Shown: positions 1 through 64,000 of the stretch, piece by piece
Position numbering within the stretch: the stretch's first letter is position 1
Layout of the letters: every line of letters starts with the position of its first letter
Made by a program: the position numbers and the translations under genes
DNA from: an uncultured Gammaproteobacteria bacterium
Lineage (GTDB): Bacteria > Pseudomonadota > Gammaproteobacteria > DRLM01
Assembly: GCA_963729605.1 (NCBI GenBank)
Contig: CAVSNY010000004.1
Span: 1 to 64,000, forward strand
Direction of reading: 5' to 3'
Length of the DNA: 64,000 bases
Notes under the pieces: model-generated
The model's database searches: none
What the model was told of the DNA's origin: nothing
The model's input: only the letters and a program-made list of their open reading frames with translations

Positions 1-2107
<2,107 letters not shown>

Positions 2108-2309
2108 AGGGGAAATCCGGTCAGTTTCGGCTCAAAATCATATAGCGTATCGAGGCCTTTCTAACCGCCCCAAACGCTCCGCGCCGGCGGTTTTTCCCTT
2201 CGTTTTTTCATGGACTTAGGAGGCTGTCGAGGCAGCCTCCCGGGCCGACCGGATCCGGCCGCGCGAAACCGCCCGAAAATCGTGCGCCCTGCGGCCGCTT
2301 TGAGGCGCT

Positions 2310-2713
2310 TCAGGAACCGAACAGAACCCGGTGCATCAGCCGGCCCGGCACCAGCGTGAACAATCCCGCCAGCAGCAGCGCGCCGGCATAGATCGAAACC
2401 ATCGTGATCTTGTGGGCGCGCACGCGCTGCGCTGCGGGCCGCCACCACCGCCACCACCAGCATGACCGGCGTGAACACCGAGAGCAGGTGGATCGGGCTC
2501 CACCGGGCCCCACAGCCGGATGCCGTGGATCAGGAACGAGGAAGCGCTGATCAGCAGCATCAGCACCACCCAGACCCATCCCAGGGTCCGGTGCGGCAGC
2601 GTGCCCTTGGGGGCCGCCAGTTGCACCGCGCAGACCTCCACGAAGGCCGTCAGGGCCGCAAAGGCGTGAACCTGGATTTCCGGGGCGGCGGCGAGCAACG
2701 GCGCGAGCGACAC
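2310..2713 (-). CDS. DUF2306-like small membrane protein, frameshifted
   Basis: IQVHAFAA..APKGTLPHRTLGWVWVVLM..AHKITMVSIYAGALLLAGLFTLVPGRLMH pieced from three ORFs. Confidence 0.75.
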
Positions 2714-2746
2714 CCCGAAGTTCCCCGCGAGACAGACGTGAAGACC

Positions 2747-2767
2747 GATGTAATGAGTATTTACATC
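2747..2767. promoter_or_regulatory. Palindromic operator-like site between divergent genes
   Basis: GATGTAA-N7-TTACATC perfect inverted repeat in an AT-rich intergenic stretch; divergent ATG at 2811 is cut by the junction. Confidence 0.45.
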
Positions 2768-2837
2768 TATCTTTCCAGTGTCAAGTTTATCCGTAAACGA
2801 AAAACTGAAAATGCCCGTCAAATTCCGAAGCCCGATC

Positions 2838-3240
2838 GGAGCGCGTCGAGCTGAACGAGGGTGGTGGCGCCCAACTCCTCAAGGCGCTCGACGATGTGGT
2901 CGAAGGCCGGATTGACGTGGCGGTCCGCCTCAAGGGGCGCGAGGAGGGCGCGTTCCGGAAACGCCTGCCCGGGTTCACGCCGGTCATCCACTGCGACAAC
3001 GAGTCGTCGCGCCGCTACACGATCGTCGAGATCGTGGCCGAAGAACGCGCTCGGCCTGCTCTACCGCATGAGCCGGGCGATGTCGGAGTCCGGCTGCGAC
3101 GTCGACCTCGTGCTGATCACCACCGAAGGCCGGCGCGCGATCGACGTCTTCCACCTGACGCGGACGGCGGCAAACTGTCACTGGCTCAGCAAGCGGAACT
3201 CACGGAGAAGCTGCAGCGCGTTCTGGAGGGACGCCCATGA
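2838..3240 (+). CDS. glnD: C-terminal ACT domains of PII uridylyltransferase (5'-truncated, frameshifted)
   Basis: DNESSRRYTIVEIVA..LGLLYRMSRAMSESGCDVDLVLITTEGRRAIDVFHLT; ATGA overlap with the P-II gene. Confidence 0.8.
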
Positions 3241-3566
3241 AACTGATCAAGTCGATCGTTCGGCCCAACAAGGTCGATGAAGTGAAGGCCGCGCTCGAGA
3301 AGCTTCAGATTTCGGGCATGACCGTCACCGAGGTGCGCGGCCACGGCAAGCAGAAAGGGCACACGGCGATCTATCGCGGCCAGGAATACAACGTCAGCCT
3401 GCTGCCGAAGATGGAAATCGAGGTCGTCGTGCCGGACTCGATGGCCGACGACGCCATCAAGGCGATCATCGAGGCGGCGCGGACGGGCGAGATCGGCGAT
3501 GGCCGCGTGTTCGTGCTGCCGGTGCTCGAGAGCTACAAGATTCGGACGGGCGAGAGAGAGGTCTGA
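3237..3566 (+). CDS. glnB: P-II nitrogen regulatory protein
   Basis: Intact 109 aa ORF: MKLIKSIVRP, T-loop YRGQEY, RTGEIGDGRVF. Confidence 0.95.
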   Translation: MKLIKSIVRPNKVDEVKAALEKLQISGMTVTEVRGHGKQKGHTAIYRGQEYNVSLLPKMEIEVVVPDSMADDAIKAIIEAARTGEIGDGRVFVLPVLESYKIRTGEREV

Positions 3567-3592
3567 CCGGCGTGTGCCGGCGTCCGGGCCAG

Positions 3593-3960
3593 CTACCTGG
3601 CCGCCGGCGGCTTCAGGTCTTTGACGATGAAGACCTTCTCGCCGCGGCGGATCAGGCCGAGCTCGCGGCGGGCGAGTTCTTCGATGGCCGCGGGGTCTTC
3701 GCGCAGCCGGCGGGCTTCCTCTCGAAGCCGATCGTTCTCCTCGCGCTGCCGGGCGATCGGCCTGCGACGAGCTCGTCGTACTCGCGGCGGGCGCGCAGCA
3801 TGGCCAGCAGCCCACGGTCGCCGGCCACCGCATCCACCAGAAAGACGATCGCGACGACGCCAAGCACGATCTGAAGGACACGGCGCGACTGCGGACTGCG
3901 TCCGCTGCGGCCGGGTTTGCCGTGACCGACGTGGTGCGTTCCTTCCGCGCCACGGGTCAA
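3593..3960 (-). CDS. ftsB: Septum formation initiator FtsB/DivIC, frameshifted
   Basis: TM segment + GDRGLL, coiled coil REENDRLREEARRLREDPAAIEELARRELGLIRRGEKVF. Confidence 0.85.
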
Positions 3961-4104
3961 CACGGTACAACAAAGTGCTGGTCCTGTACATCACAACGTG
4001 CAGTTCGAGCGCGATCGAGCACGGTTCGAGTGCGACTGCACGGTCGAGAGTACGAACGGGTGCGAGACGCGTGGATGCGCGATGCGGCCACGTGAGGTGC
4101 GGCG

Positions 4105-4449
4105 ATGACTGATGTGGTGCTGGTGCTCACGACGGTCCGATCGGCGGACGCGGGTGAGACCATCGCGACGGCGCTGGTCGAGGAGGGGCTGGCCGCCTGC
4201 GTGAACGTCTCGGCCGCCGATGACGTCGATCTACCGCTGGGCAGGGCGCTCGAGCAGCGCGACCGAGCATCAGCTGGTCATCAAGACGGTCGCGTCGCGA
4301 ACGTGACCGCGTCGAACGGCGTCTCGGCGAGCTGCACCCGTACGAGCTGCCCGAGTTGCTGGTCTTCCCGTCGCGCGACGGCGGCGCGGCGTACCTGGAC
4401 TGGGTCAGGGCTGAGACGGCCGGGCCCGGTACTTGCAGGAACTCGATGA
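4105..4449 (+). CDS. cutA: Divalent cation tolerance protein CutA, frameshifted
   Basis: VVLVLTT..ALVEEGLAACVN; HPYELPE and YLDWV in shifted frames. Confidence 0.85.
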   Translation: MTDVVLVLTTVRSADAGETIATALVEEGLAACVNVSAADDVDLPLGRALEQRDRASAGHQDGRVANVTASNGVSASCTRTSCPSCWSSRRATAARRTWTGSGLRRPGPVLAGTR

Positions 4450-5060
4450 CCATCGGCAGCACCGACACGAAGACGATGCCGAGCGCCACCAGCGAGAAAT
4501 TCTCCTTGATGACCGGCACGTTGCCGAACAGATAGCCGGCCCCCAGGCAGAGCCCGACCCACGCGACCGCGCCCGTGACGTTGTAGAAGGCGAACGACGG
4601 ATACGACATCTCGGCCGCGCCGGCCACGAACGGGACGAAGGTCCGGACGATCGGCATGAACCGGCCGAGCACGACCGCCTTGCCGCCGTGCCGCTCGAAG
4701 AACTCGTGGGCCCGGGCGATGTAGACCGGGTTGATCCAGCGCCGCCAGCGTCGGGTCGGTGCGCGACTTCTGGATGATGCGCGTGCCGGCCGCCCGTCCG
4801 ATCGCGTAGTTCACCGCGTCGCCGGCGATCGCCGCCGCCAGCAGCAGGACGCCGCGGTGGCGGATTCGAGCGCCCCGGTGGCGGCGATCGCGCCGGCGGC
4901 GAACAGCAGCGAGTCGCCCGGCAGGAACGGCGTCACGACCAGCCCGGTCTCCGCGAAGACGATGGCGAAGAGGACGCCGTAGATCCAGGCGCCGTAGGTC
5001 CGGACGAGGTCGAGCAGGTGGCGGTCGGCGTGCAGGAGCAGAGTCGATGAGTTCGGTCAT
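4430..5060 (-). CDS. dedA: DedA/VTT family membrane protein, frameshifted
   Basis: [47 protein letters not shown]. Confidence 0.9.
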
Positions 5061-5076
5061 GGATGATGAATGGGCA

Positions 5077-6264
<1,188 letters not shown>

Positions 6265-6291
6265 CTAATATCGCGAAGTCCACGCACTCCC

Positions 6292-8509
6292 ATGAAGCAC
6301 GCGCTGCTCGGAACGCTGCCCGGACGCGCGATCGTCATCGGCGCGGCGGTGAAGCTCGTCGGTCTTCGCGCTCGGCGCTCGTCGGCCGCCGTGCCGGCGT
6401 TCGCTGCGGCGTCGTCGACACGGTCGCGTCGGTCGCGCTCGTGGCCGGCGGCGCGCTACTTCCTCGGCGCGGGCGCTCGCGTTCGCGAAGCGGCGGCTGC
6501 TGTGGCGCGTGCGCCGCAAGCTGATCATCTCCTACATCTTCATCGGCTTCGTCCCGGCGCTGCTGATCGTCGCGTTCTTCCTGCTCGGCGGCCTGCTGCT
6601 GTTCTCGAACTTCAGCTCGTATCTGGTGCAGAACCGGTTCCGCGACGCTCGACCGATCGCGCCGCTGTCGATCGCGCGCGACGACCGCGCGTCGAGATCC
6701 AGCGGCCGGCGGGCGCGACGTCGCGGCGCATCCTCGAGCCGGCGACGCGACGGCGCGTCGCAGCGAGTTTCCCGGCGTCTCGCTCGCGGTCGTGCCGCGA
6801 TCGATGCGGGCCGTGCGATCGGCGCCGCCGCGCCGGTCGCCGACGGCCGCGCGGCGACGCCGGCCGCCGCGTGCGTCGACCGCCGGCCCGTGGGCGCATG
6901 TCGAGCCGCCGCGCGCGATCCCGGCGTGGATCGACTGCGACGGGTTTCAGCGGGCTGCTCGCGTACGCGCGACCGCGAGGCCGCGCGCCGGCGCCGGCGG
7001 CGCCGGCATCGCAACTGACTGCGGCGACTGCGCGGCGCCGGTCGGACGTCGGCTGGTCGCGCGCGCGTCGCGCTTCCCGGACGGCGGCGAGTCCGGCTAC
7101 GCCGTGGTCGTCGATCTTGCCGTTGGACCGGCGCTGCGTCGAGCGCGCTGCGCAGCGAGACCGGCGTCGAGCTGACCGACGTCCAGATCGATCGAGCCGG
7201 CGATGCGCGCCGCTCGCGGCCGCCGGCGCGCCGCCGACGCCGCGCCGGCCGACGCGCCGAGCAGCGCTGCCGCTGACTCGGTCACGTTCCTCGAGCTACG
7301 CGACTGGGCGACCGGCGAGCGCGGCACGGTCGCTGCGCGTCGCATGCGGCTGAGCATCGCCGAGATCTACCGCCGGATCTCGGCCGCGCAGGGCGTCGCG
7401 GCGACCGCAGCTTCGGCCAGGGGCTGCTGCTCGTGCTGATCGTCATCGGCGTGCTGTTCCTCGATCATCGAGGCGCTCGCGCTGGTCGCCGGCCTGGCGC
7501 TGGCGCGATCGATCACCGGGTCGGTGCACGAGCTGTTCGCCGGCACCGAGCGGGTGCGGCAGCGGCGACTTCACGCACAAGATCGCGATCCGCGCGCGCG
7601 ATCAGCTCGGCGAGCTGGCCGCGTCGTTCAACTCGATGACCGCCAGCATCGAGGACCTGCTGCGCGAGCAGGCGGAGAAGAAGCGGCTCGAGGAGGAGCT
7701 GCGCATCGCGCACGAGATCCAGATGTCGCTGCTGCCGCAGGGGCCGCTCGAGCATGCCCGGGCTGTCGGTCACGGCGCTCTGCGTGCCGGCGCGCGAGGT
7801 CGGCGGCGACTACTACGACTTGCTGCCGCTCGACGACCACCGCGTCGGCGTGCTGATCGCCGACGTCTCCGGCAAGGGCACGTCGGCGGCGCTCTACATG
7901 GCGGAGCTGAAGGGGCTGATGCTGTCGCTGAGCCGCATCCACACGTCGCCGCGCGAGCTGCTGATCACCGCCAACCGGATCATCGCCGAGCACCTCGACG
8001 CGCGCAGCTTCATCACCATGACCTATGCGGTGGTCGATCTGCGCGCGCGGACGATGACCTACGCGCGCGCCGGGCACACGCCGCTGATCTACCTGCCGGC
8101 GACGGGCGCCGACGCGCCAGCTGCGCGTCCTCGCGCCCGACGGCCTGGTGCTCGGGCTCAAGATCGACAACGGCGAGATGTTCGAGCGGCTGCTCCAGCG
8201 AGGAGACGATGACCATTCACGAGGGCGACCTGTTCCTGTTCTTCACCGACGGCATCACCGAGGCGATGAACGCGGCCGACGACTGCTTCGGCGAGGCCCG
8301 GCTCGGCCGCGCTCGTCGAGGAGCACGCGCACCTGCCGTCGCGAGGAGCTGCGCGAGCGCGTGCTGCGCGAGATCGCGGCGTTCGTCGGCGACGCGCCGC
8401 AGCACGACGACATGACGATGATCCTGCTGCGGATCGGCGACGCCGCGCCGACGTCGCGCCGTCGCGACGCCGAGCGCGATCGACGGTCGGCCGGTGCGAG
8501 GTCGCCTGA
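6292..8509 (+). CDS. Membrane HAMP + SpoIIE/RsbU PP2C phosphatase, frameshifted
   Basis: RRKLIISYIFIG TM region; EEELRIAHEIQMSLLP; EVGGDYYD; IADVSGKG; FTDGITEA; QHDDMT. Confidence 0.88.
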
Positions 8510-8511
8510 GC

Positions 8512-9505
8512 ATGCGCCGATCTGGTCACCATCTTCCGCACGCAGTCCGACGTCGAAGCCAGCATCGTCCGCGGCCTGCTCGAGGCGAACGGCGTGCCGT
8601 CGGTCGTGTCGTCGCCGGTGACGCCACTCGGTGTTCCCGCTCACCGTCAACGAGCTCGGCGAGGTGCGGATTGTCGGTGCACGCCGACGAGGCCGAGGAG
8701 GCGCGGCGGATCATCGACAGCCACCGGACCGAGCTGACCACCGGGCAGGTGGTGCCGGCTGCGCGACGAGTTCGAGACGCTGCAGCGCGCGATCGACTAC
8801 CGGTTCCGCGATCGCGGCCTGCTCGAGCACGCGATGACCCACACGTCGCGCGCCAACGAGGACGTCAGCGGCGGCGTGGTCGACAACGAGTCGCTCGAGT
8901 TTCTCGGCGACGCCGTGCTCGGGTTCGTCGTCGCCGACCTGCTGTTCCGCGAGTTCCCGTCGTTCGACGAAGGGCAGAAGTCGAAGATCAAGGCGTCGCT
9001 CGTCTCGACGGCGACGCTGGCGCGGCAGGCCGAGCGGCTGGCGCTCGGCGATCACCTGCTGCTCGGGCGCGGCGAGGAGAAGACCGGCGGCCGCCAGAAG
9101 CAGGCGCTGCTGGCCGACGGCTACGAGGCGCTGATCGCGGCGATCTACCTCGACGGCGGCATCGAGCAGGCGCGCGCGTTCATCGCGCGCGAGTTCGCGC
9201 CGCTCGTCGCCGAGGTGCGCGAGCGGCGGCCTGGTCGGCCAGGATCACAAGTCGGCGCTGCAGGAGTACCTGCAGTCGCACGACCAGCCGCTGCCCGAGT
9301 ACCGGCTCGCCGGCACGATCGGCCCCGATCACCGCAAGCAGTTTCAGGTGGAGGTGGTGGTGCGCGGCGAGGCGATCGCGCAGGGGACCGGGCCGAGCAA
9401 GAAGGAAGCGGAGCAGGAAGCGGCGCGGCTGGCGCTCGAGAACGGCTCAGGAATGGCGAGCTCACGACTCGAGAGTTCGAGCTTCAGCCGAACTCAGTCG
9501 TCTAG
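8512..9505 (+). CDS. rnc: Ribonuclease III with N-terminal DUF2007-like domain, frameshifted
   Basis: THTS..DNESLEFLGDAVL signature, ADGYEALIAAIYLDGG, dsRBD DHKSALQEYLQ..GPSKKEAEQEAA; N-term EASIVRGLLEANGV. Confidence 0.9.
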
Positions 9506-10676
9506 TCGATCTCGATGATGCCCCAGTCCTTCCGGTCGTCGTCGGCGGCGCCGGGCCGGCCGGCGGCCATCACCGAGCGCCGGCTCGGGCTGCTGCGGCA
9601 GGCGCGGCAGCGCGTAGCGGTGCACTTCGCGCGCGAGGTCGTCGTCGGTCGGCGCGGTCGGCGCGGCAGTGCAGGCGGACCCAGACGCGCAGCAGCGGGT
9701 CGGTGTAGCTGTAGCGCTTCTGCCGCGCGGTCACGAGGTCGACGTCCTCGAGCCACGACAGGTAGTCCTTGGTCGAGCCCGGCGTGCGCTGCAGGCGCTG
9801 CGAGATCTCGGTCAGCGTCAGCCCTTCTTCTTCGCGCGAGGATGTCGAGAATCGCCTTGAGCGCGCCGTAGCCGCGCGCGCGGTGCAGCCGCAGCTCGTA
9901 GGAGAAGCGGCACTGCCGCGACGAGGCGCGCCGTCGGCGACCAGCAGCGCGGCGAGCGCGCTGACGGCGTCGCTCGCCGCCCGGGCCGCCGCGCTCGCGC
10001 ATCGCGTCAGCTCGTCGGCGATCGCGCGGACGTACGCCGGCCGGCCGTCGGCGAGCGCCTGGACGGTCGCGCGCGGTGTACTCGGCCTCGTGCGCGTCGC
10101 CCGACGACAGATGGCCGGCGGCGAGGCCGAGCATGTCGAGCGTGTCCTCGGCCGTCAAGCGCCGGCATGTGAATGACTTCGAAGCGCGCCGAGCGGTCGC
10201 GCAGCAGCCGCAGCGTGCGCGCCGTGTAGCGGCTGGTCAGGACGAACCGGTTGCCGCTGGCCGCCAGGCCGTCGACGAGGTCGTGCAGCACCCGGCGCAG
10301 GCCCGGAAAGCTTTCGAAGGTGCGGAGCTCGAGGAACTCGTCGAGCAGGAACGTCGCCGGCTCGCTGCCGCCGGCGCGCGCGCGGTCGAAGAACGCCAGC
10401 GTCGCGTCGAAGGCCGCGCGCGCGCCGGCGGCGGCGGCTCGCCGGCGGCGAACGGCGACGTGCTGCGTGACCGCGCGCAGGAACCGCTCGGGCGTGGTCG
10501 CCGTGCGCTCGACGTCGACGTACTGCGCCGTCGTGCGGCCGATGCGATCGCGCAGCTGCTGCAGCAGCGTGGTCCGGCCGCTGCCGCATCCGCCGAGCAG
10601 GACCGGAATGCGCGAAGGCGAAGCGTCGAGCGCCGCGAGCGACGCGGCGCGTGAGAGTGGAGCGAGGCGTCAGCAT
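9502..10676 (-). CDS. Archaeal-type AAA/P-loop ATPase with C-terminal winged helix, frameshifted
   Basis: Walker A-like VLLGGCGSGRTTLL, Walker B FLLDEF, HTH LTLTEISQRLQRTPGSTKDYLSWLEDVDLV..YTDPLLRVW. Confidence 0.7.
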
Positions 10677-10839
10677 TGCGTCGTGTCCGAAAGAGTAGAC
10701 CTTAAGAAAGCAGCGCGAACGTTGTCAATCGAAAATGAAAACATTTTTCACTTGACTCGACGCGCGCGTCGCGTCATTGCGATCGCGCGCCGCGATCGTC
10801 GCGGCGCGCGCGCCGTGTCGCGCGCGCGTTTGAGAGTAG

Positions 10840-12175
<1,336 letters not shown>

Positions 12176-12280
12176 GGCAGTCGGGACTGACGGCGGCGCA
12201 GGCTACGCCGGATCGCCTCGCAATGCGTGAGCCCGCGAGCAGTCGGCTTCGAGAAACTGACGCGCGGCCGGCTTCTGCGA

Positions 12281-13069
12281 TCAGAAGATCCGCGCGTCCT
12301 GAAGCGGCCACCACCGCACCTTGACCTTGCCGACGATGTACTTCTTCGGCACCTGGCCCCAGTGGCGGCTGTCGGAGCTGTTGTTGCGGTGGTCGCCCAT
12401 CACGAAGTAGTAGCCCTGCTGGACGACGGTCGGGCCCCAGTCGTCGTGGCTGCGGAACTCGTCGGGCACGTAGTCGTCGTGCAGCGGCACGTCGTTGACG
12501 TAGACGCGGCCGTCGACGATGCGCACCGAATCGCCTTCCTTGGCGATCACCCGCTTGACGAACATCTTCTCGGGGTTGAGCGGGTAATACAGCATCACGA
12601 TGTCGCCCGGCCGCGGCTCGCCGAGCTCGTAGACCAGCTTGTTGACGATCAGCCGATCGTGATCCTCGAGCGTCGGCGCCATGCTCAGGCCGTCGACGCG
12701 CGCGACCTGAAAGCCGAACGTGACGATCAGCGTGGCGTAGACGGCGGCGGAGAACAGCGTCTGCACGCCGGCCACGATCTCGCCGCCGATCCGCCGCCAC
12801 GGTGACGAGCGCGGCGCGCGTGTGACGACGGGCGTATCGGCGGCGGGTCCGGCGTCAAGGGGAGCCGCCTCCGGAGCAATGAGCGAATCCGAAGGTTCCG
12901 TGCTGGCGAGCGCCGCGACGGGCAGGCCCGTGTCGGCATCCGCCGCCGGCGTCAGCGGCTCGAAAATCTCGTTGAACGTCGGCGCGCGTTCGCCAGCCGC
13001 GGTCGCGGCAGGCTCGGCGGTCGGGTCTTCTGGGAAGCGCGCCGTATCATCCATGAAAATCTGAGGCAT
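12281..13069 (-). CDS. lepB: Signal peptidase I with long Pro/Ala-rich N-terminus
   Basis: GLSMAPTL (Ser), FVKRVIA (Lys), GDHRNNSSDSRHWG. Confidence 0.95.
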   Translation of the reverse strand: MPQIFMDDTARFPEDPTAEPAATAAGERAPTFNEIFEPLTPAADADTGLPVAALASTEPSDSLIAPEAAPLDAGPAADTPVVTRAPRSSPWRRIGGEIVAGVQTLFSAAVYATLIVTFGFQVARVDGLSMAPTLEDHDRLIVNKLVYELGEPRPGDIVMLYYPLNPEKMFVKRVIAKEGDSVRIVDGRVYVNDVPLHDDYVPDEFRSHDDWGPTVVQQGYYFVMGDHRNNSSDSRHWGQVPKKYIVGKVKVRWWPLQDARIF

Positions 13070-13158
13070 TCAGAATAGCACTACTGTGGCATTGTCCGTT
13101 GCGGCCCGACGAGGTAGCCGGACTGGAGTTCGCTGATCCCTGATAATCATTCCCCCGG

Positions 13159-15106
13159 ATGCACAGACTCTCGCGCGTGGGGTGGCATCTCCTGCCTCCC
13201 CTCGCTTTCGTCGCGCTCGCGATCGGGTGGACGCTTCCCCTGATCAATCACCTGTCATCCAGCCTTCCCGGCGAGCCCGGCGACAACCTCGATTTCCTGT
13301 GGAATACCTGGTGGATGCGCGTGGCGGTCGCGTCACCGGACGTGAGCTTCTTCCGCACGGACCGCCTGTTCTCGCCCTTCGGTGTTGATCTCGCCCTGCA
13401 CACCCACACCGCGCTGCCGTCATGGATCGCGGCAACGGTCCTGGCGCCGGCGTCCACGATTGCGGCCCAGAATCTCATCGTCCTCGGTTCGATCGCCCTG
13501 AACGGGTGCGCCGCCTACGCGCTCGCCTGGTCGATCACCCGGGACCGGATCGCCTCGACCGTCGCCGGATTGATCTTCGCCGGCTCGCCCTACGTCGAGG
13601 CGCACCTCATGGGTCATGTGAATCTGGTCGGACCCTGGGGCATTCCGCTCTTCGTGCTGTGCCTGCAACGCGCTCTCGACCGACGTTCCCGCGCCGCGGC
13701 GGCCGCGGCGGGCCTCTGCCTCGTCGTCACGGCGTTCGTCGACTACTACTATCTGGTCTACGCCTGCGTGCTCGGCGCCGGACTGATCGTCGCGAGCCTC
13801 CGCGCGCTGACGTGGACAACCGCAGCGCGCCGCGTTGGTCGCGGTGTGCTCTGGACAGCGATGGCCCTCGCGGCGCTCGCCATCGTCCTCGCTGCCGCCA
13901 TCGTGGTGACTGGCGGAGTCGTCACCTCCGTCGCGGGCGTCGCGATCACGGCCACGCAGCCGACCAATCTTCTGAGCGCCGGGTGGATCCTGCTCGTGGG
14001 GCTGGCGCTGCTGCGATGGCGGCCGCGTGTGCGCGTCGCGCGCCCGGTGCGCGGCCTCGTCGCAGAGCGCCTGCGCGTGTTGTGGCCAATGGCCGCGGTG
14101 ACGCTCGTCGGACTGGCGCCGCTGCTGCTGCGCGTCTGGACACTCTGGGAGCGCGGCGACTACGCCGCGCCACAGCCCTCATGGCGGAATGCACCGGCGG
14201 GGGTGGATCTCGCGACGCTCGTCCTGGGCAATCCCTGGCATCCGGAGTCGGGTCCCTGGACGCGCAATCTGTATCGGCAACTCGGCATCAACGCGATCGA
14301 GAGTGTCGGCTGGCTCGGTCTCGCGCCCCTCACTCTCGTGGCCTGGACGGTGCTGCGTGAACGCCGGGATCCGATGGTCGCACGCTGGGTGACCGTGGGC
14401 GCGACGTTCTTTGTTGGGCGCTGGGTCCGTGGCTGCGCATCGGCGGATTCAATACCGGCCTGCTCCTGCCACAGAACGTCTTGGCATGGATCCCCGTCCT
14501 CTCGAACGCGCGCATGCCGGGGCGCGCGATGTCGGTGGTCTTTCTCGCGCTCGCCGTCCTCTCCGCGATCGCCATCGCTGGGTCGCCGCGCTCGCGGCGC
14601 CCGTTTCTTGGTGCGCTGGTTATCGTGCTCATCGTCGCGGACTATTGCCCGTCACCGTTCCCGCTGACCCGTGTCGACGTTCCCGCGCTCTACACCCAGC
14701 TTCGGGATTTGCCGCCAGGCGCTGTCTGCGAGCTCCCCGTTGGACTCCGCGATGGATTCGGCGAGATCGGACGTTTCGACGATCGCGTGGCCGCCTTTCA
14801 GATGACCCATGGCCATCCCATCGTCGGCGGCTTTGTTGCCCGGGTCCCGGATTCGATCAAGCAGGGATATGCGGACCTGCCGGTCGTGCGGTCACTGTTT
14901 CTGCTCTCAGCGGGGAAGCCGATGGATGCGCGCGATGCGGCATTCGAGGCGCCAGATGTGGCCCGGCACCTTCACGCGGTCGGGATTCGCTATCTGGTGT
15001 TCAACCGCGAGCCGCGCTGCCGCCGCTGGTCTCGTTTGTGGAGTCGAGCATCCCACATCGCGTCGTCGTCAGCGAAGGGCCGCGCACGCTGATGGTCGTG
15101 GAGTAG
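13159..15106 (+). CDS. Multi-TM membrane protein, likely GT-C/YfhO-like glycosyltransferase; 2 frameshifts
   Basis: GDNLDFLWNTWW, many TMs, NARMPGRA, C-terminal QMTHGHPIVGGFVAR. Confidence 0.6.
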
Positions 15107-15125
15107 TGGAGTAGTGGAGTAGTAG
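15098..15125. repeat. Short tandem repeat (GTGGAGTA)x3
   Basis: gtggagtagtggagtagtggagtagtag overlapping the stop codon. Confidence 0.8.
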
Positions 15126-15154
15126 CGTCCGGCTTTAGCCGATGTTCAACCACG

Positions 15155-15949
15155 TTATGACGTCAGGTGAAGCCGGACGCAACGTACTGCCCGAACGTGG
15201 CAATGACCGGCGCGTGATCGCTGGTGCCGATCTCCTTCTGCACCGGGCACGACACGGCCCGCGCCGCGAGGTCCGCGCTCGGCAAGACGTAGTCGAGGCG
15301 CCAGCCGATGTTGCGCTCGCGCATGTTGCGCCACGGCGCCCACCACGTGAACAGGCCGTCGTTGTCCGGATCGAGCGCGCGGCCGACGTCGACGAGGCCC
15401 CGCGCAGATGATGCGCGCGAGCAGCGCGCGCTCCTCCGGCAGCTGGCCGATCGCGCGCGGCTTGCGCTCTTTCGGGTGGACGTCGCGCTCGGTCCGCGCG
15501 ACGTTCAGATCGCCGCAGAGCACGAGCGGCCGGCCGTCGCGCGCGGAACGCGCTCGGCGTAGGCGTCGAGCGCCTCGAGGAACCGCATCTTGGCCGGGAA
15601 GTCCTTGCCGCCGTTCGGCACGTAGATCGAGGCGATCGTGACGCCGTCGACGTCGGCGGTGACGATGCGGTGTTCGTGATCGAAGGCGGGATGGGTGAAC
15701 GCCGGGCGCTCGGGGCAGACGTGCTTGCTGACGTGCAGGGCGACGCCGGAGTAGCCCTTGCCGCCGTGCCAGTAGCACCAGTAGCCCTCCATCTCGAAGA
15801 GGGCCGTCGGGAATCTGATCGGGAGTGGCCTTGATTTCCTGCAGGCAGACGACGTCCGGGCGATCGCGCGCGAGCCATTCCTGGAGCTGCGCCTGACGCG
15901 GGCCCGGATGCCGTTGACGTTCCAGGTGGCGATCGTGAATTGAGGTCAT
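15155..15949 (-). CDS. xth: Exodeoxyribonuclease III, frameshifted
   Basis: ATWNVNGIRAR, DVVCLQEIK, GYSGVA, YVPNGG, GDLNVA, GWRLDY, SDHAPV. Confidence 0.92.
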   Translation of the reverse strand: MTSIHDRHLERQRHPGPRQAQLQEWLARDRPDVVCLQEIKATPDQIPDGPLRDGGLLVLLARRQGLLRRRPARQQARLPRAPGVHPSRLRSRTPHRHRRRRRRHDRLDLRAERRQGLPGQDAVPRGARRLRRARSARDGRPLVLCGDLNVARTERDVHPKERKPRAIGQLPEERALLARIICAGPRRRRPRARSGQRRPVHVVGAVAQHARAQHRLAPRLRLAERGPRGAGRVVPGAEGDRHQRSRAGHCHVRAVRCVRLHLTS

Positions 15950-16026
15950 CTGGTCAATCGGTCATTGAGTCATTCTGGTCGATTGGCATGCATGACCAGA
16001 TGACGCAGATCGACCAGATGACCCAA
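15943..16026. repeat. Inverted array of degenerate ~9-bp units (GGTCATCTG / CAGATGACC)
   Basis: ggtcatctggtcaatcggtcattgagtcattctggtc facing gaccagatgacgcagatcgaccagatgacc. Confidence 0.6.
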
Positions 16027-16038
16027 ATCGCAGATGCG

Positions 16039-16414
16039 TTAGAACTTGGCGTGCGCGGCCTGACGTTCGGCGGCCGGGACCGCCATGATGTCGGGGTGCG
16101 CGGCGACGTGCGCCTTGACGATCTCTTCGGCCTTGGCCATCGCGTCGGCGTCGCCGAGGCGGTAGATGGCGTTGGCTTCGATCAGCATCTTCTGGTGCGA
16201 CGGTGTCGCGTCGATGCTCTCGTAGATCGCCGCCACCGGGCAGGCCGGCACGCAGGCGCCGCAGTCGATGCACTCTTCCGGATGGATGTAGAGCATCGTC
16301 GCCGTCGGCGAACTCGGCTTCGTCCTTGCGCGGGTGAATGCAGTCGACCGGGCAGACGTCCACGCAGGCCGTATCCTTGGTCTCGATACAGGGGTCAGTG
16401 ATGATGAAGGGCAT
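16039..16414 (-). CDS. Dicluster ferredoxin with helical C-terminal extension, 1 frameshift
   Basis: [18 protein letters not shown] and [14 protein letters not shown]. Confidence 0.92.
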
Positions 16415-16513
16415 GCTCGCGAGTCTCCGTTTGTTGGTTCGTGCAGTCCGGCTTCATCCGGACCGGAAACGGTCGGCTTATCGAGCCAAAATCGAAGAAT
16501 TATACCTTGCGCG

Positions 16514-16990
16514 TCAATCCAGCGCCAAAAACATCATCGGGCTCGGCGTCACGGCATAGCCCATGGACTCGTAGAGCGGCTGGCCGAACCGGCTGGCGTT
16601 CAGCGCCAGCGACTGGATGCCCTGCTCCGCGGCACCAGGCGTGGATGGCGTGCCATCACGCAGTCGGCGCCAGCCCGCGCTGCCGATGCGCCGGCTCGGT
16701 GTAGACGTTGTAGACGAACGCGAGCCGGTCGCCCAGGATAGCGCGGACCGGGCGGCCAGGGAATGATCGTCATGCCGCCGCCGGCGACGATGCCGCCGTC
16801 GGCCGTCTTCGACGAGCCACGCGCGGTACGTGCCTGCGGGCATCATCTGCGCGCAGCCAGGGGCGAAAGCGCGCGTCGAGCACCGCGGCGGTCGAACGTG
16901 ACGCCCATGTCCTCGAACATCGCGACGCGGTGGTGCACGAGCGACGTCCTCGTCGTCGAGCGTGGCGGGTCTGATGCGGTAGTCGGACAT
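16514..16990 (-). CDS. GNAT acetyltransferase, frameshifted
   Basis: [35 protein letters not shown]. Confidence 0.85.
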
Positions 16991-17015
16991 GGGAACCGCG
17001 GATTATACTCGGCGG

Positions 17016-17328
17016 ATGTCGAATCCCGCCGAAGCACGCCGAACGCGCCACGACGAGGCCCGGAGCCGCCGGATCTCAGCGAGAAGGGCGGCATCAAGAA
17101 CGGCCAGCCGCAGCGATCCGACGACCGCCTGTTCATGCAGTTGCTGGCGTTCGGCGGCTGCCGCGACACCGGCCGCTGGCCGCGGCGCTCGGCGGCGGGC
17201 GTCAGCGGCGTCCTGTACGAGGACGTCAACGATCCCGCGCGGGGTGGCGCTGCTGACGTTGAGCCGGATCCCGGCGTCTTCGTCGATCGCGTGCGGCCGC
17301 TGCTCAACTCGGGAAGCCGTTTGCCGGG
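17016..17328 (+). CDS. Probable chlorite dismutase/HemQ-family protein N-terminus, cut by junction
   Basis: DLSEKGG..DRLFMQLLAFGGC..VLYEDVNDPRGVALL; family from recall, catalytic half absent. Confidence 0.5.
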
Positions 17329-17329
17329 C

Positions 17330-17536
17330 TATGCGCGCTCGCGGTCGCGACCTGCTCGGTCCGGTGATGTTCCTGCCGCTGGCGATCCCGCTCGTGATCG
17401 CCGCAGTGTCGCTGTCGCTCGTGGCGTTCGACGCGAGCAGTCGATCGCCGCGCAGCTGCTGCTGTTCCTGGTCGTCTACGACGCGACGTTCCTGGTCGCC
17501 GGCATCGCGGCGTTCCCCGAGCTCGCGGTCGAGTAG
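17330..17536 (+). CDS. ccmB: Heme exporter CcmB C-terminus (5'-truncated)
   Basis: RGRDLLGPVMFLPLAIPLVIAAV..LLFLVVYD..FPELAVE; ccmC nearby. Confidence 0.75.
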   Translation, partial: YARSRSRPARSGDVPAAGDPARDRRSVAVARGVRREQSIAAQLLLFLVVYDATFLVAGIAAFPELAVE

Positions 17537-17537
17537 C

Positions 17538-17905
17538 TCAGCCCTTCGCGCCGCCCACGCGGCCCAGGTGCGTGTCCTGGAACGCAGTCGGCGAGCTTGA
17601 GGCCGTAGCCGAGCGCGCGGTCGACGCCGATGTGGAACGCCCACGCGAGCGCGACGAGCTGCAGCGCCGCGGTCGTCGATGACGACGGCGATCGCGCCCA
17701 GCGCGAACGGCGCGGCGGGACGTTGACGGCGTTGTAGGTGGCCGCGCCGATTCGCGGGCCCGCGAGGTAGCCGATCGCCGACAGGTCGAAGGCCAGGAAG
17801 ACCGCCAGCAGCCACCACCAGTCCGCATCGAGCTGCGTGAACAGCACGCCGAGAGCGCGGCGAGGCGAGGGCTTCGAGCCGCTGGAGCAGGATCGGATTT
17901 GTCAT
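17538..17905 (-). CDS. DUF4260-like membrane protein, frameshifted
   Basis: LQRLE, DLSAIGYLAGPRIGAATYN, HIGVDRALGYGLK, FQDTHLG. Confidence 0.8.
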
Positions 17906-18046
17906 GCCAGCGACGTTATCCCACGGATCGGCGTCGGTTCCGCCACCCACGCGGATGCGCCGATCATCGAAACAGGGTGCCGCCTAAGGCCAACTGCGCC
18001 TCGCGGCGACGCGGACAGCCTCCGATCGCCGGTAGGATTGCGCATC

Positions 18047-18845
18047 GTGCAGCCGGATCTTCGCTCCCCGAACCTCGCGCGCGCGCGTGTCGCCCCGCCT
18101 CGCGGCGGTGCTCGCGCTCGTGCTCGTGCCCCTCACGCGTCGTGCTCGCGTTCTTCTGGGCGCCGACCGCGACGATCGGCCTCGTCGGCGGCGAGGTCCA
18201 GTACGACTTCCCGCAGAAGATCTTCTACCTGCACGTGCCGATCGCCCTCGCCGCGTACCTGTGCTTCGCGGCCGGCGCCTGGAACGGCCTGCTGTACCTG
18301 CTCAAGGAGCGCGAGGACTACGACATGCGCTCCTACGTCGGCGTGCACTCCGGGATGGTGTTCGGCACGCTCGTGCTGCTCACCGGCTCGATCTGGGCGA
18401 AGGCCGCCTGGGGCGTGTGGTGGCAGTGGGGCGACCGCCAGCTGCTCGTGTTCCTGACCCTGTACCTGTTCTACGGCGCCTACTTCGTGCTGCGCTTCTC
18501 GCTCGACGCCGGCCGCGCACCGCGACCGGGCGAGCGCCGTGTACTCGCGTGCTCGGCGTCGCGCTCGTGCCGCTGTCGTTCCTGGCGATCCGCATCGCCG
18601 ACACGCTCATCCACCCGATCGTGCATCACCAGCCGACGGGCGACCGACTGACCGGCCCGATGTGGGCGACGTTCGGCATCGGCGTCGTGGCGTTCGCGGC
18701 GCTCGCCGATGTGGATGCTGCAGCTCGAGACCGCCGGCAAGCTGCGCGCGTCGCGCGGCTGGTGCGCCGACGAGGAGCGCCCGGCCGGCACGGCGCATGC
18801 GACGAGCGCAGCGCCCGCGAGCGAGGAGGTCGCGCGCATGCATGA
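18047..18845 (+). CDS. ccmC: Heme exporter/cytochrome c biogenesis CcmC, frameshifted
   Basis: KIFYLHVP, TGSIWAKAAWGVWWQWGDRQL (WWD domain), TLIHP. Confidence 0.88.
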
Positions 18846-18970
18846 CGGCTGGGAATACGTCGTCGCCGCATACGGCGTCGACGGCCGTCGACGCTCGGCG
18901 CGTGGTTCTGGATGATCGTCCTGCGCAAGCTCGCACGCCAGCGGCGCAGCGGGAGCAGCGCGATGGCTGA
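18838..18970 (+). CDS. Small single-TM protein, CcmD-like
   Basis: MHDGWEYVVAAYGV with GGAGG RBS, directly after ccmC. Confidence 0.5.
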
Positions 18971-20219
18971 CGCACGGCACGCGGCATCGTCTGCATCGGC
19001 GCGCGCCACCAGACCGCGAGCCTCGCCGTCGCGCGAGCGCTTCGCGCTCGAGCGGCCGCGCGGCACGGAGCTGTGCGCGCGAGCTGGCCGAGCACCCCGA
19101 CGTGCTCGAGGTCGCCGCGCTCGCGACCTGCAACCGCAGCGAGCTGTACCTCGTCGCCACCGACGTCGACGCCGTGCATCCGGCGTCGCCGTCGCGGCGT
19201 TCGCGCGCCTGGCCGACGCCGATCCCGAGGAGCTGTCGACGATGCTCGCCGTGCGCGAGGAGCGAGGCGGCGGTCGAGCACCTGTTCCGCGTCGCCGGCG
19301 GCATCGAGAGCGTCGTCACCGGCGAGGCGCAGATCCAGGGCCAGCTGCGCGCCGCGCACGAGCACGCGCGCGAGGCCGGCACCTGCGGCCCGCTGCTCGA
19401 CCGGCTGTTCCGACGCGCGGTGGAGATCGGCAAGCGCGCGCGCACCGAGACGCGCATCGGCGCCGGCCGCGCATCGATCGGATCGGTCGCCGCCGAGCTC
19501 GTCGCCAGCCGCCGCGGTGGCTCGCTCGAGGACGCGCGCGTGCTCGTCGTCGGCGCCGGCAAGATGGGCGACGCTCGCTGCACGCAGCCTGCGCGCAGCG
19601 CGGCGCGCGCCGCATCGACGTCGCCAACCGCAGCGTCGAGCGCGCGCAGCCGGTCGCCGCCAGCTCCGGCGCGAGCGGCGTCGGCGTCAGCGTTCGCCGA
19701 GCTCGACGCCGAGCTCGCGACGCTGCGACGCGGTCGTCAGCTCCACCAACGCCCCGCACGTGGTGATCGACGCGCGAGCGCGTCGAGGCGGCGATGCGCG
19801 TGCGCGACGGTCGCCCGCTCGTGCTCGTCGACCTGGCCGTGCCGCGCGACATCGACCCGGCGTGCGGCGAGCTGCCCGGCGTGCACGTGTTCGACCTCGA
19901 CGACCTGGAGCGCGTCGTCGCCGAGACGCTCGACGTGCGCACCGAGGAGGTCGACGCGGTCGAGCAGCTCGCGCGCGACGGCGCGCGACGAGTTCGCGAC
20001 CTGGCTGCGCGCCGAAGGCCGCGACGCCGCGCGATCCGCGCGATGCGCGAGCGCGCCGAGCGAGCTGCGCCAGGCGGAGCTCGAGCGGTTCCTCGCGCGC
20101 ATGGCGCACCTGGCCGCCGAGGATCGCCAGCGCATCGACCAGCTCACGCGCGGCATCGTCAACCGCCTGCTGCACGACCCGACGATGCGGCTGCGCGAGG
20201 CCGCGGAGCAGGTAGCTGA
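18963..20219 (+). CDS. hemA: Glutamyl-tRNA reductase, frameshifted
   Basis: ATCNRSELY, HLFRVAGGIESVVTGEAQIQGQ, GAGKMG, VDLAVPRDIDP, LLHDP. Confidence 0.93.
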
Positions 20220-21205
20220 TGACCCGGCCGCGCCCGGCGCTGCGGCTCGGCACGCGCCGCAGCCCGCTCGCGCTGCACCAGGCGGCGCTCGTGCGCGACG
20301 CGATCGCGCGCGCGATCCCGACCTCGAGTCGAGCTGGTCGAGATCGTCAGCGACGGCGACGTCGACCCGCGCGACCTGCGCGACATCGGCGAGCGCGGCA
20401 TCTTCGCGCACGCGCTCGAGCGGCAGCTCGCGCGACGGCGCGATCGACGCCGCCGTGCACTCGAGCAAGGACCTCGCGCTCGACGACACCGGCGGGCCTC
20501 GTGCTCGCCGCATGGCTCCCGCGCGAGGATCCGCGCGACGCGCTCGTCGGCAGCCGGCTGCGACGCTGCTCGACCTGCCGCACGGCGCGACGATCGCGAC
20601 CGGCAGCGCGCGGCGCATGGCGGCGCTGCGCACGCTGCGCGCCGACCTGCAGCCACGAGCCGATCCGCGGCAACGTCGCGACGCGCATCCAGCGCGCCGC
20701 GCGAGCGCGGCGACGCGGCCTGCGTGCTCGCGATGGCCGGCCTGCGTCGGCTCGGCCTCGTCGACGCAGCGCGCACGACATCCGACCGATCGCCGTCGAC
20801 GCAGCTCGTGCCCGAGGCCGGGCAGGGCGCGGTCGTCGTGCAGGCGCACGCCCAGGTCTGCGACGCGCACCGGCCTCGACTGGAGCGCGCTCGACCACGT
20901 CGCGCGACGCGCCGAGCCGTGCAGCTCGAGCGCGCGCTCGCGCGCCGCTCGGCGGCGGCTGCGACCGACCGGTCGGCGTGCACGTCGAGCTCGACGCAGG
21001 GCCGCGTCCACGTCTTCCGCGCCGTCGCCCGACGACGCCGGGCACGGCGCGTCACCTCGACGTGGTCGGCCTGGAGCTCGGGACGCTCGTGTCGGTGCAG
21101 CGCCGCGCGCGACGTCGACGACGCGGCGCACTGGACCGCCGCGCAAGCTCGCGCCGATGCTCGCCGACGCTCGTCGGCGCACAGCTCGTGGAGGTCGCAC
21201 GATGA
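20219..21205 (+). CDS. hemC: Porphobilinogen deaminase, frameshifted
   Basis: LRLGTRRSPLALHQ, AVHSSKDL, REDPRDAL, TGSARR, IRGNVATRI, LGGGCDRPVG. Confidence 0.9.
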   Translation: MTRPRPALRLGTRRSPLALHQAALVRDAIARAIPTSSRAGRDRQRRRRRPARPARHRRARHLRARARAAARATARSTPPCTRARTSRSTTPAGLVLAAWLPREDPRDALVGSRLRRCSTCRTARRSRPAARGAWRRCARCAPTCSHEPIRGNVATRIQRAARARRRGLRARDGRPASARPRRRSAHDIRPIAVDAARARGRAGRGRRAGARPGLRRAPASTGARSTTSRDAPSRAARARARAPLGGGCDRPVGVHVELDAGPRPRLPRRRPTTPGTARHLDVVGLELGTLVSVQRRARRRRRGALDRRASSRRCSPTLVGAQLVEVAR

Positions 21206-22700
21206 CGCGCCGCGCGCACGCCGGCACCGTCTACCTGGTCGGCGCAGGCCCCGGCGACGACGGCCTCGTCACCCGCCGCGCGCTCGAGCTCGTGCGCAGT
21301 CGCCGACGTGCTGCTCGTCGACCGCCTCGTCCCGCCGCGAGCTGCGCGAGCACGCGCGCGCCGATGCGCGAGCTCGTCGACGTCGGCAAGACCGCCGGCG
21401 ACCACGCGATGCCGCAGGACGAGATCAACGAGCTGCTCGTCGACCGAGGCGCTCGCCGGACGCAGCGTCGTGCGCGTCAAGGGCGGCGACCCGTACCTGT
21501 TCGGGCGCGGCGGCGAGGAAGCGATGCGCTGTCGCGCCGCCGGCGTGCCGTTCGAGGTCGTGCCCGGCGTCACGAGCGCGTTCGCGGCCTGCGCCGCCGC
21601 CGGCATCCCGGTCACGCACCGCGACCTGTCACGCCACGTCACCGTCGTCACCGCCTCGGCCGGCCGCGACGGCCAGGGCGACCCCGACTACGAGTGGCTC
21701 GCGCGCAGCGACGGCACGCTCGTGCTGCTCATGGGCCTGCGCCGCGTCGGGCACGTCGCCGAGCGCTCATCGCCGGCGGCATGCCGCCGCCCGGCCCGTC
21801 GCGGTGATCTCGCGCGGCACGACGGCGAGCCAGCGCGTCGTGACCGGCACGCTCGGCACGATCGCGCGGCCGTCGAGGAGGCGCAGCTCGCGTCGCCGGC
21901 GATCATCGTCGTCGGCGACGTCGTCGAGCTGCGCGAGCACCTCGACTGGTTCGAGCGGCGCCCGCTGTTCGGCACGCGCGTCGCGGTCACGCGCGCGCGC
22001 GCGCAGGCCAGCGAGCTGGTGCAGCGGCTCACCGAGCTGGGCGCGCAGGTCGTCGAGGTGCCCGGCGATCCGCACCGAGCGGCTCGACCCCGCGCCGCTC
22101 GACGCGGTCGATCGACGCGCTGGCCGAGCTCGAGACGGTCGTGTTCACGAGCCGCAACGGCGTCGACGCGTGCTTCGACGCGGCTCGCCGAGCGCGGCCT
22201 CGACGCGCGCGCGCTCGGCAGCGTCAAGCGCGTCGCCGTGGTCGGCGACGCGGCACCGCCGAGGCGTGCCGCGCCGCACGGCATCGGCGCGGACGTGATC
22301 CCGCCGGTCGGCGCACGCACCGCGGTCGGCTGCTCGAGAGCTGCTCGCAGCTCGCGCTGTTCGGCACGCGCTGCGCGATCATTCGCGCCGAGCGCGGCGA
22401 CGACCGCCTGCCCGACGGGCTCGCGGGCATCGACGTCGAGGTGCTGCTCGCGCCGGCCTACCGCACCGTGCGTGCGAGGACGCCGCGACGCGCTTCGCGA
22501 GCGACTGACGCTGCTCGGCATGCGACGTCGTCACCTTCGCGTCCGCGTCGACGGTCGCGCAACGCCGATCGGCGATCGCCAACTCGCCGGCGCGCACGCT
22601 GCCGCCCTGCGTGACGATCGGCCCGACCACCGCGGCCGCGGCTCGACGCGGCGGCCTGACACGTGCTGCAGGAGGCCGACAGCCTGACCGGGCATCGCAC
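21202..22700 (+). CDS. cobA: Fused uroporphyrinogen-III C-methyltransferase/synthase, frameshifted
   Basis: VYLVGAGPGD, VRVKGGDPYLFGRGGEE, VPGVTS, GIPVTHR; WFERRPLFGTRVAVTRARAQAS then HemD FTSRNGV, IGPTT. Confidence 0.88.
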
Positions 22701-22779
22701 CGGGCCGCTCGACGTCGCCAACCACGGCAGCCTGAGCGCCCGCGAGCAGCGTCGCCCGCCGCCGCCGCCACGGCACTGC

Positions 22780-23656
22780 GCGTCTCGCGCAGGAACGCGG
22801 CGACGACGAGGCCGCCGCCGAGCGCGACGCCGACCCAGCTGTTGACGGTGAAGAACGCCTGGTCGATGCGCGACAGGTCGTCGGCCGAGACGATCGAGTT
22901 CTCCCATGCGAGCAGCGCCGCGGCGATCGCGATGCCGATCCACGCGGCGAGGCCGAGCTCGAGCTGGACCGCGGCGCGCGCGAACGCGGCGATCGTGCAC
23001 GCGTGCGCGACGCGCACGATCGTGAGCGCGCGGGCGATGCCGAAGCGCGCCGGCAGCGACTGGATGCCGTTGCGCGCGGTCGAACTCCACGTCGGCGGTC
23101 GCGTAGATCACGTCGAAGCCGCCGATCCAGCGCGGCGATGCCGAGCCACAGCAGGTACGGCGCGAGCTCGTCGCCCGGCGCGCCGGTCGCGAGCCACGCG
23201 CCGAGCGGCGCGAGGCCGATCGACAGGCCGAGCACGAGGTGGCACAGCCACGTGAAGCGCTTGGTGTACGGATACAGCACGAACAGCGCGACGGGGATCG
23301 GCCACAGCACGCGCGTGATCGGGTCGAGCTGGAACGTCGCGGCGACGAGCAGCGCGAGCGACGCCGCGCACAGCAGCCACACCTGCGCGGGCGCGACCTT
23401 GCCCGGTCGGCAGCTCGCGCGATCGCGGTGCGCGGGTTGCGCGCGTCGATCTCGCGCGTCGATCACGCGGTTGAGGCCCATCGCGAGCGTGCGCGCGCCG
23501 ACCATCGCGAGCGTGATCCACACGCACGAGCGACGACGGTGACGTCGCACGTCGGCCGCGTCGCGCGCCGAGCACCATGCCGGCGTAGGCGAACGGCAGG
23601 GCGAAGATCGTGTGCTCGAACTTGACGAGGCTGGCGAGTGTGCGGAGCGTGCGCAT
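22780..23656 (-). CDS. UbiA-family prenyltransferase (MqnP-like), frameshifted
   Basis: VKFEHTIFALPFAY, ARTLAMGLNRVID, YPYTKRFTWLCH, IDQAFFTVN. Confidence 0.88.
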
Positions 23657-23667
23657 CGCGCGCCAGC

Positions 23668-24360
23668 CTACCGCGCGCCTACCCGTCGCTCAGCTCGGTC
23701 GCGAGTCGACGCCGTGGAAGCGCGTGCGCGGCGGCGTCGGCGCGCGAGCGCCTCGGCCTCCGCGCATCGCGAGCTCGACGATGCTCGGGCGGCTCGTCGA
23801 TCGACGCGCTCGCGGCGCGAGCCAGCTGACACGTGCAGCGCGCGCGCCGAGCGCCGCGCCGAGCAGCGCCGCGGCGACGCCGCGCGAGCACGCATGCCCG
23901 GCGCGCCCGACGAGCGCCGTCGCCGACGAACGCCGAGCGTCGGCGATGTCACGCGGCGACGCGGCAGCCGAGCACGCCCGGGAGCGTCAGCGCGAGCGAG
24001 CACGCGCGGGCACGCGGCAGCGTCCACGCGAGCGCGCCGCAGTCCCACGCGAGCACGCGCGCCGGGGTGTCGCAGCCGCGCGAGCTGACATGCCGAGCGC
24101 CAGCAGCAGCGTCGCGCCGACCACGAGCAGCGCGAGCGCGCCGCAGCACCGACGCGTCGCAGCGCGCGCGCGCGCAGGCGCGGTGCCGAAGCTCGCCGCC
24201 TGCGAGCAGCGACCGCGCCAGCGCCGAGCAGCGCGACGCCGCCGAGCGACGCAGCCCGAGCGAACCACGCCCACCACGGCGTCGGCTGCCAGCCGGCGCA
24301 GCGCGCCGGCGTCCTCGCCGATCTCGTCGTCCAGCCGAGCAGCGTCGTCCAGTCGCTCAC
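23668..24360 (-). CDS. Hypothetical membrane protein, heavily frameshifted
   Basis: Hydrophobic segments in several frames between otsA and the UbiA-like gene. Confidence 0.35.
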   Translation of the reverse strand: MSDWTTLLGWTTRSARTPARCAGWQPTPWWAWFARAASLGGVALLGAGAVAARRRRASAPRLRARALRRVGAAARSRCSWSARRCCWRSACQLARLRHPGARARVGLRRARVDAAACPRVLARADAPGRARLPRRRVTSPTLGVRRRRRSSGAPGMRARAASPRRCSARRSARALHVSAGSRRERVDRRAARASSSSRCAEAEALARRRRRARASTASTRDRAERRVGAR

Positions 24361-25372
24361 CGCGCCACCAGCGGCTCGCCGGCGCGCAGCGCGGCGATGT
24401 CGTCGAGCTGCGCCTGCATCCAGTCGCGCACGTCGTGGTCGATCACCTGCCGGCGCATCGCCTCGGCGCGCTCGCGGCGCTCGGGCGCGGGCATGCGCAG
24501 CGCCTCGAGCAGCGCGTCGGCCTGCTGGGCGACGTCGAACGGGTTGACCGTCACCACGTACGGGCCGAGCTCGTTGTAGGAGCCGGCCTGGTCGCTCAGC
24601 ACGACCACGCCGTCGCGCTCGTTGACGAGCGGGCCTTCCTTGCTGACGAGGTTCATGCCGTCGGCGACCGGGTTGACGAAGAGCACGTCGTACTCGCGGT
24701 AGGCGGCGACGCCGCCTGGAAGTTCGAGTCGAGGTTGACGTGCAGCGGCGTCCAGGTCGGCGTCGCGAAGCGGTGGTTGACGGCCGTCGCGGCGGCCTTC
24801 ACCTGCGCGAGGTAGTCGATGTAGGCGGTGATGTCCTGGCGCGACGGGTCGAGCTGGCAGAACATCGACACCTCGCCGTGCAGCTCGGGGTGCTCCTCCA
24901 GCAGCAGCGCGTAGGCGCGGAAGCCGCGCACGATGTTCTTGGACGGGTCGGTGCGGTCGACGCGCACGATCAGCTTGCCCTCGCTGCCGTCGTCGGGCGT
25001 CGCGGGCGCATCGCGCTGATGCGCGTGCGCAGGCGCTCGACCGTGGCGCTCGCGGCGTGCTCCTCGAACTCGTCGACGGCGACGCTGATCGGGTAGGTGC
25101 GCACGCGCGTGATCGCGCCCATGTAGCGGACCGTGCCGGTGCGGAACTCGACGCTCGCGCCGAGGAAGTGGTGCACGGTGCGCAGGAAGTTCTCGGCGTC
25201 GCGGTGCGTCTGGAAGCCGACCACGTCGCAGGCGCAGCAGGCTCTCGCACACGTCGCGCGCCCAGCGCGCGCGGCAGCGCGCGCCACGCCCGGGTCGGGC
25301 CACGGGATGTGGCAGGAAGAACTGCACGAACGGCGCGGCGCGGGCCTGGCGGCGAGCGAGCCGCTCGCGCAT
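24357..25372 (-). CDS. otsA: Trehalose-6-phosphate synthase (GT20), 5'-truncated, frameshifted
   Basis: HIPWP, VVGFQT, YPISV, RVDRTDPSKNIVRGF, DGMNLVSKEGP, VNPFDV. Confidence 0.92.
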
Positions 25373-26040
25373 ATCGCCTCGAAATCACTGGCCGAGAGAT
25401 TTGGCGATAAAGGAATGATCGAGACTGAAACGTCCGCACGTTCTGTCCCTATCACGGGACTTGGCGTTCCAAATATTCCATCGTTTAGCCAGCCAATAGT
25501 TGGCTTTGGTCGGACATCCACCGCATGCCCGTCTGATTCATCGGCTGTTTGAACAATCGAGGCCACTAGACTATCAACCTGAGCGAGTGGAATATCATGC
25601 AGTTCAACGGTTCGTGACCAACGCGGGCCGAAATGGTAGACAGCGGCGTACATAATTTTGGCCTTGATACTGTCCACGTCTCCCGCCAACATAGCAGTGT
25701 AGAAGGCGAGATGAACGTCTTGTCACGGGCGCGACTTCTGGTCGCAGGCCACGTCATGTATGACTGAGGCGGGTCTGTACTTTCCCTCGAACGGACCGCC
25801 GATCACAGACCAGGCTATTTGTGGAATAGATGCGCCATCCACAATGGAACCCTTTGGCGCATTCCAAGTTACGTTGTTGGGTGCTAAGTAGCTAAATGGC
25901 TCGATCAACTCCATTCTCCGGCCGTCATCCAGCCATTTTGCGCTAACCGATCCAACAAACAAACCGAAGGTCTGTGCATTGCAGACCAGGGCATTCGTGC
26001 TGAGCAGGACTACCGCTAGTGCGCTAATGATTGTTCGCAT
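25373..26040 (-). pseudogene. Secreted DUF1353-like protein, integron cassette ORF, in-frame TGA at 25723-25725; 3' end cut by junction
   Basis: Signal peptide, DGASIP, ASVIHD; same frame continues QDVHLAFYTAMLAGDV..MYAAVYHFGPRW after the TGA. Confidence 0.8.
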
Positions 26041-26054
26041 GATGCACTCCTGCG

Positions 26055-26126
26055 GTCTAACGTTGAAGCTGTGCGGTGCAAATGAAGCGTAGCGTAGTTT
26101 GCATCCGAACGAGCGCCATGTTATGT
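26055..26126 (-). mobile_element. Integron attC recombination site (72 bp)
   Basis: Minus strand ACATAAC..GCTcGTTCGGaTGCAAA-loop-TTTGCACCGCACAGC..GTTAGAC: R boxes, L boxes, two extrahelical bases; 7 bp after the upstream stop. Confidence 0.92.
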
Positions 26127-26133
26127 GCCGATT

Positions 26134-27153
26134 TCATTCCCCACGTAATACCTGGCAAATAAAATCAATAGCGCTTTCCTTATAAATGCTTGGCGTTGCA
26201 TTAGATAATTTACCTTCTTTCACAAAAGCGTCTTTTTGTTTTTTACTGGAGAATACATAAGAAGAATAGTCAGTATTGTTCTTGATATCGGTTTCTTTAA
26301 TTATTCTCCAAACATCGGTTTGCTTTGCATTTGGCATTTTTTTGCGTACTGCCGCATCTAGTTCTCGCGCTGTTAGAGGATATTCTTTGATTAAATCTTC
26401 CTTTACCTTCTTAACAACCTCTACTTTATCGATTGGCACAACATCGCCAATTAATTTCAAGGTCGCAGCACCAGATTTCTCTGTGAACATACCCTCTTTG
26501 ACAAATTTGAGTTTTTTGGCCAATTCTTCATCAAGCACAAGTATTCTTGAACTATCTTTCTCAATTAAAGATTTTTCGGTATCTAAGATTGCTGCATTAC
26601 TAGGACCCGCCTTGCCGATCTTTGACATAAGATCGAGCCATTGATCATTGTTTTGTTTTATCCGTTTATTAATTATGGCCTCTAGCTCAGCGAATTGTAT
26701 TTTTTGCGTTCTTCCACCATATCTGTAATAAATCTCTCCATTTTTTATTATCTGGTCTTTACCTTCATCTTTTTTTGCGATTATCGGTTTCGTAATTGCT
26801 TCGTATATCTTGAATATACCGAATTGCATACCTGAAACTTCAATTAGTGATAACTCCCACCTCATGTCTGAGGAGAATATCTGCAATAAATAGCCAGTTA
26901 TCTTCTCTGCATCTAGTTTTTCGAATTGATCGATGGACTTCTCCGTCATTCCAATGAGCGTTCTAGGTGAGTCTTTAACCCCATAGATTAGATAGCCCCC
27001 ACGGTTGTTGGCAAACGCAGCGAAATCCCTAAAGTAGTCAGCCAGAGCAGCCAGACTAAACTGCTCCTTAAATTCAAGCTCTTGTCCTTCGCGATGAAAT
27101 AACGTTCCGCCTTTCAAACGAAGTAGCTCTTCTACTTTCTCCTGTTCAATCAT
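26134..27153 (-). CDS. Schlafen/AlbA_2 domain protein, integron cassette
   Basis: REGQELEFKE, FAAFANNRGGYLIYGVKD, YYRYGGRT; markedly AT-rich relative to host. Confidence 0.88.
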   Translation of the reverse strand: MIEQEKVEELLRLKGGTLFHREGQELEFKEQFSLAALADYFRDFAAFANNRGGYLIYGVKDSPRTLIGMTEKSIDQFEKLDAEKITGYLLQIFSSDMRWELSLIEVSGMQFGIFKIYEAITKPIIAKKDEGKDQIIKNGEIYYRYGGRTQKIQFAELEAIINKRIKQNNDQWLDLMSKIGKAGPSNAAILDTEKSLIEKDSSRILVLDEELAKKLKFVKEGMFTEKSGAATLKLIGDVVPIDKVEVVKKVKEDLIKEYPLTARELDAAVRKKMPNAKQTDVWRIIKETDIKNNTDYSSYVFSSKKQKDAFVKEGKLSNATPSIYKESAIDFICQVLRGE

Positions 27154-27185
27154 CCATGCGCTCGATTTTTAAAGAAGCCGAAAGG

Positions 27186-27244
27186 TACATAATCTTAAGT
27201 AGACATCCTAATTGACGCCTTATAAGGCGTCATCAGGTGTTCTA
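27186..27244 (-). mobile_element. Degenerate att site at head of the cassette array, with 20-bp perfect palindrome
   Basis: Minus strand aTTATGT complements the cassette's own ACATAA; stem TAGAACACCT/AGGATGTCTA around TGACGCCTTATAAGGCGTCA (27213-27232). Confidence 0.55.
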
Positions 27245-27323
27245 AATTTTTCCCATGGTAAAAGTATCCTGTACTATCAGCAAGAAAATAAATTTAGGGT
27301 GTGTAGGATGACTTCGCTCGGCA

Positions 27324-30300
27324 TCACAACGCGATTCTTGCCGCCGATTTTGTGTTGGAAGATTTTCCGAGTAAACGTTCGCGCATCTGCCGGAGTTCTT
27401 CACCGCTCGATTCTTGCAACGCCTCAAATTCACCGGCGATGAGCGTCGCCACCGGCACGCCGTCGCGGAACAGGATGCGGTTGCCGGCGAGGGCGGGGAC
27501 ACGTCGACCCGGAGTGAGTATGCCCACCAGGTTGAGCGGATCGGCGGCGCTGATTGCGATGAGGTCGCCGCGCGCGGGGCGTTTGCGGGACTCGCGCAGG
27601 CTGCCCACCGCCTCGGGCAGGGCGAATTGTTCGCCGGAAAAACCTTGCACGAAGCGGCCGCCGCGCAGTTCGCCGCGCGCCTCCATGCGGCGGTAGACGT
27701 ATAACAATTCGCGCCAGCTCGGCAGCTTGCTCTCGCGCTCCAGCAGTTTGCGGAACACCACGCCGTAGCGGCGCAGCAAGCTGCGGGCGATGTGCGCCAC
27801 GCGTTCGTCCGCTTGTTGCCGCGGCGAGCTGTCCGGCGCGGACGCGGGGCGGCGCAATAATTCCCAGCGGCCGGCTTCATCGACGCTGACCGCGCCGCGG
27901 CGGCGGCTGTGGCGGCCGAAGCCGGCGCGGCGTTGCGCGGGGGTGATCAAGGCGCGCAGCCCGGCGTAGCTGTCGGCGCTGACGCGGCCGCGGGCCGCCA
28001 GTTCGCCGAGGGCCTCTTCCACTTGGGTGTGCAACAGGCCGGTGTGGTGTACGAGATCGATGAAGAACGAGGCGCCGTGTCCTTGCAGTGTGTCGGCGAC
28101 TTTTTGCGCGGTGGCCGTGAGCGCGGCCGGTTCCGCGTCGGTTTCCGCGTCGCGCCAATATCTGATGTGCTGGCGCGGCAATAGGGCGATGGGCGTCATG
28201 CGCACCGGCGCGGCCTTGCGGGTGTCGGTGCCTTGGTCTTTGGGCGGCTGCAAACGCAGCCAGGTGAAACGCCCCGCGCCGCACAAGGCGTCGAGCATAT
28301 AGGTGAGATACATCTCGACGCGCGCCGGCAGGATCTCCGACTCCCACGCGGCGGCGGGGATGGGATAACCCTCCAATTGCAGCAGCACCGCCGCCAGCGC
28401 CTCGTTGCCTTCGCCGCGCGCCTCGCCGAGGTGTTGCCAGCGCAGCAGAAAACGCAGGAAGTCGGCGGGGCTCACCGGCTCGATCTCGCGGCGCAATTGC
28501 TGCACGGTGTAGCGGTGGATGCGCGCCAGCAAGCCGCGTTCGCACCACTCAATTGTTACAGCCGAAGGCAACAACGATTCCCCTCTCCCGCTCGCGGGAG
28601 AGGGGTTAGGGATGAGGGAGCTCAGAGTATCGCCTCTCATGCCTTCATTCGAAGGCAACAACGATCCCCCTCTCCCGCTTGCGGGAGAGGGGTTAGGGGT
28701 GAGGGAGCTCAGTGTATCGCCCCTCATGCCGCCTTCACTCTCGATGCCTTTGCCGCGGGCGGGAGAGGGAAGGCCGGCGGGAGACTGGATTTCTTGTCCG
28801 GCGCCGGTGAAGTTGCCCTGCAACACGTAGCCTTCCTGTTCGAGCGCGGCGAGGGCGAAGTTGATCCGCGCGAGCGGCACGCCCAGCGGCGCGGCGAGTT
28901 GCGCCGCGGTCACCGGGCCCAGGCCTTCGAGTCGGCTGCGCAAGATTTCGCGCAAGGCGTCTTCCATTATCAAAGTTGTAAGCGCGCCCGCGCTGACCGG
29001 CGCGATCGGCGGTGCGATCGGCGCGTCGGGAAATACCGTGAGTAATTCGGCGAGGCGTTCCGCCGCCACCCATAATTTTTCGCCGTGCGGCGTGGTCAAT
29101 ACGGTGGCGCGCTGTTGCGCGAAGAGTTGTTGTAAAAGCGCGTACCAAGGCCCGGCGTCGCGGCGGCCTTCCGTATCGCTGATAAAACCCAGCACGTTGA
29201 GCGCGTCGTGCAATTCGTCGGCATCGCGCGCCTCGGGCCAGGCCTCGGCGCGCACTTGGGCGATGGCCTCGGGATTCAGGCGACCGAGTTCACCGGCGCT
29301 TTGCGGATCGAGATAACGGCGCTGTTGCACGGCGAGGGTGCGGCGTTCCTCGGCGGGGGCGTCGTCGAGAAAGGCGTAAGGCTTGGCGCTGAGGATGGCC
29401 TGCGCCAGCGGCGAGGGACCGACGAGGTCGCGCGCCTCAACGGTGATGTCGCCGCGTTCGAGCCGGGTCAATAATTTTTCCAGGCCCTCGATGTCCATCG
29501 CCTCGTACAGGCAGTCGTTGAGGGTCTGTTTCACCAGCGGATGATCGGGGACCTCGCGGTCGCCGACGATGTTTTCGAGGCAGGCGAGTTGATCGGGAAA
29601 GATCACCGCGATGAGATCCTGCGCCGACGAGCGCTGCCACTGCGCGGGGATGCGTTTGCCGTTGCGACTGCGCGGCACGGCCAGCGAGATGTTGCTGTTC
29701 CAGCGCCAGCGGGTCTCGAACAGCGGCGCGTCGAGCAGGGCCTGGATCAATACCTCGCGCACGTTCGACGATTTCAGATACCCGGCGACCTCCGCGAGCG
29801 GAAAGCTGTGCGTCGGTCCCAGCGATAACACGATGCTGTCTTCCAGCGCCGCCGCCTGCAATTCAAAGTTGAACTTGCGGCAGAAGCGTTTGCGCAGCGC
29901 GAGGCCCCAGGCGCGGTTGATGCGCGAACCGAAGGGCGCGTGGATCACCAGGTGCATGTCGCCGGTCTCGTCGAAGAACCGTTCGAAGACTACGTTATGC
30001 TGGGTCGGGATCACGCCGAGCGCCGCCTGGGCGGCGGCGAGATAGTCGACGAGTTGCCGCGCCGCCGCGGGCGGCAGTTGCAAGGCGGCGTGCAGCCAGG
30101 CCGCCGCCGCTTCAGCGCCTTCATGCAATTTTTCATCAATGATTTCCCGCAGCCGCGACACCGCCAGCGACAATTCGTCGCTGCGTCCCGGCGCCTCGCC
30201 CAGCCAGAACGGCATGGTCGGCGGCTGGCCGTGGGCGTCGGCCACGTGCACCTTGCCCTGTTCGATTTTCAAAATGCGATAGGAGGTGTTACCCAATTGA

Positions 30301-32078
30301 AAGATGTCGCCGGGCAGGCTTTCGAAGGCGAAATCTTCGTTGAGGTTGCCGATGAACAGGCCTTCCGGTTGCAGCAGCACATCGTAATCGAACAGGTCGG
30401 GGATGGCGCCGCCGTTGGTGACGGCGACGAGCCGCGCGCCGCGCCGCGCGCGCAGGCGGCCGTTCACCGCGTCGCGATGCAGATAGGCGCCGCGCCGGCC
30501 GCGGCGGGTGGTGTAACCGTCGGCGAGCATGCGCAGCACGGCGGTGTAATCGTCGCGCGCGAGGTCGCGATAAGGCCAGGCGCGGCGGAAGCTGTCGAAC
30601 AATTCCTGTTCGCCCCATTCGCGGCTCGTCACCTCGGCGACGATCTGCTGCGCGAGCACATCGAGCGGATGTGAGGGAATATGAATGCGGTCGAGTTCGC
30701 CGCGCCGTACCGCGTCGAGCAACGCCGTGCATTCGACCAGTTCGTCGTGGGAGAGCGGAAACAAACGGCCTTTGGGCGTGGCATGCACCGCGTGGCCGGC
30801 GCGACCGACCCGTTGCAGGAAGACCGCGATGGCGCGCGGCGAGCCGACTTGGCAGACCAGGTCTATATCGCCGATGTCGATGCCGAGTTCCAGCGACGCG
30901 GTGGCGACCAGCGCGCGCAGCGTGCCCGCTTTCAAACGCTGCTCGGCGTCGAGACGGTGTTCGCGCGACAGGCTGCCGTGGTGCGCCGTGACGTATTGCT
31001 CGCCGATGCGTTCGGCGAGATGGCGCGCGGCGCGCTCGGCGAGGCGGCGGGTATTGACGAAGATCAATGTGGTGCGGTGTTGGTTGATGAGTTGTTCGAG
31101 GCGGTCGTAGATTTCGTCCCACACCTCGTTGGCCATCACGGCTTCGAGCGGCGAGTTCGGCACTTCGATGGCGAGGTCGCGCTCGCGCACGTGGCCGGTG
31201 TCGATGATGGTGCAATCGGTGTGATCCGGACCGGGCGGCGGTTCGGGAGGCGTTTGCATCAGGACGCGCTCGCCGGGTGTCGTGCTCCTTCCCCCCGCAA
31301 GAGGGAAGGCAGGGATGGGGGTAGCCGCGTCGCGTAACGGTGCGCCCTCTCCCTGGCCCTCTCCCGCCAGCGGGAGAGGGGACGCAGGGTTCGTGGTTCG
31401 GCGATGATCCACTGCGCCGATCAGAAACCGCGCCATGTCCTCGATGGGTTTCTGGGTCGCCGAGAGGCCGATGCGGGTCGGCGCGCGGCTTCGATGTTCT
31501 TTGCACAACGCGGCGAGGCGTTCCAGCGAGAGGCTCAAGTGCGCGCCGCGTTTGTTGCCGGCCAGCGCGTGGATTTCATCGACGATGACGCTGCGTACGG
31601 TTTGCAACAGGCGCCGGCCCGAGTCGGAGCTGAGCAGGATGTACAGCGATTCCGGCGTCGTCACCAAAATGTGCGGCGGCCGGCGGCGCATGCGTTCGCG
31701 GTCGCCGGGCGGGGTGTCGCCGGTGCGTACGACGGCGCGGATGTCGACGTCGGGCAGTCGCTGCATCAACAGTTCGTCGCGGATGCCGGCCAGCGGCAGC
31801 GCGAGATTTTTTTGGATGTCGTTGGACAGTGCCTTGAGTGGTGAGACGTACAGGACCCGCGTCTCGTCGGGCAGCGGCCGTTCGAGGCCTTCGCGCACCA
31901 GGTCGTCGATCGCGGCGAGAAAGGCCGCCAGCGTTTTGCCGGAGCCGGTGGGTGCCGCGATCAAGGTGTGCCGGTGGCGGCGGATCGCGGGCCAGGCCTG
32001 GATCTGGGCCTCGGTGGGCTGAGCGAAGTGCCGGGTGAACCATGCGGCGACGGCGGGGTGAAAGTCGTGCAAAGGCAT
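27324..32078 (-). CDS. lhr: Long-form Lhr DEAD/H helicase with two repeat-derived insertions
   Basis: [30 protein letters not shown]; C-terminal [18 protein letters not shown]. Confidence 0.95.
28563..28730. repeat. 87-bp-period tandem duplication of a palindromic element within lhr
   Basis: Units start at 28563 and 28650, each with CCCCTCTCCCGCTYGCGGGAGAGGGG. Confidence 0.92.
31285..31382. repeat. Palindromic element pair within lhr
   Basis: CCTTCCCCCCGCAAGAGGGAAGG and CCCTCTCCCGCCAGCGGGAGAGGG. Confidence 0.85.
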
Positions 32079-32334
32079 GGCGGCATGATAACGCAAATCA
32101 TCGCGTCAAATTTGCCGTGCCGCCGCTTTGAATCGTCGCGATATAAATAACTAATTGATTGTCAGGTGATAGTAAAGCTGGGCGCCTTACTTTGAGAAGC
32201 GCCGCGCAAACGTGGCTTGCGAGCAAGCGCATTTCTTGGGGTCGGTGGTCGTTTGCGAGTTACGGCGCAATGCGGATCGTATTGAATCTCAGGGTTGCTC
32301 GGCGCGCGGCGGTCGCCGGCATCGCCTCGGATTT

Positions 32335-32520
32335 TTAAGGGCGGGGGATGAGTACGATGGAGTCCGGCATTTCGGTTTTCACTTGGAACGGCCGCGCGCT
32401 GTGGGCGAAGCGCTCCAGGATTTTTTGCGCCTGCGCGGCGATGATGTGGTTGGCGCCGCGCAATACGATCATGTCCGACGAATAGAGTACGGTGAAATCG
32501 GGGTTGCGGTATTCTGTCAT
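32335..32520 (-). CDS. Small hypothetical protein (61 aa)
   Basis: GAGGA RBS, host-like codon use, downstream of the sigma54-type promoter copy. Confidence 0.55.
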   Translation of the reverse strand: MTEYRNPDFTVLYSSDMIVLRGANHIIAAQAQKILERFAHSARPFQVKTEMPDSIVLIPRP

Positions 32521-32620
32521 CGCATGGTCCTCAGTAATACTGCTGCGAGGTGTGGCTGGCCTAAGGGTGCGCGATCAGGGGTGGTCAGTCTTACCGGCCG
32601 CTCCCTCGCGGGAGCCGGCA

Positions 32621-32800
32621 TTGGGGCCTATATTCCTCCAAATTACATGCCAAATTAATTGGTGACCTATTCTCAATGGCTTATATTTTCAATGGCCGGC
32701 TGATGTAAACTCCGCCGACATCTTTTGCGGATTTATTTTCAATTTTAATGAAAGCAGGGACATGGCCGGTTTGTTGTTGTATTGCCGCGGCGGTTTTGAA
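32621..32800. repeat. Direct repeat copy 1 (promoter + first 13 codons of rlmM)
   Basis: Matches 34111-34300; core differs by 5 substitutions and a 13-bp indel. Confidence 0.95.
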
Positions 32801-32960
32801 CAGGCATCAAATCCCGACTGGCCGGAAAACTGTTGACCAATCGCTGGTTTCTGCACGCACATGAACCGCGCCTGCGAAATTACTTGGGGAAGCTCCGATT
32901 AATTCCCCAACCCGTCATTTACGCTTGAACCAACTTGCGGAGATGGGATGTCGAATTAAT

Positions 32961-33079
32961 GAGTCTTACGTAGTAACGTGACAGTGTTGTAGGAGCGAGT
33001 TTGCTCGCGAACGGGTACGCCACCAAAGCATTCGCCACTAAGGTGACTCCTATGGGAGTCACCCTATTATGTAAGCCTC
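32961..33079. mobile_element. 119-bp MITE-like element enclosing a degenerate REP pair
   Basis: TIR GAGTCTTACGTAGTA / TATTATGTAAGCCTC, AAT on both flanks, internal GTAGGAGCGAGTTTGCTCGCGAA. Confidence 0.7.
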
Positions 33080-33162
33080 AATAGTTCAGTCAGCCCAGCA
33101 ACGCCTCAGCCGATGAGAGACACGCAGCAGTGATCTTGCTGGACCAGTAGGAAGATAGAAAT

Positions 33163-34086
33163 TTAAGCTGCTTTTCTCCGTGCCACACCGATCAAACCCA
33201 GCAGACCGGAAATGAACAGCCAAGCGGTGGCCGGCAATGGCACAGCGGCGGCGGTCAGGAATTGGCCGGACGAGGACTCGTATGTGAGTCCGTTCAGGTT
33301 GGTGAAATTGAATGTTGCGGTGTTTGCGAAATCTCCGGTTTGAGCGACGATACCAAGCTGCTGGTTGAAGGTGGCGGTGGTCAGCTGCAATTCGATGAGA
33401 TACAGCTGGCCGGCAACCGCATTGAGACTGCCACTCAGACCCAGATTCACAGGAATCGAGTTGCCGGCCGAGTCCACGGTGCAGTTGGAAATGCCATAGA
33501 TTGAGCAGCCGCCTGAGCCAGCGCCACGCACGCCCTGGATGCCGTACGCAGAAGCAGCCACGTAGGGGAACGGCGAGCCCGAGCCATTGTAGGCCGCGAA
33601 CTGAATGCCGCCGGTCGAACCAAAGTAGCTGGTCCACGATGTCACGTCGTACACCCGCGCAGCGGATTCGACATAGACCATGCCTGCGTTATAGAGGTTA
33701 CTGAGGCTGCCATCAATATCGAAGGAAAAGTCCACTGTGCCGGAACCACTGAACGTTACGAATTCCCATCCTATGGTCATGGAGGTGAAGCCCGCAGTAG
33801 AGGTCGCATCGACTTTGAGCTCGCCGGTCCCGAGATCGACACTGGCGTTAGCGTTACCGGTTGATCCGGACACTGACGTGCTTGTTGCTATGCCAGTGGC
33901 GAGACTGATTGATTGGGTCGCGGGAGTCGGCGAAACGGTTGCGTTGATATTGGTGACGGCCTGTGCCTGCGCTTGTGCCCCCGATGGAAACACGAAGGGC
34001 GCGGCGGTGGCCGGCGCGACGGTGCCCAGTAACACGGCGGCAGCTGCAAATGTGAAAAATGAAACGGATTGGGAGCGGGGCAACAT
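33163..34086 (-). CDS. VPLPA-CTERM (PEP-CTERM-type) exosortase-sorted surface protein
   Basis: AAGGAGG RBS, signal peptide, Ser/Thr/Gly-rich body, VPLPATAWLFISGLLGLIGVARRK. Confidence 0.92.
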   Translation of the reverse strand: MLPRSQSVSFFTFAAAAVLLGTVAPATAAPFVFPSGAQAQAQAVTNINATVSPTPATQSISLATGIATSTSVSGSTGNANASVDLGTGELKVDATSTAGFTSMTIGWEFVTFSGSGTVDFSFDIDGSLSNLYNAGMVYVESAARVYDVTSWTSYFGSTGGIQFAAYNGSGSPFPYVAASAYGIQGVRGAGSGGCSIYGISNCTVDSAGNSIPVNLGLSGSLNAVAGQLYLIELQLTTATFNQQLGIVAQTGDFANTATFNFTNLNGLTYESSSGQFLTAAAVPLPATAWLFISGLLGLIGVARRKAA

Positions 34087-34110
34087 GAGGACCTCCTTGA
34101 TTATTCTTCG

Positions 34111-34300
34111 TTGGGGCCTTTTGTTCAAATTATATGCCAAATTAATTGGTGGTCTATTCTCAATGGCTTATATTTTCAATAGCCGGCTGGTGTAAACTCC
34201 GCCGACATCTTTTGCGGTCTGACGCGGTTTATTTATTTTCAATTTTAATGAAAGCAGGGACATGGCCGGTTTGTTGTTGTATTGCCGCGGCGGTTTTGAA
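34111..34300. repeat. Direct repeat copy 2
   Basis: See copy 1; runs into intact rlmM. Confidence 0.95.
34124..34207 (-). promoter_or_regulatory. Sigma54-type promoter with IHF-like site and upstream TGT-N11-ACA enhancer (PEP-CTERM box-like)
   Basis: Minus strand TTGGCATATAATTTGA (-24 good, -12 imperfect); CTCAATGGCTTA; TGTCGGCGGAGTTTACA. Confidence 0.65.
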
Positions 34301-35320
34301 AATGAATGCGCGGCGGAGATTCAAGGTCATGCCGCGCGTTTCGGGGTGGCGGGGTTCGTTAAGGCCAAGGCCGATACCGGGTTTGTGATATTTGAGACCT
34401 ATGAGGCGGAGGCGGCGGCCCATTTGCACGGGGTTTTGCCCTTCGCCGAACTGATCTTCGTTCGCCAGTGGTTCGTGATCACGGCCTGGCTGACGGCGTT
34501 ACCGGTCACCGATCGCGTGACGGCCATCGTGGCGGGCGCGGGCGTCTTGCCGGAATCGCCGCGGGCGGTGTTTCTGGAAACGCCGGATACCAATGAGGGC
34601 AAGGAACTGTCGGGCCTGTGCCGCGCCCTGCGCAAGCCCTTGGACAGCGCGTACCGGCTCAAGGCCGAGGTGGTCCCCGTCGCCGGCATTCGTCTTCATG
34701 TGTGTTTTCTCAGCGGCACCGCGGCCTATGTGGGTTACGCCGCAGTGCGCAACAGCGCGGCGTGGCCGATGGGAATACCGCGGTTGAAATCACCCCGCGG
34801 CGCGCCCAGCCGTTCCACCTTGAAACTGGACGAGGCCTTGCTGGAATTTCTCAGCCCGGCGGAACGCGAGGCGTTTTTGCGGCCGGGGATGCGCGCCGTG
34901 GATCTGGGCGCCGCCCCGGGCGGCTGGACCTGGCAATTGGTGCGCCGCCACATCCGCGTCACCGCCGTGGATAACGGCGCGATGGACGGCCGGCTCCTGG
35001 AATCGGGCTTGGTGGAACATGTGCGCGCCGACGGTTTCCGTTATCGTCCCAAGGAGGCGGTGGATTGGATGGTATGCGACATCGTCGAGCAACCGATCCG
35101 GGTCGCAGAACTCGCCGCGGCCTGGGTCGCGGAGGGCGGGTGCCGTCACACGGTATTCAACCTGAAATTACCGATGAAAAAACGCTACCAGGAAGTTCAG
35201 CGCTGCCTGGCGCAAATCCGCGAAAAATTGGACGGCGCGGGGCTGCGCTATCACCTGAGGTGCAAACAGCTTTATCACGATCGGGAGGAAGTAACGGTGT
35301 ATCTGCGGCGTGAAGGGTGA
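34262..35320 (+). CDS. rlmM: 23S rRNA C2498 2'-O-methyltransferase
   Basis: LYCRGGFENECAAE, APSRSTLKL, DLGAAPGGWT, QLYHDREEVT. Confidence 0.96.
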   Translation: MAGLLLYCRGGFENECAAEIQGHAARFGVAGFVKAKADTGFVIFETYEAEAAAHLHGVLPFAELIFVRQWFVITAWLTALPVTDRVTAIVAGAGVLPESPRAVFLETPDTNEGKELSGLCRALRKPLDSAYRLKAEVVPVAGIRLHVCFLSGTAAYVGYAAVRNSAAWPMGIPRLKSPRGAPSRSTLKLDEALLEFLSPAEREAFLRPGMRAVDLGAAPGGWTWQLVRRHIRVTAVDNGAMDGRLLESGLVEHVRADGFRYRPKEAVDWMVCDIVEQPIRVAELAAAWVAEGGCRHTVFNLKLPMKKRYQEVQRCLAQIREKLDGAGLRYHLRCKQLYHDREEVTVYLRREG

Positions 35321-35434
35321 AAATCGGCACGGCCGGCGGGCGGTGATGAGGAACTTGCCGGGTCGCCAGTGTCGGTGTGGTCGGCGGAAAATCTGAATTG
35401 ATGGGATAAACGAGAAAGATTAATTAAGAAGGAT

Positions 35435-35734
35435 TTAATGATTGAGTTCGGGCGTGGCGGGATCGGAGAATTTCCAGGTTTTACCGCCGTGATTGCCCAT
35501 TTCAAAATTCAGCAGCGGCGGATCGGCTTGAAAAAAAGGCAGGTTGAGTGCGCCGCTGGGCAGCGGTTCGGGCAGGGAATCCAGACGCATGCCGTAGCGG
35601 GGCGCCGCGGTGTCGCCGATGGGCACGGTCCAATAAAGCATCACGGAGGGTTCGGGCAAACTCTCGTTGGCCGGGGCGGTTGTCGCGAACGCGAGGCTGA
35701 TGACGATGGCTGTTAGGGGGATAATTTTATTCAT
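35435..35734 (-). CDS. Exported hypothetical protein
   Basis: Signal peptide MNKIIPLTAIVISLAFATTAPA. Confidence 0.55.
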   Translation of the reverse strand: MNKIIPLTAIVISLAFATTAPANESLPEPSVMLYWTVPIGDTAAPRYGMRLDSLPEPLPSGALNLPFFQADPPLLNFEMGNHGGKTWKFSDPATPELNH

Positions 35735-36004
35735 ACTGCTCTTTTTCCCTACACTCAGGAGACCACCCTAGCGCAACGATTTGACCGGCGCAAGCGTTTT
35801 TACGGCCTTTTCGCCGGCTTTTTTTCACATGTTCTGGAACTGTTTGTTTCAGCGTATATTCGGCTTAAGAAAGGGATGCGCGGCGGTGCGGTGTTTTCCT
35901 GGTGAAGGGTGTTATATTGCCATCGCGTATTCCACGCCTGTCCCTAGGATTTTTCCGGACACCCGTATTTACCCTCGTGTCGCCAAGGCAAACGGAGGCT
36001 GCCC

Positions 36005-38170
36005 ATGAATACCCAGCTAAGTTCCGATCTGCAAAAGATTACCGAAGCGCGCCATCACGATCCGTTCTGCGTATTGGGCAAACATGATCAAGACGGCCAG
36101 GTCGAGGTGCGGGCTTACATCCCCTCCGCCACCGAGGTGATGGTGGTGGAAGGCGAGCACAGTCTGCGGCGTATCGCCGATACCGATCTCTTCGAGTGGC
36201 GGGGTACGCCGGGCAGCATCCCGGATCGTTATCGTCTGATCTGGCGCGACAGCGAGCGCCGCGAACACATCGCTCACGATCCCTATAGTTTTCCGCCCCA
36301 GCTCTCCGATTTCGATCTGCATTTGTTCGGCGAAGGCAAACATTGGCATGCCTACCGTTTTCTCGGCGCTCGCCCCCACGAAGTGGATGAGGTGCCCGGA
36401 ATCTTGTTCGCGGTGTGGGCGCCCAATGCCGAGCGGGTGAGCGTGGTGGGTGATTTCAATCGCTGGGACGGCCGTTGTCATCCGATGCGGGTGCGCGGCG
36501 GCAGCGGGGTGTGGGAGTTGTTCATTCCCGATCTCGCGCCGGGGGCGGTTTATAAATACGAGATCCGCAATCGCAACAGCGGCGAGATCCTGCTCAAGTC
36601 CGATCCTTACGGCCAGCAGTTCGAGCTGCGCCCCAAAACCGCCTCGGTGGTGACCGCCGACAGTCGTTATCAGTGGTATGACCAGCGCTGGCTGGAGCGG
36701 CGCCGGCAGTGGGATTGGTACCATTCGCCCATGTCGATCTACGAGGTGCATCTCGGTTCCTGGCAGCGCGGTCCGGAAGGCGAACCGCTCAATTACCGGG
36801 AACTGGCCCACCGCCTGGTGGCCTATGTGACGGAGATGGGTTTCAGCCACATCGAGTTATTGCCGGTAACGGAACACCCCTACGACCCGTCGTGGGGTTA
36901 TCAGGCCACCGGTTATTACGCGCCCACCCGCCGCTTCGGCAGCCCCGACGATTTCCGCTATTTCGTCGATTACTGTCATCAGCACGGCATCGGGGTGTTC
37001 GTCGATTGGGTGCCGGCGCACTTCCCGAAGGACGCCCACGGCCTCGCGCGTTTTGACGGCAGCGCCCTTTACGAACACGAAGACCCGCGGCTCGGCGAAC
37101 ATCTGGACTGGTCCACCCTCATCTACAATTTCAGCCGCAATGAAGTGAAAAATTTTCTACTGTCCAGCGCCATGTACTGGATCGAGGAATTTCACATCGA
37201 CGGCCTGCGGGTCGATGCGGTGGCCTCCATGCTCTATCTCGATTATTCGCGCACCGAATGGGTGCCCAACCAATACGGCGGCCGCGAAAATCTCGAGGCC
37301 ATCGATTTTCTGCGCCAACTCAACACCGCCGTTCACGCCGCCCACCCCGGCATATTGATGATGGCCGAGGAATCCACGTCCTGGCCGCAGGTGAGCCGGC
37401 CGGTGCACGTGGGCGGGCTGGGCTTCGATCTGAAATGGAATATGGGTTGGATGAACGATACCTTGAGTTATATGGAGCAGGAGCCGGTGCACCGCAAGTA
37501 CCATCACAACCGGCTCACCTTCAGCATGTTGTATTGCTTCACCGAAAATTTCCTGCTGCCGTTTTCCCACGACGAAGTGGTGCACGGCAAACAGTCCATG
37601 CTCCATAAAATGCCCGGCGACGAGTGGCAGAAACACGCCAATCTGCGCCTGCTCTACACCTATATGTTCACCCACCCCGGCAAGAAACTGCTGTTCATGG
37701 GCACCGAGTTCGGCCAGGGGCAGGAGTGGAACAGCACGCAGGTACTCGATTGGTATGTGCTCGATTATCCCTTGCACCAAGGCATGAAACGCGCGGTGCA
37801 GGATTTGAACCGCCTCTATCACGGCAGCCCGGCCTTGTACCGTTATGAATTCGAATGGCAAGGTTTCGCCTGGATTGATTGCAACGACGCCGATCAATCG
37901 GTGGTGAGTTTTATCCGCCGCGCCGGTGACGACTTTTTGTTGGTAATCGTCAATTTCACGCCGGTGCCGCGCCACGGTTACCGCATCGGCGTGCCGCGCG
38001 GTGGCGAATATCGCGAGGTATTCAATTCCGACGCGGCTATTTACGGCGGCAGCAATATGGGTAATGGCGGCCAGCGGCTGCAAGCGGAGGAACTGCCGTG
38101 GATGAACCAGCCCTATTCATTGTCCCTGACCCTGCCACCCTTGGCCGGTCTGATCGTCAAGCCCTGTTGA
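36005..38170 (+). CDS. glgB: 1,4-alpha-glucan branching enzyme
   Basis: [47 protein letters not shown]. Confidence 0.98.
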
Positions 38171-38307
38171 GTGGCCCGTCGTCGCTTGAATAGCGCCGCG
38201 GGTCCACGAGCCGTCCTATTTATTGCGGACAGTCCACCGCCGGGCAAATGCTTGGTGTAAGGCTTGCAGGGATATTTCCAATTGTGCGGCAGTGACGGGC
38301 GGCAAGG

Positions 38308-40485
<2,178 letters not shown>

Positions 40486-40511
40486 AGAGCGGCATGAAGC
40501 GCCATCGTTGA

Positions 40512-41101
40512 TTAAAATCGATCTCAAAATCGACTGTGAGCCTATCCGGCGGGCGGGATCGCCCATGACGATGGCCTATTTGTCGGCGAGCGCTCCCTGT
40601 CTTGCAATCCCCGTTGCGATTTTTTGCGAGAGACTGGCAACTGAGGCAACCAATATTCGGTTAGGCACAGAAAAAATTCAGAACAAATACCCTCTCCCGC
40701 GGGCGGGAGAGGGACCGTCAGGGTGTCGCCGCGCGCGGCATTGATCGATACCCGCGCGCGCGGGAGAGGGTTGCACGGCGGTGCAACCCATGCGACCAAC
40801 GTCGATCGATACCCGCGCGGGAGAGGGATAATAAATCGTGATGCGCGCCCGGCATCTTGTCGTACCCTCTCCCGCGGGCGGGAGAGGGATTGGGTGAGGG
40901 GAGAGAGAGAAGGAGGATACCTCGTACGTGACGGCGGTCGTCCGACCACCCTCACCCCTTCCCCTCTCCCGCTCGCGGGAGAGGGGTGACGTTCACCGAG
41001 GTGGCTGTTGATCAAGCCCTTCCCCTCCCGCCCGCGGGAGAGGGGGAATGACGCCTCAGTCCGGCTTGGGATTTTTGTTCCAATTTTGAGATAGGTTCTA
41101 G
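40512..41101. mobile_element. Non-autonomous element with AGAACCTATCTCAAAA-type TIRs enclosing about 6 CCCTCTCCC/GGGAGAGGG palindromes
   Basis: Left TTAAAATCGATCTCAAAAT vs right ATTTTGAGATAGGTTCTAG (15/19 inverted match). Confidence 0.65.
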
Positions 41102-41244
41102 AGAATCTCTGATTTATTCATAGGTCCCCGCGGCACAGTGGCATCTTTGATGGCGGGCAGTCATCGCGGATGGAGAATGGCGAAAATCATATTTTTGGTT
41201 TTCCGTTCCCTGAAAATTCCAGGATGGAATGATTCGGAGCTTTC
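41102..41244 (+). mobile_element. Multi-hairpin MITE copy 1
   Basis: AGAATCTCTGATTTATTCA..CTGAAAATTCCAGGATGGAATGATTCGGAGC. Confidence 0.8.
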
Positions 41245-41414
41245 TTACTTGTCCCGCTCAGTGGAATGGCCGCGCTCAAGTTCTCCAGCCTCCTCTGTCA
41301 GGGAAGTGGATAGTCCATAATCGAGTCCATCGATCATTCCCGCCGCCTATCCCGGCGAGACAAGGGCGTGGCAAGCCGTTTATATTGCGGCCATACCAAT
41401 AAGAGACGCAGGCC

Positions 41415-41705
41415 ATGCATTATCGCGTTACCGCCTTATACGATTATCCCCCGCTTGAACGCACCGCCATCGTCGAGGCGGACAGTCCGCAACGCGCGAT
41501 GGTCAAGGCGCTCATCGAAGGCCGGCTGCCCACCGCCTTCCGGCGTGATGAGCAAGGCTGGCTGGAACCGTTGATGTGGTACCCTGGCCTGGCCGGTAAC
41601 CGGCGCTGGCCCACGGTAATCGGCGACGCGGTCTTGGAGTGGGGTGAAGAAGAGCCGCGGCATAAATTGAATTTTTACGTGGCCGAAGTAGGCGAGGGCG
41701 AATAG
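41415..41705 (+). CDS. Hypothetical protein (96 aa)
   Basis: Host-like codon use, fills gap before recQ. Confidence 0.6.
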   Translation: MHYRVTALYDYPPLERTAIVEADSPQRAMVKALIEGRLPTAFRRDEQGWLEPLMWYPGLAGNRRWPTVIGDAVLEWGEEEPRHKLNFYVAEVGEGE

Positions 41706-41829
41706 CGCCGCACGCCGGCCGTGACTTTGGCGGCCGGCATCGCCGATGCCGGATGCCTTCCGCACGATGAGCGCGGCAAGACGGCGGCGGCGTCCAAGCC
41801 GGCGGAGAATCCGGGTACAATGCCCGCCC

Positions 41830-43959
41830 ATGACGACTTCAGCGACCAGCGATACCAGCGAGATCGGCGCGACCTTGCGCCGGGTGTTCGGCTACCCGGA
41901 GTTCCGGCCTCATCAACGCGAGATCATCGAGGGCGTGCTCGCCGGGCAGGATGCCTTCGTGCTGATGCCCACCGGCGGCGGCAAGTCGCTGTGTTATCAG
42001 ATTCCCGCACTGCACCGGACGGGGGTGACGGTGGTGGTGTCGCCTCTTATCTCATTGATGAAGGATCAGGTCGATGCCTTGCGCGCCAACGGCGTGGCCG
42101 CGGCCTTTTACAACTCCGCCCTCGGCTCCGAAGAGGCGCGGCGGGTGTTGGCGCGGCTGCATGGGCGCGAGCTGGACCTGTTGTACATCAGTCCGGAACG
42201 TCTGCTGAGCGAAGGATTTCTGCAACGCCTGCGCGGGATCGACATCGCCTTGTTCGCCATCGACGAGGCCCATTGCGTGTCGCAATGGGGCCATGATTTC
42301 CGCCGCGAATACGCCCAGCTCGGTCTATTGCGCGGCGAGTTTCCGCAAGTGCCTTTGGTGGCGCTCACCGCCACCGCCGACGCCCAGACCCGCGAGGACA
42401 TCGTGCGGGTGCTCGGTCTGCAAAAGGCCAAACAGTACATCACCGGTTTCGATCGCCCCAACATCCGCTACACCGTGCTGGAAAAACACAAACCTTTTGA
42501 TCAGCTCATGCAATTTCTCGACGCGCGCCGCGGCCAGGCCGGCATCGTTTACGCGCTAAGTCGCAAGCGAGTGGAAGAATTGAGCGAAAAACTGCGCGAC
42601 GGCGGATTACGCGCCGCGGCCTATCACGCGGGCCTGCCCGGCGCGCAGCGCCAGGCGGCGCAGGAGGCCTTTCTGCGCGACGAATTGCAAGTGGTGGTGG
42701 CCACGGTGGCCTTCGGCATGGGCATCGACAAACCCAACGTGCGTTTCGTGGTGCATTACGATCTGCCTAAAAACATCGAAGGTTTTTATCAGGAGACCGG
42801 CCGCGCCGGCCGCGACGGTCTGCCCTCCGACGCGCTGTTGCTGCACGGCGCGCAGGATGCCGCCACCGCGCGGCGTTTCATCGACGCCATCGAACATCCC
42901 GAGCAGCGCCGCATCGAATTGCACAAACTCAATGCCATGGTCGGGCTGGCGGAGAGCGTGACCTGCCGGCGGCGGGTCTTGCTCAATTATTTCGGCGAGC
43001 GGCTGGGCGACGCCTGCGGCAACTGCGACGTCTGCCTCGATCCGCCGGCGCAGTTCGACGCGACCCTCGACGCGCAAAAGGCCTTGTCCTGCGTTTACCG
43101 GGTCGGCCAGCGTTTCGGTGTGGGCCACGTGGTAGACGTGCTGCGCGGCGCCGACAACGAACGGATCCGTTCCTTGGGCCATCAAAGCGTCTCCACGTAC
43201 GGCGTGGGCAGCGACAAGAGCGAGCAGGAGTGGACCTCCATCCTCCGTCAACTGATTCATCACGGCTATCTGACGCAGGACATCGCCAATTATTCCGTGC
43301 TGCAACTCACCGAGGCGGCGCGCCCGCTGCTGCGCGGCGAGCAGAGTTTGCGGCTGGCCAAGCCGCGCATCCGCGAACAGCTCAAAAAGAAACGGTCCAG
43401 ACTCGACGCGGGCACGGGCGGTTATGACGAAACGCTGTTCGATCGCTTGCGCGCCTTGCGCAAACGCCTCGCCGATGAGCAGGGCGTGCCGCCCTACATC
43501 GTGTTCGGCGACGCGACGCTCGCGCAGATGGCCCGCGACCAACCTTTGGACGAAGGCGCGCTGCTGACGGTGGTGGGTGTGGGCCAGCATAAATTGGAAA
43601 AATACGGCCACGATTTTCTGAACGCCATCGCCGACTATTGCCTGGCCAACGGCGAGCGCGGCGTCGCCATGGAACCGCCGCTGCGCGATACCTGGCTGGC
43701 CTATCAGGAAGGTCTCGACCTCGACGCCATCGCCAGCCGGCGCGGATTGCCCTTGACCCAGACCGCGGAACAATTGATGCGATTGATGGAACTGGGCCAG
43801 CCGGTCATACCCGAACGTTTGATCGCGGCGAAAAAATATCGGCTCATCGAAGCGGCCTTGACCCAATTGGGCGACGAAGCGGTGTGGGAGCATCTGCGTG
43901 GCGCCTTGCCGGCCTTCGTCGCCGATCACGAGATCGCCCTGGTGCGGGCCGGATGGTGA
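41830..43959 (+). CDS. recQ: DNA helicase RecQ (HRDC plus extra C-terminal HTH)
   Basis: MPTGGGKSLCYQ, DEAHCVSQWGHDFR, QETGRAGRDG, CGNCDVC, VPPYIVFGD. Confidence 0.97.
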   Translation: MTTSATSDTSEIGATLRRVFGYPEFRPHQREIIEGVLAGQDAFVLMPTGGGKSLCYQIPALHRTGVTVVVSPLISLMKDQVDALRANGVAAAFYNSALGSEEARRVLARLHGRELDLLYISPERLLSEGFLQRLRGIDIALFAIDEAHCVSQWGHDFRREYAQLGLLRGEFPQVPLVALTATADAQTREDIVRVLGLQKAKQYITGFDRPNIRYTVLEKHKPFDQLMQFLDARRGQAGIVYALSRKRVEELSEKLRDGGLRAAAYHAGLPGAQRQAAQEAFLRDELQVVVATVAFGMGIDKPNVRFVVHYDLPKNIEGFYQETGRAGRDGLPSDALLLHGAQDAATARRFIDAIEHPEQRRIELHKLNAMVGLAESVTCRRRVLLNYFGERLGDACGNCDVCLDPPAQFDATLDAQKALSCVYRVGQRFGVGHVVDVLRGADNERIRSLGHQSVSTYGVGSDKSEQEWTSILRQLIHHGYLTQDIANYSVLQLTEAARPLLRGEQSLRLAKPRIREQLKKKRSRLDAGTGGYDETLFDRLRALRKRLADEQGVPPYIVFGDATLAQMARDQPLDEGALLTVVGVGQHKLEKYGHDFLNAIADYCLANGERGVAMEPPLRDTWLAYQEGLDLDAIASRRGLPLTQTAEQLMRLMELGQPVIPERLIAAKKYRLIEAALTQLGDEAVWEHLRGALPAFVADHEIALVRAGW

Positions 43960-43969
43960 GCGATTCCGG

Positions 43970-44333
43970 CTAGAACCTATCGCAAAAATGAAATAGAAGT
44001 CCCAAACCGGCTAACCCCTCTCCCTGTCCCTCTCCCACCCGCGGGAGAGGGGACGTTTTTAACGATCGTGCAGCCATCTTTATCCCCTCTCCCCTCGTGG
44101 GAGAGGGGTAGGGGAGAGGGGGGATGACGGCGAAGACCCTATTCAGAAACCGCGGCGATTTATTTTAAGGAACCTCTGATTTATTCAGAGGTTCCCGCGC
44201 CACACGGATGTGCCGCCATTTTCAATGATGTCAGCCATTGAAAATGAAGAGCAGCGAAAATCACATTTTCGCTGCCCGCGCCCTGAAAATTCCAGGATGG
44301 AATTATTCAGAGCGTCCTTAAGATAGATTCTAG
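43970..44333. mobile_element. CTAG-bounded element carrying palindromes, with a MITE nested in its right TIR
   Basis: CTAGAACCTATCGCAAAA ... TTTTAA[MITE]GATAGATTCTAG. Confidence 0.8.
44169..44317 (+). mobile_element. Multi-hairpin MITE copy 2
   Basis: GGAACCTCTGA..TCAGAGCGTCC flanked by TTAA on both sides. Confidence 0.88.
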
Positions 44334-44446
44334 TCGATCAGCGCCGTCCTAAACCAAAGCGCTTCGTGTCTACGCGGCATGGGTTGAAGCTGCCGCGAGT
44401 GTAGGCGAGAATGCCCCCTCATTCACCGACAACGCATCACGCCCTC

Positions 44447-44770
44447 ATGATCGAACCGAGTAACGAAACCGAACTGCGCGCCCTGCTCAACGGCGAGACC
44501 GGCAAATTGCACTGGCGGGAATTGCAGCGCCATTACGCCCGCGGCGCGGTGATTCGCGTCGCCCCGGCGTTGGATCTGGTGGAGGTGGCCTTGCGTTTGA
44601 TGCAGGACGACAAAGCCATCTTCGAGGCGTGGCTGGACGCGGGACTCGTGATGCGCGCCGACGATGGTCACGCCGAAGGGTGGGCCGCGCGTGGCGCGGT
44701 GTTGTGGGCGGTGGTAGTCGCGCCGTGGGTCCTGGTGCAGGAGACCGAGGCCGGCCTCGATCTGAATTGA
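44447..44770 (+). CDS. DUF2288-like protein
   Basis: LNGETGKLHWRELQRHYARG, LDLVEVA, WAVVVAPWVLVQ. Confidence 0.85.
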   Translation: MIEPSNETELRALLNGETGKLHWRELQRHYARGAVIRVAPALDLVEVALRLMQDDKAIFEAWLDAGLVMRADDGHAEGWAARGAVLWAVVVAPWVLVQETEAGLDLN

Positions 44771-44995
44771 AAGCGCACCGCGCTTCGCGCATCCGAATGC
44801 CGTTGTGAATTGCCTATCCTCATTCTTGCGGCGTGGCCCCGCCGAATTGATCGCCGTCCCCGATGACGTACCGCTGGTCAGACACTGACGGGTCGAGATT
44901 GATTTGTCATCGATGCTTCACCCTCGCGTTGTCGAGAGGTGCGCCGACAAACAAGCCAGTGAGCCGTCCTGGTGTTATACTGCGCGGGTTTTTAA

Positions 44996-45143
44996 GAAAC
45001 CTCCGATTTATTTCGAGGTTTCACGCGGCACAGGGACGCGTCGTCATGCCCCGATCAGGAAAGTGATCGAGGCAGGGTGAAATCAAAATCACATCTCGTG
45101 TTTCGTCTCCGCAAAATCCAGGGAGGAATTTGGCGGGGCTTCC
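44996..45143 (+). mobile_element. Multi-hairpin MITE copy 3 (diverged)
   Basis: GAAACCTCCGATTTATTTCGAGGTTTC..AAAATCCAGGGAGGAATT..GCTTCC. Confidence 0.7.
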
Positions 45144-45172
45144 TAAAATTTATACATGGAGCAAAAAATCAA

Positions 45173-45631
45173 ATGGTGGAACAAAACAAGAGCGTCATCG
45201 GTGCGCGTGGCGCGGCCGCGGTAAAAGCGATACAGGCCGCCGAGGCGCTGGCGGTGAAGGCCCATGCGGATTGGGCGAAGTCCATCGCCGCCGCCGTGGC
45301 GGTGACCGATAAAGAATTCGCCGTCGTCGCCAAAAAGGCGGCGGGGCTCAAGGCGCGGTCGGCCAAGGCGCTGGCGCGGGTGAAGAATGCCAAAGGCCCG
45401 GCGGCCAAGGTCAAGGCGCGTGACGCACGCAAACAAGTGCAGACGCAGTTGGCGGCGGTCACCGCCGATCTGGCTACCCTGCGCGCATCGCAAGCCGCCG
45501 CCCAGGCCGACGCCAAATTGTTCAAGCTGATCGACAAGGCCTTGACCGGCGCGATGAAGGCGGCGGACAAGGCGGCGGCCAAGGCCGCGAAGTCCAAGAA
45601 ACGCCGCCGGGCTAAAAAACCGGTGTCATGA
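45173..45631 (+). CDS. Ala/Lys-rich basic protein (histone H1-like composition)
   Basis: GGAG RBS; KAAAKAAKSKKRRRAKK tail; strongly helical composition. Confidence 0.7.
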   Translation: MVEQNKSVIGARGAAAVKAIQAAEALAVKAHADWAKSIAAAVAVTDKEFAVVAKKAAGLKARSAKALARVKNAKGPAAKVKARDARKQVQTQLAAVTADLATLRASQAAAQADAKLFKLIDKALTGAMKAADKAAAKAAKSKKRRRAKKPVS

Positions 45632-45922
45632 TCCGGACGGGCGGGGCGCATATTTCCGAATAAATGCTGAAAAACGCCATGCGGAAAGGGCTTGCCGGCC
45701 AAGCCCGTGTGTCCCGCCCTCCTCCCCGATTTCCTCTCGTGTTGTCTGCCCGTGCCGGTGCCGCCGGCGGGTGACGCCGTTCGCCTTCGCGGGTGGATTT
45801 GTGAGAGAATGCGCCGCGGTCGCGCGGGCCACCTCGTTCGCGGGCTGGCAGCCCGCATCACGTCCGCCATCCATTAAGTAGCGCCTTTGCAGTAAACCTC
45901 TTTTATATTTGGAACAGTACTC

Positions 45923-47515
45923 GTGATTTCTACAGCCAACCTCGCCATCCAGTTTGGGGCCAAACCTCTTTTTGAAAATGTCTCGGTCAAGTTCGGCGGC
46001 GGCAACCGTTACGGCCTGATCGGCGCCAACGGTTGCGGCAAATCCACCTTGATGAAGATCCTCGGCGGCGACCTGGACGCGAGCGCGGGGTCGGTGAGCA
46101 TCGAGGCCAATCAACGGCTCGGCAAACTGCGCCAGGATCAATTCGCCTTCGAGAATTACACGGTGCTCGATACGGTGATCATGGGGCACGGCGAGTTGTG
46201 GCGTATCAAACAGGAACGCGACCGCATCTATTCCTTGCCCGAGATGAGCGACGACGACGGCATGAAAGTCGCCGACCTGGAAGTCGCCTTCGCCGAGATG
46301 GACGGTTACACCGCCGAGTCTCGTGCCGGGGAATTGCTGCTGGGTCTGGGCATCCCCATCGAACAACACACGGGACCGATGAGCGCGGTGGCGCCGGGCT
46401 GGAAACTGCGGGTGCTGCTGGCGCAGGCGCTGTTCGCCGATCCGGACATCATGCTGCTCGACGAGCCCACCAACAACCTCGACATCAGCACCATCCGCTG
46501 GCTGGAGGGCGTGCTCAACGCCCGCACCAGCACCATGATCATCATCTCCCATGACCGCCATTTCCTGAACAGCGTATGCACTCACATGGCCGATCTCGAC
46601 TACGGCGAGGTGCGCGTCTATCCCGGCAATTACGACGACTACATGATCGCGGCCACGCAAGTGCGCGAACGCCTGTTGTCCGACAACGCCAAGAAAAAGG
46701 CCCAGATCGCCGATTTGCAGACCTTCGTCAGCCGCTTTTCCGCCAACGCCTCCAAAGCCAAACAGGCCACCTCGCGCGCCAAACAGATCGAGAAGATCAA
46801 GCTGGAGGACGTCAAGCCCTCGAGCCGGGTCAATCCTTACATCCGTTTCGAGCAGGAGAAAAAATTGTATCGCCTGGCTTTGGAGGTAAAGGGACTGAGC
46901 AAGGGTTACGGCGCCACGCCGCTGTTCAGCGATCTCGATTTGATGGTGGAAGTGGGCGAACGCATCGCGGTGATCGGGCCGAACGGCATCGGCAAAACCA
47001 CCTTGTTGCGGACCCTGGTCGGCGAACTCGCGCCGGACAGCGGCGTAGTGAAATGGTCGGAGAACGCCAACGTCGGTTACTTCGCCCAGGATCACGCCGC
47101 CGATTTCGCCGACAACACCTCTCTGTTCGACTGGATGAGCCAGTGGCAGCAACCGGGCGAGGATGAGCAGGTGATCCGCGGCACCTTGGGCCGCTTGCTG
47201 TTTTCCCAGGATGAAATTAAAAAATCGGTGAAGCATATTTCCGGTGGCGAACAGGGCCGCATGTTGTTCGGCAAGTTGATGCAGCTCAAGCCCAATGTGT
47301 TGGTGATGGACGAACCCACCAATCACTTGGACATGGAGTCGATCGAGTCGCTCAATACCGCGCTGGAAAATTATCCCGGCACCTTGATCTTCGTCAGCCA
47401 CGACCGCGAATTCGTCTCGTCGCTCGCCACCCGCATCATCGAGATGACGCCGCGGGGTCTGGTGAACTTCAACGGCAGCTACGACGATTATCTGCGTAGC
47501 CAGGGCGTGGAGTAA
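45923..47515 (+). CDS. ybiT: ABC-F family ATPase
   Basis: Two ABC domains GANGCGKST / [36 protein letters not shown]. Confidence 0.93.
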
Positions 47516-47572
47516 GCGAGTCGCGATATCTCCCGCCCGCCGAAAAGCGGGTGAGGAGTTCGCCGCGCGGAG

Positions 47573-47761
47573 TTAATCGTCTTCCCGCGCGATACCCAGT
47601 CGCACCAGATTGCCGTCGCTGTCCACCTCGCAGTGGAACAGGATGGGGCGACAGCAGATTTCGCAATCCTCGTAATAAGTCTGATTGCCCGCCGAACCGT
47701 CCACGCTGATATTGAAGGTTTCCCCGCAGTAGGGGCATTCCACGGATCTTTCATGCAGCAA
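47573..47761 (-). CDS. CPXCG-motif small zinc-finger protein
   Basis: CPYCGE..YYEDCEICCRPI. Confidence 0.85.
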   Translation of the reverse strand: MLHERSVECPYCGETFNISVDGSAGNQTYYEDCEICCRPILFHCEVDSDGNLVRLGIAREDD

Positions 47762-47868
47762 GGGGATGTCGCCCGCCAGGAAGGATTTGCCGGTCTTGGG
47801 TTTTGCGCGCTTGTCGGGGTGATGGTCCATGATATGTCGACTCACTCTTGATGCATGCTGCGAATTGG

Positions 47869-48163
47869 GCAAGCTCTGATCTTATTCAGAGTCCGCCGCG
47901 GCACGGGAGGGTGCCGCTATTTCAACGGTGCTCAGCCGTTGAAAATGAAGAAAGCGAAAATGAATCCGCATCGCCCGCCGATTCCAGAATGGAATTATCG
48001 CGGGTTCTCTTAGGAAACCTCTGATTTATTCAGAGGCTCCCGCGGCACATGGATGTGCCGCCATTTTCAACGGCGTTTACCATCAAAAATGAAGGGAAAC
48101 GAAAATCACATTTTCGCTTTCCCGTACTCTGAAAATTCCAGGATGGAATTATTCAGAGCTTCC
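47869..48163 (+). mobile_element. Multi-hairpin MITE copies 4 and 5 in tandem
   Basis: 47869-48009 and 48014-48163; the second is flanked by TTAG on both sides. Confidence 0.85.
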
Positions 48164-48207
48164 TTAGAGTGTAGTCGCGTCGCCGTGTCTGTCCATAGAG
48201 GAAATGC

Positions 48208-48636
48208 CTAACCCGCGGCGAGACGCAGCAGCAGGGCGCGGGTCTCCGGATGTATGGCCGGGTCATCCAACGCGGCCAGATCGATCCAACATACTTCCCG
48301 CGCATCATCGCCCGCGATGGCCTTGCCGTCCAGATAATCGGCGAGCAAACACACCACCACGTAGTGATAACGAATGTGTCCCGTCGCATCCGCATCGATC
48401 ACGTCGAAGGCGTGGAGCACCTCCCGGGCGCGCGCCGTCACGCCGGTTTCCTCCCGCACCTCGCGTTCGGCCGCCTGCCGCAAGGTCTCGCCGAGCCGCA
48501 CCGTGCCGCCGGGCAGCGCCCACCATCCCGCGTTGGGCGGGCGGTCGCGCCGCACCAGCAAGACCTCGGCGCCGCGCGCGACCACCACGCCCACGCCCAG
48601 GCGGGGTTCGGCCGGATAGGTGCGCGGGTCGTTCAT
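48208..48636 (-). CDS. NUDIX hydrolase
   Basis: GGTVRLGETLRQAAEREVREETG; ATGA overlap with upstream gene. Confidence 0.92.
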   Translation of the reverse strand: MNDPRTYPAEPRLGVGVVVARGAEVLLVRRDRPPNAGWWALPGGTVRLGETLRQAAEREVREETGVTARAREVLHAFDVIDADATGHIRYHYVVVCLLADYLDGKAIAGDDAREVCWIDLAALDDPAIHPETRALLLRLAAG

Positions 48637-50168
48637 TGCGGCGCGGCGCCGGTTTGGATGGTGAAGATCAACATCGCCTCGTCGCGGTCCAGCGCCTCTT
48701 GATGTTCGAGTTGCCGTTCCAGTACGGCGACGTCGGCTTCGGAGGCGTCGCGGCCCCGGGTCGCGCGTTCGGCGACGCGGCCGCGCAATTGTTCCGGCGG
48801 CGCCTTGCAATCGAAGATCACGAAGGGAAGTTCGAGGCGTTCGGCGAGTTGCCGGAACAGTTCGCGTTGCGCGCGTTTTAAAAACGCGGCATCGACGATG
48901 ACCGGGAAACCCGCATCGAGCACGGTCTCCGCCAGTTCGGCGAGATGGTGATAGGTGCGCGCGCCGGCGTCGGCGCTGTACAGGCCGCTGTTGACCGCGG
49001 AGCCGCTGCGCGCGTCGGCCGCCAGACCGAACAGCCGTTTGCGTTCCACGTCGGAGCGCAGCCGTATCGCGCCCTGCGATTCCAGCACGCCGTCGCTCAG
49101 CGTGGTCTTGCCCGAGCCGGACAGGCCGTGGGTGATCATCAAAGGCGTGGGCCCCGCCGCGGTGAAACGCGCGGCGAGACGCAGATAAGCGGCGACGTGT
49201 TGCCGCGCGGCGCGGCCTTGTTCTTCGCTCACGCCGTCTTGCGCGAGGCGCAGGCAGGCCACCTTGGCGCGCACCAGCGCGCGATACACCTGGTAGAAAC
49301 GCAATACCCGCAGACCCGCATAATCGCCGGTGTGTTGCAGATAATCGTTCAAGACGCGCCGGGCGAGGTCGGACCGGCCGCGGTCGTGGAGGTCCATGGT
49401 GAGAAAGGCGATCTCGCTCATCACATCGATCCAGCGCAGCTCGGGATTGAACTCGATGCAATCGAACAGCACCGGCCGGCCGTCGAGCAGGGCGATGTTG
49501 CCGAGATGGGCGTCGCCGTGGCATTCGCGGATATACCCCGTCTGTTGGCGCTGGGTGAACACGCCGCGCAAGCTGGCGAAGGCGCTTTCGCTCCAGCGCT
49601 GCAACGCGTCGAGCTGGTCGAGTTCGTCGCGGGCCGCCAGACGCGGGCGGATCTGCGCGAAATTTTGCGCCACCGGTTGCCAGACCGCCTCCGCCGAACC
49701 GTAGTGTCCACCGGCCTTCGCCACCGCGGCGGTGCGGTGAAACGCGGCCAGGGTCTCGGCGAGGGCGGCGATCTGCGCGGCGGCGAGTTCGCCGCGGGCC
49801 AGCACCCGGTCGAGCTGGGCCTCCTGGGGGAACTCGCGCATCTGCACTGCGTATTCGATGGCCTCGCCCGCGCCGCCGAGGCGGGGCGCGGCCGGTGTGC
49901 CGGTAATGGGGAGTACCGCGAGATAAAGCTCGGGGGCCAGGCGGCGGTTGAGGCGCAGTTCTTCCTCGCAGCAGTGGCGGCGTTTCGCCAGGCTGGAAAA
50001 ATCGAGAAAGCCGAAGTCCACCGGCTTTTTGATCTTGTAGGCGTAGTCGCCGGTGAGCAGCACCCAGGAGATGTGGGTTTCCACCAGCCGCACGCCGACC
50101 GCCGGGTGGGCGTAACAGGCCGGGTTTTGCAAGGCCTCAATCAGTGTGATGCTCGGGTCCTCGGTCAC
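48633..50168 (-). CDS. Bifunctional aminoglycoside-phosphotransferase-like / AAA_33 kinase
   Basis: ETHISW, ECHGDAHLGN, DCIEFN, GLSGSGKT, RSDVERKRL. Confidence 0.92.
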   Translation of the reverse strand: MTEDPSITLIEALQNPACYAHPAVGVRLVETHISWVLLTGDYAYKIKKPVDFGFLDFSSLAKRRHCCEEELRLNRRLAPELYLAVLPITGTPAAPRLGGAGEAIEYAVQMREFPQEAQLDRVLARGELAAAQIAALAETLAAFHRTAAVAKAGGHYGSAEAVWQPVAQNFAQIRPRLAARDELDQLDALQRWSESAFASLRGVFTQRQQTGYIRECHGDAHLGNIALLDGRPVLFDCIEFNPELRWIDVMSEIAFLTMDLHDRGRSDLARRVLNDYLQHTGDYAGLRVLRFYQVYRALVRAKVACLRLAQDGVSEEQGRAARQHVAAYLRLAARFTAAGPTPLMITHGLSGSGKTTLSDGVLESQGAIRLRSDVERKRLFGLAADARSGSAVNSGLYSADAGARTYHHLAELAETVLDAGFPVIVDAAFLKRAQRELFRQLAERLELPFVIFDCKAPPEQLRGRVAERATRGRDASEADVAVLERQLEHQEALDRDEAMLIFTIQTGAAPQ

Positions 50169-50347
50169 GATCCGCTCGACACGGTGGGTACGGAATCATT
50201 ATTCCAAATGGGACCGGCGCCGCAAGCCTTATTTTCCGTGGCGGGTCGCCCATCGCGCGTGCGCGAACGTGTATAATCGCGCCATACTTCGCCTTGCCGA
50301 AGTCGCCGATTCACTTCTATACCCTTGCAGCCGGTCGCCATTCGCTA

Positions 50348-52672
50348 ATGATGTTTTCCCGTTTCCGCCGCCGCACCCAACGCAAGCCGGGCCGTTTGCT
50401 CCGGCGCGTTCTGCTGTGGGGCCTGCCCGTCGTCGCGCTGCTGGGTTTGGCCGCGTATCTGGTCTATCTCGATAAAGCCATCCGCGATCAGTTCGAAGAC
50501 CGGCGCTGGGCCTTGCCGGCCTATGTCTATGCCCGTTCCCTGGAGTTGTTCCCCGGCGCGCGCCTGTCGGCGGATGCCTTGGAAAAGGAGCTGCGCCTGC
50601 TGGCCTACCAGCCGCTCAATGGTACGTTGCGGCCCGGCTCCTACCAGCGGCACGGCGATACGGTGCGGGTCTTCACCCGTCCCTTCACCTATTGGGATGG
50701 CAAGGAGCCGGCCAGCGACGTCGAGCTGCAATTCAACGGCGGCGATCTAACCATGCTGACCGCGCGCAACGGCGGGCGCAATCTCGATCTGGCGCGGCTC
50801 GATCCGGTGGTGATCGGCCGCATCTATCCCGCCCATCACGAAGACCGGGTGCTGGTGAAGCTGGAGCAGGTACCCGGCTTGTTGCGCGACGGCCTGCAGG
50901 CGGTCGAGGACAAAAATTTTTATCGCCACTGGGGCGTGGACCCGCAGGCGGTACTGCGGGCGTTGTGGACCAATCTGCGCGAAGGCGAGGTGGTGCAGGG
51001 CGGCAGCACGCTCACCCAGCAATTGGTCAAGAATATCTTTCTCACCAATGAACGCACCTTGGTGCGCAAACTCAACGAGGCCTTGATGGCGGTGTTGCTC
51101 GACGCCGATTACAGCAAGGACGAAATCCTCGAGGCCTATTGCAACGAGATTTATCTGGGCCAGGACAATCAGCGCGCCATCCACGGCTTCGGACTCGCCA
51201 GCGAGTTTTATTTCGGCCAGCCGCTGGCGGATTTACAGCCTCATCAAATCGCCCTGTTGATCGGCCTGGTGAAGGGACCGTCGTATTACGATCCGCGCCG
51301 CCACCCGCAGCGCGCCTCGGCGCGGCGCAACGTGGTGTTGACGGTGATGGAAGAGGCCGGGCTGCTGACCGCCGAGCAGGCGGCGCGCGCCCGCAAACAG
51401 CCTTTGGACGTGGTGGCGCGTCCGGCGGGGGTATCGAACTATCCCGCCTTCCTCGATCTGGTGCGCCGCCAATTGGGCCGCGATTACCGCGAGGAGGATC
51501 TGCGTTCCGAGGGATTGCGCATCTTCACGACCTTCGATCCTTTGGTGCAGGCCGCCGCCGAGCAGGCGGTGAGCCGGCGGGTGACGGCCTTGGAGAAACA
51601 GCGCGGTTTCAAGGCCGGCACGCTCGAAGGGGCGGTGGTGGTCACCAACGCCACCGGCGGCGAGGTGCTGGCGGCGGTGGGCGGACGCGATCCGCGTTTC
51701 GCCGGTTTCAACCGGGTGCTGGACGCCGAGCGGCAAATCGGCTCGCTGGTGAAGCCGGCGGTGTATCTCACCGCGCTGGAACGCCCGGCCAAATACAGCT
51801 TGATCACGCCCTTGGACGACAGCCCGCTGGAAATGAAAGTGCCGGGCGGCAAGCTGTGGCGGCCGCAGAACTACGACAAGCAATTTCACGGCATGGTGCC
51901 GCTGCACACGGCCTTGGCCCAATCCTATAATGTGCCGACGGTGCGGCTGGGTATGGATGTCGGTGTCGAGCGGGTGTTGGAGACCTTGCGCCAGCTCGGC
52001 ATCGAGCGGAAGATCGATCCTTACCCGGCCATGCTGTTGGGTGCCATGAGCCTCACGCCCTTCGAGGTCACCCAGATGTATCAAACCATCGCCAACGGCG
52101 GTTTTCACACGCCGTTGCGGGCGATACGCGAGGTGGTGAGCGTGCAGGGCACGCCGCTGCAGCGTTACTCCCTGCAACTCGATCAGGCGGTGGACGCCGC
52201 GAGTATTTATCTGCTCACCACCGCCATGCAGGAGGTGGTGATAACGGGTACCGCGCAGGGTTTGTCGTCCCGTTTGCCCGCCGGCCTCACCGTCGCGGGT
52301 AAAACCGGTACCACCGACGACCTGCGTGACAGCTGGTTCGCCGGTTTCAGCGGCGACCGGGTGGCGGTGGCCTGGGTGGGCCGCGACGACAATGCCCCGG
52401 CCGGGTTCACCGGCGCGAGCGGCGCCATGCAGGTATGGGGCGATTTATTCGCCGCGCTGGAGACCGCTCCATTGGCGCTGGAAACCCCGGCCGGCGTGGA
52501 ATGGGTATGGATCGATCCCGCCACCGGCCTGCTCGGCCAAGCCGGGTGCGAGGGCGCCCGCCAATGGCCGTTCAGCGCCGGTTCGGCGCCGACGGAACTG
52601 GCGCCCTGCGCGCAAGGCGTGGAAGGCACGCTGCAGCGCTCGCTGGATTGGTTGAAAGGCTTTTTTGAATGA
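50348..52672 (+). CDS. mrcB: Penicillin-binding protein 1B
   Basis: EDKNFYRHWG, QGGSTLTQQLVKN, UB2H region, SLVK, SYN, KTG. Confidence 0.96.
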   Translation: MMFSRFRRRTQRKPGRLLRRVLLWGLPVVALLGLAAYLVYLDKAIRDQFEDRRWALPAYVYARSLELFPGARLSADALEKELRLLAYQPLNGTLRPGSYQRHGDTVRVFTRPFTYWDGKEPASDVELQFNGGDLTMLTARNGGRNLDLARLDPVVIGRIYPAHHEDRVLVKLEQVPGLLRDGLQAVEDKNFYRHWGVDPQAVLRALWTNLREGEVVQGGSTLTQQLVKNIFLTNERTLVRKLNEALMAVLLDADYSKDEILEAYCNEIYLGQDNQRAIHGFGLASEFYFGQPLADLQPHQIALLIGLVKGPSYYDPRRHPQRASARRNVVLTVMEEAGLLTAEQAARARKQPLDVVARPAGVSNYPAFLDLVRRQLGRDYREEDLRSEGLRIFTTFDPLVQAAAEQAVSRRVTALEKQRGFKAGTLEGAVVVTNATGGEVLAAVGGRDPRFAGFNRVLDAERQIGSLVKPAVYLTALERPAKYSLITPLDDSPLEMKVPGGKLWRPQNYDKQFHGMVPLHTALAQSYNVPTVRLGMDVGVERVLETLRQLGIERKIDPYPAMLLGAMSLTPFEVTQMYQTIANGGFHTPLRAIREVVSVQGTPLQRYSLQLDQAVDAASIYLLTTAMQEVVITGTAQGLSSRLPAGLTVAGKTGTTDDLRDSWFAGFSGDRVAVAWVGRDDNAPAGFTGASGAMQVWGDLFAALETAPLALETPAGVEWVWIDPATGLLGQAGCEGARQWPFSAGSAPTELAPCAQGVEGTLQRSLDWLKGFFE

Positions 52673-53256
52673 ATGTGATGAGCAGACTGAAAATCCGGTT
52701 CGCGCCCTATGGCATGGCGTTGTTGCTCGCGGGCTGCGGCACGCTGCCGCCCGTGGCGCGTGAACCGGTTGCGCCGCGCGCGCCGGTGATCAAGTCCGAA
52801 CCCGCCCCGCCGCCGGTTGGGGCGGCGCCGTCCCAACCGGCCGTGACGCAACCCCTGCCGGAAACACCGCCCGTCACCACTGAACCGTTACCGCCCCCGG
52901 CGGAGATCACCGTGCAGCCCATGCCCGCGCCGCCCGCCCCGGCGGTGGTCGCGCTGCTCGACAGCGCCGGACGTCAGGAACAGGCCGGCCAGTTGGAGAG
53001 CGCCGCCGCCACCCTCGAACGGGCCTTGCGCGTGGCCCCCCGCAACGGCACGGTGTGGTATCGTTTGGCGCGAGTACGTCTGGCGCAGGGTCAATGGCAG
53101 GCGGCGGCCAACTTGGCGGCCAAGTCCAACAGCCTGGCCGGCGCCGACGCCGGGCTGCGCAAGTTGAATTGGACCTTGATCGCCAAGGCCCGCGAACGAC
53201 TGGGCGACAAGGCGGGCGCGCGGGCCGCCCGCGCGCAGGCGGCGGAGCAGCAGTGA
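52669..53256 (+). CDS. TPR lipoprotein, LpoP-like PBP1B activator
   Basis: Lipobox LLAGC, Pro-rich linker, AAATLERALRVAPRN; overlaps mrcB stop. Confidence 0.8.
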   Translation: MNVMSRLKIRFAPYGMALLLAGCGTLPPVAREPVAPRAPVIKSEPAPPPVGAAPSQPAVTQPLPETPPVTTEPLPPPAEITVQPMPAPPAPAVVALLDSAGRQEQAGQLESAAATLERALRVAPRNGTVWYRLARVRLAQGQWQAAANLAAKSNSLAGADAGLRKLNWTLIAKARERLGDKAGARAARAQAAEQQ

Positions 53257-53321
53257 GGCCGGCACTCGCCCGCTGTTTGCGGGCATAATGAATCAGAATC
53301 AGGGACAGGCGGGGGGCGGCG

Positions 53322-53828
53322 GTGGGGCTTTATCAAGTCGACAAACTGATGAGCGAGGCGCGCCGGCTGGCGCGGGAGTATCGACTCGCCATGGGTAAAC
53401 CCCTGCCCGGCATCAGCGCCGAACTGGCGGTGCACGACGCCTGCCGTCTGCTCGAACTGGAGGCCGCGCCGGCGGGCGTCGGCGGTTATGACGCGGTTGG
53501 CCGCGGCCGGCGCGAGGGCAAACGCGTGCAGATCAAAGGCCGCGCGATTTTCGATGAAGGCAAGAGCGGCCAGCGGATCGGCCAGCTCAAGACCGAACAG
53601 GAATGGGACAGCGTGCTGCTGGTGCTCATGGATGAAAGTTACGAGCCTTATGAAATTTATGAAGGCGAACGTGACGAGGTATTGAACGCGGTGGACAAGA
53701 CCAGCAGCAACCGCAGCAAGCGCGGCGCCGTATCGGTGGCGCGTTTCAAGGCCATCGCGCGGCTGGTGTGGACCCGGGAAAACGGCGCCGAGGACGACGA
53801 GGTGTGGGACAATCAGGTCCGGCGCTGA
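53322..53828 (+). CDS. Hypothetical protein with PD-(D/E)xK-like motif
   Basis: ISAELA..GYDA..VQIKGR. Confidence 0.7.
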   Translation: MGLYQVDKLMSEARRLAREYRLAMGKPLPGISAELAVHDACRLLELEAAPAGVGGYDAVGRGRREGKRVQIKGRAIFDEGKSGQRIGQLKTEQEWDSVLLVLMDESYEPYEIYEGERDEVLNAVDKTSSNRSKRGAVSVARFKAIARLVWTRENGAEDDEVWDNQVRR

Positions 53829-53886
53829 ACGCCGTCACGCCGGCGCCGCCCCGGCTCAGCCCAACTCTTTTTGCCAGCGCATCATT

Positions 53887-54092
53887 GAGAACCTATTTCA
53901 AAATTGGAATTAAAGACCCCAAGCCGGACCGAGGCGTTCTTCCCCCTCTCCCGCAAGCGGGAGAGGGTAGGGGTGAGGGCGTTCGGACGACCGCCGTCAC
54001 GACGCAAGGGCGACTTCTTCATTTCTCTCTTCCCTCACCCTGCTGGCGGCTGCGCCCCCTCGCCGCGCGCTCTCCGCCCGCGGGAGAGGGGA
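53887..54092. repeat. Third AGAACCTAT-end element with palindromes
   Basis: 53887-53945 closely matches the reverse complement of 41043-41101. Confidence 0.8.
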
Positions 54093-54296
54093 CATAGACG
54101 GAGATTTTTCAGTACCGGACGGACGAGGGGTGATGGCGTCGATGAGTGTTGTCGCCACATTATCATGGCCGGCACTTTGATGGCGTCTTGGGTGTTCGTG
54201 GTGCGCCTCGTGATGAAATTATCGATGTCGGCCACGTATACTATCGGCCACCTATTTCCGAACATTGAGTGCGTACGCCGCTCGCCCGGGTAATCC

Positions 54297-56255
54297 ATGA
54301 TCAGTCCCGTTGACATACTCGGCGCCGACGGCCCGCTCGCCCGCCACCTGCCCGGCTTCGCGCCGCGCGCGCCGCAGCAGGCCATGGCGGAGGCGGTGGC
54401 CGCCGCGCTGGCGCGCGCCGAGGTGCTGGTGACCGAGGCCGGCACCGGCACCGGCAAGACCTTCGCTTATCTGGTGCCGGCGCTGTTGTTCAATAACAAG
54501 GTCATCATCTCCACCGGCACCAAACATCTCCAGGATCAATTGTTCCATCGCGACCTGCCCGTGCTGCGCGACGCGCTCAAGCTGCCGGTGAACGCGGCCC
54601 TGCTCAAGGGACGCGCCAACTATCTCTGCCCACATCGTCTCGATATGGCGGTGAGCGACGGCCGTTTGCCCACCCGCGCCGACGTGGCGGATCTAACCAA
54701 GGTCAACCGCTGGGCGGGCCGCACCCGCCGCGGCGACATCGCCGAGGTGGACGACATCGCCGAAGACGCGGCGATCTGGCCGTGGGTCACGTCCACCGCC
54801 GACAATTGCCTGGGCCAGGAGTGTCCGCGTCTTTCCGAGTGTTTCGTACTCAAGGCGCGCCGCGCCGCGCAGGAGGCCGATCTGGTGGTGGTCAATCATC
54901 ATCTGCTGCTGGCCGACATGGCGCTCAAGGAAGAAGGCTTCGGCGAACTCTTGCCCGGCGCCGCCGCCTTCATCATCGACGAGGCCCATCAATTGCCTGA
55001 GGTGGCCCTGCAATTTTTCGGCACCACCGTCAGCAGCCGGCAACTCACCGAGTTGAGTCGCGACGTGGTCACCGAACACGCGCGCGAGGCCGGCGACATG
55101 CCGGATTTATTGCGCGCCGCTGACGTGTTGGAGCACGCCGTCGCCGACACCCGCATCGCGCTGGGTCCCACCAGCCGCCGCGCGGCCTGGCACGAGGCGG
55201 CGGCGCAGGCGGCGGTGACCACGGCCTTGGCGGCGGTTGAAACGGCGCTGGCCCGTCTGCAAGATTTATTGCGCGAGGCCGCGGTGCGCGGCGCGGGACT
55301 CAATCAATGTTGGCAGCGCAGCGTCGCCATGGCCGAGCGTCTCGCCGTTTTCAACGACGCGGAACAAAGCGATCACGTGCAGTGGTTCGAGACCTACACC
55401 CGCAGTTTTTCCCTGCACCTCACGCCGTTCGAAGTGGGCGGGACTTTTCAAAATCAGATGAGCCGCTTCAAGGCGGCCTGGATATTTACCTCGGCGACCT
55501 TGGCGGTGGGCGACGATTTCAGCCATTTCCGTGCGCACCTTGGTTTAAATGAGGCGCACACCGCGCGCTGGGACAGCCCATTCGATTATCAGCGCAACGC
55601 CTTGCTCTATCTGCCGCCGCGTATGCCGCTGCCCGCCGCGCCCGAATACACCGCGGCGGTGATTACGGCGGCCTTGCCGGTGTTGCAGGCCAGCGGCGGG
55701 CGGGCGTTTCTGCTCTTCACCAGTCATCGCGCCCTGCAAGAAGCGGCGCAGCGTTTGCGCGACGTGCTGCCTTACCCGTTGCTGGTGCAGGGCACGGCGC
55801 CGCGCCGGGATTTGCTGCACCGTTTTCGCGAATTGGGCAACGCGGTGTTATTGGGCACCAGCAGTTTTTGGGAAGGGGTGGACGTGCGCGGCGAGGCCCT
55901 GTCGGTGGTGATCATCGACAAGCTGCCCTTCGCTTCGCCGGGTGATCCGGTCTTGCAGGCGCGGCTGGACGCGTTGCGCCGCCGCGGCGGTGAGCCGTTT
56001 CACGACGCGCAATTGCCGCAGGCGGTGATCACCTTGAAACAAGGCGTGGGCCGCTTGATCCGCGCTGTGGATGATCGCGGCGTGTTGATGTTGTGCGATC
56101 CGCGTCTGTTGTCGAAGTCCTACGGCAAGGTGTTTCTCGACAGCCTGCCCGCCATGCGGCGCACGCGGGCGCTGGCCGATGTGCAAGCCTTCTTCGCCGA
56201 GGAAGACGCGCCGAGTCGGGACGGCGATCCGCGCCGCGCGGAGGATATCCAATGA
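54297..56255 (+). CDS. yoaA: DinG-family helicase YoaA
   Basis: EAGTGTGKT, Fe-S cysteines, DEAH, TSATL, KQGVGRLIR; upstream of tsaB. Confidence 0.93.
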   Translation: MISPVDILGADGPLARHLPGFAPRAPQQAMAEAVAAALARAEVLVTEAGTGTGKTFAYLVPALLFNNKVIISTGTKHLQDQLFHRDLPVLRDALKLPVNAALLKGRANYLCPHRLDMAVSDGRLPTRADVADLTKVNRWAGRTRRGDIAEVDDIAEDAAIWPWVTSTADNCLGQECPRLSECFVLKARRAAQEADLVVVNHHLLLADMALKEEGFGELLPGAAAFIIDEAHQLPEVALQFFGTTVSSRQLTELSRDVVTEHAREAGDMPDLLRAADVLEHAVADTRIALGPTSRRAAWHEAAAQAAVTTALAAVETALARLQDLLREAAVRGAGLNQCWQRSVAMAERLAVFNDAEQSDHVQWFETYTRSFSLHLTPFEVGGTFQNQMSRFKAAWIFTSATLAVGDDFSHFRAHLGLNEAHTARWDSPFDYQRNALLYLPPRMPLPAAPEYTAAVITAALPVLQASGGRAFLLFTSHRALQEAAQRLRDVLPYPLLVQGTAPRRDLLHRFRELGNAVLLGTSSFWEGVDVRGEALSVVIIDKLPFASPGDPVLQARLDALRRRGGEPFHDAQLPQAVITLKQGVGRLIRAVDDRGVLMLCDPRLLSKSYGKVFLDSLPAMRRTRALADVQAFFAEEDAPSRDGDPRRAEDIQ

Positions 56256-56932
56256 AATTGCTGGCCATCGAAACCGCCACCGAGGCCTGTTCCGCCGCGT
56301 TGTATCTCGACGGCGCGCTCAGCGAACGTTATGTATTGGCGCCGCGCGAACACGCGCGTTTGATTTTGCCGATGGTGGATGAGCTGCTGCGGGAAGCCGA
56401 TCTCTCGCCGGGCGCTTTGGATGCGGTGGCCTTCGGCCGCGGGCCCGGCGCCTTCACCGGCCTGCGCATCGCCGCGGGGGTGGCGCAGGGCATCGCCTTC
56501 GGCGCCGACCTGCCGGTGGTGGCGGTGTCGTCGCTGGCGGCGCTGGCGCAAGGCCTGTGCCGCCAGCGCGGCGCGGCGCGGGTGTTGGCGGCCGTCGATG
56601 CGCGCATCGGCGAAGTGTACTGGGGAATCTATGAGGCGGACGCGGCTCGCCTGATGGTGTCGCGCGGTGAAGAACAAGTGATCTTGCCGGGCGAAGTTGC
56701 ATTGCCCGAGGGCGGAGGCTGGCATGGCGCCGGCTCGGCTTGGGAGGTCTACGGCGATATTTTGCGGGCGCGTTTGTCCGGACGGCTTGCGGAGATCGAC
56801 GCGGCGCGTCACCCGCGCGCGCACGACGTCGCGTTGTTGGCGGCGGCCGCCTATCGCCGCGGCGAAGCGGTGAGCGCCGAGCTGGCGGCGCCGGTGTATC
56901 TGCGCGACGACGTGGCGGTGAAGTCCGCGTAA
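56252..56932 (+). CDS. tsaB: t6A biosynthesis protein TsaB
   Basis: MKLLAIETATEACSAAL, GPGAFTGLRI, DARIGEVY, PVYLR. Confidence 0.96.
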   Translation: MKLLAIETATEACSAALYLDGALSERYVLAPREHARLILPMVDELLREADLSPGALDAVAFGRGPGAFTGLRIAAGVAQGIAFGADLPVVAVSSLAALAQGLCRQRGAARVLAAVDARIGEVYWGIYEADAARLMVSRGEEQVILPGEVALPEGGGWHGAGSAWEVYGDILRARLSGRLAEIDAARHPRAHDVALLAAAAYRRGEAVSAELAAPVYLRDDVAVKSA

Positions 56933-56976
56933 CAGATGTGCCGCGCTGAGAGCGGTCGATGACAAGGAGTGACGCG

Positions 56977-57264
56977 ATGAACGTGAAGGCGCGAATTGAA
57001 ATCGAATTTTGCACGCAATGCCGCTGGCTGTTGCGGGCGGCGTGGATGGCGCAGGAGTTGTTGCTGACCTTCACCGAGGAATTGCGCGAAGTGGCCTTGG
57101 TGCCGGGTACCGGCGGTATTTTCGAGGTGCGCGTCGACGGTGAAGCGTTGTGGTCGCGGCGCGTCGAGGGGCGCTTTCCCGATATCAAGGAATTGAAACA
57201 GCGGGTGCGCGACCGCGTCGCGCCGGAAAAATCCCTCGGCCATTCCGATCACGCCGGTGAATGA
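56977..57264 (+). CDS. SelT/SelW/SelH (Rdx) family protein
   Basis: CTQCRWLLRAAWMAQELL, GGIFEV. Confidence 0.92.
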   Translation: MNVKARIEIEFCTQCRWLLRAAWMAQELLLTFTEELREVALVPGTGGIFEVRVDGEALWSRRVEGRFPDIKELKQRVRDRVAPEKSLGHSDHAGE

Positions 57265-57337
57265 ATCGGTTTCGCACCCTGCTCGGCGGGTAGTGTGACG
57301 GACCGCCGGTGAGGATCTGTTAGTCGGATTGGAAGTT

Positions 57338-57363
57338 TAGAGTTTTACTCCGCGGGCCGATAA
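57338..57363 (+). promoter_or_regulatory. Sigma28 (FliA)-type promoter for cheX
   Basis: TAGAGTTT-N10-GCCGATAA (perfect -10; spacer 1 bp shorter than consensus). Confidence 0.55.
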
Positions 57364-57402
57364 GGGTGAGGGCGGTAAGTCGCCAAGCGAGGCTGCGCAA
57401 TC

Positions 57403-57909
57403 ATGAATGTCGCGTTTATCAATCCCTTTCTCGAATCGTTGCTGAATGTTTTAAGCACCATGGCGCAGGTCGAAGCCAAGGTGGGCCGGCCCATGATAAA
57501 AAAGGATGATGTGGCGAGCGGCGATGTGACCGGTGTGATCGGCATGGCCAGCGCGAAGGTCAGAGGGTCCTTGGCGATCACCTTTTCCGAAGCGGCGATC
57601 CTGGACATCGGTAAGCGCATGTTGGGCGAGGAGAGTAATGGCATCGACGCCACGGTAACGGATCTGGTGGGCGAAATTACCAACATGGTCACCGGCGGCG
57701 CCAAGCGCATCCTCGTCGAGCAAGGCTACGATTTCGACCTTGCTATTCCCGCCGTCGTGGCGGGCGCGAATCACAAGGTGATCCATAAATCCCGCGGGCC
57801 CAAGGTGATCGTGCCGTTTAGCATAGCCTCAGGCGACTTCTTCGTGGAAATATGTTTTGAAGAGATAGCGGCGAAAGTGGTGACGGCGCATCAATTTCCC
57901 AAACTATAA
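57403..57909 (+). CDS. cheX: Chemotaxis phosphatase CheX
   Basis: FINPFLES, GDVTGVIGM, GEITNMVTGGAK. Confidence 0.93.
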   Translation: MNVAFINPFLESLLNVLSTMAQVEAKVGRPMIKKDDVASGDVTGVIGMASAKVRGSLAITFSEAAILDIGKRMLGEESNGIDATVTDLVGEITNMVTGGAKRILVEQGYDFDLAIPAVVAGANHKVIHKSRGPKVIVPFSIASGDFFVEICFEEIAAKVVTAHQFPKL

Positions 57910-58172
57910 AATCGCCGTGTCATGACACCCGCCGGTTTTTGCCGGCCAAACTCAAGTCTCCGCCGATCGCATCCCGCTCAACTTGCGTTACTTCCAACCT
58001 TTATTGAATTGACGGCCTCGATAATGAGGACGCTGGCGAAATAAATCCAGCGGGTTCCCCGGAGACGCCGGTGGACGCAGGCCGTGATTGACCACGATGA
58101 TGTCTTCCGCGCCGGCGTGCAGGCTTGATTTGGCTTACAATGGCCGTCGCGAGTTTTTCAATCGGTGCATCC

Positions 58173-58940
58173 ATGGCCATCCCCGACACCCCCCTCCGCA
58201 TTTTGCAATTGACCGACACCCATCTCGCCGCCGACCCGGCCGCGACGCTGATGGGTGTGAATGTACTGGCGTCGCTGCGGCGGGTGGTGGCGGCCGCGCG
58301 CCGCGACGGGGAAAAATTCGATGCGGTGATCGCCACCGGCGACCTGGTGCACGACGAATCCGCCGCGGGTTATCAATTGTTGGCGGACACCCTCGCCGAG
58401 TTGAACGCGCCGGTGTATTGCCTGCCGGGCAATCACGACGACCCGGTGCTGATGCGCGAGGCCTTGAGCGGCAGCGCCGCGCATTACGTGGATCACTGGG
58501 TGGCGGACCGCTGGTTGTTGTTGTTCCTCAATACCGCGCAGGCCGGGCAGGTGGCGGGTTATTTGCCCGCGACGGAGTTGGCGCGGGTGCGCGAAAGTCT
58601 GCGGCGCCGGCCCGGGCATTTCGTGTTGTTATGTCTCCATCATCCGCCGGTGGCGATCGGCAGTCCGTGGCTGGACGCCATCGGATTGCAAAACGGCGCC
58701 GAGCTGCTCGAGCTGGTGGCCGCGCATCCCCGGGTGCGCGGCGTGGTGTGGGGCCACACCCATCAGGAATACGAGGGCGAATGGCGGGGGGCGCGGCTGC
58801 TCGGCGCGCCGTCCACCTGCGTGCAGTTCCTGCCCGGCGCCGCGCACTGCGCGGCCGATACCCGTCCGGCGGGTTACCGCTGGTTGGACCTGTATGACGA
58901 TGGGCGCATCGACAGCGGCGTGCGGCGGCTGGCGCTGTGA
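58173..58940 (+). CDS. cpdA: 3',5'-cAMP phosphodiesterase
   Basis: TDTHL, TGDL, PGNHD, HHPP, WGHTHQ, PSTCVQF. Confidence 0.9.
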   Translation: MAIPDTPLRILQLTDTHLAADPAATLMGVNVLASLRRVVAAARRDGEKFDAVIATGDLVHDESAAGYQLLADTLAELNAPVYCLPGNHDDPVLMREALSGSAAHYVDHWVADRWLLLFLNTAQAGQVAGYLPATELARVRESLRRRPGHFVLLCLHHPPVAIGSPWLDAIGLQNGAELLELVAAHPRVRGVVWGHTHQEYEGEWRGARLLGAPSTCVQFLPGAAHCAADTRPAGYRWLDLYDDGRIDSGVRRLAL

Positions 58941-58982
58941 TAAACTGCCCGGCCTATTTGAAGGCGGCGATGAGGTGAGGCG

Positions 58983-59429
58983 ATGAAATCACGGGGCATC
59001 AACCGGCTGGGCATGGCGTTGCTGATAGTCGCGCCGCTGTCGGCCGCGGCGGAACTCAACATGGTGGAAGGCCATTGGGAGACCATCGTGCAAATCCAGA
59101 TCAAAGGCGGCAACTTCCCCATTCCGGCCATCAAATCCAGCCGCTGTCTCACGCGCAACGACCCTATCCCCAACGCGCAATCCAATATGCGCTGCCAGAT
59201 CAGCGACCGCGCCGTGGTGGGCAACGACGTGAGCTGGCGTGTGCAATGCAGCGACGAGCAGGCCTCCATGGAAGGCACCGGCAAGGTGACTTATGCCGGC
59301 GAAAGCTTCAAGGGCGGCATGGATATGCGGGTGAGCAAAGTCGGCGGCGAAGAAAGCATGGAGATCAAATACACCCTGCGCGGCAACCGGGTGCGCGCCT
59401 GCGATGCCGCGCCGGCCAAGCCGAAATGA
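58983..59429 (+). CDS. DUF3617-like exported protein
   Basis: Signal peptide, EGHWE, four spaced Cys, GNRVRAC. Confidence 0.75.
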   Translation: MKSRGINRLGMALLIVAPLSAAAELNMVEGHWETIVQIQIKGGNFPIPAIKSSRCLTRNDPIPNAQSNMRCQISDRAVVGNDVSWRVQCSDEQASMEGTGKVTYAGESFKGGMDMRVSKVGGEESMEIKYTLRGNRVRACDAAPAKPK

Positions 59430-59453
59430 CGCGGCGGCGCGTTTGTCCTCCAA

Positions 59454-59599
59454 GGTAGCTCTGATAATTCCATCCTGCATGTTTAGAGCGCGGCAAGCGA
59501 AAAGGTGATTCGCTTTCCTTCATGTCCAATGGCTGACCGCCGTTGGGCATGGCGGCACATCCGTGTGCCGCGGCAACAGCTGAATAAATTAAAGGCTCC
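59454..59599 (-). mobile_element. Multi-hairpin MITE copy 6
   Basis: Reverse complement GGAGCCTTTAATTTATTCAG..GCGGCACACGGATGTGCCGC..GGATGGAATTATCAGAGCTACC. Confidence 0.8.
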
Positions 59600-59709
59600 C
59601 TGGGTATTTCCCGGCGTTCGGCACCATGATACGGCGCGGTCGATCGGCCGGCCGTCCATGCAAGGTGGGATTCGAAATCATCGCGGCCGGGTGAGCGAAG
59701 GCCGGGTTT

Positions 59710-60252
59710 TCAAGCTTGCTGCCAAATCATCATCTCCACCTCGACGCTGGTGATGTCATCGGCCAGCCACAGCTGTTTATCTTGAACGGTGCAATTGAGC
59801 CGCATGGTGCGTTGCGCCAGTTTTTCGAGGGCCGTGGTGGCGGCGCGCGGCAGATTGATCACGGTCAGATTGTTAAAACGCTCCAATTGAAGACGGATCT
59901 TTTCCCACCACAGTTCGGCGCCGTGTCCCCCGTAGCTGTAAACGAACACCTGCCGGGCGCGGCCGCAGGCCTTGCGGATGCGTTTTTCGTCCGGTAGCCC
60001 CAGCTCTATCCAGGTGTCGATGGCGCCGGTCAAATCCATTTGCCAAAGGTCGGGTTCGTCCTGGCTGCTGATGCCCTTGGTGAAGGCGAGATCGGGATGG
60101 GCGTGGCGGGCGAAGGCCAGCACCCGCACCATCAGCCGTTCGTCGGTTTCCGAGGGGTGACGGGCGAGGGTGAGCGCATGGGCCTGATAATAATGCCGGT
60201 CCATGTCGGCGATTTGCAGCTCGGCTTTGAAGATGGTTGCTTTGAGGGCCAT
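59710..60252 (-). CDS. yaeQ: YaeQ family protein
   Basis: MALKATIFKA, ARHPSETDERLMVR, DEPDLW. Confidence 0.94.
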   Translation of the reverse strand: MALKATIFKAELQIADMDRHYYQAHALTLARHPSETDERLMVRVLAFARHAHPDLAFTKGISSQDEPDLWQMDLTGAIDTWIELGLPDEKRIRKACGRARQVFVYSYGGHGAELWWEKIRLQLERFNNLTVINLPRAATTALEKLAQRTMRLNCTVQDKQLWLADDITSVEVEMMIWQQA

Positions 60253-60316
60253 GCGGTTTCTTAATCCGTTGAGCGATGGAAAATCAGGCCGCGCCGCGGC
60301 CGTGTTCACGGCCCTT

Positions 60317-62107
<1,791 letters not shown>

Positions 62108-62293
62108 GCATGGACCTGTGGTTGAAGATGCCCCGGGGATACGGCGGTGGGGCGGCGCACAATAGCGGGGGATTATACGCTATCCCGTTGGGTTTTTCGG
62201 CAGGCCATGCCGGGCGGAGGAGGCTGTTTTATCCGGTGGGCGGCTCGGTTATGCTGAGGGCGCATGTTTAACTTTAAACAAAAGGAGCGTTCC

Positions 62294-62683
62294 ATGTCGC
62301 CCAAAAAGACTCCGAGCGGCGCCGACCGGTTGAACACCATCGTGGCCGATGCCCAGCGCAATCGGGAGCAGCGGGAGCGGGACTACCGGGAGCAGGCGCT
62401 CAAACTTTATCCGTGGATATGCGGGCGCTGCAGCCGGGAATTCTCCCGGGACAATCTGCGCGAACTGACGGTCCATCACAAAGACCACAATCACGACCAT
62501 AATCCCCCCGACGGCAGCAACTGGGAACTGCTGTGTGTTTATTGCCACGACAATGAACACGCGCGCTTGACCGAGGCCGCCCGTCAGGGCGGCGGGCCGA
62601 CGGCGCCGGCGGGGCGCGACGGACCGCGCGCCACCCATAATCCCTTCGCCGGGCTCAAGGATATGTTGAAGGATAAAAAATAG
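62294..62683 (+). CDS. yajD: YajD family HNH nuclease
   Basis: YPWICGRCSREF, VHHKDHNHDHNPPDGSNWELLCVYCHDNEH. Confidence 0.93.
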   Translation: MSPKKTPSGADRLNTIVADAQRNREQRERDYREQALKLYPWICGRCSREFSRDNLRELTVHHKDHNHDHNPPDGSNWELLCVYCHDNEHARLTEAARQGGGPTAPAGRDGPRATHNPFAGLKDMLKDKK

Positions 62684-62809
62684 CGGTGCGGTTTGCGGTG
62701 CCGGATGCGGAAACTTATTCGAAACCCCGCGGCTTGTTGCGAGGGTTTTGGCGATGGGGTTTCAAAGGCGATCCAATTTGACTTGGGGCCGCCTTCAGCC
62801 TGGCGACGG

Positions 62810-63079
62810 ATGACGGACATGACAGCCTGGTACGTTTATATGGTGCGTTGCGCCGATGACAGCCTCTACACCGGGGTCGCGACCGATATCGCGGCCCGCG
62901 TCGCCACGCACAACGCGGGCAAGGGCGCGAAATACACGCGGGGACGGCGGCCGGTGATCTTGATTTACCAAGAGCCGCAGCAAGACCGCGGCGCGGCGCT
63001 GCGGCGCGAACGTGCGATCAAACGGCTGCGGCCGGCGGCGAAATTGCGGCTCGTCGAATCGAGCGGCGAGGCGGGATGA
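62810..63079 (+). CDS. GIY-YIG nuclease (YhbQ-like)
   Basis: WYVYMVRCADDSLYTG, HNAGKGAKYTRGRRP. Confidence 0.92.
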   Translation: MTDMTAWYVYMVRCADDSLYTGVATDIAARVATHNAGKGAKYTRGRRPVILIYQEPQQDRGAALRRERAIKRLRPAAKLRLVESSGEAG

Positions 63080-63104
63080 TGCCGCCGGCCGCGGTGCAAC
63101 GCCG

Positions 63105-63701
63105 ATGACGCGGCATGAATTTCCTCCCGGCCCGGATCAGCACATCAGTGAGGCATTCTTCGCCGCGGTGGCGCGCGAGTTGGAACGCCATCCCGCCGGG
63201 GTGAGGGAATACGACTTGCTGACGGCCTTGCGCGCGGAGGGTTATTTTTCCTTCATGGGTCCCTCGCCGGTGCCGCCCCATGACTTGTTTTGCGCGCATT
63301 TTCTCTTGTTTCACGCCTTGTATCGCCTGGATGAGCGCGCCCCTCGCGGGCAAGAGGCGCGGCTCGAGATCGGTCCGCTCGAGATCCGCTGGTTGCCCCA
63401 TGACGCCGCCGAAGGGACGCCGGTGCGGCCGGACCCTTTGCGTGCGTATTATCTCGATCTCGCCAATCTGCGGACGACCACGGCACGCGACGTGGATGAA
63501 CTGCTGGACTCGTTTTGGCTGCGCCTGCAAAACCGCGATCGGCGCGCCGAGGCGCTGGCGCGGCTGGGTTTGGCGGATCCGGTGGATGACGCCGCCATCA
63601 AACGGGCCTACCGGCGTTTGGCGATGGAACATCATCCCGACCGCGGGGGCGACACGGCAAACTTGCAGGCCATCAATGCCGCGCTGGCGGTGTTGCTGTA
63701 A
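63105..63701 (+). CDS. DnaJ-related protein with C-terminal J domain
   Basis: LFCAHFLLFHALYRL, DPLRAYYLD, HHPDRGG. Confidence 0.9.
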   Translation: MTRHEFPPGPDQHISEAFFAAVARELERHPAGVREYDLLTALRAEGYFSFMGPSPVPPHDLFCAHFLLFHALYRLDERAPRGQEARLEIGPLEIRWLPHDAAEGTPVRPDPLRAYYLDLANLRTTTARDVDELLDSFWLRLQNRDRRAEALARLGLADPVDDAAIKRAYRRLAMEHHPDRGGDTANLQAINAALAVLL

Positions 63702-63918
63702 TGTAAAAAACGCGGCCGGGGATGGGCCTTCTCGGTTCAGCGGATACCGGCCTCGCCGCCAGCGATTTTTCGCGGGATATTCGCCGAATGTGTGAATAAT
63801 ACCGTTTGCTTTCTCCGCTTATTCCTCCGTGTTATGGTGATGGCGCGTGGTGGTCCGAGACCGCCTATTGACGGTATAGGCAGCGGCCGTGTCCACCCCA
63901 TGGCAGAGGGGGTTTCGC

Positions 63919-64000
63919 TATGGCAAGGCAGGCTTGGATACATCTGTTCGGCTGGGTGGAGCGACAGCTGATGCGCCGCCGGGATGGCCGCGGTCCCCTT
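63919..64000 (+). CDS. Start of a gene running off the window
   Basis: GAGGGGG RBS then MARQAWIHLFGWVERQL. Confidence 0.35.

Follow-up and report, generated by a model that had tools for sequence, protein, structure and literature searches.

Introduction

Cassette clusters that carry attC sites and have no integrase gene nearby are described as CALINs by Cury et al. (2016; PMC4889954), and the wording SALIN appears in the preprint of Darracq et al. (bioRxiv 10.1101/2024.07.02.601686). Integron cassettes have been presented as stores of anti-phage genes (Kieffer et al., as given in the review PMC13434031). In the account of prokaryotic Schlafens by Perez Taboada et al. (2026; PMC13056530), Ex4ExK is the catalytic motif of SLFN11 and, as Ex4(E/D)xK, of the prokaryotic proteins; phage defence is reported for two of the seven systems tested, and RorSlfn5 is described as latent until infection, when tRNA cleavage stops translation. 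As far as its description goes, IntegronFinder does not look for attI sites outside classes 1–3. Anticodon nucleases are also encoded inside type I restriction–modification (R-M) loci, as for PrrC and RloC.

The locus considered here lies within a 64,000-nt stretch of DNA (the window) from an uncultured member of the Gammaproteobacteria. Our overall explanation, which we consider probable, is that it is an integrase-less integron remnant whose first cassette encodes a likely anti-phage Schlafen. The structural part of this explanation, a chromosomal integron remnant that has lost its integrase and keeps an attI stub and cassettes, is held with high confidence; towards a defence function for the cassette 1 protein we lean only slightly.

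Layout of the locus downstream of lhr

Table 1. Coordinates of the features in the window
Feature	Position	Strand	Basis
lhr (large helicase-related protein, 1590 aa)	27324..32096	-	Pfam DEAD, Helicase_C, WH_Lhr, DEAD_assoc, WH3_Lhr, WH4_Lhr
Platform stub with attI site (lhr/cassette spacer, 107 nt)	27197..27303	-	Repeat homology
Recombination junction AAGA/TTATGT	27187..27196	-	Cassette 1 start = 27192
Cassette 1 ORF, 339 aa, prokaryotic Schlafen (AlbA_2)	26134..27153	-	PF04326
attC of cassette 1, 72 nt	26055..26126	-	Covariance models R1, R2
Cassette 2, truncated, DUF1353	25373..26060	-	PF07087 with TGA read through
High-GC segment, unrelated to the array	1..25372	.	GC shift, broken frames

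The chromosomal gene lhr ends 20 nt before a short platform stub, which is followed by two cassettes (Table 1). Cassette 1 (27192–26061) consists of one gene and its own attC, and its first six bases, TTATGT (27192–27187), are the exact complement (6/6) of ACATAA (26126–26121) in that attC. Pairing of this kind, between a cassette start (TTRRRY) and the R'' of the attC in the same cassette, marks integron gene cassettes. A preliminary description of this DNA had used the match to fix the boundaries of the cassette, and the same complementarity rule repeats behind other copies of the stub. ORF and domain reading, together with a profile search, likewise agree with its placement of the array after lhr with no intI adjacent. 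Both cassettes had been called AT-rich, which is true of cassette 1 (GC 0.35–0.43) and not of cassette 2 (GC 0.50–0.56; genome 0.61).

Finding lhr beside an integron is unusual. The gene is absent from the intI-bearing loci fetched from four other genomes (G001–G004), and no stub or cassette was seen downstream of lhr in G001, G002, G004, G005, G006 and G008, in stretches inspected by eye without attC models. In G001, a genome of the same genus, the orthologue shows 94% identity across the final 360 aa, and the genes behind it are merR-like and ihfA, without an array. A promoter scan of 25300–27400 gave zero sigma-70-like sites on the cassette strand and one on the other strand, with 3.6 expected by chance; expression of the cassettes would therefore depend on a Pc that the scan does not recognise or on transcription continuing from lhr.

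The platform stub as a used attI

The spacer between lhr and cassette 1 is one of seven copies in the genome, the others being 78–95% identical to it in a blastn search. This repeated, attI-bearing stub was missed by the preliminary description and is new here. The conserved part of the copy on this contig (C4) ends ...GGATGTCTACTT, and a 20-nt perfect palindrome lies within it at 27232–27213. Upstream of five of the six other copies, the first 10–23 codons of intI (MANTADHPPKLLDQVRAKIR...) run divergently, and one copy (C7:412163-412067) runs on into a degraded intI at C7:412215-412467, a fragment that covers TIGR02249 positions 1–45 and 94–135 and has a stop inside. At its end, the stub is similar to the attI region of an integron that is intact in the same genus (G001:C50). 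Some stub copies sit within arrays, preceded by an attC or a hairpin element.

The register at which the copies diverge is the same in all of them, and a different cassette lies behind each. Cassette start and R'' pair exactly at five loci, of which four belong to this genome and the fifth to a congener: C4 TTATGT/ACATAA, C7_412 TTAGGC/GCCTAA, C7_1211 TTAGCT/AGCTAA, C5_230 TTGGGC/GCCCAA and G003 TTGGGC/GCCCAA. A sixth pair, C7_406 CTATGC/GCATAA, matches at five of six positions. The shared register and the complementarity of each cassette start to its own attC identify the stub as a used attI, and by its position between an intI start and variable first cassettes we assign the spacer after lhr to this class. 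The base ahead of the crossover TT is A in the C4 copy, in place of the usual G.

Integron cassettes can also enter a chromosome elsewhere: integron integrases can insert them outside att sites, as described in bioRxiv 10.1101/2022.09.11.507474, and secondary-site integration is one of the origins of CALINs listed by Cury et al. (PMC4889954). On this view the cassettes could have landed at a GTT-type genomic site behind lhr, with no attI ever involved. The 107 nt ahead of cassette 1 are, however, homologous to the stretch that separates the start of intI from the first cassette at six other loci, with the same crossover register, a pattern that would already contradict such a landing; we consider it extremely improbable, and the attI assignment is retained below.

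Among 11 other genomes of the order, the stub was found in G003 alone and not in the remaining 10. The stub recurs in soil-metagenome contigs, where the cassettes behind it are different ones that start TTCGGC and TTATGC; the stub pattern was found in one contig of the metagenome contig set (L079), on which an intact intI was not found. Among the other first cassettes of this genome are some with AbiJ-N/TIR-like and toxin–antitoxin genes. A genome with no working integrase, at least seven stub copies each with a different first cassette, and the same unit in unrelated metagenome contigs lead us to raise a further reading, in which the stub (first intI codons, intergenic region and attI) is a repeated and possibly mobilisable module of a 'distributed integron' that depends on a visiting integrase acting in trans. 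We regard this as speculative and rather unlikely; if true, it would mean many attI entry points over a chromosome, in place of the classical one platform and one array.

Absence of an integrase

No ORF in the genome, which is 94.5% complete and assembled in seven contigs, reaches the cut-off for integron integrases; the best match to TIGR02249 reaches 76 bits, where 265 are required. The locus had been called integrase-less from its immediate surroundings, and the search of the whole genome extends this, returning only the degraded intI fragment. An intact intI is present in 13 of the 41 genomes searched (this genome among the 41), including the same-genus G001 and G002. A complete integron, with an intI over the cut-off beside the array, is not what is found here.

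The attC site

The attC of cassette 1 has R'' ACATAAC and R' GTTAGAC, and its top strand carries an unpaired C and A. Two covariance models of our own, built from arrays of relatives and distinct from the model of IntegronFinder, were used to examine it. R1 is based on seven attC sites from intI-adjacent arrays of three other genomes; these are the shorter sites (A2) kept from 11 candidates and re-aligned with the model, a MAFFT alignment of all 11 having misaligned the 3' halves. R2 is based on 31 matches from relatives only, with duplicate rows and one near-identical site included. R1 matches exactly at the position of the site on the minus strand with 23.0 bits (E 0.014 in 216,382 bases), its sole match in the window at E ≤ 1. 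R2 matches at the same position and strand over the full model length with 41.1 bits (E 1.4e-7), its sole full match in the 64 kb; a second match in the window is partial (E 4.6). Genome-wide, the site ranks third (E 7.6e-6) among the 150 of 6060 first-look candidates that were scored. A near-identical 72-nt attC occurs in G029 (L030:4489-4560), in a genuine array beside an intact intI. Scoring by a covariance model had been put forward as a means of refuting the site; with both models scoring it, the attC stands as real.

When AAC/GTT pairing is enforced, the attC forms a single hairpin. Its folding energy is ordinary: the bottom strand gives -12.3 kcal/mol (z -0.85), equalled by 43 of 200 shuffles, and the top strand is likewise unremarkable (z -0.59). 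Rfam gave zero families at E ≤ 1 in 25300–27400, and attC seems not to be among the Rfam families. A hairpin-based scanner recovered the site in the window and canonical sites in G004, G027 and G029, and missed a covariance-model match at L061:703-769; a relaxed version was positive in five of 29 stretches downstream of homologues and in five of 105 random windows. Use of the scanner was restricted to picking the training set and to loci L035, L038 and L039.

The R2 search found no further attC in the window. A cluster of attC sites without an integrase had been proposed; the lack of an integrase is upheld, whereas a single attC is visible and a CALIN has at least two. In the wording of IntegronFinder, the locus is a single attC without integrase, accompanied by an attI stub, and not a CALIN.

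Cassette 2 and the high-GC junction

Cassette 2 starts TTAGAC at 26060, and its ORF runs from 26040 behind an AGGAG ribosome-binding site, giving a product with a hydrophobic N-terminus. An in-frame TGA interrupts the ORF at 25725–25723. Only with this codon read through does the product match DUF1353 (PF07087, 5.5e-22) over the whole profile, positions 1–91, and from its sequence we interpret the cassette as a DUF1353 pseudogene. The ORF runs into the junction without an end of its own, and its attC is missing; no second copy of cassette 2 was found in the genome.

The sequence changes abruptly at about 25373–25385, where the array is cut by frameshifted high-GC DNA (GC 0.65–0.80, against 0.61 for the genome). 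A Glyco_transf_20 domain is spread across three frames, with profile positions 1–170 missing at the junction, and pieces of hemA, hemC and cobA are joined into a single frame. For the functions encoded there, the genome possesses separate, more distant copies, at 37–77% amino-acid identity. We take this segment, which lies outside the integron, to be probably foreign DNA or the product of an assembly misjoin. The array had been thought to continue past a contig break at this point; there is no contig end here, as the window is C4:1–64000 of a 351,665-base contig and the cut lies within it. Users of the assembly should not rely on the initial 25 kb of the contig as belonging to this organism.

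The adjacency of lhr and the array is known from the assembly alone, in a contig with at least one suspect join, and a repeat of 107 nt in seven copies could have led the assembler to the wrong flank. The obviously unnatural join only 1.8 kb away and the array-free surroundings of lhr in G001 would fit such an error. Two soil-metagenome runs of one study hold 7–10% of the sampled words, and these public runs offer short pieces; no piece listed bridges either the 25373 junction or the one between lhr and the stub. However, the C4 stub differs, right up to the crossover, from each of the other copies in ways of its own (AAGA for TAAG, and single-base gaps), and the 20-nt gap between lhr and the stub is unique, with its first 8 nt identical to the sequence downstream of lhr in G001. 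The seven-contig assembly would also suggest reads longer than 107 nt, and the integrity of the cassette is independent of its flank. We therefore judge an artefact very unlikely and treat the adjacency as probably genuine.

The cassette 1 protein

The product of cassette 1 matches PF04326 (SLFN_AlbA_2) over residues 22–152 (2.5e-18; 67.1 bits against a gathering cut-off of 25.3). The Ex4ExK motif is intact (E22-G-Q-E-L-E27-F-K29), and D61 accompanies it. Aligned by HMMER to rat Slfn13 and human SLFN11, the protein has E22, E27, K29 and D61 opposite ESQLVEFK...GVDD of SLFN11. Conservation of the three motif residues is 90% or higher among 81 relatives, the most distant at 28% identity. These alignments, the conservation and the definition of the motif given in PMC13056530 all agree with the earlier reading of EGQELEFK as a Schlafen active-site motif.

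An AF2 model from 81 diverse sequences has a pLDDT of 85.9, exceeding 95 for residues 1–175 and with low confidence for residues 183–250; from 41 close homologues the pLDDT is 67. Foldseek relates the model to 3LMM and to SLFN5/11/12/13/14 with E values of 1e-6 to 1e-4, and VIA-align gives Z scores of 10.2 to 3LMM and 8.1–8.9 to SLFN11/12/5; SAMD9 is also among the structural matches from these tools. The protein is thus predicted by modelling to have the Schlafen nuclease fold.

The C-terminal region of about 170 aa, previously left unassigned, splits in two. Residues 153–250 are common to a wider family of relatives of about 440 aa. Residues 255–339 form a compact domain in the model, weakly similar to DNA-binding domains of the MerR, RacA, TnrA, GlnR and excisionase type (Z 4.5–6.1, below the reliable level of the tool). 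A phage sensor had been suggested for the C-terminal region; its compact domain is closer in appearance to a DNA-binding fold than to any known sensor. DUF5929 was suggested for residues 250–339 by an ESM Atlas cluster (0.76) and was set aside, as Pfam did not confirm it; the best ESM Atlas scores for this region, 0.76–0.78, are below lead level. NCBIfam has no model for the protein. PADLOC PDC-S50 matches it (2.1e-9) in the Schlafen core alone, over profile positions 16–152 of 387, and the likeness is not full-length.

Homologues and their genomic context

We identified 1747 homologues, 57–87% identical across Pseudomonadota, Bacteroidota, Deinococcota and Desulfobacterota. For a defence protein, so little divergence between phyla is unusual. 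Of 30 homologous loci, 10 contain attC sites according to R2, with 25 of 26 matches on the strand of the gene, and in L035, L042, L045 and L061, as at the present locus, ACATAAC comes immediately 3' of the stop codon. Neighbouring ORFs match PADLOC models in 14 of the 30 loci (160/160 ORFs scanned; a raw count, not set against a background rate). It had been proposed that homologues never found in cassettes or beside defence genes would speak against the defence reading; they are found in both. In two loci the homologue (X) lies within a type I R-M operon, arranged hsdM-X-hsdS-hsdR (L051) or hsdM-X-hsdR (L050), and other neighbours include DarTG, ThsB-like, Gabija/OLD-like and PLD-helicase genes.

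In the supplements of PMC13056530 apart from files 11 and 13–26, no row was found for WP_253968666, WP_355662501, Gilvimarinus or salifodinae, and the Cellulophaga and Mariniflexile rows found there were for other proteins. The word 'integron' has 0 occurrences in these supplements, files 11, 25 and 26 excepted.

The same data bear on whether the protein might instead be a regulator that binds DNA or RNA, or a factor of the housekeeping type, with AlbA_2 joined to a winged-helix-like C-terminal domain in an ordinary accessory cassette. Homologues are named in their sources 'predicted HTH transcriptional regulator', 'Putative DNA-binding domain' and 'ATP-binding protein', and residues 255–339 align best with DNA-binding domains, although these structural matches are the ones that fall short of reliability. 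Conservation across phyla is very high (mean column identity 75% in 41 sequences); the near-invariance of the Ex4ExK residues in relatives as distant as 28% identity, on the other hand, favours a nuclease. Eight of the 30 loci have neither attC sites nor PADLOC neighbours, and 30.4% of prokaryotic Schlafen genes have no defence neighbour in the tally of PMC13056530; against this stand the homologues inside R-M operons and beside the defence genes named above, and the same source lists fusions to HTH among the Schlafen defence architectures (8.8% of the total). A regulatory or housekeeping role seems unlikely on balance, and we continue with the protein as a candidate defence effector.

A model for the locus

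Overall, the observation made in the preliminary description is confirmed, and its structural reading is strengthened by the attC models and the repeated boundary rule. In our model, IntI-type recombination would once have inserted cassettes at the attI that ends the platform stub, 20 nt past the lhr stop codon. The end of cassette 2 would have been lost at the junction with unrelated DNA. With no genomic intI, the cassettes could no longer move unless an integrase were supplied in trans.

The cassette 1 product would have three parts: an AlbA_2 nuclease core, a conserved middle region and a small C-terminal domain possibly binding nucleic acid. If expressed, it is most likely, by analogy with RorSlfn5, a stand-alone anti-phage effector that would stay latent until infection provides the trigger, and would then cut tRNA and so stop translation. 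This well-conserved family of 340-aa proteins is a good target for testing.

Comparison with known systems

The locus is a clean, boundary-resolved case of a predicted Schlafen-type nuclease travelling as an integron cassette. Occurrence of the same family in attC arrays and in R-M operons, across several phyla, links the defence stores of integron cassettes with bacterial Schlafens as tRNA-cutting immune effectors. The locus also illustrates that an integrase-less cassette cluster can retain a recognisable attI that current software overlooks, and the presence of many used attI copies in one genome bears on the origin of integrase-less clusters.

With the CALINs described by Cury et al. (PMC4889954), the locus shares an attC-bounded cassette, co-oriented ORFs and the lack of a nearby intI; the genome as a whole also lacks intI, as do half of the CALIN-bearing genomes in that account. 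It differs in having one attC where two are required, and in that the attI side is kept and recognisable, in seven stub copies of which some lie within arrays.

Fold and family separate the cassette 1 protein from PrrC and RloC, and the gene in the window has no R-M partner. Nevertheless, the homologues between hsdM and hsdS or hsdR occupy the position of PrrC, and both may be latent tRNA nucleases. PADLOC PDC-S50 is alike in the Schlafen core and unlike in the rest of the protein.

RorSlfn5 and EcoSlfn7, as described by Perez Taboada et al. (PMC13056530), share with the cassette 1 protein the PF04326 core, the Ex4ExK motif and the arrangement as a single gene with a fused C-terminal module; defence-island neighbours, a feature of the prokaryotic Schlafen defence proteins in that account, are seen here among the homologues. 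The fused parts differ, being an Ig-like sensor in RorSlfn5, DUF262 in EcoSlfn7 and, here, a conserved middle of 100 aa followed by an 85-aa, possibly winged-helix domain. The present family is also spread as an integron cassette, and its activity is predicted from sequence.

The main text of the preprint by Darracq et al. (bioRxiv 10.1101/2024.07.02.601686) does not contain the words 'Schlafen' or 'AlbA'. Like the anti-phage integron cassettes described there, cassette 1 is a small single-gene defence candidate in the first position behind an attI; unlike those integrons, the one described here is dead, with no IntI to shuffle its cassettes.

Organization of the locus and its flanks

Reading of the minus strand and the Pfam matches agree with the preliminary description in placing two co-oriented ORFs behind lhr, with a 72-nt inverted-repeat site between them. 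The second ORF ends at an in-frame TGA (25725–25723), and the whole DUF1353 profile (positions 1–91) is matched, at 5.5e-22, if that codon is read through; the gene could therefore be a pseudogene or contain a base error in the assembly. Both ORFs had been called AT-rich, which holds for cassette 1 (GC 0.35–0.43) but not for cassette 2 (0.50–0.56), compared with about 0.65–0.70 for lhr and a genome value of 0.61.

Coordinates of the cassette locus and of the stub copies. Positions refer to the window unless another contig of the same genome (C2, C5, C7) is named. For stubs, the six bases following the common end (start), the R'' of the first cassette's own attC and the number of complementary bases are given.
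Feature	Position	Strand	Characteristics
lhr	32096..27324	minus	full Lhr Pfam domain set
Spacer, 170 nt	between lhr and 339-aa ORF	minus	
Stub, window copy (C4)	27303-27197	minus	start TTATGT, R'' ACATAA, 6/6
Cassette 1 ORF, 339 aa	27153..26134	minus	PF04326 SLFN_AlbA_2 at 2.5e-18, residues 22-152
attC, 72-nt inverted-repeat site	26126..26055	minus	first bases ACATAAC, last bases GTTAGAC
Cassette 2 ORF	start 26040	minus	AGGAG 8 nt before start
Stub copy C7_406	C7:406223-406115		start CTATGC, R'' GCATAA, 5/6
Stub copy C7_1211	C7:1211953-1211846		start TTAGCT, R'' AGCTAA, 6/6
Stub copy C7_412	C7:412163-412067		start TTAGGC, R'' GCCTAA, 6/6
Stub copy C5_230	C5:230120-230018		start TTGGGC, R'' GCCCAA, 6/6
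Stub copy	C5:232613-232515		
Stub copy	C2:638-533		
Stub copy, same-genus genome G003			start TTGGGC, R'' GCCCAA, 6/6

The window comprises bases 1–64000 of C4, a contig of 351,665 bases in an assembly of seven contigs (3.48 Mb, GC 0.59–0.62 per contig, completeness 94.5%, contamination 0.46%), and no run of N occurs within these 64 kb. What had been taken for a contig break is thus a junction inside C4. At about 25373–25385 the sequence changes to DNA of GC 0.65–0.80 (window 1–25372), where a Glyco_transf_20 gene lacks profile positions 1–170 and has the rest in three reading frames (positions 171–267, 275–355 and 366–472), and where pieces of hemA, hemC and cobA are fused in one 901-aa frame. 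A tblastx comparison of this stretch with the rest of the genome gave 15 matches of 37–77% amino-acid identity; at least some of these functions are thus also encoded elsewhere in the genome, in more distant copies of its own. The stretch looks like a misjoined contig end or foreign DNA and should not be read as this organism's own.

On the other side, the Lhr of a same-genus genome, G001, shows 94% identity across its C-terminal 360 residues, and the first 8 nt after the lhr stop are the same in both genomes. In G001, TGATGCCGGACAAAG... comes after the stop, ahead of merR-like and ihfA genes; in the window, a repeated element (the stub) begins about 20 nt past the stop. The only piece of the G001 downstream region with these genes that blastn located in the window's genome (80 nt, 84% identical) lies in mid-C7, so gene order at lhr differs between the two. 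The Lhr open frame itself is 1593 aa, as against 1444 aa in G001; the extra stretches, at window about 31400–31300 and 29000–28770, with one motif occurring twice, resemble a short repeat element inserted in frame.

The 72-nt site is an attC

Folding energy by itself is no argument for an attC: the bottom strand folds at -12.3 kcal/mol (z -0.85), with 43 of 200 shuffles equally stable, and the top strand gives z -0.59. A covariance-model test was therefore built. An integron integrase passed the TIGR02249 cut-off in 13 of 41 genomes (40 relatives and the window's own), and the cassette-side DNA of intI from G004, G027, G029 and others was the training source, from which hairpins bounded by ..AAC and GTT.. 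were chosen with a simple scanner. The first model, R1, was made from seven aligned hairpins (alignment A2); its single window match at E<=1 is the 26055–26126 site on the minus strand (23.0 bits, E 0.014 in 216,382 bases). The second, R2, was built from 31 re-aligned matches, all from relatives (among them duplicates due to overlapping loci, a reverse-strand row and a near-identical site), and it matched the window attC over the full model length at 41.1 bits (E 1.4e-7); the other window match was a single partial one (E 4.6). Genome-wide, where R2 scored 150 of 6060 first-look candidates, the site ranked third (E 7.6e-6).

The top strand follows the pattern GCT-C-GT.CGG-A-TGCAAA...TTTGCA-CCG.AC-AGC, with the unpaired C and A at model positions identical to those in the training sites. 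A near-identical 72-nt site occurs beside an intact intI, flanked by other attC, in the relative G029 (L030:4489–4560). The identification of a canonical attC is thus upheld by both models.

No ORF in the window's genome reaches the TIGR02249 cut-off of 265 bits, the top matches being XerC/D-like (76 and 67 bits) and a further match only a degraded fragment; the description of the array as integrase-less stands. The CALIN label does not apply to the locus, where one attC is seen, as against the two required by the IntegronFinder definition in PMC4889954. Other attC sites form small groups near other stubs and at C7:1032363–1033012, C7:586669–589286 and C7:383102–383193. The last of these, a decayed attC on the opposite strand, belongs to one sequence family with the window site and has a GCTGC repeat expanded in the loop and degenerate cores GCCTAAA and CTTTAGAG; a partial intI stub (C7:382394–382444) lies near it.

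A repeated attI stub precedes the cassettes

The stub in the lhr–cassette spacer is one of seven copies found in the genome by blastn, the six others being 78–95% identical to it; the partial piece near the decayed attC is an eighth. Each of the seven precedes a different cassette, and the genome has no intact intI. Of the 11 other genomes of the order, G003 alone has a copy. In five copies similarity reaches ~70 nt further upstream, encoding MANTADHPPKLLDQVRAKIRLKH... on the opposite strand, and at C7:412215–412467 the repeat passes into fragments of the integron-integrase model (positions 1–45 and 94–135) with a stop codon. These intI start codons and the degraded intI beside one copy identify the repeat as the region that separates the start of intI from the first cassette. 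All copies share the end ...GGATGTCTACTT, followed by four bases and TT, beyond which divergence is complete; a similar end is present at the corresponding place in an intact integron from the genus (G001:C50, ...ATTAGGGTGTCGAATAAACGTTGGAC).

The six bases after the common end were compared with the complement of R'' in the first cassette's own attC. Their position was set in advance, so the chance of each exact match is 1 in 4096. The boundary of cassette 1, which had been fixed by this pairing, is borne out, and the rule is exact at four further stubs and holds for five of six bases at another. In two soil-metagenome runs belonging to one study, contigs have the stub (27197–27292) followed by other sequence, starting TTCGGC and TTATGC, and one JGI metagenome contig (L079) has it followed by TTAGAT; these are independent support for the attI reading. 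The common crossover, the complementarity and the metagenome copies together argue, at the level of sequence, that the stub is an attI that has been used. In the window copy the base preceding the crossover is A, not G. The attI stub is the main addition to the preliminary description.

Some copies lie inside arrays, behind an attC (C7:1212270–1212207, C5:233199–233133) or a hairpin element. This placement and the sevenfold occurrence are the basis for regarding the stub as a repeated, possibly mobilisable module, which we consider rather unlikely. The hairpin element, with arms GGGACAGATTTATTTAT / ATAAATAAATCTGTCCC, is directly upstream of several stubs (C7:1212190–1212060, C5:232730–232670; also in L079) and may be either MITE-like or the relic of an attC. 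A 20-nt palindrome, TGACGCCTTATAAGGCGTCA (window 27213–27232), lies downstream of the lhr stop codon and ahead of the crossover; it is perfect in two stub copies, with one to five bases different in the rest, and might serve as a binding site for a protein or as a barrier to transcription.

Among the products of the cassettes behind the other stubs are AbiJ_NTD5 with a TIR-like tail, AbiJ_NTD4/PDC-S32, NYN-LOTUS, a Gp49/HI1420-type toxin–antitoxin pair and an IS5-family transposase. The two AbiJ proteins are encoded by the first two cassettes behind C7_406 (C7:406086–404393), the first with a very short terminal attC of about 33 nt (C7:405344–405312).

The cassette 1 protein

With HMMER, residues 17–76 match rat Slfn13 (5YD0, E 7e-4) and human SLFN11 (7ZEL). 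The alignment places E22-x4-E27-x-K29 on ESQLVEFK of SLFN11 and G58-V-K-D61 on GVDD, whose second D we take to be the third catalytic residue. E22, E27 and K29 are conserved in at least 90% of 81 relatives, at identities down to 28%. The Schlafen active-site motif reported earlier is thus intact; according to PMC13056530, Ex4ExK is the catalytic motif of SLFN11 and Ex4(E/D)xK is conserved in 5,930 prokaryotic Schlafens.

An AF2 model built from 81 sequences (mean pLDDT 85.9) has a core at residues 1–175 with pLDDT above 95, low confidence at 183–250 and a compact domain at 255–339 (pLDDT 85–97). The best Foldseek matches are 3LMM, SLFN12, SLFN11, SLFN13, SLFN5, SLFN14 and SAMD9 (E 1e-6 to 5e-4), and VIA-align gives the core Z 10.2 to 3LMM and 8.1–8.9 to SLFN11/12/5, SAMD9 and 2KYY. 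For residues 255–339, Z is 4.5–6.1 to Rv1828-C, RacA, TnrA, GlnR, SoxR, MerR and an excisionase, which at most hints at a small DNA-binding fold.

Among 90% clusters, 1747 proteins match at E<=0.001, the best 120 of them over the full length at 64–87% identity. Many of the 1124 matches among 50% representatives are ~440 aa long, sharing residues 18–250 and then differing, so the middle region belongs to a wider family. The ~170-aa C-terminal region that could not previously be assigned is therefore peculiar to this protein type only in part: the last 85 residues are the one segment special to the 340-aa form.

Homologous loci

Thirty loci encoding homologues of 57–87% protein identity were taken from species-representative genomes of Pseudomonadota, Bacteroidota, Deinococcota and Desulfobacterota. 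R2 (filters off, E<=1) gave 26 matches, 25 of them on the strand of the gene, and 10 of the 30 loci have a same-strand match at E<=0.015 (L035, L039, L040, L042, L045, L046, L056, L059, L061 and L063). In L061 the attC (703–769) lies just past the gene end at 681; in L042 (3908–3969) and L045 (3874–3970) sites lie ahead of the gene start at 4001. Four loci (L035, L042, L045 and L061) resemble the window in having ACATAAC after the stop codon, and L038 and L039 have a canonical site (5028–5096) missed by R2.

When the neighbouring ORFs of 110 aa or more, 160 in all, were scanned against PADLOC (150 at 1e-8, 10 at 1e-5), 14 of the 30 loci gave matches, L044 counting only through a doubtful desaturase model. 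The homologue is embedded in type I operons in the orders hsdM-X-hsdS-hsdR (L051:2546–8716, 10-nt gaps) and hsdM-X-hsdR (L050:432–6838), genes in these operons being ~10 nt apart or overlapping, and type I subunits adjoin it in L057 and L060. Other neighbours are a PLD-helicase and DUF1156 methylase (L047), a Gabija/OLD-like ATPase (L046), DarT-DarG (L053, L064), ThsB-like TIR proteins (L054) and PADLOC candidate systems (L037, L049, L055, L059). Overall, 22 of the 30 loci have attC sites and/or defence neighbours, so homologues do occur in attC arrays and beside defence genes. PMC13056530 gives 1.9 defence genes within 10 kb of prokaryotic Schlafens versus 0.13–0.19 for two ribosomal genes.

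Mechanism and comparison with known systems

What remains is an integron stump; its first cassette was placed at attI by site-specific recombination and is now immobile on its own. A promoter scan found no sigma-70-like site on the cassette strand. The cassettes are co-oriented with lhr, so expression by read-through from lhr would be possible; the palindrome at 27232–27213 lies in between. The cassette 1 protein may be a latent tRNA nuclease set off by infection. PrrC is likewise positioned inside type I R-M operons, and the homologues found there suggest by analogy that some may guard restriction systems. For RorSlfn5, the trigger is a phage tail-assembly chaperone, according to PMC13056530 and the review PMC13434031.

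The structural observation is confirmed and its interpretation, as corrected, is supported. In the literature searched for these terms combined there is no report of a Schlafen integron cassette: 'Schlafen' and 'AlbA' are absent from the main text of the Darracq et al. preprint, 'integron' is absent from the searched supplements of PMC13056530, and one review treats Schlafen and integron cassettes in separate sections. Each component is of a known kind. Integrase-less cassette clusters are described by Cury et al. 2016 (PMC4889954), cassettes as defence stores by Darracq et al. and by Kieffer et al. (via the review PMC13434031), and bacterial Schlafen defence by Perez Taboada et al. 2026 (PMC13056530).
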